From: Squalus acanthias | Lineage: Eukaryota | NCBI GenBank assembly: GCA_030390025.1 | Contig: CM059431.1 | Coordinates: forward strand, 158,722,001-158,786,000 | Direction of reading: 5' to 3' | DNA: 64,000 bases | Part shown: in pieces, positions 1 through 64,000 of the stretch | Layout of the letters: each line of letters starts with the position of its first letter | Numbering within the stretch: the first letter of the stretch is position 1 | The notes under the pieces: generated by a model | What the model saw: only the letters and a program-made list of their open reading frames with translations | The model's database searches: none | Told to the model about the DNA's origin: nothing | Made by a program: the position numbers and the translations under genes

Positions 1-314
1 CGGAGGCGTCGGACCTGTGAGGAAGCGAAGGAGAGCTGAGGACAAAAGGTAAGCCCGAGGCGGCAGCGAGGCCTAGAGCAGCAGCGGGAGCAGCGGCGGA
101 GGCGGACCTGTTTTGTGCTGTTATAGTGCGGGTCGCAGTGGTTGCTGGGTAAGTGATAATTTTTTACCTACATATAAGTTGGGCAGCTCCTAAATCCGAG
201 ACACTACACTTGTATTGTCCCCCACCCTTCCACCTCCTCTAACCTAAAGGGGGTTAGTGAATATCAAGTAAGCTCTTTCTTGTTCTAGTTTAATCCGCAA
301 GTTAGCTGGGGGGG

Positions 315-1239
315 ATGGCAGGGGAGTCAGTGAAATGTTCCTCCTGCAGAATGTTTGAGGTGAGGGATGCCGTCGGTGTCCCTGCTGATTACACCTGTGG
401 GAAGTGCACCCATCTCCAGCTCCTCGAAAACCACGTTAGGGAACTGGAGCTGGAGCTGGATGAACTTCGGATCATTCGGGAGGCAGAGGTGGTCATAGAT
501 AGAAGCTTCAGGGATGTAGTTACTCCAAAGAATGAAGATAGATGGGTGACGGTGAGAGGGGCTAGGAGGAAGCAGTCAGTGCAGGGATCCTATTTGGTCG
601 TTACCCTCATTAACAACTATACCGCTTTGGATACTGTTGAGGGGGACGACCTACCAGTGGTAAGCCACGGTGACCAGATCTCCGGCGCTGAGTCCGTCCC
701 TGTGGCTCAGAAGGGAAGGGGGGAGAGCAGGAGAGCATTATTAATTGGGACTCAATAGTCAGAGGGACAGATAGGAGGTTCTGTGGCAGCAAAAGAGACT
801 CACGGATGGTATGTTGCCTCCCGGGTGCCAGGGTCCGTGACGTCTCCGACCGTGTTTTCAGAATCCTCAAGGGGGAGGGGGAACAATCACAAGTCGTGGT
901 ACACATCGGTACCAACGACATAGGTAGGAGAAGGGACGGGGATTTAAAACAGGAATTTATTGAGCTAGGTTGGAAGCTCAGAGCCAGTACAAACCATGCT
1001 GTAATCTCTGGTTTGTTGCCGGTGCCACGTGTTAGCGAGTTGAGGAACCGGGAGAGAGTGCAGATAAATACGCGGCTGCAGGGATGGTGTAGGGTGGAGG
1101 GTTTCAGTTATGTGGATAATTGGTGCACATTCTGGGGAAGGTGGGACCTGTACAAACAGGACGGTTTCCACCTGTCCAGAAGGGCACAAATATCCTGGGA
1201 GGGAAATTTGCTACGGCTCTTCGAGGGGGTTTAAACTAA
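315..1239 (+). pseudogene. CR1 ORF1 (SGNH esterase type), frameshifted
   Basis: ORFs 315-758 and 806-1234 match the intact ORF1 at 11585-12511; indels at the GDS motif (~745) and after DGFHL (~1175). Confidence 0.9.
1230..1236 (+). promoter_or_regulatory. Candidate -1 frameshift slippery heptamer T_TTA_AAC at ORF1 end (copy A)
   Basis: GGG GGT TTA AAC TAA; this copy is 1 nt shorter than copy B ~25 nt downstream, so its endonuclease is not in the -1 frame. Confidence 0.55.
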
Positions 1240-3151
1240 TTTGTCAGGGGGATGGACAAAGGGCTGTAGTCTAGGAGCCAGTGGTGATTGTAGGGAGGTA
1301 CTGAGGAGGGTATCAAGGTCGCAGGAATGTACCGGCAGACAGGAATGTGGCTTGAAGTGTGTCTACTTCAATGCAAGGAGCATCCGGAATAAGGTAGGAG
1401 AACTTGGAGCGTGGATTGGTACTTGGGACTACGATGTGGTGGCTATTACGGAGACATGGTTAGAACAGGGACAGGAATGGTTGTTGGAAGTTCCGGGGTA
1501 TAGATGTTTCAGTAAGTGTAGGGAAGGTGGTAAGAAAGTTGGAGGAGTAGCATTGTTAATCAAGGATAGTTTAACAGCGGCAGAAAGGCAGTTCGAGGGG
1601 TATCTGCCGTCTGAGGTAATATGGGCTGAATTTAGAAATAGGAAAGGAGCGGCATCGTTGTTCGGAGTCTTCTACAGGCCCCCAAATAGTAATAGAGATG
1701 TGGAGGAAGAAATTGCAAAGCAGATTATGAATAGAGTAGTTGTCATGGGTGACTTCAACTTTCCAAATATTGATTGGAACCTTTATAGGTAAAACAGTTC
1801 GGATGGGATAGTTTTTGCACAGTGTGTGCAGGAGGGTTTCCTGACACAATATGTGGATAGGCCGACAAGAGGTGGGGCCACATTGGATTTGGTACTGGGT
1901 AATGAACCGGGCCAAGTGTTTGATTTGTATGTGGGAGAGCACTTTGGAGATAGTGACCACAATTCGCTGACTTTCACTATTGCAATGGAGAGGGATAGGG
2001 CCATACGGCAGGGCAGGGTTTATAATTGGGGGAGGGGTAATTATGATGCGATTAGGCAAGAATTAGGGACCATAAGATGGGAACAGAAACAATCAGGGAA
2101 AGGCACAAACGAAAAGTGGAGCTTTTTCATGGAGCAATTACTGCGTGTCCTTGATAGGTATGTCCCTGCCAGACAGGGACGAAATGGCCGAGTGAGAGAA
2201 GCATGGTTCACAAAAGAGGTTGAATGTCTAGTCAAGAGGAAAAAGGAAGCGTATGTAAGGATGAGAAAACAAGGTTCAGTTGGGTCGATTGAGGGGTACA
2301 AGGTAGCAAGGAATGAGCTAAAAAAAGAGCTTAGGAGAGCTCGGAGGGGGCATGAGAAGTCCTTGGCGGGTCGGATCAAGGAAAACCCAAAGGCTTTTTA
2401 CTCTTATGTGAGAAATAAAAGAATGACCAGGGTGAGGGTAGGGCCGGTCAAGGACAGTAGTGGGAACTTGTGCATGGAGTCAGAACAGATAGGAGAGGTG
2501 ATGAATGAATACTTTTCGTCAGTGTTCACGGAGGAGAGGGGCCATGCTTTTGAGGATGAGCGTGTGATAAAGGTGGATAGGCTGGAGGAGGTAGATGTTC
2601 TGAGGGAAGATGTTTTAGCAATTTTGAAGAACCTGAGGGTCGATAAGTCCCCTGGGCCAGATGGGATATATCCTAGGATTCTTTGGGAGGCAAGGGAGGA
2701 GATTGCAGAGCCTTTGGCTTTGATTTTTGGGTCCTCACTGTCCACGGGGATGATGCCAGAGGACTGCAGAGTGGCGAATGTTGTTTCTCTCTTCAAGAAA
2801 GGAAATAGGAATGACCCTGGTAATTATAGTCCGGTCAGTCTTACTTCGGTGGTTGTTAAGATAATCGAAAAGGTCCTGAGGGTTAGGAATTATGAACATT
2901 TGGAAAGATGCAACTTAATCCGGGATAGTCAACACGGATTCGTGAAGGGTAAGTCTTGCTAACAAATTTGATTGAATTATTTGAGGAGGTAACTAAGTGT
3001 GTAGATGAAGGTAGAGCAGTTGATGTCGTATATATGGATTTTAGTAAGGCGTTTGATAAGGTTCCCCATGGTCGGCTCATGAAGAAAGTAAGGAGTTGTG
3101 GGATAGAGGGAAATTTGGCCGATTGGATAAGTAACTGGCTATCTCATAGAA

Positions 3152-3242
3152 TTGAGAGGTCGCACAACACCAGGTTATAGTCCAACAGTTTTATTTGAAA
3201 TCACAAGCTTTCGGAGCTATCGATTGCTCCTTCCTCAGGTGA
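3152..3242 (-). mobile_element. Penelope-like element terminal (pLTR) fragment inserted in the CR1 RT
   Basis: Absent from copy B (CTCATAGAAGGCAGAG at 14415-14430); flanked by GAA; same sequence family as 47286-47353; contains a hammerhead core. Confidence 0.8.
3201..3242 (-). ncRNA. Minimal type I hammerhead ribozyme motif
   Basis: Minus strand TCAC CTGAGGA A GGAGC AATCGATA GCTCC GAAA GC TT GTGA: CUGANGA and GAAA cores, stem I TCAC/GTGA, stem II GGAGC/GCTCC, palindromic mini stem III. Confidence 0.75.
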
Positions 3243-4295
3243 AGGCAGAGGGTGGTGATGGATGGAAAATTTTCGGACTGGAAACCTGTTACCAGCAGTG
3301 TGCCACAGGGGTCGGTGCTGGGTACTCTGCTGTTTGTGATTTTTATCAATGACTTGGAGGAGGGGACTGAAGGGTGGATCAGTAAATTTGCTGATGACAC
3401 CAAGATTGGTGGAGTAGTGGATGAGGTGGAGGGCTGTTGTAGGCTGCAAAGAGACATTGATAGGATGAAGAGCTGGGCCGAAAAATGGCAGATGGAATTT
3501 AACCCTGATAAGTGCGAGGTGATTCATTTTGGCAGGGCAAATTTGAATAAGGAGTACAGGGTCAACGGCAGGGTTCTGAGGAACGTGAAGGAACAGAGGG
3601 ATCTGGTGGTTCATATCCACAGATCTCTGAAGGTTGCCACTCAAGTGGATAGAGCAGTAAAGAAGGCCAATAGTGTGTTAGCGTTTATTAACAAGGGGTT
3701 TGATTTTAAGAACCGTGAGGTTATGCTGCAACTGTACAGGACCTTGGTGAGACCACATTTGAAATATTGTGTGCAGTTCTGGTCACCTCACTATAGGAAG
3801 GACGTGGAACCATTGGAAAGAGTGCAAAGGAGATTTACCAGGATGCTGCCTGGTTTGCGGGGGGAGGTTTTGTGAGGAAAGATTGAGGGAGCTAGGGCTT
3901 TTCTCTTTAAAGCGGAGGAGGATGAGAGGCGACTTAACAGAGGTTGATAAGATGATGAGGGGGATAGATAGAGTGGATGTTCAGAGACTATTTCCTCGGG
4001 TGGATGTAGCTGTTACAAGGGGGCATAACTATAAGGTGCATAGGGGGAGATATAGAACGGATGTCCGAGGTAGATTCTTTACTCAGAGAGTGGTAGGGGT
4101 GTGGAATGGACTGCCTGCTGTGATAGTGGAGTCGGACACTTTAGGAACTTTCAAGCGGTTATTGGATAAGCAAATGGAGCAAACCAGAATGATAGGGAGT
4201 GGGATTGTTTGATCTTGGTTTCGGACAATGCTCGGCACAACATCGAGGGCCGAAGGGCCTGTACTGTGCTGTACTCTTCTATGTTCTATGTTCTA

Positions 4296-6488
4296 TATTA
4301 AAATCGGCCTTCCCCCAATTTAGAACCTTTATCTCCGTTCCATCTTTGTCCTTTTCCATGACTACCTTAAATCTCTCCGAATTACGGTCACTGTCACCAA
4401 AATGCTCTCCGACAGACACTTCTACCACTTGCCCGGCTGCATTCCCTAGAATTAGTTTTAGTACCGCCCCCTCTCTTGTCGGACTTGCTACAAACTGTCT
4501 CAAAAAGCTCTCCTGGATGCACTTTAAGAATTATGCACCCTCTAAGCCTTTCACACTCTGACTATCCCAGTTAATATTGGGGAAGTTGAAAAACCCTACT
4601 ATTATTACCCTATTATATCTACACTTCTCTGAGATTTGCCTACATATCTGTTCTTCTATTGCCCCTGAATGTTTGGGGCCTATTGTACACTCCTAGGAAA
4701 GTGCTTGCCCCCTTTTTGTTTTTATGTTCTACCCATATGGCCTCATGAGAGGAACCTGCTATGTTATCTTCCCTCCTTACTGCAGTAATTGACTCCTTGA
4801 TTAATATTCCGACACCCACTCCTCTTTTACACACACATCTGTCTTGCCTGGAGATTCTATACACCGTAATAATGATCTTCCAGTCCTGGCACTCCCTCAA
4901 CCTTGTCTGCGTGATAGCAACAATATCATACTCCCATGTGTTCATCAACAACTTCAATTTATCTGCCTTACTCGCAAGACTACTTGCATTGAAATGAATG
5001 CCCGCCAGACTTGCCATACTCACTTGTGCCGTTACATATTTGCTCTGACTTCCAAACTGACTTGTTTTTTCCTCTATATTTGGCTGCGCATCACGCCCTA
5101 CTACAGCTCCACTCCGTATCCCATCCCCCTGCCAAGTTAGTTTAAATTCCCCCTAACAGCACTAGCAAACCTCCCCGCAAGAATATTGGTCCTGGTGCAA
5201 CCCGGTCGACTTGTACAGGGCCCACCTTCCCCAGAAACAGACACAACGTTCTAGGAAACTAAAGCCCTCCCTCCTGCATTAACTCTTTCGCCTCGCATTC
5301 ATCTGCTCTATCCTCCTATTCCTATACTCACTAGCACGTGGCACCGGCAGTAATCCAGTGATTACAACCTTTTCGGTCCTACTTTTTAATCTGCTACCTA
5401 GCTCCCTAAATTCTTGTTGCAGGACCTCATCTATCTTTCTATCTATGTCGTTGGTACCAATATGAACCACGACCTCGTACTTTTCGCACGGCCCCTTCAG
5501 AATGCACTGCAGCCGTTTAGTTACATCCTTGACCCTGGCACGAGGGAGGCAACTTACCATCCTGGAGTCACGTCTGCGGCCACAGAAACGCCTGTCTGCA
5601 CTCCTCACTATTGCGTCTCCTACCACTATTGCACTTCCACTTTTACTCCTCCCCCCTTGTGCAGCTGAACCACCCACAGTGCAGTGAACTTGGATCTGGC
5701 TGCTCTTCCCAGAGGAACTGTCACTTTCACGCGTTGCCTACACGGAATAACAGTTGTTGAGTGAGATGCACTCTGGGGGTTTCCTGACTACTGGCCTGCC
5801 TCCCGTCTTCTGACTGGTGTCTCCCATTCCCTCTCTTACTGCACTTTCTAATTCTGCGGAGTGACCACGTCCAAAAACGTGCTATCCATGTAAGTCTGAG
5901 CTCGCGCATACACCGCAGTGCCTCCAGCTGATGCTCGAGCTCCGAAAACCGGATCTCCAGTTGGCCAATCCATTGGCACTTACTGCACATGTGGTCATCC
6001 TGACTGCAAGAAGCGTCTAGGAATACCCACATGCTGCAGGACGTGGAACGCACGGGACTGAGGTCCCCTGCCATAACCTTAATTAAAAAACTCTTGCCTC
6101 AAATTTAAACTCTCGGATTCTCGCTCTCCCGAACTACATTAACTGTGAAATACCTTACAAAAATATACTTAAAAGTGATGAAAAAAAAACACTCGACCAC
6201 TATTCACTCATCAGCTTCTTCCCCTTCGCCGACGTCACTTTGGAATACGTATGTATTTCAATCTACACCAAGGCACTTAAATTTAGACGCCCAAGTTTAG
6301 AAAAAAGCGAGAAATAGAGTAATACTCATCAACCAATCATTTACCTGATTACTGTTGACGTGACACTTCGATTACTTTTTACTTCTTTACACTCACCGGT
6401 CCTTTGTATCTCAGCCACTCCCGCTGCTTTTACTGCCGCCGAAGTCTCGTGCTCTCCAGCCGCTCCCGCTGCTTTTACTGCCACCGAA
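4296..6488 (-). mobile_element. CR1-clade LINE family M, 5' part (copy 1), interrupted by copy A
   Basis: ORF1 pieces 5727-6074 (Zn finger, coiled coil) and 5279-5677 (VVGDAIV, GTND); endonuclease pieces 4640-5023 and 4279-4503; colinear with 28224-30400. Confidence 0.9.
5140..5146 (-). promoter_or_regulatory. Candidate -1 frameshift slippery heptamer (family M copy 1)
   Basis: Minus strand GGG AAT TTA AAC TAA; the -1 frame (FKLTWQGDGIRS...) is open into the endonuclease ORF 4640-5023. Confidence 0.7.
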
Positions 6489-6516
6489 TACTGACACATT
6501 TTCATTTCATTTTTTT

Positions 6517-7010
6517 CAACCCCAGTACCCTCTCTGACCAGCCCCAACACCCTCTCTCACCAGCCCCAACACCCTCAATGACCAGCCCCGACATTATCAC
6601 TGACCCAGCTCCACAAAGACAACCCACTCACGCAGGCAAGCACCGAAACCCCACTGAACCAGGCCAACACCGACACCCCACTGACACAACCCTACACCGA
6701 CACCCCACTGACACAGCCACACTCCGAAAACCCATAGACCCATTCCCCAGACCAACACACCACTGTCCCAGCCCAACACCGACACCCCACTTTCCCAGTC
6801 CTACACCGATACCCCACTGACATATACCAACACTGACACACTCACTGACCCAACATCGACACCCCACTGACATTGCCCAAGACCGGCACCCCACTGAGCC
6901 AGCCCTACACTGACACCCGACTCACCCAAACCAACACCGACACCCCACTCACCCTGCCCAACACTGCACTTACCCAACTAGAAAATGACAATGCACGGAC
7001 CCAGCCCCAC
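6517..7010. repeat. C/A-rich CACTGACCCAGCCC minisatellite, short array 1
   Basis: 23-bp then 27-bp units; start is colinear with 20085-20240. Confidence 0.9.
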
Positions 7011-7018
7011 CCCGCGGA

Positions 7019-7196
7019 ATGGCATTGCACCGTGTCTGGCACAAGAGGGCGGGTGGAGTACTCTAGGGCATTAAGCACGCAGGCTGGCACTTTAGCTAAT
7101 CTGGCAGGAATTTGCGGACTCGCTGAATGTGCTGAAATATATCTGCACGTCCCAGGGACTGATGCCGAATGAGATGACGTACAGCAAAGATCCTGG
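7019..7196. other. Non-TE conserved block X, copy 1
   Basis: GCATTGCACCGTGTCTGGCACAAGA...CAGCAAAGATCC recurs at 26047, 38869 and 60446. Confidence 0.8.
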
Positions 7197-8668
7197 CTGG
7201 GTTCCTGCCTCTACCACCCTTTCGGGCAGTGAATTCCAGATTCCAACCACCCCCTGGGTGAAAAAGGTTTTGGTCAAATCCCCTTTAAACCCACTGCCAC
7301 TTATGTTGAAACTATGGCACCTGGTTATTGACCCCGCTTCTATGGGGAAAAGTTCCTTTCTATATACCCTATCTATTCCCCTTATAATTTTGCACACCTC
7401 AATCAGGTACCCGCCCCCACCCCCCAGCCTTCGCTGCTCTAAGGAAAACAACCCCAGCCTGTCCAGTCTCTCTTCATAGCTAAAGCGCTCTGGCCCAAGT
7501 AACATCCTGGTAAATCTCCTCTGCACCCTTTCCAAAGCAATCACGTTCTTCCTATAGTTTGGCGACCAGAACTGCCCACAGTATTCCAGCTGTGGTCTAA
7601 CTAACGTTTTGTACAGTTCCATCATAACCTTCCTGCTTTTAAATTCTATGCCTCGGCTAATGAAGGCAAGTATCCCATATGCCTTTCAATCCATCTTATC
7701 TAACTGTCCTCCTGCCTTCAGAGATCTATGTATATGCACGCTAAGGTTCCTCTGATCCTCTGTTCTTCCTACGGTCCTACCTTTCATTATGTATACCCTT
7801 GCCTTCTTAGTCCTCTCAAAATGCATCACCTCACAACTTTCAGGGTTAAATTCCATTTGCCACTGTTCTGCTCATCTGACCAACCCGTCTATATCGTCCT
7901 GTAGACTGAGGCTTCCCTCCTCGCTATTTACCAGCAATTTTCGTGTCATCTGCCAACTTACTGATCATACCTCCTACATACATAACTAAATCATTAATGT
8001 ACACTACAAACAGCAAGGGACCAAGCACCGAACCCTGCGGTACACCACTGGACACAGGCCTCCAGTCACAAAAACAACCTTCGACCTCACCCTCTGCCTC
8101 CTGCCACTAAGCCAATTTTGGATCCAATATACCAAATTGCCCTGGATCCCATGGGCTCTTAACTACTTGACCAGTCTCCCATGCAGGACTTTGTCAAAAG
8201 CCTTACTGAAGTCCATGTAGACTACATCAACTGCACAACTCTCATCCACACACCTAGTTACCACTCGAAAAATTCAATCAAATTGGTTAGACATGATCTC
8301 CCCTGACAAAGCCGTGCTGACTATACTTGATTAATTATTGCCTCTCGAAGTGAAGAATAATTCTGTCACTCAGAATTGTTTCCAATAATTTCCCTACCAC
8401 TGATGTTAGGCTCACTGGTCTGCAGTTCGCTGCTTTATCCCTACTACTCTTCTTGAATAATGGTACTACGTTAGCTGACCTCCAGCCCACTGGCTCTTCC
8501 CGTGTGGCCAGAGAGTTTCTGAAAATTTGTGTCAGATCCCCTGCAATCTCCTCCATGCCTCACAGAGCATCCTGGGATACATCCCGTCTGGGCCTGGTGA
8601 TTTATCCATATTTAAGCCGACTAAAACCGCTAGTGCCTCCTCCCTCTCAGTGATAATTTGTTCAAGTA

Positions 8669-10633
8669 AATGAGGCTAAAGTAAATGTTGGTCCCTTAGA
8701 GGATGAGTCCGGGAAATTAATGGTGGGAAATATAGAGATGGCAAAAACACTGAATGAATATTTTGTATCAGTCTTTACAGTAGAGGACACTAAGAATATC
8801 CCGAAACTGGACAAATTGGGAGCTATAGGGGGAGAGGAGCTAAACACGATCAAAATCACTAAGGAAGTGGTACTCGGTAAAATAATGGGACACAAGGCGG
8901 ATAAATCACCTGGACCTGATGGCTTACATCCTAGAGTCTTGAAGGAAGTGGCGGTAGGGATTGTAGATGCATTGGTAATAATTTTTCAAAACTCCCTGGA
9001 TTCCGCTAAGGTCCCGGCAGACTGGAAAACTGCTAATGTAACACCCTTATTTAAAAAGGGCAGTAGACAGAAGGCTGGTAACTATAGACCGGTTAGCCTA
9101 ACATCTGTGGTAGGTAAAATTTTGGAGTCCATTATTAAGGAAACAGTAACAGGACATTTGGATAATCATAATTTAATAGGACAAAGTCAGCATGGTTTTA
9201 CGAAGGGGAAGTCATGTTTGACAAATTTGCTGGAGTTCTTTGAGGAAGTAACATATAGAGTGGATAAAGGGGAACCAGTGGACGTAGTGTATTTAGACTT
9301 CCAAAAGGCATTTGACAAGGTGCCACACAAAAGATTATTGCTTAAGGTAAAAAATCACGGGATTGGGGGTAATATTCTGGCATGGATAGAGGATTGGCTA
9401 TCTAACAGAAAGCAAAAAGTTGGGATAAATGGTTCATTCTCAGACTGGCAATCAGTAACTAGTGGTGTTCCACAGGGGTCAGTGCTGGGTCCCCAACTCT
9501 TTACAATCTATATTAACGATTTGGAGGAAGGGACCAAGTGTAACATATCAAAATTTGCAGATGATACAAAGATGGGAGGGAAAGTAGTGAGTGAGGAGGA
9601 CATAAAAAACATGCAAGGGGACATAGACAGGCTAAGTAAGTGGGCAGAGATTTGGCAGATGGAATACAACACTGGAAAGTGTGAGGTGATGCACTTTGGC
9701 AGGAAAAATCCTAGAGCAATTTATTATCTTAATGGCAAGAAACTGGAGAGTACTGAAGTGCAAAGGGATCTGGGGGTGCTGGCACACGAAACTCAAAAGG
9801 TTAGTATGCAGGTGCAGCAAGTGATTAAGAAGGCAAATGGAATGTTGGCTTTCATTGCTCGGGGAATAGAATATAAAAATAGGCAGGTATTGCTTCAGTT
9901 GTACAAGGTATTGGTGAGACCGCACCTGGAATACTGCATACAGTTTTGGTGTCCTTACTTAAGGAAAGACATCCTTGCTCTCGAGGCAGTGCAAAAAAGG
10001 TTCACTCGGTTAATCCCGGGGATGAGGGGGTGGTCATATGAGGAGAGGTTGTGTAGATTGGGACTCTACTCATTGGAGTTCAGAAGAATGAGAGGCGATC
10101 TTATTGAAACATATAAGATTGTGAAGGGGTTGGATCGGGTGGATGTGGGGAGGAAGTTCCCGATGACGGGTGAGACTAGAACTAGGGGACATAGTCTTAG
10201 AATAAGGGGCTGCTCTTTCAAAACTGAGATGAGGAGGAACTACTTCACTCAGAGGGTGGTCGGTCCATGGAATATGCTGCCAGAAAAAGCTGTAGAAGCT
10301 ACATCATTAAATACATTTAAAACAGAAATAGACAGTTTCCTAGAAGTAAAGGGCATTAAGGGTTACGGGGAGCGGGCAGGAATTTGGACATGAGTCTAGG
10401 TTCGGATCGGTCATGGCCCTGTGGGTAGTGGAGCGGGCCCAGGGACCGTGTAGCCTGATTCTGCTCCTATTTCGTGTGTGCAATTCTGTTAGATGCAGGA
10501 GATGGTTCTGTGATAGATAGTAGATTGGCGGTTAGGATCAGATCAGCCATGATCTTATTGAATGGCGGAGCAGACTCGAGGGGCCGATTGGCCTACTCCT
10601 GCTCCTATTTCTTATGTTCTTATGTTATGTTCT
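8669..10633 (+). mobile_element. 5'-truncated CR1 family C insertion
   Basis: AAGTA duplicated at 8664-8668 and 10634-10638; empty site at ~27687; TTCTTATG tail; nearly identical to 51487-53431. Confidence 0.93.
8720..10393 (+). CDS. Open CR1 ORF2 RT domain and C-terminus (no endonuclease; expression not shown)
   Basis: 557-aa uninterrupted ORF with [38 protein letters not shown]. Confidence 0.8.
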   Translation: MVGNIEMAKTLNEYFVSVFTVEDTKNIPKLDKLGAIGGEELNTIKITKEVVLGKIMGHKADKSPGPDGLHPRVLKEVAVGIVDALVIIFQNSLDSAKVPADWKTANVTPLFKKGSRQKAGNYRPVSLTSVVGKILESIIKETVTGHLDNHNLIGQSQHGFTKGKSCLTNLLEFFEEVTYRVDKGEPVDVVYLDFQKAFDKVPHKRLLLKVKNHGIGGNILAWIEDWLSNRKQKVGINGSFSDWQSVTSGVPQGSVLGPQLFTIYINDLEEGTKCNISKFADDTKMGGKVVSEEDIKNMQGDIDRLSKWAEIWQMEYNTGKCEVMHFGRKNPRAIYYLNGKKLESTEVQRDLGVLAHETQKVSMQVQQVIKKANGMLAFIARGIEYKNRQVLLQLYKVLVRPHLEYCIQFWCPYLRKDILALEAVQKRFTRLIPGMRGWSYEERLCRLGLYSLEFRRMRGDLIETYKIVKGLDRVDVGRKFPMTGETRTRGHSLRIRGCSFKTEMRRNYFTQRVVGPWNMLPEKAVEATSLNTFKTEIDSFLEVKGIKGYGERAGIWT

Positions 10634-11170
10634 AAGTATATTACAACACCCCTGCCTGATTTATATGCCTACTTCGTCCTTCTCTATAATGAACACAGAT
10701 GCAAAATATTAATTTAAAACCTCACCTACATATTCCGGCTCTGCACACAGATTGCCACTTTTGTCGCAAATGGGCCCTACTCTTTCCATGGTTACCCTCT
10801 TGCCCTTAATATACTTATAAAACACCTTGGGTTATTCCTTTAGTTTGCACACCAGTGTTTTTTATTGATCCCTCTTCGCACTCCTAATTTCTTTCTCAAG
10901 TACCCTTCTGCACATTCTATACTCCTCTCGGGCTTCCACTGTTTTTGGTCCTTTGTATCTGCCAAAAGGCTCCATTTTTTTCCTAAATCCATTCTTGTAT
11001 ATCCCTTGACATCCAGGATTCCCTGGCTTTGTTGGTCCCACCCTTGACTTTTACGGGAACATGTTGGAACTGTACTCTCTCTATTTCCTTTCTGAATAAC
11101 TCCCACTGCTCTGATATGGATTTCCTACAAGTAGCTGATCCCAGTCCATTTGGAAAGATCCTCCCTTATC

Positions 11171-11348
11171 AGCGCGGCGGCGGAGGCGGCGGACCTGTGA
11201 GGGAGCGGAGGAGAGCGGAGTACAAAATGTAAGCCCGAGGCGGCAGCGAGGCCTAGAGCAGCGCGGCGGCGGAGGCGGCGGACCTGTGAGGGAGCGGAGG
11301 AGAGCGGAGTACAAAAGGTAAGCCCGAGGTGGCAGCGAGGCCTAGAGC
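11171..11348 (+). repeat. Two tandem 89-bp GC-rich monomers at the CR1 5' end
   Basis: AGCGCGGCGGCGGAGGCGGCGGACCTGTGAGGGAGCGG... starts at 11171 and 11260. Confidence 0.9.
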
Positions 11349-11584
11349 TACGCGGGAGCAGTGGCGAAGGCGGACCAGTTGAGTGCTTTTATAATGCGGG
11401 TCGCAGTGGTTGCTGGGTAAGTGATTAATTTTTACCTATATATAAATTGGGCTGGTTCCTTAACCCGAGACACTACACTTGTAGTGTCCCCCACCCTTCC
11501 ACCTCCTCCAACCTAAATGGGATGAGTGAATATCAGATAAGCTCTTCCTTGTTCCTATTTTAACCCGCAAGTTAGCTGGGAGGG

Positions 11585-12511
11585 ATGGCAGGGGAGGCAG
11601 TGAAATGTTCCTCCTGCAGAATGTTTGAGGTGAGGGACGCCGTCGGTGTCCCTGCTGATTACACCTGTGGGAAGTGCACCCATCTCCAGCTCCTCGAAAA
11701 CCGCGTTAGGGAACTGGAGCTGGAGCTGGATGAACTTCGGATCATTCGGGAGGCAGAGGTGGTCATAGATAGAAGCTTCAGGGATGTAGTTACTCCAAAG
11801 AATGAAGATAGATGGGTGACGGTGAGAGGGGCTAGGAGGAAGCAGTCAGTGCAGGGATCCTATGTGGTCGTTCCCCTCAGTAACAAGTATAACGCTTTGG
11901 ATACTGTTGAGGGGGACGACCTACCAGTGGTAAGCCACGGTGACCAGATCTCCGGCTCTGAGTCCGTCCCTGTGGCTCAGAAGGGAAGGGGGGAGAGCAG
12001 GAGAGCATTGGTTATTGGGGACTCAATAGTCAGAGTGACAGATAGGAGGTTCTGTGGCAGCAAAAGAGACTCACGGATGGTATGTTGCCTCCCGGGTGCC
12101 AGGGTCCGTGACGTCTCGGACTGTGTTCTCAGAATCCTCAAGGGGGAGGGGGAACATTCACAAGTCGTGGTACACATCGGTACCAACGACATAGGTAGGA
12201 GAAGGGATGGGGATTTAAAACAGGAATTTAGGGAGCTAGGTTGGAATCTGAGAGCCAGTACAAACCATGTTGTAATCTCTGGTTTGTTGCCGGTGCCACG
12301 TGCTGGCGAGTTGAGGAATCGGGACAGAGTGCAGATAAACACGTGGCTGCAGGGATGGTGTAGGGGGGAGGGTTTCAGTTATGTGGATATTTGGAGCACA
12401 TTCTGGGGAAGGTGGGACCTGTACAAACAGGACCGTTTGCACCTGAACCAGAGGGGCACCAATATCCTGGGAGTGAAATTTGCTGCGGCTCTTCGGGGGG
12501 GTTTAAACTAA
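11585..12511 (+). CDS. Intact CR1 ORF1p: C2C2 Zn finger, coiled coil, SGNH esterase
   Basis: CSSC...CGKC; LQLLENRVRELELELDEL; SGNH blocks VIGDSIV, LPGARV, IGTND, DRLHL. Confidence 0.9.
   Translation: MAGEAVKCSSCRMFEVRDAVGVPADYTCGKCTHLQLLENRVRELELELDELRIIREAEVVIDRSFRDVVTPKNEDRWVTVRGARRKQSVQGSYVVVPLSNKYNALDTVEGDDLPVVSHGDQISGSESVPVAQKGRGESRRALVIGDSIVRVTDRRFCGSKRDSRMVCCLPGARVRDVSDCVLRILKGEGEHSQVVVHIGTNDIGRRRDGDLKQEFRELGWNLRASTNHVVISGLLPVPRAGELRNRDRVQINTWLQGWCRGEGFSYVDIWSTFWGRWDLYKQDRLHLNQRGTNILGVKFAAALRGGLN
12502..12508 (+). promoter_or_regulatory. Candidate -1 frameshift slippery heptamer (copy B)
   Basis: GGT TTA AAC TAA ends ORF1; the -1 frame reads FKLICQGDGKKGCSPGASGECR*VLRR...LKCVYFNARSI (the TAG is GAG in copy A), with no in-frame ATG. 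Confidence 0.7.
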
Positions 12512-15384
12512 TTTGTCAGGGGGATGGGAAAAAGGGCTGCAGTCCAGGAGCCAGTGGTGAGTGTAGGTAGGTACTGAGGAGGGTATCAAGGTCGCAGGAA
12601 TGTACCGGCAGACAGGAAGGTGGATTGAAGTGCGTCTACTTCAATGCAAGGAGCATCTCGAATAAGGTAGGAGAACTTGGAGCGTGGATTGGTACTACGA
12701 TGTGGTGGCCATTACGGAGACATGGTTAGAACAGGGACAGGAATGGTTGTTGGAAGTTCCGGGATATAGATGTTTCAGTAAGAGTAGGGAAGGTGGTAAG
12801 AAAGGTGGAGGAGTAGTATTGTTAATCAAGGATAGTTTAACAGCGGCAGAAAGGCAGTTCGAGGGATATCTGCCGTCTGAGGTAATGAGGGCTGAAGTTA
12901 GAAATAGGAAAGGGGCGGTCACGTTGTTAGGAGTTTTCTACAGGCCCCCAAATAGTAATAGAGATGTGGAGGAAGAAATTGCAAAGCAGATTATGAATAG
13001 GTGTGGAGGTCACAGAGTAGTTGTCATGGGTGACTTCAGCTTTCCAAATATTGATTGGAACCTTTATAGGTCAAACAGTTCGGATGGGATAGTTTTTGCA
13101 CAGTGTGTGCAGGAAGGTTTCCTGACACAATATGTGGATCGGCCGACAAGAGGTGGGGCCACATTGGATTTGGTACTGGGTAATGAATCGGGCCAAGTGT
13201 TTGATTTGTATGTGGGAGAGCACTTTGGAGATAGTGATCACAATTCGGTGACTTTCACTATTGCAATGGAGAGGGTTAGGGCCATACGGCAGGCAGGGTT
13301 TATAATTGGGGGGTGGGGTAATTATGATGCGATTAGGCAAGAATTAGGGAGCATACGATGGGAGCAGAAACTATCAGGGAAAGGCACAAACGAAAAGTGG
13401 TGCTTTTTCATGGAGCAATTACTGCGTGTCCTTGATAGGTATGTCCCTCTCAGGCAGGGAGGAAATGGCCGAGTGAGAGAACCATGGTTCACAAAAGAGG
13501 TTGAATGTCTAGTCAAGAGGAAAAAGGAAGCGTATGTAAGGATGAGAAAACAAGGTTCAGTTGGGTCGATTGAGGGGTACAAGGTAGCAAGGAATGAGCT
13601 AAAAAAAGAGCTTAGGAGAGCTAGGAGGGGGCATGAGAAGTCCTTGGCGGGTCGGATCAAGGAAAACCTCAAGGCTTTTTACTCTTATGTGAGAAATAAA
13701 AGAATGACCAGGGTGAGGGTAGGCCGGTCAAGGACAGTAGTGGGAACTTGTGCATGGAGTCAGAACAGATAGGAGAGGTGATGAATGAATCCTTTTCGTC
13801 AGTGTTCACCGAGGAGAGGGGCCATGTTTTTGAGGATGAGAGTGTGATAAAGGTGGATAGGCAGGTGGAGGTAGATGTTCTGAGGGAAGATGTTTTAGCA
13901 ATTTTGAAGAACCTGAGGGTCGATTAATGCCCTGCGCCAGATGGGATATATCCTTGGATTCTTTGGTAGGCCTGGGAGGAGATTGCAGAGCCTTTGGCTT
14001 TGATCTTTGGGTCCTCACTGTCCACGGGGATGATGCCAGATGACTGGAGAGTGGCGAATGTTGTTCCTCTCTTCAAGAAAGGAAATAGGACTGACCCTGG
14101 TAATTATAGGCCGGTCAGTCTTACTTCGGTGGTTGGTAAGATAATGGAAAAGTTCCAGATTTATGATCATTTGCAAAGATGCAACTTAATCCGGGATAGT
14201 CAACACGGATTCGTGAAGGGGAAGTCTTGCCTAACAAATTTGATTGAATTCTTTGAGGAGGTAACTAAGTGTGTAGATGAAGGTAGAGCAGTTGATGTCG
14301 TATACATGGATTTTAGTAAGGCGTTTGATAAAGTTCCCCATGGTCGGCTCATGAAGATAGTAAGGAGTTGTGGGATAGAGGGAAATTTGGCCGATTGGAT
14401 AAGTAACTGGCTATCTCATAGAAGGCAGAGGGTGGTGGTGGATGGAAAATTTTCGGACTGGAGACCAGTTACCAGCGGTGAGCCACAGGGGTCGGTTCTG
14501 GGTCCAGTGCTGTTTGTGATTTTTATCAATGACTTGGAGGAGGGGACTGAAGGGTGGATCAGTAAATTTGCTGATGACACCAAGATTGGTGGAGTAGTGG
14601 ATGTGGTGGAGAGCTGTTGTAGGTTGCAAAGAGACATTGATAGGATGCAGAGCTGGGCCGAAAAATGGCATATGGAATTTAACCCTGATAAGTGCGAGGT
14701 GATTAATTTTGGCAGGGCAAATTTGAATAAGGAGTACAGGGTCAACGGCAGGGTTCTGAGGAACGTGGAGGAACAGAGGGATCTGGGGGTTCATATCCAC
14801 AGATCTCTGAAGGTTGCCACTCAAGTGGATAGAGCAGTAAATAAGGCCTATAGTGTGTTAGCGTTTATTAACAAGGGGTTTGAGTTTAAGAACCGTGAGG
14901 TTATGCTGCAACTGTACAGGACCTTGGTGAGACCACATTTGGAATATTGTGTGCAGTTCTGGTCACCTCACTATAGGAAGGACGTGGAACCATTGGAAAG
15001 AGTGCAAAGAAGATTTACCAGGATGCTGCCTGGTTTGGGCGGAGGTCTTATGAGGAAAGATTGAGGGAGCTAGGGCTTTTCTCTTTAGAGCGGAGGAGGA
15101 TGAGAGGCGACTTAATAGAGGTTGATAAGATGATGAGGGGGATAGATAGAGTGGATGTTCAGAGACTATATCCTCGGGTGGATGTAGCTGTTGCAAGGGG
15201 GCATAACTATAAGGTGCATGAGGGGAGATATGGAAGGGATGCCCGAGGTAGATTATTCAATCAGAGAGTGGTTGGGCTGTGGAATGGACTTCCTGCTGTG
15301 ATAGTGGAGTCGGGCACTTTAGGAACTTTCAAGCGGTTATTGGATAAGCAAATGGAGCACACCAGAATGATAGGAAAGGGATAG
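12502..15384 (+). pseudogene. CR1 ORF2, disrupted
   Basis: TAG at 12568, 7-bp deletion near 12695, frameshifts; fragments 12684-13772, 13994-15064, 15061-15384. Confidence 0.9.
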
Positions 15385-16038
15385 CTTGATCTTGGTTTCG
15401 GACAATGCTCGGCACAATATCGAGGGCCGAAGGTCCTGTACTGTGCTGTACTCTTCTATGTTCTATATTAAAATCGGCCTTCCCCCAATTTAGAACCTTT
15501 ATACCCGGTCCATCTTTGTCCTTTTCCATGAATACCTTAAGTCTCACCGAATTACGGTCACTGTCACGAAAATGCTCTCCGACAGATACTTCTACCACTT
15601 GCCTGGCTGCATTCCCTAGTATTAGTTCCACTACCGCCCCCTCTCTTGTAGGACTTTCTACAAACTGGCTCAAAAAGCTCTCCTGGATGCACTTTAATAA
15701 TTCCGCACCCTCTAAGCCTATCACACTCTGACTGTCCCAGTTAATATTGGGGAAGTTGAAAACCCCTACTATTATTACCCTATTATATCTACACTTCTCT
15801 GAGATTTGCGTTTATATCTGTTCCTCTATCGCCCCTGAATGATTGGGGGCCTATTGTACACTCCTAGGAAAGTGCTTGTCCCCTTTCTGTTTTTAAGTTC
15901 TACCCATATGGCCTCATTAGAGGAACCTGCTATGATATCATCCCTCCTTACTGCAGTAATTGACTCATTGATTAACATTGCGACACCCCCTCATCTTTTA
16001 CACCCACATCTGTCTCGCCTGAAGATTCTATGCACCGT

Positions 16039-18480
16039 AATAACGTTCCCTCTGTCCTAGCCCTGAACTCGCATCTTTCTCCAGCTTCTCTCTGGTCTCC
16101 TCCCCTGACCTCTCCCTCACTCATCGTGTCTGTGAGACCCAGTTCCTGCTCGCTCGATCCTATTCCCAGCTATCTGCTGACCACCCATTTCCTTTTTTGG
16201 CTCCCATGTTAGCTGACATTATTAATGGCTCTCTCTCCTCAGGTAGTAGTCCCTCTCTCCTTCAAATCTGCCGTCATCACCACTTTCCTCAAATAAATAA
16301 CTGTCGACTGCTCCGTCCTTGCAAATTTCCGCCCCAACTCCAACTTCCCTTTCTGCTCCAAATTCCTTGAACACGTTGTTGCCTTCCAAAGCCATTCCCA
16401 TCTTTCCTGGAACTCCATATTTGAGTGCCTCAATCGGGTTTCCGCCCCTGCCACAGTAATGAAACGGCTCTGATCAAGGTCACAAATGACATCCTTTGTG
16501 ACTGCGAAAAAGACAAATTATGCCTCCTCGGCCTTCTCGACTTCTCAGCACCCTTTGACACGCTTGACCACTCCACACTCCTCCAACGCCTTTCCACCGT
16601 CGTTCAGCTGTTTGTGACTGCACTCGCCTGGTTCCATTTTTATTCATCATAGACAGAGAATCACCTGCAATGGCTTCTCTTCTCACTCGCGCATCACTAC
16701 CTCTGGTTTCCCCCAAGAATCTATCCTTGACCCCTTCCTATTTTTCATCTACATGCTGTCCCTTGACAACTTCATCGGAAAACAAAGCTTCAGTTTCCAC
16801 GTTTACGCTGACGACACGCAGCTCTAGCTCACTACCACTTCTCTCGAGCCCTTCACTGTCTCTAAATTGTCAGACTGCTTGTCCGACATCCAGTTCTGGA
16901 TGAGCAGAAAATTTCTACAGATAAATATTGGGAAGCAATTGTTTTCATTCCCCGTCACTGACTCCATCCCTCTCCCTAACATCTGTCTGAGGTTTAACGA
17001 CACTATTTGCAATCTTGGATTCAGATTTGTGCCTGAAAGCTGCCTCCGACAAAGTTTCCGCGGCCTAACTAAGACCGCCTATTTCCACCTCCACCATCGC
17101 TTGTCTCCAAACCTGCATCAGAAAAAACGGTTCCTGAAACCCGCATCCATGCCTTTGTTACCTCCAGTCTTGACTGTTCTAAAACACTCCTGGCTGGCCA
17201 CCCACATTCTACCCTACGTAAGTTAGAGGCCACTCTAAACTCGGGTACCAGTGTCCTAACTCGCACAAAGTGCCATTCACCCATCACCCCTGTGCTCGCT
17301 GACCTTGGAAAACGTGGACAACTTTCCATACCTCGGGAAACTGCTCTCAACAAGGGCGTCGATGACGAAGTCCAACACTGCCTTCAGTGTGCCAGTGCAG
17401 CCTTCGTTCGCCTGAGGAAGAGAGTGTTTGAAGACCAGGACCGCAAACCCAGCCCCAAGCTAATGGTCAACAGAGCAGTAGTGATACCCTCCCTCCTGTA
17501 TGCTTCGGAGTCATGGAGCAAGTACAGCAAGCACCTCAAAGATCCGGAGAGGTAACACCAACGCTGCCTCCGCAAGATCCTGCAAATCTATTGACTGGAA
17601 ATGCACACCAACATCAGTGTTCTAGCTCAGGCCAACATCCCCAGCATCGAAGCTTTCACCATGTTGCATCAGTTCCGATGGACGGGCCACATCGTCCGCC
17701 TACCCGATACGAGACTCCCAAAACAAGAGCTGTACTCGGAGCTCTGACACAGCAAGAGAAACCCAGAAGGGCAGAGGAAAATCTTCGAGGACACCCGCAA
17801 AGTCTCCTTGAAAATGTGCAACATCCCTACCGACACCTGGGAATATCTGGCCCAAGACCAGACAAAGTGGAATAGAAGCACCCGGGAAGGCGCCGATCAC
17901 CTCGAGCCTCTTCGCCGGGAGCAAGCGTAAGCCAAGTGCAAGCAGCGGAAGAAGCACAGGTCAAACCAAGCACCACACCCACCCGGCCCTACAACCACCG
18001 TCTGCCTCACCTATGACAGAAACTGTAGGTACCGCATTGGACTCATCAGTCACCTGGGAAGTAATTTTTAGTGTCGAAGCAAGTCATCCTCGGTTCCGAG
18101 GGACTGCATAAGAAGAAGAGACATTGGATCCCGGTTACAAACGCCTGGATTTCAAAATTCTCACCGTTCTTTCAATTCCCTCCATGGCCTCGCACCTCCC
18201 TACCTCTAATCTCTTCCAGTCTCCCCGCCCCACCGCAAGATAGGTGCGCACCTATAATTCAGCCCACTTGCGCATACCTGATTATATTCGCTCAACTATT
18301 GGTGGCCGTGCCTTCAGTTGCCAAGGCTCTAAGCTGTGGAATTCCCTCATTAAACCTCTCCGCCTCTCTACCTCGATTTCACTCCTTTATATCGCTCCTT
18401 AAACCTACCTGTTTGAACAATCTGTTATTCATCTGCGCTAATTTCACCTTATGTGTCACGGTGTCAATTTATTTTCTTAT
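16039..18480 (+). mobile_element. L2-clade LINE, decayed RT and 3' part
   Basis: QSGFRPCHSNETALIKVTNDIL, LLDFSAPFDT, YADDTQL; paralogous to 33532-35970 and 45410-47035. Confidence 0.85.
17306..18120 (+). mobile_element. RTE-clade LINE 3' fragment inserted in L2
   Basis: FPYLG, YASESW and WTGHIVRxPDTRLPKQELYSEL motifs; GAA-repeat tail; empty site GACCT|ACATAGG at ~46675. Confidence 0.85.
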
Positions 18481-18556
18481 AACAACAACTTTTATACGTA
18501 TAGCGCGTTTAACGTTCTAAAACGTCCCAAGGCACTGCACAGGACTATTGTAAGAC

Positions 18557-19775
18557 AAAAATTAAGTACTGCAGATGCTGGAAATCTGAAATAAAAACAG
18601 AAAGTGCTGGAGAACCTCAGCAGGTCTGGCAGCATCTGTGAAGAGAGAAACAGAATTCCCGTTTCAGGTCGATGACCTTTCGTCAGAATTGGAAAAAAGC
18701 AGGACGTGAAACAGATTTTTAAGCAACTGCAGAGGTTGGGAAAGTGGGGAGGGGATGAAAGAACAAAAGGGAAGGTCTGTGATAGGATATAAGGCGGAAG
18801 AGGTTAAGAGACATTCAGAGATATTCAAGGAAAAAGGAGATGGTAATGTGACAGGTTAAGAAACAAACGATGGCTCTCGATGAAGTGTAAATTGCGCTGG
18901 CAAAATGAAAGACAGCTGCCATGTGTGGGGAAAGAAATAAAAGACAGAAAAAGATTGTGGATAAAAAATATATTTATATATGATAGGTGCCGACGTTATA
19001 ACCTGAAATTGTTGAACACTGTTTTGAGTCCAGATGGCTCTAAAGTGTCTAATCGGAAGATGAGGTTCTGTTCCTCGAGCTTACGCTGAGCTTCCGTGGA
19101 ACAATGCAAGAGGCCGAGGACGGTGAGGTCTGAGTGTGTGTGGAGCGGTGAGATAAAGTGACAGGCGACCGGAAGCTCGGGGTCCCTCTTACGGAATGAA
19201 CGCAGGTGTTCCGCAAAGCGGTCACCCAAGCTGCCTTTCGTCTCCCCAATGTAAAGGAGACCACATCGTGAGCAGCGAATACATTATACTAAATTGCAAG
19301 ATGTACAAGTAAATCGCTGTTTCACCTGGAAGGGGTGGTTCGGTCCCTGGACAGCTGGAAGGATGGAGATATAAGGGCATGTTTTGCATCTCCTGCGCTT
19401 GCACGGGAAGGTGCCGGGCGAAGGGGAAGGGGTGTTCGTAGTGATAGAGGAGTGAACTAGGCTGTCGTGGAGTAAGCGGTTCGTACAGAACGCTGAAAGT
19501 GGAGGTGAGGGGAAGATGCATTTGGTGGTGTCATCACGCTGGTGGTTGCGGAAATGGTGGAGTAAGATCCGTTGAATGTGGAGGCTGGTGGGGTGAAAGG
19601 TGAGGACAAGGGGAACTCTGTCGTGGGTCCGGGAGGGAGGGACAGGGATGAGGGCAGTAGTGCGGGAGATAGAACGGACACGTTCAAGCGACGTGTCAAC
19701 CAATGTAGCGGGGAATCCTCGTTGAGGAAAAAGGAAGACATGTCAGAAGTACTGGTATGGAAGGTTGCATTTTAG
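18557..19775 (-). mobile_element. Penelope-like element 3' part (GIY-YIG endonuclease, pLTR)
   Basis: RVPLVLTFHP, GTFPCKRRRCKTC, FTCTSCNLV, GDRFAEHLRS, PVACHF, RKLEEQNLIFRL; hammerhead remnant at 18654-18690. Confidence 0.88.
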
Positions 19776-22700
19776 AACACCCTCACTTACCCAGTCCCGA
19801 CACCCTCACTGACCCAGCCGCGACACCCTCACTGACCCAGTCCCGACACCCTCACTGACCCAGTCCCGACACCCTCTCTGACCAGCCCCAACACCCTCTC
19901 TCAACAACCCCAACACCCACTCTGACCAGCCCCGACACCCTCACTGACCCAGTCCCGACACCCTCACTGACACAACCCCAACACCCTCTCTGACCAGCCC
20001 CAACACCCTCTCTGACCAGCCCCAACACCCTCTCTCAACAACCCCAACACCCTCACTGCACCAACCACAACACCCTCTCTGACCCAACCCCAACACCCTC
20101 TCTGACCAGCCGCAACACCCTCTCTCACCAGCCCCAACACCCTCACTGACCAGCCCCGACATTATCACTGACCCAGCTACACAACGACAACCCACTCACG
20201 CAGGCCAGCACCGACACCCCACTGACTCAGCCCAACACCGACACACCACTGACCCAGCCCTGAACCGACACCCCACTGACCAAGTCCTACACCGATACAC
20301 CACTGACACAGCCACACTCCGACAACCCACAGACCCAAGCCACACACCAACACCCCACTGTCCCAGCCCAACACCGACACCACTGTCCCAGTCCTACACC
20401 GACACCCCACTGACCATGTCCTACACCGACACCCCACTGACACAGCCCAAAACCGAAACACTCACTGACCTAACACCGACAGCTCAGAGACACAGCTCAA
20501 CACCGAAACCCTACTGACACAGCACAACAACGACACCCCACTGACCCAGCCCAACACCGACACCCTCACTGACCCAGCACAACAACGACACCACAATGAC
20601 CCAGCCCAACACCGATACGCTCACTGACCCAACAGCGACACCCCAGTCACCTTACCTAAAGACCGACACCCCGCTGACACAGACCGACAACGGAACCACC
20701 CTGAGACACCCGAACACAGGAACACCAGTAACACAGCCCAAACCGACACCCCACTTACCCAGCCCAACACAAACATCCCACTTAAACAGCCCGACACCGA
20801 AATCCCACAGGCACAGACATATAACGAAACCCCACTGATCGAGCGCAACACCGACACCCCACTCACCCAGCCCAACACCGACACCCCACTCAACCAGCCC
20901 AACACCGAAACCCTACTCACCCAGCCCAACACCGAAACCTCACTGACACAGCCCAACACCGACACCCCACTGACACAGCCCAATACCGACAAACTCACTG
21001 ACCCAACACCGACACCCTACAGACACAGCACAACACCGAAACCCTACTGACACAGCACAACAACGACACCCCACTGACACAGCCCAACAGCGAAACCTCA
21101 CTGACACAGCCCAACACCGAAACACCACTGACACAGCCCAATACCGAAACCATACAGACCCAGCCCAACACCGACACCACACTGACCCAGACTTACACCG
21201 ATACCCCACTGACCCAGTCCGATACCGGCACCCCACTGACCCAGTCCTATACCGAAACCCAACTGTCCCAGCCCAACAGCGACACCCCACTGACCCAATC
21301 CCAAAATCAACACCCTCATTGACCCAACACCGACACCACACTGACCCAGCCCAACACCGACAACACACTGACCCAGCCCAACACCGACACCACATTGACC
21401 CAGCCCAACACCGACACACACTGACTCGGCGTCAACCCGACACACAACTGACCGAGCCCAACACAGACAATCCACATACCCAGAACAAAACCGACATCAT
21501 CTCTGATCCAGTCCGACACCGACACCACACTGACCCAGCCCAACACCAAAACCCATTGACACAGCCATACACCGACACTCGAGTTACCCACGCTATAGCC
21601 GACATCCTCTCTGACCAAGCCCGACACCGACAGCAACTGACCCCGCCAAACACCGACACCCCACTGACCCAGCTCAATACCGAAACCCTCACTTACCCAA
21701 CGCCGACACCCAACTGACCCGGCCCATCATCGACACCCCAATGACCCAAACCCGATACCCCATTGACCCAGTCCAAAACCGACACCCCACTGACCCAGCA
21801 CCGACACCACACTGACCCAGACCAATACCGACACCACACTGTCGCAGCCCTACACCGAAACCCCACTGACCCAACACGGACAACCCACTGTCCCAGTACT
21901 ACACCGATAACCCACTGACCCAGACCAACACCGACACCACACTGACCCAGCCCAACACCGACACCCACTGACCCAGCCCAACACCGACACCCCACTGACC
22001 CAGCCCAACAGCGACACCCACTGACCCAGCGCAACACCGACACCCCACTGACCAAGTCCTACACCGACACCCCACTGACCCAGCCCTACACTGGCACACA
22101 ACTGTCCCAACCCAACACCGACAACCCACTGACCCAGACCAACACCGACAACCCACTAATCCAGCCCTACACTGGCACCCAACTGTCCAACCCAACACCG
22201 ACAACCCACTGTCCCAGACCAACACCGACAACCCACTGACCCAACACCGACACCCCACTGACCCAACACCGACACCCCACTGACACAGTCCAACACCGAC
22301 AACCCACTGACCCAGACCAACACCGACAACCCACTGACCCAACATCGACACCCCACTGACCCATTCCTACACGGACAACCCATTGACTCACACCAACACG
22401 GACACCCCACTTTCCCAGGACGAAGCCGACATCCTCACTGACCCAGACCGACACCGACACTAACTGACCAAGCCCAACACCGACTCCTCACTGACCCAAT
22501 CCAACACCGACACCCAACTGACGCAGCCCAACACCGTCACCCCACTGACCCAACATCGACACCCCACTGACCCAGACCAACACCGACAACCCACTGACGC
22601 AAAATCGACACCCCACTGACCCAGTCCTACACCGACATCCCATTGACCCAGACAACACCGACACCCCACTGACCCAGTCCTACACCGACAACCCATTGAC

Positions 22701-25700
22701 CCAGACCAACACCGACACCCCACTGAACCAGACCAACACCGAAACCCCACTGACCCAGCCCTACACCGACACCCCACTGAAACAGACAAACAACGAAACC
22801 CCACTGACCGAGCCCAACACCGACACCACACTGACACAGCCCAACACCGACACCACAATGACCCAGACCAACACCGACACCACACTGACACAGCCCAACA
22901 CCGACACCCCACTGACAGCCGTACACCGGCAACCCACTGACCCAGCCCAATACCGAAAGCAACTGACCCGGCCACAACCCGACACACAACTGACCGAGCC
23001 CAACACAGACACACCACTTACCCGGAACAAAACCGACATCATCTCTATCCAGTCAGACACCGACACCAGGCTGACCAAGCCCAACACCAAAACGCATTGA
23101 CACAGCCCTACAATGATACCCCACTTTCCCGGGCTAAAGCCGACATCCTCTCTGAACCAGCCCGACACCGACACTCACTGACCAAGCCCAACACCAACCC
23201 CTCACTGTCTCAATCCAACTCCGGCACCCCACTGAACAAGCCCAACATCGAAACCCCACTGGACAAGTCTTAAACCGGCACCACACTGATCCAGACCAAG
23301 ACCGACACCACACTGACCCAGCCCAACACCAACACCACACTGACCCAGCCCAACACCGACACCACACTGACCCAGGCCAATCCCGACACCACACTGACCC
23401 AGCCCAACACCGACAACTCACTTACCCAGCCCAACATCGACACCACACTGACCCAGGCCAAACCCGACACCACACTGACCCAGCCCAACACCGACACCAC
23501 ACTGATCCAGGCCAAACCCGACACCACACTGACACAGCCCAACACCAAAACGCCGCTGACCCAGCCCCACACCTACACCACACTGACCCAGCACAACACC
23601 GACACCTCACTGACCCAGCCCCACACCGACACCTCACCGACCCGACACCACACTGACCCTTCCCAACACCGACAACCTCAATGACACAGCAAAACACCGA
23701 AATCCACTGACCCGGCAGCAACCCAAAAACACACTGACCCAGGCCTACACAGACACACCACTTACCCAGTCCAAAACCGACATCCTCTCTGACCCAGCCC
23801 GACACCGGCACCCCACTTACCCAGCCCAAACCCGACAGCACACTGACCCAGCCCAACACTGCCACCCCACTGACCAAGCCCAACACCGAGACCCTCACTG
23901 AACCAACAGCGACACCCCACTCACCTTACCCAAAGACCGATAGCCCACTGACACAGACCTACAACGGCAGCCCACTGAGACAGCCATACACCGAAACCTA
24001 ACTAACACAGCCCAAAACCGATACCTCAAAGACCCAGCCCGACACCGAATCCCTCAGTAGCCCGACAGCCACACTCCACTGACCCAGGCTAACACAGATA
24101 CCACACTGACACAGCCCAACACCGACACCCCACTGACAAAGCCCAAAACGACACCCCACCCACACAGCCCAACACCGAAACCCCACTGACACAGCCCAAC
24201 ACCGAAACCCCACTGACCAACACAACACCGACACCCCACTGACCCAGCACAACACCGACACCCCACTCACACAGCCCAACACCGAAACCCCGCTGACCCA
24301 ATCCTAAACCGAAAACCCGCTGACCCAGCCCTACACCGACACACTCACTGACCCAACCCTACACCGACATCACACTGACCCAGCCCAACAGCGACACCCC
24401 ACTGACCCAGCCCAACACCGACACCCCACTGACCAAGCCCAACACCGACACCCCACTGACCCAGCCCAACACCGACACCCCACTGACACTGCCATACACC
24501 GACATACCACTGTCACAGCAAAACACCGACAACCTAACAAACACAAAACCGACACCCCACTGACCCAGTCCAACACCGAACATCCCACTGGCCTAGTCCA
24601 ACACCGACAGCCCACTGACCCAGCCCTACACCGACACTCCACTGGACAAGTCTTACACCGGCAGCCCATTGACCCCATTCAACACCGCCACCCTCTCTGA
24701 TCCAGCCCAACACCGACACTCCACTGGACAAGTCTTACACCGGCAGCCCATTGACCCCATTCAACACCGCCACCCTCTCTGATCCAGCCCAACACCGACA
24801 CCCCACTGATACAGCCCATCACCGACACCCCACTGATCCAGCCAAACAACGACACCCCAACTGATACAGTCCAATACCGAAACCCCACAGACACAGCCCA
24901 ACACTGAAACCCCACTGACACAGCCCAACACCGACACCCCACTGACACAGCCCAACTCCGACACCACACTGACACAGCCCAACAGCGATACCCCACTGAC
25001 ATAGCCCAACTCCGACACGCCACTGACACAGCCCAACACCGACACTCCACTGACCCAGACCAACCCCGACAGCCCAAAGTCCCAGCACATCACCGACACT
25101 ACACTGACCCAGCTCCACACCGGCACCTCGCTGACACAGCCCAACACCGACACCGCAATGAAACAGTCCCACACCGACACCCCACTGACAGAGCCCCTCA
25201 AAGACACCCTCACTAATCCAACACCGACAACACACTGACCCAGCCCAACACCGACACCTCACTGACCCAACAGCGACACCGCACTGACCATGCTAAAGAC
25301 CGACACACCACTGACCCAGCCATACAACGGCACTCCACTGAGCCAGCCCTACACAGACACCGCATTGACCGATCCCAAATCTGACACCCCTAAGACACAG
25401 CTCAACATCGAATTCCTCACTGGCCCGTCAGCGACACCCCACTGACCCGGCGCAACACCGACACCCCACTGACCCAGCCCTGCACCGAAACCCCACAGAG
25501 CCAGCCATACAACGACAACCCACTGACCCAGCCCTAAACGACCCCACACTGACCCAGATCAATACAAAAAACCACAATGACCCAGCCCAACACCCTCACT
25601 CCACTGACCCAATCAAATAGCGACACCGCAATGACCCTGATCAACACCGACACCCCACTGATCCAGCCAAACAACGGCACCCCAACTGATACAGTAAATA

Positions 25701-26040
25701 CCTACAAGCCACAGACGCAACCCAACACCGACATCCCACTTACACAGCCCAACACCGACACCCCACTGACATAGCCCAACACTGACACCCTCACTGACCC
25801 AACATCGACACCCCACTGACATTGACCAAGTCCGACACCCCACTGAGCCAGCCCTACACTGACACCCCACTGACCTAGACCGAAACCGACATCCACTGAT
25901 GCACCCTACCCCGACAGCCCACTGACCATGCCCGAAACTGAAACCCGACTCACACAGACCAACACCAACACCCCACTCACCCTGCCCAATACTGCACTTA
26001 CCCAACTCGACAATGACAATGCACGGACCCAGCCCCAACC
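19776..26040. repeat. C/A-rich minisatellite, long array 2 (~6.3 kb)
   Basis: 23-bp CACTGACCCAGCCCCGACACCCT-like block, then 27-bp CACTGACCCAGCCCAACACCGACACCC with 22-bp variants; exact 82-bp tandem duplication at 24641/24723. Confidence 0.95.
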
Positions 26041-26046
26041 CACGGA

Positions 26047-26224
26047 ATGACATTGCACCGTGTCTGGCACAAGAGGGGGGGCGGAGTACACTAGGGCACC
26101 GAGCACGCATGCTGGCACGGTAGCTAATCTGGCAGGAATTTGTGGACACGCTGAATGTGCTGAAATATATCTGCAGGTCCCAGGGACTGATTCCGAATGA
26201 GATGACGTACAGCAAAGATCCTGG
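26047..26224. other. Non-TE conserved block X, copy 2
   Basis: Colinear with 7019-7196. Confidence 0.8.
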
Positions 26225-29065
26225 GTGGGTTGCTGCATCTACCACCCTTTCAGGCAGTGAATTCCAGATTCCAACCACCCTCTGGGTGAAAAAGTTTTTC
26301 CTCAAATTCCCTCTAAACCCCCTGCCACTTACGTTGAAACTATGGCACCTGGTTATTGACCCCGCTTCGAAGGGTAAATGTTCCTTTCTATATACCCTAT
26401 CTATTCCGCTTATAATTTTGTACACCTCAATCAGGTCCCCCCTCAGCCTTCGCTGCTCTAAGGAAAACAACCCCAGCCTGTCCAGTCTCTCTTCATAGCT
26501 AAAGCGCTCCGGCCCAAGTAACATCCTGGTGAATCTCCTCTGCACCCTTTCAAAAGCAATCACGTCCTTCCTATAGTGTGGCGACCAGAATTGCCCACAG
26601 TATTCCAGCTGTGGTCTAACTAACGTTTTGTACAGTTCCATCATAACCTTCCTGCTTTTATATTCTATGCCTCGGCTGATGAAGGCAAGTATCCCATATG
26701 CCTTTTAAACCAACTTATCTAACTGTTCTCCTGCCTTCAGAGATCTATGTATATGCACACTAAGGTCGCTCTGGTCCTCTGTTCTTCCTACGGTCCTACC
26801 ATTCATTATGTATACCCTTGCCTTCTTAGTCCTCCCAAAATGCATCACCTCACACCTTTCAGGGTTAAATTCAATTTGCCACTTTTTTGCTCATCTGACC
26901 AACCCATCTATATCGTCCTGTAGCCTGAGGCTTCCCTCTTCGCTATTTACCACTCCAGCAATTTTCGTGTCATCTGCGAACTTACTGATCATACCTCCTA
27001 CATACATATCTAAATCATTAATGTACACTACAAACAGCAAGGGACCCAGCACCGAACCCTGCTGTACACCACTGGACACAGGCCTCCAGTCACAAAAACA
27101 ACCTTCGACCTCACCATCTGCCTCCTGCAACTAAGCCAATTTTGGATCCAATATGCCAAATTGCCCTGGATTCCATCTGCTCTTAACTTCTAGACCAGTC
27201 TCCCATGCGGGACGTTGTCAAAAGCCTTACTGAAGTCCATGTAGACTACACAACTGCACAACTCTCATCCAAACAATATTTACCCTTCGAAAAATTTTAT
27301 CAAATTGTTTAGACATGATCTCCCCCTGACAAAGCCATGCTGACTATCCTTGATTAATTATTGCCTCTCGAAGTGAAGAATAATTCTGTCACTCAGAATT
27401 GTTTCCAATAATTTCCCTACCACTGATGTTAGACTCACTGGTCTGCAGTTCGCTGCTTTATCCCTACTACCCTTCTTGAATAATGGTACTACGTTAGCTG
27501 ACCTCCAGCCCACTGGCACCTCCCCTGTGGCCAGAGTTTCTGAATTTTTTTTTTTAGATCCCCTGCAATCTCCTCCCTTGCCTCACACAGCATCCTGGGA
27601 TACATCTCGTCTGGGCCTGGGGATTTATCCATATTTAAGCCGACTAAAACCGCTAGTGCCTCCTCCCTCTCAATGATAATTTATTCAAGTATATCACAAC
27701 ACCCCCGAATGACTTATATGCCTAGTTCGTCCTTCTCTATAATGAACACAGATGCAAAATATTAATTTAAAACCTCACCTACATCTTCCGGATCTGCACA
27801 CTGCTTGCCACTTTTGTCCCTAATGGTCCCTACTCTTTCCCTGGTTATCCTCTTGCCTAAATATATTTCTAAAACACCTTGGGTATTCCTTTAGTTTGCA
27901 CACCAGGGTTTTTTATTGACCCCCTCTTCGCACTCCTAATTTTTTTCTTAAGTACCCCTCTGCAAATTCTATACTCCTCTTGGGCTTCCACTGTTTTTGG
28001 TCCTTTGTATCTGCCAAAAGGCTCCATTTTTTTCCTAAATACATTCTTGTATATCCCTTGATATCCAGGGTTCCCTGGCCTTGTTGTTCCCACCCTTAAC
28101 CTTGACGGGAACATGTTGGAACTGTACTCTCTCTATTTCTCTTCTGAATTACTCCCACTGCTCTGATTGGATTTTTCTACAAGTAGCAGATCACAGTCCA
28201 CTTTGGCCAGATCCGCACTGATCATATTAAAATCGGCCTTCCCCCAATTTAGAACACTTATCTCCGGTCCATTTTTGTCCTTTTCCATGACTACCTTAAA
28301 TCTCACTGAATTACGGTCACTGCCACCGAAATGCTCTCCGACAGACACTTCTAGCACTTGCCCGGCTACATTCCCTAGAATTAGTTCTAGTACCGCCCCC
28401 TCTCTTGTAGGACTTTCTACAAGTTAGCTCAAAAAGCTCTCCTGGATGCACTTTAAGAATTCCGCACCCTCTAAGCCTTTCACACTGTGACTATCCCAGT
28501 TAATATTGGGGAAGTTGAAAACCCCTACTATTATTACCCTATTATATCTGCACTTCTCTGAGATTTGCCTACATATCTGTTCCTCTATCGCCCCTGATGT
28601 TTGGGGGCCTATTGTACACTCCTGGGAAAGTGCTTGCCCCCTTTTTGTTTTTAAGTTCTACCCATATAGCCTCATTAGAGGAACCTGCTATGATATCATC
28701 CCTCCTTACTGCAGTAATTGACTCCTTGATTAATATTGCGACAGCCCCTCCTCCTTTACACACACATCTATCTCGCCTGAAGATTCTATACCCCGTAATA
28801 ATGAGCTGCCAGTCCTGGCACTCCCTCAACCTTGTCTCCGTGATAGCAACAATATCATACTCCCATGTGTTCATCAACTTCACTTTATCTGCCTTACTCG
28901 CAAGACTACTTGCATTGAAATGAATGCACGCCAGGCTAACCATACTCAATTGTGCCGTTACTTATTTGCTCTGACTTCCAAACTGGCTTGTTTTTTCCTC
29001 TATATTTGGCTGCGCATCAGCCCCTACTATAGCTCCACTCCGTATCCCATCCCCCTGCCAAGTTA

Positions 29066-29072
29066 GTTTAAA
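29066..29072 (-). promoter_or_regulatory. Candidate -1 frameshift slippery heptamer (family M copy 3)
   Basis: Minus strand AAT TTA AAC TAA; the -1 frame equals the frame of endonuclease ORF 28569-28949 (one intervening TAA, which is TAT in copy 1). Confidence 0.7.
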
Positions 29073-30336
29073 TTCCCCCTAACAGCACTAGCAAACTTCC
29101 CCGCAAGGATGTTGGTCCTGGTGGAACCCGACCGACTTGTACAGGGCCCACCTTCCCCAGTAACAGACAGAATGATCCAGGAAAATAAAGCCCTCCCTCC
29201 TGCACCAACTCTTTAGCCCCGCATTCATCTGCTCTATCCTTCTATTCCTATACTCACTAGCACGTGGCACCGGGAGTAATCCAGAGATTACAACGTTTTC
29301 GGTCCTGCTTTTTAATCTGCTACCTAGCTCGCTAAATTCTTGTTACAGGACCTCATCTATATTTCTAACTATGTCGTTGGTACCAATATGAATCACGACC
29401 TCGGACTTTTCGCACGGCCTCTTCATAATGCCCTGCAGCCGTTCAGTTACATTCTTGACCCTGGCACCAGGGAGGGAACTTACCATCCTGGAGTCACGTC
29501 TGCGGCCGCAGAAACGCCTGTCTGCACCCCTCAATATTGAGTCTCCTACCACTATTGCACTTCCAATTTTACTCTTCCCCCATTGTGCGGCCTAGCCACC
29601 CACAGTGCCGTGAACTTGGCTCTGGCTGCTCTCCCCAGAGGAACCGTCATTTTCACGCGTTTCCTACACAGAATAGCAGTTGTTGAGTGAGATGCACTCT
29701 GGGGCTTTCCTGACTACCGGCGTGCCCCCCTTCTTCTGACTGGTAGTCTCCCATTCCCTTTCTGACTGCACTTTCTAATTCTGCGGTGTGACCTTGTGCA
29801 AAAACGTGCTATCCATGTAAGTCTGAGCTCGGGGATACACCGCAGTGCCTCCAGCTGATGCTCGAGCTCTGAAAACCGGATCTCCAGTTGGCCAAACCTT
29901 TGGCACTTACTTTACATGTGGTCATCCTGACTGCAAGAAGCGACTAGGGATTTTAACATGCTGCAGGACGTTCAACGCACGGGACTGAGGTCCCCTGCCA
30001 TAACATTACTTAAAAAACACTTACCTCAAGTTTAAACTCTCGGATTCTCGCTCTCCCGAACTACCTTAACTATGAACTACCTTAAAAAAATAGACTTAAA
30101 ATTGAAGAAAAAAAACCACTCAACCACTATTCACTCATCAGCTTCCTCCCCTGCGCCGACGTCACTTTGGAACACGTATATCTTTTAATCTGCACCAAGG
30201 CACTTACATTTAGACGCCCAAGTTTGGAAAAAAGCGAGAAATAGAGAAATACTCATCAACCAATCATTTACCTGCTTACTGTTGACGTGACCCTTCGATT
30301 ACTTTTTACTTCTTTACACTCACCGGTCCTTTGTAT

Positions 30337-31495
30337 CTCAGCCGCACCCGCTGCATTTACTGCCGCCGAAGTCTCGTGCTCTCCAGCCGCTCCCGCTGCT
30401 TTTTCTACCGCCGAAGTCTCGTGCTCTCCAGCCGCTCCCGCTGCCTTTTCTGCCGCCGAAGTCTCGCGCTCTCCAGCCGCTCCCGCTGCTGTTACTGCCG
30501 CCAAAGTCTCGTGCTCTCCAGCGGCTCCCGCGGCTTTTTCTGCCGCCGAAGTCTCGCGCTCTCCAGCCGCTACCGCTGCTTTTTTTGCCGCCGAAGTCTC
30601 GCGCTCTCCAGCAGCTCCCGCTGCATTTACTTTCCCCGGAGTCTTGCGATCTCGAGCCGCTCCCGCAGCTTTTAATGCCCCCGATGTCTCGTGCTCTCTA
30701 GCCGCTCCCCCTGCTTGTACTGCCCCCGAAGTCTCGCGCTCTCCAGCCTCTCCCGCAGCTTTTACTGCCGCCGAAGTCTCGTGCTCTCCAGCCGCTCCCG
30801 CTGCCTTTTCTGCCGCCGAAGTCTCGCGCTCTCCAGCCGCTCCCGCTTCTTTTTCTGCCGCCGAAGTCTCGTGCTCTCCAGCCGCTCCCGCTGCCTTTTC
30901 TGCCGCCGAAGTCTCCTGCTCTCCAGTCGATCCCGCTGCCTTTTCTGCCGCCGAAGTCTCGTGCTCTCCAGCCGCTCCCGCGGCTTTTTCTGCCGCCGAA
31001 GTCTCGCGCTCTCCAGCCGCTACCGCTGCTTTTTCTGCCGCCGAATTCTCGCGCTCTCCAGCAGCTCCCGCTGCATTTACTTTCCCCGAAGTCTTGCGAT
31101 CTCCAGCCGCTCCCGCAGCTTTTAATGCCCCCGAAGTCTCGTGCTGTCTAGCCGCTCCCCCTGCTTGTACTGCCCCCGAAGTCTCGTGCTCTCCAGCCAC
31201 TCCCCCTGCTTGTTCTGCCCCCGAAGTCTCGCGCTCTCCAGCCGCTCCCGCTGCTTTTACTTCCGCCGAAGTCTCGCGATCTCCAGCCTCTCCCGCTGCT
31301 TTTACTGCCCCCGAAGTCTCGCGCTCTCCATCCGCTCCCGCTGCTTTTACTGCCGCCGAAGTCCTGTGCTCTCGAGACGCTCCAGCTGTTTTTACTTCCG
31401 CCGAAGTCTTGCGCTCTCCAGCCGCTGCCGCTGATTTTACTGCTGCCGAAGTCTGGTGCTCTCCAGCCGCTCCCGCTGATTTTACTGCCACCGAA
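30337..31495. repeat. 45-bp tandem array (~26 units) at the 5' end of CR1 family M
   Basis: GCCGCCGAAGTCTCGYGCTCTCCAGCCGCTCCCGCTGCTTTTWCT; 30370 to 31495 is exactly 25x45; 450-bp higher-order match at 30601/31051. Confidence 0.97.
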
Positions 31496-32520
31496 TATTG
31501 ACACTTTTTTATTTCATTTTTTTTAACAGCAGGTGACTTCATCACTCACTATTCGAAAACAACCTTCCTTTTTCCTGGTCAAAATCTGTCACTATTTCAT
31601 AAATATTCTGTTTCAGCTACAACAGCTTCATTAATTCCACTCTGTAGTCTCAGATGCGGATATTTGTCACACTAATCATATCAGCTGATATCCTTCCTCC
31701 TGCGTCATTCACCTGTTCTGTGAAACCATTGTTGTTGGTGTGTTCAGATCGCGGCCGTCCCTTCCCTTTTCCCTGATCTCACCCTCCTGCCCCAAGAATT
31801 TGAACTCTTCCCCCTTACTCCAGCCAAGCAGTCTCACATTGACCTGCCTCATATTTCCCTCATTAAGCGGCCCGGTGCAAAACAATCCAGAGATCTCCAG
31901 CTTGAGACCTTGTCTTTAATCTAGTGCCTCTGTCTCAATAATCCCTCTATAAACGTATTTATATCCGTGTTACTGATTCCGACCATGGGTAATTTCTTCT
32001 CTCCTTTCCTTCCCAGATTGTTCTTCTCTCTAGCACTAGGGATGCATATTCCCAATTGGCACCTGCTCAGGGCTAAAGACGAGTCTGTCTATTCACCTGA
32101 CTATAGAATCACCCACCACGATCGCTATCCTATTTTTGTTCCCAAATGCCTCTCACCTCTGCCCAACTCGGGGTGGCCTCCTGCTCTCTGGAGTCACACT
32201 GTTGCTCAGGAAAACCCTCCTTCGAGTCACTAGCTCTATCTAGCTTACTGTCCCCAATAAACAGGTATGTATTGGTCCGTTCAGATACTCAGGGCTCCCT
32301 GCACCTGTGACTGCGGTGCCCCTCTAGAGGGTCACTCACTTCCCATTTTGTACTCAGCTCATGTCCTGTTCCCTCTTCCTGTGTGAGCTGCAGGTGCTGC
32401 ACCAGATCTGCTCCCTTTGTCGGTGCAGATATTATATTTTAATAAGTTCTGTGAACCTACCTCTGTTATTTCTCATTATTCCTGAAATTGTTGAATCCTT
32501 TTCCGTGTTTCGAACTTCGG
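31496..32520 (-). mobile_element. Old, highly decayed CR1 ORF1 region
   Basis: Paralogous to 40300-43070 and 61860-62700, where MISCLPGAR-type esterase remnants are readable. Confidence 0.6.
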
Positions 32521-32719
32521 CCATGCTGGTGACAGGCGTTCCCTGGTTCTGATGCTCTTCAATAAATATATTAATAGGAGGGTTAGGCAGAAATATTAAG
32601 ATGAGAAGCAGTACGTTGCCTTATTAAACATGATATCAAGGCCCTCCTCACCCATCAGTACAGCAAACTGTTAGCTCTAGTTACCAGCATTTCCCGACTG
32701 TTACCATCATCACTCCAGA

Positions 32720-35700
32720 TCACTTGTGACACAGACAGCTGCCCAGTGAAATCCAGTGAGTCCCGCTGATCTTAAGTGTGCATTTTGTATGCCGCTCCAG
32801 ACCCGAGCCGTTCACTTCTCTTTCCACATTTTTCTCCCCTTTTTTCCTTTTCTCTCTAAACCTACCTGATCGCTCTCTCCAGTCGTCATACCTCCTTTCA
32901 TCTCTGCTCTTTCGGATATACTGCTTTCCCAAATCCATATCACAATCCTTGCACATCCCCCTTCCATCTCAAACTTAGTTCGTTCTGTGTAGAAGAATCT
33001 CTCTCCCAACTCTATTAAAAACTGCATTTACGAAATCCCAGCTATCCCACTTTTGGCCCTCCATTCACCACATACTTTCTACAGCTCCCGATCACACCCA
33101 CACCACCACCTTCGATGCCCTACTCCCTATTAAATCAATCACATTTTCTCTCCCTGGATTTTCCAATTGGTACCGTCCTCATTTCGCACCCTTAATTCCA
33201 AGAGACGCAGAATTGAACTGATATGGCGGACAATGGGTTTAGCCATTTGCCGCCAGTTCTGGCTGGACCTACATAAAGCATTACGGGTCCTGCTGTCGTC
33301 TGCAACAATTGCTCACTATTCCAAAATCATTCTGGAATGCAAAGACAAACCCCGGCTTCTATTCTCCACTGCTAACCATCTTCTTAAACCTCTCTCCCCT
33401 GTCTCCTCTACCCTCACATCCAACAGCAATTGCGAGAGGCTCATAAATGTATTTGTCTCTAAGATTCAGACCATCCGATCAGCTGCCTCTGTCAGTTCTC
33501 ATCCTTTCCCTATCCAACCGGGAAAATATTCAATAACGTTCCCTCTGCCCTAGCCCTGAACTCGCATCTTTCTCCAGCTTCTCCCTGGTCTCCTCCCCTG
33601 ATCTCTCCCTCACTCATCGTGTCTATTAGACCCAGTTCCTGCTCGCTCGATCCTATTCCCAGCTAACTGCTGAACACCCATTTCCTTTTTTGGCTCCCAT
33701 GTTAGCTAACATTATTAATGGCTCTCTCTCCTCAGGTACTGTCCCTCTCTCCTTCAAATCTGCCGACATCACCACTCTCCTCAAATAAATAACTCTCGAC
33801 TGCTCCGTCCTTGCAAATTTACGCCCCAACTCCAACTTCCCTTTTCGCTCCAAATTCCTTGAACATGTTATTGCCTTCCAAAGCCATTCCCATCCTTCCT
33901 GGAACTCCATATTTGAGTGCCTCCGATCGGGTTGCCACAGTAATGAAACGGCTCTCATCAAGGTCACAAATGACATCCTTTGTGACTGCGAAAAAGACAA
34001 ATTATGCCTCCTCGGCCTTCTCGACTTCTCAGCACCCTTTGACACGGTTGACCACTCCACACTCCTCCAACGCCTTCCCACCATCGTTCAGCTGTTTGGA
34101 ACTGCACTCGTCTGGTTCCATTCTTATTCATCATAGACAGAGAATCACCTGCAATGGCTTCTCTTCTCACTCGCGCATCACTGCCTCTGGTTTCCCCCAA
34201 GAATCTATCCTTGATCCCTTCCTATTTTTCATCTACATGCTGCCCCCTGACAACATCATCGGAAAACAAAGCTTCAGTTTCCACGTTTACGCTGACGACA
34301 CGCAGCTCCAGATCACTACCACTTCTCTCGACCCCTTCACTGTCTCTAAATTGTCAGACTGCTTGTCCGACATCCAGTTCTGGATGAGCAGAAATTTTCT
34401 CCAGTTAAATATTGGGAAGCCATTTTTTTCATTCCCCGTCACTGACTCCATCCCTCTCCCTCACATGTGTCTGAGGTTCAACGACACTATTTGCAATCTT
34501 GGATTCAGATTTGTGCCTGAAAGCTGCCTCCGACAAAGTTTCCGCGGCCTAACTAAGACCGCCTATTTCCACCTCCACCATCGCTTGTCTCCAAACCTGC
34601 ATCAGAACATCTGCTCCTGAACCCGCATCCATGCCTTTGGAACCTCTAGATTTGACTGTTCCAAACCACTCCTGGCTGGCCACCCACATTCTACCCTACG
34701 TATATTAGAGGCCACTCTAAACTCGGGTACCAGTGTCCTACTCGCACAAAGTGCCATTCACCCATCACCCCTGTGCTCGCAGACCTTGGACAACGTGGAC
34801 AACTTTCCATACCGCGGGAACCTACTGTAAACAAGTGCGTCGATGACGAAGTCCAACACTGCCTTCAGTGTGCCAGTGCAGCCTTCGTTCGCATGAGGAT
34901 GAGAGTGTTTGAAGACCAGGCCCGCAAACCCAGCACCAAGCTAATGGTCAACTGAGCAGTAGTGATAACCGCCCTCCTGTATGCTTCGGAGTCATGGAGC
35001 AAGTACAGCAAGCACCTCAAAGATCTGGAGAGGTAACACCAACGCTGCCTCCGCAAGATCCTGCAAATCTATTGGCTGGATATGCGCAACAACATCAGTG
35101 TTCTCGCTCAGGCCAACATCCCCAGCATCGAAGCTTTCACCATGTTGGATCAGTTCCGATGGACGGGCCACATCGTCCGCATGCCCGATACGAGACTCCC
35201 AAAACAAGAGCTGTACTCGGAGCTCCGACACAGCAAGAGAAACCCAGAAGTGCAGAGGAAACGCTTCGAGGACACCCGCAAAGCCTGCTTGAAAAAGTGC
35301 AACATCCCCACCCACACCTGGGAATTCCTGGCCCAAGACCAGACAAGGTGGAAGTGAAGCACACGGGAGGGCGCCGATCACCTCGAGCCTCTTCGCCGGG
35401 AGCAAGCGGAAGCCAAGTGCAAATAGCGGAAGGAGCGCAGGTCAAACCAAGCACCCCACCCACCCGGCCATTCAACCACCGTGCGGCCCATCTATGACAG
35501 CAACTGTAGGTACCGCATTGTACTCATCATGCACCTGGGAACTCATTTTTAGTGTCGAAGCAAGTCATCCTCGGTTCCGAGGGACTGCATAAGAAGAAGA
35601 GACATTGGATGCCGGTTAAGCAACGCCTCGATTTCAAAATTCTCACCCTTCTTTTCAATTCCCTCCATGGCCTCCCACCTCCCTACCTCTAATCTCTTCC

Positions 35701-35970
35701 AGCCACTACGCCCCACCCCAAGATAGATGCGCACCTATAATTCAGCCCATTTGCGCATCCCTGATTATATTCGCTCAACTATTGGTGGCCGTGCCTTCAG
35801 TTGCCAAGGCTCTAAGCTGTGGAAATCCCTCATTAAACCTCTCCGCCTCTCTACCTCTTACCTCTATTTAACTTATTTACATCGCTCCTTAAAAACTACC
35901 TGTTTGACCAATCTTTTAGTCATCTGCGCTAATTTCAGATTATGTGTCACGGTGCTAATTTATTTTCCTA
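32720..35970 (+). mobile_element. L2-clade LINE, internally deleted
   Basis: FPQESILDP, YADDTQL; colinear with 43270-47035 apart from ~1.35 kb missing near 32950. Confidence 0.85.
34787..35601 (+). mobile_element. RTE LINE 3' fragment (paralog of 17306-18120)
   Basis: Same junctions; ORF 35082-35357 contains WTGHIVRMPDTRLPKQELYSEL. Confidence 0.85.
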
Positions 35971-36046
35971 TAACAACAACTTTTATACGTATAACGCCTT
36001 TAACGTCCTAAAACGTCCCAAGGCACTGCACAGGACTATTGTAAGA

Positions 36047-37260
36047 CAAAAATGAAGTACTGCAGATGATGGAAATCTGAAATAAAAACATAAAGTGCTG
36101 GAGAACCTCAGCAGGTCAGGCAGCATCTGTGAAGAGAGAAACAGAATTAACGTTTTAGGTCGATTACCTTTCGTCAGAATTGGAAAAAAGCAGGACATGA
36201 AACAAATTTTTAAGCAAGTGTAGAGGTTGGGAAAGTGAGGAGCGGATGAAAGAACAAAAGGCAAGGTCTGTGATAGGATATAAGGCGGAAGAGGTTAAGA
36301 GACATTAAGAGATATTCAAGGCAAAAGGAGATGGTAATGGGACAGGTTAAGAAACAAACGATGGCTCTCGATGAAGTGTAAATTGCGCTGGCAGAATGAA
36401 AGACAGCTGCCATGTGGGGGAAAAGAAAAAAAAGACAAAGAGTGTGGATAAAAAATATATATATATATGATAGGGGCCGACGTTATAACCTGAAATTGTT
36501 GAACTCTATTTTGAGTCCAGAAGGCTGTAAAGTGCTTATCGAAATATGAGGTATTGTTCCTCAAGCTTACGCTGAGCTTCCGTGGAACAATCCAAGAGGC
36601 CGAGGACGGTGAGGTCTGAGTGGGTGTGGAGCGGTGAGTTAAAGTCACAGGCGACCGGAAGCTCGGGGTCCCCCTTACGGATTTAACGCAGTTTTTCCAC
36701 AAAGCGGTCACCCAAGCTGCGTTTGGTCCCCCCAATGTAGAGGAGACCACATCGTGAGCAGCGAATACATTATACTGAATTGCAAGAAGTACAAGTAAAT
36801 CGCTGTTTCACCTGGAAGGGGTGTTTCGGGCCCTGGACAGCTGGAAGGATGGAGGCATAAGGGAATGTGTTGCATCTCCTGCGCTTGCACGGGAAGGTGC
36901 CGGGCGAAGGGGAAGGGCAGTTGGGAGTGATAGAAGAGTGAACTAGGCTGTCGCGGAGGGAGCGGTCCCTATGGAATGCTGAAAGTGGAGGTGAGGGGAA
37001 AATGCATTTGGTGGTGTCATCACGCTGGAGGTGGCGGAAATGGCGGAGGATGATCCGTTGAATGTGGAGGCTGGTGGGGTGAAAGTTGAGGACAAGGGGA
37101 ACTCTGTCGTGGTTCCGGGAGGGAGAGGTAGGGATGAGGGCAGAAATGCGGGAGATAGAACGGACATGGTCAAGCGCCGTGTCAACCAAACGTAGCGGGG
37201 AATCCTCGTTGAGGAAAAAGGAAGACATGCCAGAAGCACTGGTATGGAAGGTGGCATCGT
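36047..37260 (-). mobile_element. Penelope-like element 3' part (paralog of 18557-19775)
   Basis: ORF 36770-37303 with RVPLVLNFHP and GTFPCKRRRCNT; hammerhead remnant at 36145-36181. Confidence 0.88.
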
Positions 37261-37261
37261 G

Positions 37262-38860
37262 AGACACCCTCACTGACCCAGCCGCGACACCCTCACTGAC
37301 CAAGTCCCGACATCCTCACTGACCCAGTCCCGACACCCTCTCTGACCAGCCCCAACACCCTCACTGACCCAGTCCCGACACCCTCTCTGACCAACCCCAA
37401 AATCCTCTCTGACCAGCCCCAACACCCTCACTGACCAGCCCCGACATTATCACTGACTCAGCCCAACACCGACACCCCACTGACCCAGCCCTACACCGAC
37501 ACCCCACTGACCCAGCCCTACAGCGACAACCCACTGACACAGCCACACTCCGACAAACCACAGACCCATTCCCCACACCGACACCCCACTGTCCCAGCCC
37601 AACACCGCACCCCACTGACCCAGTCCTACACCGACACCCCACTGACCAAGTCCTACACCGACACCCCACTGACACAGCCCAAAACCGCCACACTCACTGA
37701 CCCTACACCGACAGCTCAGAGATACAGTCAATACCGAAATCCTACTGACACAGCACAACAACGACACCCCACTGACCTAGCCCAACACCGACACCCTCAC
37801 TGACCCAGCACAACAACGTCACCACAATGAACCAGCCCAACACCGACACCCCACTGACCCAGTCCTAAACCGACACACCACTTACCCAGGCCAAAACCGA
37901 CATCCTCTCTGACCCAGGCCGACACCGACACTCACTGACCAAGCCCAACATCGACACCTCACTGACACAATCCAACACCGACACCCCACTGGACAAGACT
38001 TAGACCGCCAGCCCACTGACACAATCCAACACTGACACCCCACAGACCCAGCCCAACACCGAAACCCTCACTGACCCAACAGCGACAACCCAGTAACCTT
38101 ACGTAAAGATCGACACCCCACTGACACAGACCGACAACGGCACCACACTGAGAAACCCGAACACAGAAACACAATTAACAAAGCCCAAAACCGATACCCC
38201 AATGACCCAGCCCGACACCGAATCCCTCACTGGCCCGACAGCGACAACCCACTGACACAGCCCAACGCAAACAGCCCACTTACCCAGCCCTACGCCGAAA
38301 TAACACAGGCACAGACATATAACGAAACCCCACTGATCGAGCGCAACACCGACATCCCACTCACCCAGCCCAACACCGACACCCCACTCACCCAGCCCAA
38401 AACCGAACTCCCACTCACCCAGCCCAATACCGAAACCCTACTCACCCAGCCCAACACCGAAATCACACTGACACAGCCCAACACCGAAACTCCACTGACA
38501 CAGCCCAATACCGAAACCATACAAACCCAACCCAACACCGACACTCCACTGACCCAGTCCTGTACCGAAACACCACTGTACCAGCCAAACAGCGACAACA
38601 AACTGACACCCTCACTGACACAACATCGACACCCCACTGACATTGACCAAGACCGACCCACTACTTAGCCGGTCCTACACTGACACCCCACTGACCTACA
38701 CCGAAACCGACCTCCACTGATGCAACCTACCCCTACACCCCACTGACCCTGCCCTAAACTGACACCCGAATCACCCAGATCAACAACGACACCCCACTCA
38801 CAATGCCCAACACTGCACTTAGCCAACTCGAAAATGAAAATCCACGGACCCAGCCCCACC
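37262..38860. repeat. C/A-rich minisatellite array 3
   Basis: 23-bp then 27-bp units; same left junction as array 2. Confidence 0.95.
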
Positions 38861-38868
38861 CCACGGAG

Positions 38869-39088
38869 AGGTATTGCATCGTGTCTGGCACAAGAGGGCG
38901 GGCGGAGTACTCTAGGGCACCGAGCACGCATGCTGGCACTGTAGCTAATCTGGAAGGAATTTGCGGACACGCTCAATGTGCTGAAATATATCTGCAGGTC
39001 CCAGGGACTGAATCCGAATGAGATGACGTACAGCAAAGATCCAAGTTTGTGGAATAGCCAAATACCCAACTTATCGTGTTAATGAGGT
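38869..39088. other. Non-TE conserved block X, copy 3 (with native right flank)
   Basis: Colinear with the other copies; ends GAG|GTAAAA. Confidence 0.8.
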
Positions 39089-39105
39089 AAAATTTCTGGC
39101 CTCCA

Positions 39106-39510
39106 CAACAACAGCTTTCATTTATATAGCTGTTCTAGTGTAATAAGATGTCCAAGAAACTTCGCAGGAGCCCTATCAAACAAAACTTCTCACTGAGCTA
39201 CACATAAGGACAGGTGACGAAAAGCTTAGCCAAAGAGGTGGATTTTAAGGAGCGTCTTAAAGGAGAGAGCGGGAATTCCAGACTTTATGGCAGGAGAAGG
39301 AATGGGCACCAATGCCGGAGTGATTAAAATCGGAGGTGCACAAGACGACTGAATTAGATGATCAGAGTGATCTCGAGGGCTTGTGTTGGAGGAGGTGACA
39401 TAGATAGGGACTGCGAGGACATGGAGGGTTTTGAAAACTAGGATGAGAATTTTTAAGGCGATGTGTTGCCGGATCGTGTGCCAATGTAGGTCAGAAAGCC
39501 CACGGGAGAT
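39106..39510 (-). mobile_element. L2 3' end fragment
   Basis: ACAACAAC tail then reverse-complement match to the L2 3' region at 46680-47030; paralog at 60684-61050. Confidence 0.7.
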
Positions 39511-39593
39511 GGATGCTTTCTATATCAGATCTATACAGACACGTCTCAGAATAGCTGCTTCAAATCCGTGAAATAAAACTTGTCTACAGCTAA

Positions 39594-39690
39594 TATAAAA
39601 GCAAAATACTGCGGATGCTGCAAATATGAAACAAAAACAGAAATTGCTGGAAATACTCAGCAGTTCAGGCAGCATCTCTGGAGAGAGAAT
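39594..39690 (-). mobile_element. Short Penelope pLTR fragment
   Basis: AAATACTGCGGATGCTG...GGCAGCATCT matches 18565-18650; absent from the paralog at ~61145. Confidence 0.7.
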
Positions 39691-39699
39691 TTTCTAATT

Positions 39700-42600
39700 C
39701 TAATCCGTTCTTGTCACCCCTTTATTTCTAAATGGTCACTAATTCAACCTGGATTTACAGATTCGAACAGCTTAGTCACAAATAACAGACTAAGTGGCTG
39801 ATCCTCTCTATCCATTTTAACAGAGACATTGTTTGGGCACTTTCAGTCCAGCTATAAATTTCTGATATTGTATGACGGTTGAGAAATTGTGGTCAAAGTC
39901 CCTTTTATCACCCCTCTTATTTCCTTTAATAGCACGAGGGGCATTATCTCTGAGTCCAGTGACTTATCCACCTCAGCTATTTGTCTCAGATCCAAATCCT
40001 TCTCTACAGTGATCTCTAAATATGGACCCACATCCTTCTCATGTACATCAACATTTTCACTTCCAGCATCAAAGGAAATATTCTGTATCTCCACAAACCT
40101 TCACCCTCCACGAGTTTCCCCCAGCTCCCCATCTATCTCACCTCCACTGCAACAGGACATTCTCTTAGTCCAGTGAAATCCCAGGCCCTGTCCTGTAGAG
40201 AATAAATCACATCTCTCAGACCTGTGACTTTCAAAATGCCTTCGGAAAGATTTTTAAATTTACAGGCACAACAGTCAATCGTAAATCCAATTCTTTGGAA
40301 TGTTGATCCTATTTTATTTTACATTTGTTTAACAACAATCACTTCATCTCTCACTACTCGAAAACAACCTTCCTTTATTCTGCTAATAATTTTTCACTAT
40401 TACATAAATATTCTGTTTCAGCTCCAACAGTTTCATTAATTCCGCTCTCTAGTCTCAGATGCGGATAATTCCCACCCTACAGTCATATCAGATGATAACC
40501 TTCAAACTGCTCCACTCACCTATTCTGCAAAACCATTGTTGCTGTTGGGTTCACATCGCGGCCAACTTTCCCTTCTCCCCGAACTCACTCTAGTGCGCCA
40601 ACGGCGTGAACCCTTCCCTCGTCCTTCAGCAAACCAGTCCGACTTTGACCTACCACATATTTCCCTCATTAAGCAGCTCAGTGCTAAACAAGCTAGAGAT
40701 CACAAACTTGAAACCTTGTCTTTAGTCTAGTGCCTCAGTCTCAATATTATCTTTTTAAACGTATTTCTATCGGTGTTACTGATTCCGAGAATGGGTAATT
40801 TCTGCTCTCCTATCCTTCCCAGACACATTCCCACCTGTTCCAGGATGTTCTACCCTAACGCACCAGGGAGGCAACTTATCATTTTGCACCAGCTCAGGGC
40901 TGCTGACGAGTCTGTATATTCCCCTGAATATAAAAATTCCTACCACTATTCATCTCTTTTTCCTGTGCCCCACCTGCCTCTCACCCCACGCGGGGTGGCC
41001 TCCTGCTCCCTGCTACCACACTGTTGCTCAGGAAGACCCTCCTCTGAGTCGCTGTCTCTATCCACCTTACAGTCCCCAGAACCGGGTGTCCATTGGACAG
41101 TTCCAGTACTTGGGGGCTCCCTTCACCTGTGACTGCGGGGGAAGTCATAATGGGGAACAAAGAAATGGCAGAACAATTAAATGCATATTTTGGTTCTGTC
41201 TTCACAAAGGAGGACACAAATAACCTCCCAGAGATGCTGGATAACATACGGTCTGATGAAAGGGAGGAACTGAAATAAATCAGTATTTGCAGGGAAATGA
41301 TGTTCGGTCAATTGACGGGATTGAAGGACGATAATTCCCCAGGGCCTGATAATCTACATCCTAGGGTACTTAAGGAATGGCCCTAGAAAGAGTAGATGCA
41401 TTTCTAATCATCTTCCAACATTCAATGGAATCTGGATTTGTATCCATGGATTGGAGGCTAGCTAATGTTATCCTACTATTCAAAAAGGGTGGTAGAGAGA
41501 AAGCGGGGAATTACAGACCGGTAAGCCTGACATCGGTAGTGGGGAAAATGCTAGAGTCCATTATAAAGGATGTAATAGCTGAGCACTTGAAAAACAGTGA
41601 CAGGATCGGACAAAGTCAACATGGATTTACAAAAGGTAAATCGTGCTTGACTAATCTACTGGAAATTTTTGAGAATGTAACTGGGAAAATAGATAAGGGA
41701 GAACCAGTCGATGTGGTGTATTTGTACTTTCAAAAGGCTTTCGATAAGGTCCCGCATGAGAGATTAGCGTGTAAAGTTAAGGCACATGGGATTGGGGGCA
41801 AGGTATTGACTTGGATTGAGAACTGGTTGGCGGATAGAAAACAAAGAGTAGGAATTAATGGGTCTTTTTCGGAGTGGCAAGCAGTGACTCGTGGGGTTCC
41901 GCAGGGATCGGTCCTTGGACCCCAGCTATTCACAATACACATTAATGATCTAGATAAGGGAACTAAATGCAATAACTCCAAGTTTTCAGATGACACAAAG
42001 CTGGGTGGGAGTGTGTGCTGCGAGGAGGATACAGAGAAACTCCAGGATGATTTGGACAGGTTGGGTGAGTGGGCAGAAGCGTGGCAGATGAAGTATAACG
42101 TGGATAAATGCGAGGTTATCCACGTTGGTGTCAAAAACAGAAAGGCAGACTATTATCTGAATGGCAATAGATTGGGAGAAGGGGAAGTGCAACGAGACCT
42201 GGGTGTCCTTGTGCACCAGTCGCTTAAGGTAAGCATGCAGGTGCAGCAGGCGGTGAAGAAGGCAAATGGTATGTTGGCCTTCATAGCGAAAGGGTTTGAG
42301 TATAGGAACAGTGATGTCCTGCTGCAGTTGTACAGGGCCTTGGTGAGACCACACCTTGAATATTGTGTGCCGTTTTGGTCGCCTTATCTGAGGAAGTATG
42401 TTCTTGCCATGGAGGGAGGGCAGCGAAGATTCACAAGGCTGATAGCTGGGATGTCAGGAATGATATATGAGGAGAGATTGGGTCGATTGGGCTTATACTC
42501 GCTGGAGTATAGAAGAATGAGAGGGGATCTCATCGAAACATATAAAATTCTGACAGGTATGGACAAACTAGATGCAGGAAGAATGGCCGGTGAGTCCAGA

Positions 42601-43070
42601 ACCAGGGGCCATAATCTAAGGATAAGGGGTAAGCCATTTCGGACAGAAATGAGGAAGAATATCTTCACCCAGAGGGTGGTGAACCTGTGGAATTCTCTAC
42701 CACAAAACGTAGTTGAGGCCATGTCATTAAATATATTAAAGAATGTGTTAGATATATTCCTTAAAGCTAAAGGTGTCAAGGGATATGGGGAGAAGGCATG
42801 TACAGGTTACTGAGTTTGAATGGCCTACTCCTGCTCCTATCTTCTATGTTTCTATGTTTCTATATTTCCCTTCAGATGGTCACTCCCTTCGATCTTTCTA
42901 CTCAGCCTCTGTCCTGTTCCCTCTTCCTGTGTGAGCTGCAGGTGCTTGCACGAGATCTGGACCCACTGTCAGGACAGAAATTATATTTAAGAGTATTTTC
43001 TGAACTTACCTGTGTCCACTCTTATTCTTTTGGAAGATGCTGGATCTTCTCCCCTGTTTGGACCTTCAGC
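39700..43070 (-). mobile_element. Old decayed CR1 hosting a younger CR1
   Basis: Remnants of the ORF2 linker (LVLLKEIRGVI) and the ORF1 esterase; paralog at 61150-62700. Confidence 0.6.
41138..42862 (+). mobile_element. 5'-truncated CR1 (family E)
   Basis: 478-aa RT ORF 41377-42813 (FSDDTK variant); TTTCTATG tail; absent from paralogs at ~32315 and ~62522. Confidence 0.92.
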
Positions 43071-43269
43071 CATGGTGGGAACAGGCATTCCCAAATTCTG
43101 ATGCTCTGTAATAAATATAATATTAACAGGAGTGTTAGACGGAAATATAAAAACGAGAAGGAGAACGCTGCCTTTTTAAACATGATATCAAGTCCCTCCT
43201 CCCCCATCAGTACATCACCTGTTAGCTCCGGGATCGAGCATTTCCCGAGTGTTACGACCAACACTTCAC

Positions 43270-46200
43270 ATCAGTTGTGACACAGACAGCTGCCCAGGGA
43301 AAACCAGTGAGGCCCGCTGATCTTGCGTGTGCACTTCTATTTCCACTTTTTTCTCCCCTTTTCCTTTTCTCTCTATCACTCCCTGATTGCTCTCTTCTCT
43401 CATTATGGCTCCTTTCATCTATCCTCTCTCGGATACACTGCCCTTCCAATCCCTGCACCTACCCTTCACTACTCATCGACATTCCTACTCTGCTGCTGAC
43501 TTCCCAGTGTTGAATCCCTCTTAGATAAGTCTACAGCTTCCCTATGTGCCTCTCTTGGCATCCTCCTAAAGGCCCACCGTGGCACTCGTTGCGGCCTCCT
43601 CACGAGCAGCAACCACAACTGTATCAGCCTACTCTTTCGCCGACCTTCCCGCCCAGTCCGTACGTAGGGTTCTAATCTTGTCAAGCTCCTTTCCGTCCAA
43701 CTGACCCCTCGCAGCGCTCACCCTGTGGACACTGGCAGTGGGTTAGATTTCACTGAACCTCTGCACATCTCTCTCCAGAATGTTCATTCTCTTGCGAAAT
43801 AGATCCAACCATCCATGAGCTTATCATGAATGATTTCATCGACATCATGGCCCTGACGGAATCTTGGCTGAGGGTTGATTACACCTTACACTTAAATAAA
43901 GCCTCCCCAACGGGCCATACCTTCCAGCACTTGCCCAGCCCAGACAGCCATGGCGACAGTGCGGCTCTCATCACCAAATCATACCTTTTGCTTTCCCACG
44001 GGCAACACGGTGGCATAGTGGTTAGCACTGGTGCCTCACAGCGCCAGAGACCCGGGTTCGAATCTGACCTCGGGTGACTGTCTGTGTGGAGTTTGCACAT
44101 TCTCCCCGTGTCTGCGTGGGTTTCCTCCGGGTGCTCCGGTTTCCTCCCACAGTCCAAAAATGTGTGGGTTAGGTTGATTTGGCTATGATAAATTGACCCT
44201 TAGTGTTAGGGGGGATTAAATATGTGGGGTTATGGGGATAGGATGGGATATGTTAGGGGGAATTAAATACGTGGGGTTACGGGGGTAGGGTGGGATATGT
44301 GTACTGTGGGGATTAAAGCAGGGACAGGGGACTGGATTTGGATGATCAGCCATGATCGTATTGAATGGCGGAGCAGGCTCGACGGGCCGAATGGCCTACT
44401 CCTGCTCCTAGATTCTATGTTTCTATACTCATCCGCCACGTTCTCCTCCTTTGAGCAGCCCACCTTATTTCAAAATTCTCACCTCATTTAAAATTCTCGT
44501 TCTCTATCGCCCACCGAAGTACCATTATAATTTTATCACCGAGATAGCTTCAATGCACTCCTCCCTCAGCATCTGCAACACGCGACTTCTCATCCTCGGT
44601 GATATCAACCTCCATCTCAATTCATCATGCTCTCTCTCCACTGAGTTCACTGCCCTGTGAACTCCCTTATTCTCTCCCTTCATGTAAACGCCCCAACCCA
44701 TATTCACGGTCACCCCCTCGAAATAGCCATCTCTCGTGGCCTCGATACTCTCCTCGTGTCAATGGCATACAAAGCCATCTCTGACCATTTCCTTCTATCA
44801 CTCTCCACCCACATCCCCCTTCTATCCCAAACCTACTACATTCTTTTTCCTCCCTGGAAAGTAAACTCTCTCCCAATTCTCTTACAACAGCACTTACGAA
44901 AACCCAACTGTCCAGCCTTTCGCCCTCCATTCGCCACCACATTTCTGCAGCTAGCGATCTGCTCAACCACACCCTCACCACCACCATCGATGCTATAGTC
45001 CAAATTAAATAAATTACACTGTCTCACCCTGGCTGTTCTAATGGGTACGGGTCTCATCTTCGCTCGCTTAAGTGCAAGAGACGCAGACTTGAACAGATTA
45101 AGCAGGCAACTGGTTTAGCCTTTCTCTGCCAGATCTGGCTGGACCACCTAAAGCATTACCGGGACCTCCTCTCGTCTGTCAAAATTGCTCACTGTTCCAG
45201 AATCATTATAGGAATGCAAAGCTAAACCCCGGCTTCTATTCTGCACTGCTAACCAGCTTCTTCAAACCTTGTCCCCTGTCTCCTCCAACCTCACCTCCAA
45301 TAACAAGAGTGAGGAGCTCATGAACTTCTTTGTCCCTAAGATTGAGACCATGCGATCAGCGGCCTCTGCCATTTCTCTTCCTTCCCCTAACTCACCGGCC
45401 AAGCTTCAACTAAGACTCCGCCCTGCCCTAGCCCTGATCTCGCATCTTTCTCCATTTTCTCTCCGATCTCCGCTCCTGATCTCTCCGCGCACAACTTGTC
45501 CATAAGTCTCACTTCCTGCTCCCTCGACCCTATTCCCACCAAACTGCTAACCACCCAACTTTCTTTTCTAGCTACTTTGTTAGCTGGCATTGTTAACGGT
45601 TCTCTCTCCACAAGTACTGTTCCTCTCTCCTTCAAATCTGCCGTCATCACCCCTCTCCTCAAAAAAACAACTCTTGACTCCGACGACCTTGCAAACGTTC
45701 GCCCCATTTACAAACTCCCTTTCTGCTAAAAAGTCCTTGAACATGTTGTCGCCTCCCAAATCCATTCCCATGTTTCCTGCAACTCCATGTTTGAATCCCT
45801 CCAATCAGGTATCTGCCCCTGCCACAGTACCGAAACGGCTGTCATCAAAGTCACAAATGACATCCTTTGTGACTGTGACAAAGACAAACTATCCCTCCTC
45901 GTGCTTCTCGACTTCTCAGCATCTTTTGACACAGTTGACCGCTCCACACTCCTCCAACGCCTTTCCAAAGACGTCCAGCTGGGTGGGACTGCACGCGCCT
46001 GGTTCCATTCTTATCTATCGTAGGCAGAGAATAATCTGCAATGGCTTCTCTTCCCGCTCCAGCATCGTTATCTCTGGTGTTCCCCAGGAATCTATCCTTT
46101 GCCCCCTGCTATTTCGCATCTACATGCTGCCCCTTGACAATGTCATGCTAAACACCGCGTCAGTTTCCACATGTACGCTGACGTCACCCGTTTCTACCTC

Positions 46201-47035
46201 AACACCACTTCTCCCGACCCCTCAACTGTCTCTAAATTGTCAGTCTGCTTGTCTGACATCCAGTTCTGGATGAGCAGAAATGTTCTCCAGTTAATATTGG
46301 GAAGACATTGTTCTCGTGCTCCGCCACCGAATCCATCCCTCTCCCGAACATCTGTCTGAGGCAGAACTACACTGTTCGCAACATAGGAGTCATATTTTAC
46401 CCTGAAATGAGCTTCCCACCACATAGCCATGGCATAACTTAGACCGCCAATTTCCACCTCCGTAACATCGCCCGTCTCCACCCCTGCATCAGCACATCTG
46501 CCTATGAAACTCTCATCCATGCCTTTGTTAACTGTAGACTTGACTATTCCAACACACTCCTGGCTGGCCACCCACGTTCTACACTACGTAAATTAGAGGT
46601 CATCCAAAACTCGAGAGCCAGTGTCCTAAATCGCACCCAGTCACATTCACCCATCACCCCTGTGCTCACTGACCTACATAGGATCCCGGTTAAGCAACGC
46701 ATCGATTTCAAAATTCTCACCCTTGTTTTGAATTCCCTCCATGGCCTCTCATCTCCCTACCTCTAATCTCTTCCATCCTCATGCCTGCCCTCCCCGAGAT
46801 AAATGTGCTCCTATAATTTGCACTCTTGAGCATCCCGGATTAAATCGCTCAACCCTTGGTGGCCGGGCCTTCAGTTGTCAAGGCTCTAAGCTCTGCAATT
46901 TCCTACCTAAACTTCTACACCTCGCTACCTCTCGTTCCTCCTTTAAGTCGCTCCTTAAAACCTATCTCTTTGAGCAAGCTTTTAGTCATCTGCCCTAATT
47001 TTCCTTTGTGGCACGGTGTCAAATGTTTGTCTTAT
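43270..47035 (+). mobile_element. L2-clade LINE, near full length, decayed
   Basis: Endonuclease (IMALTESWL, LYRPP, LGDIN, SDHF) and RT (QSGICPCHSTETAVIKVTNDIL, YADV). Confidence 0.88.
44000..44426 (+). mobile_element. tRNA-derived V-SINE (HE1-like) with CR1 3' tail
   Basis: A box TGGCATAGTGG, B box GGTTCGAATC, V-domain TGTGTGGAGTTTGCACATTCTCCCCGTGTCTGCGTGGGTTTCCTCCGGGTGCTCCGGTTTCCTCCCACA, tail GATCAGCCATGATC...GGCCTACTCCTGCTCC. Confidence 0.92.
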
Positions 47036-47278
47036 AACAACAACTTTTATTTCTACAGCGCCTTTAAAGTAGTAAAACATCCCAAGGCACTGCAATGGCG
47101 TATGGTAAGACAAAAAATTTGACACTGAGCCACAAAAAGATAAATTAGGGTGGGTGACCAAATGCTTCGTCAGAGAGGTAGGTTTTAAGGTGCATCTTAA
47201 TACAGGGAAGTGTGGTAGCGCGGCGGAGCGGTTTAGGGACGGATTTCCATAGCTTTGGGCAGAGGCAACAGTGAGCGA
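47036..47278 (-). mobile_element. L2 3' end, tail-to-tail with the preceding L2
   Basis: Reverse-complement match to 46860-47030; truncated paralogs at 18481-18556 and 35971-36046. Confidence 0.75.
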
Positions 47279-47316
47279 TTAGAAATAGGTTTATAGTCCA
47301 ACAGTTTTATTTGAAA

Positions 47317-47353
47317 TCACGAGCTTTCGGAGCTCTGCTCCTTCGTCAGGTAG
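47317..47353 (-). ncRNA. Minimal hammerhead ribozyme motif in a Penelope pLTR fragment (~47286-47400)
   Basis: Minus strand CTAC CTGACGA A GGAGC AGA GCTCC GAAA GC TC GTGA. Confidence 0.7.
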
Positions 47354-48835
47354 AGTGAAGGAATACAAATCAGCTAAGCATATATAAACAGAGAACAATG
47401 TGTAGCGTGCAGTGTCAGACGACTACAGCAAATCTTACTGACTGCCCTCCATCTCACCTCGGCAGAGATACAATCAAGGAAGGCTTTACATCAAAGACAC
47501 AGCAAAATACAGCTGAGACAATGAGGTGGGGTAACAAGGGGTCTAACGTGCCAACAAAAAACCTGTGCCCCACCTCATTGTCTTAGAGTTAGAGACTATT
47601 CTGCAGGGATACATGGAGCGGATGATCATTGATGAATTAAATGATCCTTCACGAGGTTTAACAAAGTCTGGCGGTATAATATTATACTTGCTCACAGATT
47701 TGTGTTTAATATTTTGGATTTGTTGTGTTTTGATATTAAATTCTGATAGTTTATGACTGTGATATCTATCCACACACAAGATATAGCTGGGTGTGATCCC
47801 TCAGTCCACTATGGAAAGTGACATTGTCCGTGTGTCCATGGAGATGTGTTCTGGTTGGTGATTCTATTTTTATATTTTGACCATATCTCTCCTGGTGGCA
47901 GCACTGACTGGTGTGCACTGTAGGAGGGAAGGAAATTTACCACTGTTCCACTAATATTCACACTAATGTATAATGTCACGTCACTTTAAACAGTGAGATG
48001 ATGCACAGCATTGATTAGTGGAATATATTTTGAGCTGACAATCTCAGAATTGTCCATAAAAATGCAAATGGTAGATTTGCCTGCTGTTTTACAAACACAA
48101 TACTCCACTTGTGCGCGTGTCTCGCTGTGTGTGTGACCACACACGTGCGTCCAATCAAACACTTAGTCGCATCCTTTCCTTACCCCAATGTGTAAATGTA
48201 AAAGCAATTCAGTCTCGGATCAGTAATTTCTCCAAATTAAGGTCCAAGATCTATAATAAAATTAATTTAGAACTGAGTTTGAGACCTTGTAAAATTCAGT
48301 TATCTGCTGTTTCATCTTCTTCTTTTTACCTAGAATAATAAACACTTAAGTCAGAACTACAACTTTCATTTCCACAGCGATTTAAACATCGACAAACATC
48401 CCAAGTCGCTTCACAGAAGACGGATCAGACAAAAGATGTTCGCTGAATAAATGAGGTAGAAGTAGGAGTGAAACCAAAGGTAGGTCAAATAAGTGTATTT
48501 TAGGAGAATCTTAAAAGCAGGGGAGGGAGCTGGAGGGGTTTAGGTGGGGAATTTCAGAACAGACAACCGGGACAGCCGAAGGCACAGCCGCCATAGATGG
48601 GCTGAGGAAAGGGTAAAATGCCCTCGAGCCTAGAGCCGGAGGAACAGAGAGATCTTGGTTCAGGGGCCTGTAAGGCTGGTAGAGGTTAGAGAGAAAAGGA
48701 AGAACAAGATCATGAAGTGATTTAAATGAGAATGTACTGGGGCAGGAGAGAGCTGTTCCGTTGGGACGGACTTCACTTGGCCAGTGCTGGGACTAGTGTC
48801 CTGGTGAATCGAATAACTAGGGCTGTGGAGAGGGC

Positions 48836-48842
48836 TTTAAAC
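48836..48842 (+). promoter_or_regulatory. Candidate -1 frameshift slippery heptamer (family C)
   Basis: AGG GCT TTA AAC TAA; the -1 frame joins ORF 48883 only if one base is restored, e.g. in the A run at ~48875. Confidence 0.55.
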
Positions 48843-49056
48843 TAATTAGTGGGGGGGAGGTTTCAAGAGGGCAAAAATAAAAATGACAACAGGGAGGGTC
48901 ATAGACATAGGTAGCAGCAGGGGAATCACAAATCAGAGCGTGGCAGGAAGGGACAGAGTGTGTGGAGTAAAAGGTAAAGTGGTAAAAAGTGAGAAAGCAG
49001 GAACTAAGTGCCACAAAGCATATTTGAAAGTTCTCTATCTGAATGCACGTAGCATT

Positions 49057-50428
49057 CATAGATACATAGATACATAGAAGATAGGAGCAGGAGTAGGCCA
49101 TCCGGCCCTTCGAGCCTGCTCCGCCATTTAATGAGATCATGGCTGATCCTTCAATTCAGTATCCCGTCCCCGCCTTCTCTCCGTAACCCTTAACCCCTTT
49201 TGCCTGTAGAAATATATCTAATTCCCTCTTAAATATATTTAATGAGCTGGCGTACACTGCCCTCTGTGGCAATGAGTTCCACAGGTTCACCACTCTCTGA
49301 GTGAAGAAATTCCCCCTCATTTCTGTCCTAAATGGTTTAGCCCTTATCCTTAAATTATGTCCTCTAGTTCTGTTCTCACCCGCCAAGGGAAACATTCCTT
49401 CTGCATCTAATCTGTCTAGACCTGTCAGAATTTTATACACTTCTATGAGGTCCCCTCTCAATCTTCTAAACTCCAGTGTGTACATCCCTAAACTACATAG
49501 TCTCTCCTCATAGGTCAATCCCGCCATTCCTGGTATCAGCCTGGTGAATCGCCGCTGCACCCCCTCCATGGCAAGAACATCTTTCCTCAGATGAGGCGAC
49601 CAAAACTGTACACAGTACTCGAGGTGTGGTCTCACCAGTGCCCTGTACAGCTGCAGCAAGGTATCCCTGTTCCTGTATTCCAACCCTTTTGCTATGAAGG
49701 CCAGCATACCGTTTGCCTTCTTGACCGCCTGTTGCACCTGCATGCTCGCCTTCAGTGACTGGTGTACAAGAACACCCAGGTCTCTCTGTACTTCCCCCTC
49801 TCCCAATTTATTGCCATTTAAATAATAATTTGCCCTCCCGTTCCTGCACCCAAGGTGGATAACTTCGCACTTGTCCACATTATAGTGCATCTGCCATTTA
49901 TCCGCCCAATCACCCAGTCTGTCCAAATCGCTCTGGAGCTTCCTGGTCTCCTCCTCTGAGCCCACCCCCCCTCCTAGTTTAGTGTCGTCTGCAAATTTGG
50001 AAATGCTGCATTCGACTCCCTGATCCAGGTCATTAATATAAATTGTGAACAGCTGGGGACCCAGGACAGATCCCTGTGGTACCCCACTTGTTACTGCCTG
50101 CCATTCAGAAAATGAGCCGTTTATTCCAACTCTCTGTTTTCTATCTGACAGCCAGTTCTCTATCCACGTCAATACTTTCCCCTTTATCCCATGAGCTTCA
50201 ATTTTCCATGCTAATCTTTTATGTGGGACCTTATCGAAGGCCTTTTGGAAGTCCAGGTACACCACATCTACTGGCTCTCCCCCATCTATTTTACCAGTTA
50301 CTCCCTCAAAAAATTCCAATAGATTAGTCAAGCACGATTTACCCTTTGTAAATCCATGTTGACTCTGTCCTATCCTGTCCCCATTTGCTAAGTGCTCGGC
50401 TATTTCATCCTTAATGATGGACTCCAGA
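49057..50428 (-). mobile_element. 5'-truncated CR1 (family D) nested antisense in the family C endonuclease
   Basis: Open RT ORF 49156-50457; TATCTATG tail; splits the NARSI / NxIDELMAQI motif. Confidence 0.93.
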
Positions 50429-53400
50429 TGGTAACAATATAGACGAGTTAATGGCACAAATAACTACATATGGTTATGATATTGTGGCCATTACAGAAAC
50501 ATGGCTGCAGGGTGACAATGCCTGGGAATTAAACATACCAGGTTATTTAACGATCAGGAAGGACAGGCAGGAAGGAAGGGGAGGTGGGGTGGCTATGTTA
50601 ATAAAGGAAGGAATCACTGTAATACAGAGTAATGATATTGGGTCAAAAAATCATGATAATGAAACAGTTTGGGTGGAGATAAGGAATAATAAGGGGAAAA
50701 AAACACTAGTGGGCGTAGTCTATAGGCATCCGAACAGTTGCAACTCTGTTGGACGGAGTATCAATCAGGAAATAGTTGAGGCATGTAATAAGGGAACTTC
50801 TATAATTATGGGGGTTTTTAACTATCATGTTAATTGTACAAATCAAATGGGGCAGGGCTGCCTTGAGGATGAGTTCATTGAGTGTATTAGGGATGGGTTT
50901 CTTGAGCAGTATGTAACTGAACCGACCAGGGGGCAAGCAACCTTAGATCTGGTCCTGTGTAACGAGACAGGATTAATTAAAAATGTCCTAGTAAAGGATC
51001 CCCTTGGAATGAGTGACCATAACATGGTTGAATTCCATATTCAATCAGAGGGTGAGAAGGTTGGATCTCAAACAAACGTGCTAAGCTTGAATAAAGGAGA
51101 CTATGAAGGTATGCGAGCGGAATTGAGTAGAGTGGATTGGGAAAATAGATTAAAGGGTAAGACGACACATGATCAGTGGTGTACATTCAAGGAGTTATTT
51201 TACAACTTCCAAAAAAATATATTCCACTGAAAAGAAAAGGGTGTAAAAGAAAGGACAGTCATCCGTGGCTAAGTAAAGAAATTAAGGATAGTATTCGACT
51301 AAAAACAAGGGCATATAAGGTAGCGAAATCTAGTGGGAGGACAGAGGATTGGAAAACTTTAAAAGGCAGCAAAAAATAACAAAAAGATTGATTAAGAAAG
51401 GGAAGATAGATTGTTAAAGTAAATTAGCAAAAAATATAAAAACAGATAGTAAGAGTTTTTATAGTTATATAAAAAGAAAAAGGGTGGCTAAAGTAAATGT
51501 TGGTCCCTTAGCGGATGAGACCGGGAAATTAATGGTGGGAAATATGGAGATGGCAAAAACACAATGAATATTTTGTATCAGTCTTTACAGTAGAGGACAC
51601 TAAGAATATCCCAACACTGGACAAACAGGGGGCTATAGGGGGAGAGGAGCTAAACATGATCAAAATCACTAAGGAAGTGGTACTCGGTAAAATAATGGGA
51701 CTCAAGGCGGTTAAATCACCTGGACCTGATGGCTTACATCCTAGAGTCTTGAAGGAAGTGGCGGTAGGGATTGTAGATGCATTGGTAATAATTTTTCAAA
51801 ACTCCCTGGATTCCGCTAAGGTCCCGGCAGACTGGAAAACTGCTAATGTAACACCCTTATTTAAAAAGGGCAGTAGACAGAAGGCTGGTAACTATAGACC
51901 GGTTAGCCTAACATCTGTGGTAGGTAAAATTTTGCAGTCCATTATTAAGGAAACAGTAACAGGACATTTGGATTATCATAATTTAATAGGACAAAGTGTG
52001 CATGGTTTTACGAAGGGGAAGTCATGTTTGACAAATTTGCTGGAGTTCTTTGAGGAAGTAACATATAGAGTGGATAAAGGGGAACCAGTGGACGTAGTGT
52101 ATTTAGACTTCCAAAAGGCATTTGACAAGGTGCCACACAAAAGATTATTGCTTAAGGTAAAAAATCACGGGATTGGGGGTAATATTCTGGCATGGATAGA
52201 GGATTGGCTATCTAACAGAAAGCAAAGAGTTGGGATAAATGGTTCATTCTCAGACTGGCAATCAGTAACTAGTGGTGTTCCACAGGGGTCAGTGCTGGGT
52301 CCCCAACTCTTTACAATCTATATTAACGATTTGGAGGAAGGGACCAAGTGTAACATATCAAAATTTGCAGATGATACAAAGATGGGAGGGAAAGTAGTGA
52401 GTGAGGAGGAAATAAAAAACCTGCAAGGGGACATAGACAGGCTAAGTAAGTGGGCAGAGATTTGGCAGATGGAATACAACACTGGAAAGTGTGAGGTGAT
52501 CAACTTTGGCAGGAAAAATCCTAGAGCAATTTATTATCTTAATGGCAAGAAACTGGAGAGTACTGAAGTGCAAAGGGATCTGGGAGTCCTTGCGCACGAA
52601 ACTCAAAAGGTTAGTATGCAGGTGCAGCAAGTGATTAAGAAGGCAAATGGAATGTTGGCTTTCATTGCTAGGGGGATAGCATATAAAAATAGGGAGGTAT
52701 TGCTTCAGTTGTACAAGGTATTGGTGAGACCGCACCTGGAATACTGCATACAGTTTTGGTGTCCTTACTTAAGGAAAGACATCCATGCTCTCGAGGCAGT
52801 GCAAAAAAGGTTCACTCGGTTAATCCCGGGGAAGAGGGGGTGGTCATATGAGGAGAGGTTGGGTAGATTGGGACTCTACTCATTGGAGTTCAGAAGAATG
52901 AGAGGCGATCTTATTGAAACATATAAGATTGTGAAGGGGTTGGATCGGGTGGATGCGTGGAGGATGTTCCCGATGACGGGTGAGATTAGAACTAGGGGAC
53001 ATAGTCTTAGAATAAGGGGCTGCTCTTTCAAAACTGAGATGAGGAGGAACTACTTCACTCAGAGGGTGGTAGGTCCATGGAATATGCTGCCACAAAAAGC
53101 TGTAGAAGCTACATCATTAAATAAATTTAAAACAGAAATAGACAGTTTCCTAGAAGTAAAGGGCATTAAGGGTTACGGGGAGCGGGCAGGAATTTGGACA
53201 TGAGTCTAGGTTCGGATCGGTCATGGCCCTGTGGGTAGTGGAGCGGGCCCAGGGACCGTGTAGCCTGTTTCTGCTCCTATTTCGTGTGTGCAATTCTGTT
53301 AGATGCAGGAGATGGTTCTGTGATAGATAGTAGATTGGCGGTTAGGATCAGATCAGCCATGATCTTATTGAATGGCGGAGCAGGCTCGAGTGGCCGATTG

Positions 53401-54007
53401 GCCTACTCCTGCTACTATTTCTTATGTTCTTATGAGAGTTTTAACATGGAGGTGCTGGCGTACAGGGAGGCAATGTAGGTTCGCAACTACAGGGGTGATC
53501 GGTGAGCAGCATTTTGTATCTACCCAAGTTTACGGTGGGTGAAAGGAGCAAAGCTGAACCGGAGAGCAGTGGAAAAATCGAGTCTGCAGTCGATAAAAGC
53601 ATGAATGAGGATGTCAGCAGCAGAAGGGCAGAAGCAGGGACAAAGATGTTGCAGTTGTGGAATCAGGCTCTCTTTGTGCTGTAGAGAATATCGGTCGGAA
53701 TCTCAGCTTGTCGTCATTTTTAACGCTGAGGTTGTAAACAGTCTGGTTGAATTCGAGACATCGGCTGGGACGGGGATGGAATCACCGACAAGAGAACAGA
53801 ATTTGCGGCAGGGGTTGAAGATCATGAATACATGTGAAAGCTGAACACTTGCCTTTGAATAATGTATCAAAGTGGCAGCACGTAGATGAGAAATATGTGA
53901 GGGCGAGGGGGGGATCTAAGGGGGACTCCTACGTTAACCATGCGGGAGCAGGAAGAAAAGCTGTTGATGAAGTTTCCCTGGGTGCGACTGGATATGTAAA
54001 AGAGCTG

Positions 54008-56148
54008 TTCTTCTCTTCTTAGGCAGTCCCTCGGAAACGAGGATGACTTGCTTCCACGTTAAAAATGAGTTCTCATTTGACTTATGAGTACATTGCGGGA
54101 CCTACAGTCTCTGTCACAGGTGGGGCAGACAGTGTTGAAGGGGCGGGTGGTTGGGGTGCTTGGGTTGATGTGCACTCCTTGCGCTGTTTGTGCTTGGCTT
54201 CCACTTGCTCCCGGCGAAGTGACTCGAGGTGTTCGGCGCATTCCCGGATGCTTCTCCTCCACTTTGTGCGGTCTTGGGCCAGGGATTCCCAGGTGTCGGT
54301 GTGGATGTTGCACTTTTTCAAGGAGGCATTGAGGGTGACCTTGAAGCGTTTCCTCAGCCCAGCTGGGGCTCTCTTGCCGTGTCCGAGCTCTGAGTACAGC
54401 GCTTCTTTTGGGAGTCACGTATCAAGCATACGGACGATGTGACCCATCCATCGGAGCTGATCGAGCGTGGTCTAAGCTTCGATGCTGGGGATGCTGGCCT
54501 GAGGGAGAGCACTGACGTTGGTGCACCTATCCTGCCAATGGATTTGCAGGATCTTGTAAGGTAGCGTTGGTGGTACCTCTCCAGTGCTTTGAGGTGCCTG
54601 CTGTACATGGTACATGTCTCTGAGGCATACAGGAGGGCGGGTATTGCTACTGCTCTGTAGACCATTAGTTTGGTGACGCAGTTTGAGGTTCTGGTCTTCA
54701 AACACTCTCTTCCTCCTGCCCTGGCACACTGAAGACATTGTTGGACTTCGTCATCAACGTCTCCCCTTGTTGACAGTAGGCTCCCGAGGTATGGAAAGTG
54801 CTTCACGTTGTCCAAGGCGTTGTCGTGGATTGTGATAATCGGGGGGCAGTACTGTGTGGCGGGGGCAGGTTGTTAGAGGACCTTTTTCTTACAGATGTTT
54901 AGTATAAGGCCCATGCTCTCTTACGCTTCGGTGAAGGAGTTAACGATGGTTTGGAGTTCGACCTCCGATTGTGCGCAGACGCAAGCATCGTCTGCACACT
55001 GTAATTCGATGACAGAGGATGGGTGACCTTGGATCCGGAATTGAGACGACGGAGTTTCAAAAGTTTCCCGTTTCTTCTGTAAATTAACTCCACTCCAGCA
55101 GTGCTTACTGATGGTGAAATGGAGCATTGCAGCAAGGAACACCGAGAGAGCGTTGGTGCGATTACACAGCCTTGCTTGACCCAGTTCCGTACGTGAATTT
55201 GGTCTATGGTGGAAACGTTGGTCAGGATCACGGCTTGCATGTCGTCCTGAAGCAGGCGGAGGATGGTGACAAACTTTGGAGTGCAGCCGAATTTGAGGAG
55301 GACACTCCATCATCCCTCACGTTTGACAGTGTCAAATGCTTTTGTTCGGTCGAAGAAGGCCATGTACAGCGGTTGGTTCTGTTCCCTGCATTTCACTTGT
55401 AATTGGAGCACTGTGAAAATCATGTCCATTGCACCACTTACTGGTCGGAATCTGCATTGCGACTCTTGGAGGAGCTCTTCGGCCACTGTGCGAAGGTGAT
55501 TGAGGAGGATTTTTGCGATGACTTTCCCTGTGGCTGACAGCAGCGAAACTCATCTGTAATTAGCGAAATCGGACTTGTCACCTTTCTTGAAAATGGACAC
55601 AATTACGGCGTCTCTGAGATCCCCTGGCATGCTCTCCTCCTTCCAGATAAGATAAATGAGTTCATGAATTCGCACCAGTAGTGCTTCTCCGCCATGCTTT
55701 AGTGCCTCGGCAAGGATTCCATCTGCTCCTGAGGCCTTGTTGTTCTTCAGTTGTTGGTTGGCCTTTTCAACCTCATGCCGGGCTGGGGTTGTGCTGAGAT
55801 GGTGCTGGGTAGCATGCTGCGAGATGGAGTTGAGGACACTAGCGTTGAAGACAGAGTCTCGGTAAGGAGATGTTCGAAGTGCTCCTTCCAGCGGGCACTG
55901 ACTGCCTCCCTGTCCTTGATGAGTACCTCCCCGTTCTTGGCCAGCAGTGGGTTAGGACCTTGGGTGATTGGGCCGTAGGTGGTCCTGACTGCGCTAAAGA
56001 ATCCACCCACGCCGTGGTTGTTGGCGACCTGCTGGATCTCCTGCGCTTTCTCCACCAATCTTCTGTTCTTTAGATCGCGAGTTTTTTGTTGGAGCTGAGC
56101 CTTAAGGCGTCTGTAGAGCTGCTTTCTTGCTCTCGAGTTCTGTTGCTG
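54008..56148 (-). mobile_element. RTE-clade LINE, 5'-truncated, decayed
   Basis: RWKEHFEHLL, VKQGCVIAPTL, CADDAC, KHFPYLGS, C-terminal CPTCDRDC zinc knuckle, GAA tail. Confidence 0.9.
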
Positions 56149-56984
56149 GTTAAAAGTGCAACCAAGCGAGGGCAGTCCCACTGAACTGGACAACGGGGTA
56201 GAGGTGTTGGATGATGTTGTGCTCGACCGTGTAAAGGCTGCAGAGGTCAAGAAGAATGAGGAGGGATAGTTTACCACGCTCACAGACATAGAACGTTTCA
56301 TTTGTGACTTTCATTATTGTCACCTTAGTGCTGTGGCAGTAGCGGAAAGAGATTCAATCATGTCCTTGTGTGAAAGATGGGCAGAGATTCGAGAGCCGAC
56401 AAAACATTGTTGGGAAAGTGAGGCTAGAGATGGAGATAAACATGTCTAACTCTTCACCCACGTGTTAAACTGGGCACATCCCTGTTTTCAAACTCCCTCC
56501 TCTGAAATACACAAGTCTCATTTGTGGTTTAATGGTAGAGAGATTGTTAAACTCATTACACTTTCACAGATCATTGCACCTGCTCTCACTGGGCGACTGG
56601 AATCTCCCAGTTCCACCGGAGGGGTTTGCGAGTTGCAGGTTACAGAATTAGAGCAAAGCTTTCGGTATCCTTGTTTTACAAAGCTGCTTCAGAAAATGCA
56701 GTGCCGTCACTTCACTTTTGTTAATACACAGAATTACACATAATGTAAAGCTCAGAAAGAGTCCATTCCATTCAACTGCTCCATGCCTGTGTTTACACAT
56801 CACATGAAAATCCTACCATCCCACTTCATCTAACCCTATCACAAAATCTTCTAATTCCTTTCTTCCACTTGTTTATCTCGCTTACCCTTAAATACATATC
56901 TTCTTTGCAGTGAGGCTCTGTAACCTGGAGCTTGCCCGATCATTGACCCAATACAGAACACGTGCTGTTGTTCATATGTCCATC

Positions 56985-59900
56985 TGACACAGCCCCGCCC
57001 CCCACCGACTCAGCCCGCCCCCCAACCGACACAGCACTATCCCCACTGACCCAGCCCCAACACTCCGACTGATCCATCCCCGCCAAGCACCGACCCAGCA
57101 CTGGCCCCCCCAACGACCCAGCCCAACTCCCACTGACCCAGATCCAACAAACACACTGATCAAGCCCCGCCCCCCACTAACCCAGTCCCGAAACCCAAAA
57201 TGACCCAGCCCAGACACACTCACTGACCCAGACCCGACACCATCACTGACCGAGCCCCAACACCCATCACTGACGCAGCCCCGACACAATTAACTGACCC
57301 AGACCCTACACCCTCACTGACCCAGCCCCGACACCATCACTGACCCACCCCGACACCCTCATTACCCAGCCTCTACACCCTCAATGATCCAGCCCCGACA
57401 CCCTCACTGACCCAGCCCCAACACCCTGACTGACCCAGCTCCGACACGCTCACGGATACAGCCCCGACACCCTCACTGACCCAGCCCCGACACCCTCACT
57501 GACCCAGCTCCGACACCCTCACTGTCCCAGCCCCGACACCCTCACTGACCCAGCTCCGACACCCTCATTACCCAGCCTCGACACCCTTACTGACCCAGCT
57601 CCGACACCCTCACTGAACGATCCCCACACACTCACTGACCCAGCCCCGACATCCTCACTGATCCTGCCCTGACACCCTCACTGAACAAGCCCCAACACAC
57701 TCACAGAATCCAGCCACGACACCCTCACTTGCTCTGCCCCGGCACCCTCACTGACCAGGCCCCTATCACCCTCACTGAAGCAGCCACTACACCTTCACTG
57801 ACCCAGCACCGACATCCTCACTGAGCCAGCTCTGACATCCTCACTGAGCCAGCTCTGACAGCCTCACTGATTTACCCCGACAGCCCCACTGACCAAGTCC
57901 CAACACCCTCCCTGACCCAGCCACGACACCCTCACTGACCCAGCCCCGACACCCTCACCGACCGAGCCCCGATAGTCTCACTGACACAGCCCCGAAACTC
58001 TCACTGACCCATCCCCGACACCTTCACTGACACAGCCCTGACACCCTCACTCACCCAGCCCCGACACCCTCACCGACCCAATCCCAATACCCTCACTGAC
58101 ACAGCCCCGACACCCTCACTGACTCAGCCCTGACACCTTCACTTACCCAGCCCCGACACGCCCACCGACCCAGCCCCGATACCCTCACTGACACAGCACC
58201 GACACTCTCACTGACCCATCCCCGACACCTTCACCGACTCAGCCCCAACAACATCACAGCCCCAGCCGCGAAACCCCCACTGACCCAACCTCGACAACCT
58301 CACTGGACCAGCCCCGACACCTCCAAAGACCCAACACCGTAACCATCACAGCCCCAGCCCCGTCACCCCCACTGATCCAAACACGACATCCTCACTGACC
58401 CAGACGTGACACCCTCACTGATTTAGCCGGACACCTCCACTTAGCCACTCCCAACACCCTCACAGACCCAGGCCCGACACCCTCTCTGACCCAGGCCCGA
58501 CACCCTCTCTGACCCAACCCCGAAACCCTCACTGAGCCTGCCCCGACACCGTCATTGACACAGCCCCATCACCCTCACTGACCCAGACCCATCACCCTCA
58601 TTGACGCAGACCCGCACCGCCCTCCAATGACACAGCCTCGACCCGACACCCCCACTGACCAAGCCCACGACAGATACCCAACTGTTCCAGCCTCGACACG
58701 CTCACTATCCCAGCCCCGAAACCCTCACTGACTTAGTATCGAATCCCTCACTGACCTTGGCAAGCCCCGACATCCCACTGACCCAGCCCAACACCAGCAC
58801 CCTCACTGACCCAGCCGCGACACCTCCCTGACCCAGCGCCGAATCTCTCACTGACATGGTATCGAATCCCTCACTGAGCCAGCCCAACACCGAAACTCTC
58901 ACTGACCCAGCCCCGACACCCCACTGACACAGCCCAACACCGATACCCCACTGACCCAGCCCAACACCGACACCCCACTGACCCAGCACAACACCGAAAC
59001 TCCACTGACCCAGCCCAACACTGACAACCCCCTGAAACAGCTCTACAAAGGCACCCCACTGAACCAGCCCAACACTGAAACCCCCCTGACTCAGCCCTTC
59101 ACCGACACCCCGCTGACCAAGCCATACACCGATACCCTCATTGACCCAATGGCGACATCCCACTGACCCAGCCCAACACCGTCACCCGACTGACGAAGTC
59201 CTTCACCGACACCCCACTGACCGAGCCCATCACCAACACTCTCATTGACCCAACAGCAACAACCCACTGACCCAGCCCAACACCGAACACGCCACTGACC
59301 GAGCCCTAAACCTTCACCCCACTGACCCAGCCATACATCAACATCCCACTGACCCAGTCCTGCACCGACATCCCACTGAACCGTCCTAAAGTGACACGCC
59401 ACTGACACAGCCCTACACCGACACCCCACTGAACAAGCCCAAACCCGATGTAGGATACGGTGCATCTGTATGATTTAGTAAACATTATTAAGATTCTAAA
59501 ATCATTTTTGTATAACTATAATACGTGAAAATGTATGTTAAAAACCTAGAACCATGTAGAAAATGGCGACTGGCTGAGAACAAGGCAGGAGGGGGAAATT
59601 ATGCCAACCAGACTAAAAACCTTTGTTTTCAATTACTGAAGTAATGAAATGTAGTGCTAACTCTACGGAGACTGTCAGGGACGTGTTAATCGGTAACGTT
59701 ATGGGAAAGAGATAAGAGTTAGAGAAGAGAGAATGGGATTGGGGGCATCCCTCAGTAATACCACTATAAGATGGACAGACTGCTTCGACAAAATCTTGAG
59801 AAATGATCTTTGAAAAGAAAACATCTAAAGCTAAGGGCACTTTGTTATGCAGAAAGGGAGACCTAGAGGAATCAACAAGGTGAATAAATGTCCTATGGAG

Positions 59901-60445
59901 ACTGACAAGGAAAGCAGGGATATTTACCAGGAGTCAGAGAGCTGATTACTGTCAGGTAGGCAAAAGGAAGAGAAAGGGTATAAAGATACAGATGTTGAAC
60001 ACTGAAAGCAGCGCGCACCATTTAATCAGAGTTGAAGAAGCTTCAGTTAACAGAACACAGCAATAACCCAGAGAAGCGAGCTTCAGTCAACAGACCACAA
60101 CAAGAGAATTAAGAGACCGCGCCACAGTCACTCGGAAGGAACGCCGAGGCACAAACGAACAAGACTGTGACTATCTCCTTGTTAATTATGACTTATTTGT
60201 ACTGGATGCTTAATGCTTAATAGACCTGTTTTACTTATACACAATATACCTGTACCCAGAGTGCTTTGTGCAGTCACGGACAAATTATTCTAAGAGCTTT
60301 TGAAAGCTACACCGACACCCCACTAACCAGCCAAACAGCTACACCCCACTGACACAGCCCAACATCTGCACCCCACTCACCCAGACCAACCCTGCACTCA
60401 CCCAGCCCAACCCTGACAATCCACGGACCCAGACCCACCCCACAG
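56985..60445. repeat. C/A-rich minisatellite array 4 (long 23-bp block, then 27-bp), split by an LTR
   Basis: 23-bp period at 57474/57497; 27-bp units from ~58900. Confidence 0.95.
59449..60311 (+). mobile_element. Solo LTR (863 bp)
   Basis: TGTAG...CTACA termini; 4-bp target duplication CCGA (59445-59448, 60312-60315); TATAAA at ~59979; internal direct repeat AGCTTCAGTYAACAGA. Confidence 0.85.
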
Positions 60446-60665
60446 ATGGCATTGCACCGTGTCTGGCACAAGATGGCGAGCAGAGTATTCTAGGGCACCG
60501 AGCCCACATGATGGCACATTAGCTCACCTGGCAGAAGATTGTGGACATGCTGAAAATGCTGAAAGTATCAGCAGGATCCAGGGATTTATTTGGAATGAGA
60601 TAGCTTGCAGCAAAGATCCTGGCAGGGTAGAATAGCCGAATTATCCGATTTATCGGTTTGATGAG
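60446..60665. other. Non-TE conserved block X, copy 4 (most diverged)
   Basis: Colinear with 38869-39088. Confidence 0.8.
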
Positions 60666-61149
60666 GCAACATTACAGTCTCCGCAACAACAGATTTAATT
60701 TATATAGCTTTTTTAACGTAATAAGATGTTCCAAGGAACTTCGCAGGAGCGTTATCAAACAATATTTGATACCGAGCCACATATTAGGACAGGTGACCAA
60801 ATGCTAGGCCAAGGAGGTAGGTTTTAAGGAGCGTCATAAGGAGAGAGAAGGAATTCCAGACTTTATGGCAGTAGAAGGTATGTTCACGAATGGCGGAGTT
60901 ATTCATTTCAGGGGTGCGCAAGAGGCCAGAATTAGAGAATCACCGAGATCTCGAGGTTTAGGGATTGGCGAGGCCATGAAGGGTTTTGAAAACTAGGTTG
61001 AGATTTATTAAATCGAGGTGCTGCCGAATCGTGAGCCAATGTAGTTCAGAAAGCACATGTTTGATGGGTGCTTTCTATTTCAAACCTATACAGACACGTC
61101 TCAGAAAAGCTGCATCAAATTGGTCAAATACGACTTGTCTACAGCTAAC

Positions 61150-62700
61150 CTGTTCCAGGCTCGGCTTTATCTCTAAATGTTTACTGATTTAAACCTGGAA
61201 TTACAGATTCGAATAGCTTACTCACAAATAACAGTCTAACTGGTCTGCAGTTCCCGGCTGATCCTCCCTGTCTCCATTTTAACAGAGATATTGTTTGGGC
61301 TCTATCAGTCTAGCTGTACATTCATGATATTATATGAGGATTAAAAAACTGTATTCAGAGTCCCTTTTATTTACCCTCTGATTTCCTTTAACAATATGGG
61401 GTGCATTATCTCTGGGTTGAGTGACTTATCCACCTCAGCTGTTTTACTCAGATTCAAATCCTTCTTTACACTGATCTCCAAACATGGACACACATCCCCC
61501 TTCATTACATCAACATTTTCACTTCCACCATCAAATAAATTATTTTGTATCTACTCAAACCTTCACCCTCCACGAGTTTCCCCCAGCTCCCCTTCTATCT
61601 CACCTCCACTGCAACGTTCCCGCTAAGCTGCACGGCCGCGCAGTTATCTGGACATCCCGCGCAGGCCGCTTACCGGTTTTTCTATGTTAGATTTGGCACA
61701 AGCGTGAAATTGTGAATGGGCCTCGCAGATCGTTATAGGCAGCTGCATCCAAAAAAAAACTAGCGGGAACATTGCTTTTTCACTTCTTATTGCTTATCTG
61801 TGTACATATGTATTACATAGAAATACAAATATACAGCACAGAAACAGGCCATTTGGCTATCCCACCCTAAAATCATATCAGTTGATCCCCTTCCCGCTGC
61901 TCCATTCACCTATTCTTTAAAACAATTGTTGTTGGGTTCAGTTCATAGCCGTCCCTTCCCTTCTCCGTGAACCCATTCTAGTGCCCCAACAACGTGAATC
62001 CTTCCATCTCACTCCAGACAAGGAGTCCCACATTGACTTGACACATATTTCCTCATTAAGCAGCCCAGTGCAGAACAATACAGAGCACCACCTTGAGGCC
62101 TTGTCTTTAGTCGAGTGCCTCAGTCTCAATATTCCCTCTATAAACGTATTTCTATCCGTGTTACTGATTCCGACCTTGGGTAAGTTTTGCTCTCCTTTCC
62201 TTCCCAGAGATTTTCCCACCTGTTCCAGGATGTTCTTCCCTCTGGCACCAGGGAGGCAACTTATCATTTTGCACCAGCTCAGGGCTGCAGACGAGTCTTT
62301 ATATTCCCCTGACTATAGCATCTCCCACCACTATTGATTTGCTTTTCCTGTGCACCACCTGCCTCTCACCCCACTCGGGGTGGCCTCCTGCTCCCTGCTA
62401 CCACACTGTTGCTCAGGAAGACACTCCTCTGAGTCACTGTCTCTATCCACCTTACATTCCTCAATACCAGATATCTATTGGAATGTTCCAGTACGCAATG
62501 CCTCCCTCCAACTGTGACTGCGATGTCTCTCGAGATGTTCACTCACTTCCCTCTTTCTACTCAGCCCCTGTCCAGTTCCATCTTCATGTGCGAGCTGCAG
62601 GTTCTTGCACGAGATCTGGACCCTATGTCAGGACAGAAATTATATTTTAAAGTATTTTCTGAACCTACCTGTGTCCTTGCTCCTGCTCAGGCTTCTGGAT
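61150..62700 (-). mobile_element. Old decayed CR1 (paralog of 39700-43070)
   Basis: ORF 61938-62267 MISCLPGARGKNILEQV, an esterase remnant. Confidence 0.65.
61612..61774. mobile_element. MITE-like element (163 bp)
   Basis: Terminal inverted repeats CAACGTTCCCGCTA / TAGCGGGAACATTG (13/14 match); absent from the paralog at ~40150; no target duplication seen. Confidence 0.7.
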
Positions 62701-62899
62701 AAAATGTCTGCCCTGTTTCGATCTTCAGCCATTGTGGTGACAGGCGTTCTCAGTCGCTGACGCACTGTAATAAATATAAAATTAACAGGAGGGTTAGATG
62801 GAAATATTAAAATGAGAAGGAGAACGTTTCCTTGTTAAAAAAATATATCAAGTCGCTGTTAGCTATGAGATCGAGCATTTCCCGAGTGTTACGATCAAC

Positions 62900-63625
62900 T
62901 CTCCACATCAGGTGTGACACCAGCAGTTGCCCAGTAAAATCCAGTGAGGCCCGCTGATCGTGTGTGTGCATGTTGGCTGGTGCTGCGGACCCGAACCGTT
63001 CACTTTTATTTACACGTTTTTCTCCACTTTCCCTTTTCTCTCTATCCCTCCCTGATCGCTCTCTTCTGTCATCATGCCTCCTTTCATCTCTTCTTCTGGC
63101 ATACACTGCTCTTCCAAATCCCAACACCAACGCTTCATTACTCTTCGAACTTCTTACTTTCCTGCTGACGTCCCAGGTTTGACTCCCTCTTAGATAAGTC
63201 TACACCTTCACTCTGTGTCTCTCTTGGCATCCTCCGAAATTCCCACCGTGGCAATCGTTGCTGCTTCCTCACGAGCAGCAATCCCAACTGTATTATCCTA
63301 CTCTTTCGTCAAGCTTCCCGCCTAGCCCATTCGCTGTGGTCTAATCTTGTCAATCTCCTTCCCGTCTAACTCAGCCCTCCCAGTGCTGAACCTTTGGACA
63401 CTGGCAATTCATTAGACATCACCGAACCTCTCCGCATCTACCTCCAGAATGTTGATTCTTGCCATCCATGAGCATATCGTGGATGATTGCATCGACATCA
63501 TGGCCCTGACGGAAACTTGGCTGAGGGGTGATGACACCTTACCCTTAAATGAAGCCTCCCCGCCGGGCTATACGTTCTTCCAATTGCACAACACAGACAG
63601 GCATGGCGGGAGTGCGGCTCTCATT
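62900..63625 (+). mobile_element. L2 5' part, truncated by the minisatellite
   Basis: IDIMALTETWL; colinear with 43260-43972. Confidence 0.8.
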
Positions 63626-64000
63626 AACACGCCCAAACAACCCCACTGACGCAAACCCAAACTAATACCCCACTGACCCAGCCAACACCTACACCCCACG
63701 GACCTAGCCCCGACATCCCCACTGACCCAGCCCCACACTGACACCCCACTGACCCTGCCCCGACACCCTCACTGACCTAGCCACGAAACCCTCACTGACC
63801 CAGCCCCGACACCCTCACTGACCTAGCCACGAAATCCTCACTGACCCAGCCCCGACACCTTCACTGACTTAGCCCCGAAAACATCACTCACCCAGCCCCG
63901 ACAACCTCATTGACCTAGCTTCGACACCCTCACTGACCTAGCCCAACCCCGACACCCCACTGACCCAGACCAACACCGACACCCTCACTGACCCAGCGCA
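63626..64000. repeat. C/A-rich minisatellite array 5 (runs off the window)
   Basis: 23-bp CACTGACCCAGCCCCGACACCCT units. Confidence 0.95.

Follow-up and report, generated by a model that had tools for sequence, protein, structure and literature searches.

A conserved U_UUA_AAC heptamer at the end of ORF1 suggests programmed −1 frameshifting into ORF2 of CR1 retrotransposons

The closest described counterparts of the junction analysed here are viral. In programmed −1 frameshifting at U_UUA_AAC (coronavirus IBV 1a/1b; retroviral Gag-Pol), the first ORF closes with the heptamer in X_XXY_YYZ register and the polymerase ORF follows in the −1 frame (PMC3542737, PMC5009743); CR1 retrotransposons show the same arrangement. 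Equine arteritis virus has a G_UU variant of the site (PMC3542737, PMC5009743), as does one CR1 representative described below, and this variant is listed as tolerated (PMC3542737). CR1 differs from the viral systems in that no pseudoknot or stem-loop was detected 5–9 nt downstream, the stop codon adjoins the heptamer, and the host is a non-LTR retrotransposon. Among elements of that kind, a −1 frameshift is said to be necessary for ORF2 of the Dictyostelium APE LINEs TRE5-A and TRE3-A (PMC5911963). The TREs share with CR1 their non-LTR nature but differ in clade, ORF1, and host.

SART1, a LINE with a bicistronic RNA, makes free ORF2p by UAAUG coupling; a few CR1 families also have TAATG, but CR1 anatomy predicts a fusion. 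The same contrast holds for L1, whose RNA is likewise bicistronic and whose free ORF2p is ascribed to unconventional reinitiation (PMC5009743). Two stimulators of a different kind are also relevant. In PRRSV nsp2, a short linear C-rich motif 10 nt past the slippery site (functional at 9–11 nt), bound by nsp1beta/PCBP, replaces RNA structure and supports −2 and −1 shifts (PMC4937337); the CR1 motif is G-rich and has no known binder, and the likeness is one of analogy only. In synthetic reporters, a G-quadruplex (G4) after UUUAAAC stimulates −1 shifting, best with a spacer of 6–8 nt and a three-tier G4 (PMC3919603); CR1 has the same heptamer followed by G-tracts, but at a spacer of 7–10 nt and without the three-tier pattern. 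No natural G4-stimulated case was known to a 2016 review (PMC5009743).

CR1 is the most abundant mobile-element family in sharks and birds. It is described as the dominant retrotransposon in most vertebrate species (PMC13343379), and the elements studied here share with the canonical vertebrate form an esterase ORF1, an APE-RT ORF2, and an octamer-repeat tail (PMC13343379, PMC4120745, PMC3905857). The word 'frameshift' is absent from the main text of these three papers, and a literature search found no paper on CR1 frameshifting; the classic chicken and turtle PsCR1 papers and the Repbase notes lay outside its scope and may mention the overlap. In the literature examined, the route of CR1 ORF2 translation seems unaddressed.

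The window, a stretch of 64 kb of Squalus acanthias DNA, contains TTTAAACTAA five times (1230+, 5137–5146−, 12502+, 29063–29072−, and 48836+), compared with 0.08 expected from 100 shuffles. Each site closes a frame ending ..LN* in the register T_TTA_AAC (5/5), as an earlier note on this DNA had claimed for five ORF1/ORF2 junctions. The frame so closed encodes a GDSL esterase in copies A and B (PF13472, above cut-off), matches ORF1 by tblastn in the M copies, and is identified as ORF1 in copy C by conserved C-terminal words. The endonuclease motif was located in the −1 frame of B, M1, and M3, as that note had it, with M1 open into the endonuclease; its reading of copies A and C as one base short was borne out by comparison with B and L005 for A, and with L067 and L138 for C. 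All 30 copies of family A that were retrieved lack an in-frame ATG before YFNARS, again as claimed, and families M and C have the linker AUG ascribed to them, at codons 43 and 16, respectively. Copy B is dead, with a 7-nt deletion near 12693 in addition to the stop in its −1 frame; in copy C, a CR1 insertion of 1.3 kb on the minus strand (49159–50457) interrupts the endonuclease.

Features of the CR1 junctions in the 64-kb window
Feature	Positions	Strand	Remarks
ORF1 of CR1 copy B (family A)	11585–12511	+	Cys-rich N-terminus and SGNH/GDSL esterase; ends ..GGLN*
Slippery heptamer T_TTA_AAC, copy B	12502–12508	+	Final two ORF1 codons and the wobble base before them
ORF1 stop TAA, copy B	12509–12511	+	Adjoins heptamer; TAA or TAG in 20/20 representatives
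G-rich element GGGGG-AT-GGG, copy B	12519–12528	+	Conserved; 10 nt 3' of heptamer; candidate stimulator
AUG-less 45-codon −1 linker, copy B	12502–12654	+	Reaches endonuclease motif YFNARS (12637–12654); TAG at 12568–12570
Broken ORF2 of copy B	12666–15384	+	APE endonuclease and reverse transcriptase spread over several frames
Copy A junction (family A)	1230–1256	+	Heptamer, TAA, G-run; 1 base short of intact copies
Copy M1 junction	5120–5146	−	Heptamer 5146–5140, TAA, G-run; −1 frame open into endonuclease
Copy M3 junction	29046–29072	−	Heptamer 29072–29066, TAA, G-run; endonuclease in −1 frame
Copy C junction	48836–48862	+	Heptamer, TAA, G7 run; 1 base short downstream

An intact genomic copy, L254, shows the whole element. 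Its ORF1 is open for 315 codons and matches PF13472 above cut-off; from the heptamer, its −1 frame is open for 997 codons and holds the endonuclease (EN) and reverse transcriptase (RT), with PF03372, PF14529, and PF00078 in a single frame. Octamer repeats of TTCTATGT follow ORF2 in L254 and occur at window position 42841. On whether the RT groups with canonical CR1 rather than L2, the evidence is indirect: a pairwise comparison with the ORF2 of a bird-type element gave 37% identity across 469 aa, and chondrichthyan L2s are described as being without ORF1 (PMC13343379).

When ORF1 ends were placed with a profile that took no account of the heptamer, TTTAAAC was present in 146 of 159 with an in-frame stop at the expected place, and in 115 of 128 once the 31 found with a heptamer-holding query were removed; the families share descent, so these counts are not independent. 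The earlier note's worry that only three independent families were involved could be set aside; the signal recurred in 20 divergent representatives (shark, bird-type, and one invertebrate-like; median identity 48%). On a tree of these 20, neither TTA nor AAC changed, while conserved control Leu codons upstream had 5, 7, and 9 changes, with one having only 1, and Gly codons had 5–9. In these ORFs TTA makes up 15% of Leu codons and AAC 40% of Asn codons. The base before the two codons is T in 19 representatives and G in one. Four single copies fell outside the 20, two of them with other heptamers (L074, TTTACGA; L170, TTTATAC). The shark genome contains 20,076 forward-strand matches to the pattern. 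Arbitrary 10-kb stretches (40, totalling 400 kb) yielded only four junctions, and further ones were therefore sought by targeted searching. Of 37 metagenome loci found, 21 were examined and the junction was reached in 15. Searches of viral contigs, plasmids, and phages returned no relative, and those of prokaryote genomes one short fragment without the junction.

Protein C-termini extend the pattern. Among 184 ORF1 proteins, 119 end LN, including named ray, chimaera-group, frog, eel, and penguin proteins; the frog, eel, and QGN/KN junctions are known from protein sequence alone. A residue whose codons cannot end in U precedes LN in only 1 of the 119 proteins; after clustering it does so in none of 26 clusters, compared with a local rate of 23% (P about 0.001, without correction for the tree). 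Nine distant ORF1s end GN (eight QGN), one KN. On their protein sequence, these ends are compatible with G_GGA_AAC and A_AAA_AAC, although 0/9 exceptions is not significant; both heptamers are named beside U_UUA_AAC as the most shifty (PMC5009743). Of the 184 proteins, 56 end otherwise; many are broken gene calls, and some may come from lineages that lack the signal. When the start of ORF2 was checked in 120 relatives of L071, none began with GKL; of 40 long N-termini, 2 fit the pattern, one of them FKL-like.

In each of the families traced, intact copies have ORF2 in the −1 frame, as had been proposed. Upstream of the heptamer the −1 frame is closed by a stop within 1–5 codons in 17 of 20 representatives, and the overlap lacks an AUG in that frame in all 20. 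From the heptamer to the first AUG or EN, traced in 16 representatives, no stop was encountered in 392 codons of the −1 frame, whereas the other frames had 24 and 39; this zero is inflated because representatives were partly picked as intact. The linker varies from 37 to 88 codons across families and is always in frame. The first in-frame Met lies inside EN at codon 166 in family A and at codons 119 and 202 in another family; further AUG-less linkers were found elsewhere. The stop runs into an in-frame AUG (TAATG) in L160/162, L264, L282, L283, and L286, and the bird-type L075, L076, L077, and L080 have one 2 nt past the stop, but in only 4 of 20 representatives is the first in-frame Met at codon 3–4, so that a SART1-type AUG at the stop is not the general condition. 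The usual form is instead that of −1 frameshift systems: a downstream ORF in −1, open from the site and unreachable by AUG, with near-stop AUGs in a minority of families.

The downstream region is less conventional. A G-run stands 7–10 nt 3' of the heptamer in 20/20 representatives, with the G at +10 and +13 fixed; a two-tier G pattern is present in 12 of 20, against a background of 6%, and the three-tier G4 pattern in none. Local MFE folding 3' of the site, which is not pseudoknot-aware, gave no conserved hairpin or pseudoknot (z −1.5 to +1.8), G4-aware folding gave no conserved stimulator structure, and element-wide duplex scans gave no conserved long-range partner. In place of the classical stem-loop or pseudoknot 5–9 nt downstream there is a conserved G-run, and the missing structure counts against a frameshift reading, because a stimulator belongs to the classical signal. 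Four points add to the earlier note: the G-run, the missing classical stimulator, the UAAUG and other near-stop AUGs, and the Dictyostelium precedent. New here are the conserved G-run without a pairing partner and the distant ORF1 ends (Q)GN/KN compatible with other shifty heptamers.

Taken at the level of sequence, it is quite probable that CR1s with an esterase ORF1 make ORF2 by programmed −1 frameshifting, as a fusion of esterase, EN, and RT of about 1,300 residues. A slip of one base is likely because ORF2 continues one base back, often without a start codon. Sequence-level tests of the frameshift reading already advanced in the earlier note came out in its favour, with the whole endonuclease unreachable from any AUG in several families. 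Most ribosomes would decode UUA-AAC, meet the stop, and release an ORF1p of ~35 kDa. In a minority, tRNA-Leu and tRNA-Asn would re-pair on UUU-AAA and CUA would be read next, giving a junction ..LN-LI/LT/LA.. and, for family A, the predicted peptide GGLNLICQGDGK. GFKLICQG, one of two junction peptides put forward in the earlier note, is only the −1 translation of the DNA; tandem slippage predicts ..GGLN-LICQG. The product would run ORF1-linker-endonuclease-RT, with a predicted mass of ~148 kDa for L254. More speculatively, the cause of the pause might be the G-run 7–10 nt downstream, bound by a protein or folded into a small G-quadruplex, and not a pseudoknot. Such a frameshift would set a ratio like that of Gag to Gag-Pol, and the fusion would keep the enzymes attached to the ORF1p particle.

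The conserved bases could instead be a signal for termination-reinitiation or stop-start coupling of the L1 or SART1 type, ORF2 starting at a near AUG or else at a non-AUG codon. The families with TAATG or an AUG 2 nt past the stop fit this explanation, as does the failure to find a classical frameshift stimulator, and L1 ORF2 is thought to begin by an AUG-independent route (PMC5009743). We nevertheless consider it unlikely: most families keep the heptamer without a near-stop AUG, and reinitiation leaves unexplained why the invariant bases are exactly X_XXY_YYZ in register, why the sole change seen is the tolerated G_UU, why ORF2 is in every case at −1 relative to the heptamer, and why K, E, Q, M, and W are excluded before LN. 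That the bases are kept merely by the overlap of two protein ends seems very improbable and is largely refuted. L307 and N308 are indeed invariant in 44 aligned ORF1s and FKL..G is present in all −1 translations, but with an upstream AUG in the −1 frame in 0/20, FKL could not be translated without recoding, and positions free to wobble in both proteins are fixed as well (AAC/AAT aside, the G at +10 and +13).

Two explanations at the RNA level appear scarcely tenable. The junction might be a 3' splice site, with CTAAY as branch point and AG at +9/+10, and ORF2 read from spliced RNA; families with TAA do have CTAA[TC] and a nearby AG. However, the ORF1 stop is TAG in 11/20 representatives, which eliminates the branch A, the branch-to-AG spacing would be about 8 nt, and many families lack a pyrimidine tract and some an AG. 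As weak evidence, contigs from four runs only guessed to be RNA cross the junction gap-free, and GT..AG ends were seen in 0 of 4 listed joints. Alternatively, the polymerase might slip on G- or T/A-runs, adding one base before normal translation, an idea to which we give hardly any credence. The site does have G-runs on either side, and their length differs between dead copies; a search for longer ORF1 fusions returned no fused family but one ray gene model (P0244), in which ORF1 continues into FKL.. without a change of frame. Against this, the upstream G-run is not conserved across representatives, TTTAAA is too short as a homopolymer, and an extra base would pass into new insertions, yet none of the examined families is fused in frame.

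If programmed frameshifting is indeed how CR1 reaches ORF2, the real enzyme would be an esterase-EN-RT fusion, and ORF2 annotations that begin at a linker AUG would be wrong, as would reconstitutions of CR1 retrotransposition from free ORF2. In a shark genome, tens of thousands of sites would carry a recoding signal resembling those of viruses, possibly with a natural G-rich stimulator that works without structure, and the ORF1 and ORF2 of a LINE would be closely parallel to Gag and Gag-Pol.

Decayed LINEs that pair an esterase ORF1 with an APE-RT ORF2 occur several times in the window, and the named homologues of their ORF1 proteins come from sharks and rays. The word TTTAAACTAA occurs five times (0.08 expected), each time closing an ORF1 in the register T_TTA_AAC_TAA, as an earlier note on this DNA had claimed. 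Also as claimed, the APE endonuclease (EN) motif lies in the -1 frame in copies B, M1 and M3, and comparison with relatives confirmed that copies A and C each lack one base. Family A (A and B) has no intact copy in the window: copy A lacks that base, and in copy B the -1 frame meets a stop at codon 22 and 7 nt are deleted. A second in-register X_XXY_YYZ-like word, one codon upstream of the heptamer in family A, was also observed in other ..GLN families and was absent from ..ALN and ..DLN families. The tandem arrays 5' of the M3 and B ORF1s are likely 5' UTR monomers.

Features in the window near the CR1 copies, and satellite arrays
Feature	Position	Strand	Remark
G_GGT_TTA word, family A	12499-12505	+	
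G_GGT_TTA word, family A	1227-1233	+	
Reversed 3' CR1 ORF2 fragment	49159-50457	-	inserted at copy C endonuclease start
Short duplication	49063-49080		accompanies the reversed ORF2 fragment in copy C
Tandem array, 45-bp unit x 25.7	30339-31495		directly 5' of copy M3 ORF1
Tandem array, 89-bp unit x 2.1	11170-11355		directly 5' of copy B ORF1
C/A-rich satellite, 22-27-bp unit, long arrays	20166-25989, 37451-38813, 57044-59442, 6598-6964, 63640-63997		strong strand skew

The junction was surveyed with a profile of the ORF1 C-terminus minus its last five residues, hence blind to the heptamer. Loci were matches to divergent ORF1 proteins, places of Pfam PF13472 (70 of 150 taken), arbitrary stretches, and host-derived metagenome contigs. 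Among 178 profile matches, 159 had an in-frame stop where expected; 146 of these carried TTTAAAC and 13, all single copies, another sequence (115 of 128 with TTTAAAC after removal of 31 family-A entries). TTTAAAC lay nearby in 15 of the remaining 19. The metagenome loci were bird-type (one, L079, shares 98% identity with a penguin protein). The exception was L071: among named matches its ORF2 comes closest to a sea cucumber protein (49%), and from its G_TTA_AAC_TAG junction the -1 frame stays open into EN. Genome-wide, the pattern was matched 20,076 times on the forward strand, against 723 for the reversed pattern. All 40 sampled matches were ORF1 ends, and where an EN motif was traceable (32) it lay in the -1 frame in 22 and was shifted in 10, several at visible homopolymer changes.

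Codon-level conservation was assessed in 20 divergent representatives (median nucleotide identity 48%), all real copies, with one medoid swapped for an intact member and four single decayed copies excluded, two of them with altered heptamers. Positions -6 to +1 were invariant. The earlier note had proposed testing the Leu-Asn codons and the preceding T for invariance; the codons are invariant, and the preceding base (-7) is T in 19 and G in 1. The last four codons were left out of the tree used to count changes, to which three representatives out of frame upstream added noise. On it TTA and AAC changed 0 times, as compared to 5, 1, 7 and 9 changes for upstream conserved Leu and 5-9 for Gly; TTA accounts for 15% of the Leu codons in these ORFs, and AAC for 40% of the Asn codons. 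The ORF1 stop is TAG in 11 representatives and TAA in 9; four TAA/TAG switches were observed at position +1 and TGA never, although CTG would keep the -1-frame Leu.

Protein ends were also compared. Among 243 ORF1 relatives, the C-terminal region lay close to the protein end in 184, which terminate in LN (119), GN (9), KN (1) or otherwise (55). If the heptamer is kept, the residue preceding LN must have a U-ending codon; this rule was broken by 1 of 119 proteins and none of 26 clusters (<55% identity), as against 23% at nearby positions (P about 0.001, ignoring the tree; part of the effect could reflect a structural preference). Eight of the nine GN ends are QGN, readable as C-AG-GGA-AAC. On mammalian ribosomes U_UUA_AAC, G_GGA_AAC and A_AAA_AAC rank among the shiftiest heptamers, according to the portion of PMC5009743 consulted. 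From the protein ends, we predict that GN and KN elements would have switched to another shifty heptamer.

The -1 frame is shut 1-5 codons upstream of the heptamer in 17 of 20 representatives, no -1-frame AUG occurs in the overlap in any of the 20, and between the heptamer and the first Met or EN (16 traced) the -1 frame has no stop in 392 codons, while the other two frames contain 24 and 39; together these confine the shift window to the heptamer. The main rival is that ORF2 is made by reinitiation. An in-frame AUG does stand at codon 3-4 in 4 of 20 representatives, in some as TAATG, but it is gained and lost while the heptamer persists. The earlier note had also described an ATG-less stretch before the EN motif in family A, and the 30 best genomic copies bore this out: in all 30 the motif is in the -1 frame with no preceding Met, a comparison that tests the frame and not the heptamer, which the query contained. 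Over longer stretches no in-frame Met appears until codon 166, beyond the NARS and ITETW motifs, or in another family until codons 119 and 202, so a whole endonuclease is impossible there by AUG initiation. Families with a near-stop AUG may use both routes. Splicing at the junction, with ORF2 made from spliced RNA, fails: it is incompatible with the TAG families and with the spacing, and contigs span the junction unspliced (a weak point, the runs being guessed to be RNA). Neither polymerase slippage nor dual coding fits well.

Downstream, all 20 representatives have a run of 4-7 G followed by GG(G); the run begins 10 nt past the heptamer in 16 of them, 8 nt past it in 3 and 7 nt in 1. Positions +10, +11, +13 and +17 show zero change and two are -1-frame wobble positions, which makes the G-run a probable RNA signal. 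Searches of the CR1 junctions found no conserved hairpin, three-tier G4 or long-range partner; among the hallmarks of a canonical -1 signal, a stimulator structure is the only one that was looked for and not found. The G-run spacing is closer to the protein-bound C-rich motif of PRRSV, at 10 nt (PMC4937337, in part), than to G4 frameshift reporters, at 6-8 nt (PMC3919603, in part); a stimulator role for the G-run is speculative.

Several CR1-related oddities were encountered. At one locus (L015, 833-1612) the esterase half of a CR1 ORF1 is fused in frame to an RT-like segment that has a YIDD motif. A ray gene model (P0244) merges esterase and endonuclease into one frame at the junction and another model (P0129) has an FNIP gene fused to the end of a CR1 esterase; both are probably annotation of TE copies. 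CR1 ORF1 sequence filed as bacterial (P0006, L108; Pseudomonas, Providencia) is probably host contamination.

Frameshifting by -1 is well known in viruses. Among retroelements, it is stated for the Dictyostelium LINEs TRE5-A and TRE3-A (PMC5911963), and a frameshift for HeT-A gag (PMC5009743), in the portions consulted. In the portions consulted of a vertebrate CR1 survey from 2026, a survey of ORF1 and the paper on the esterase structure (PMC13343379, PMC4120745, PMC3905857), the word "frameshift" occurs 0 times. Our literature search, which did not cover the 1997-2006 primary papers, found no report of frameshifting in CR1.

The CR1 junction signal is real and far beyond chance. It is conserved across gnathostome CR1s and probably reaches beyond them. 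Judged from comparative sequence, programmed -1 frameshifting is its best explanation and a very probable one. One intact copy (L254) has 315 open ORF1 codons and 997 open codons in the -1 frame, from the heptamer through EN and reverse transcriptase to the octamer tail; its predicted fusion would be 1,309 residues, about 148 kDa.
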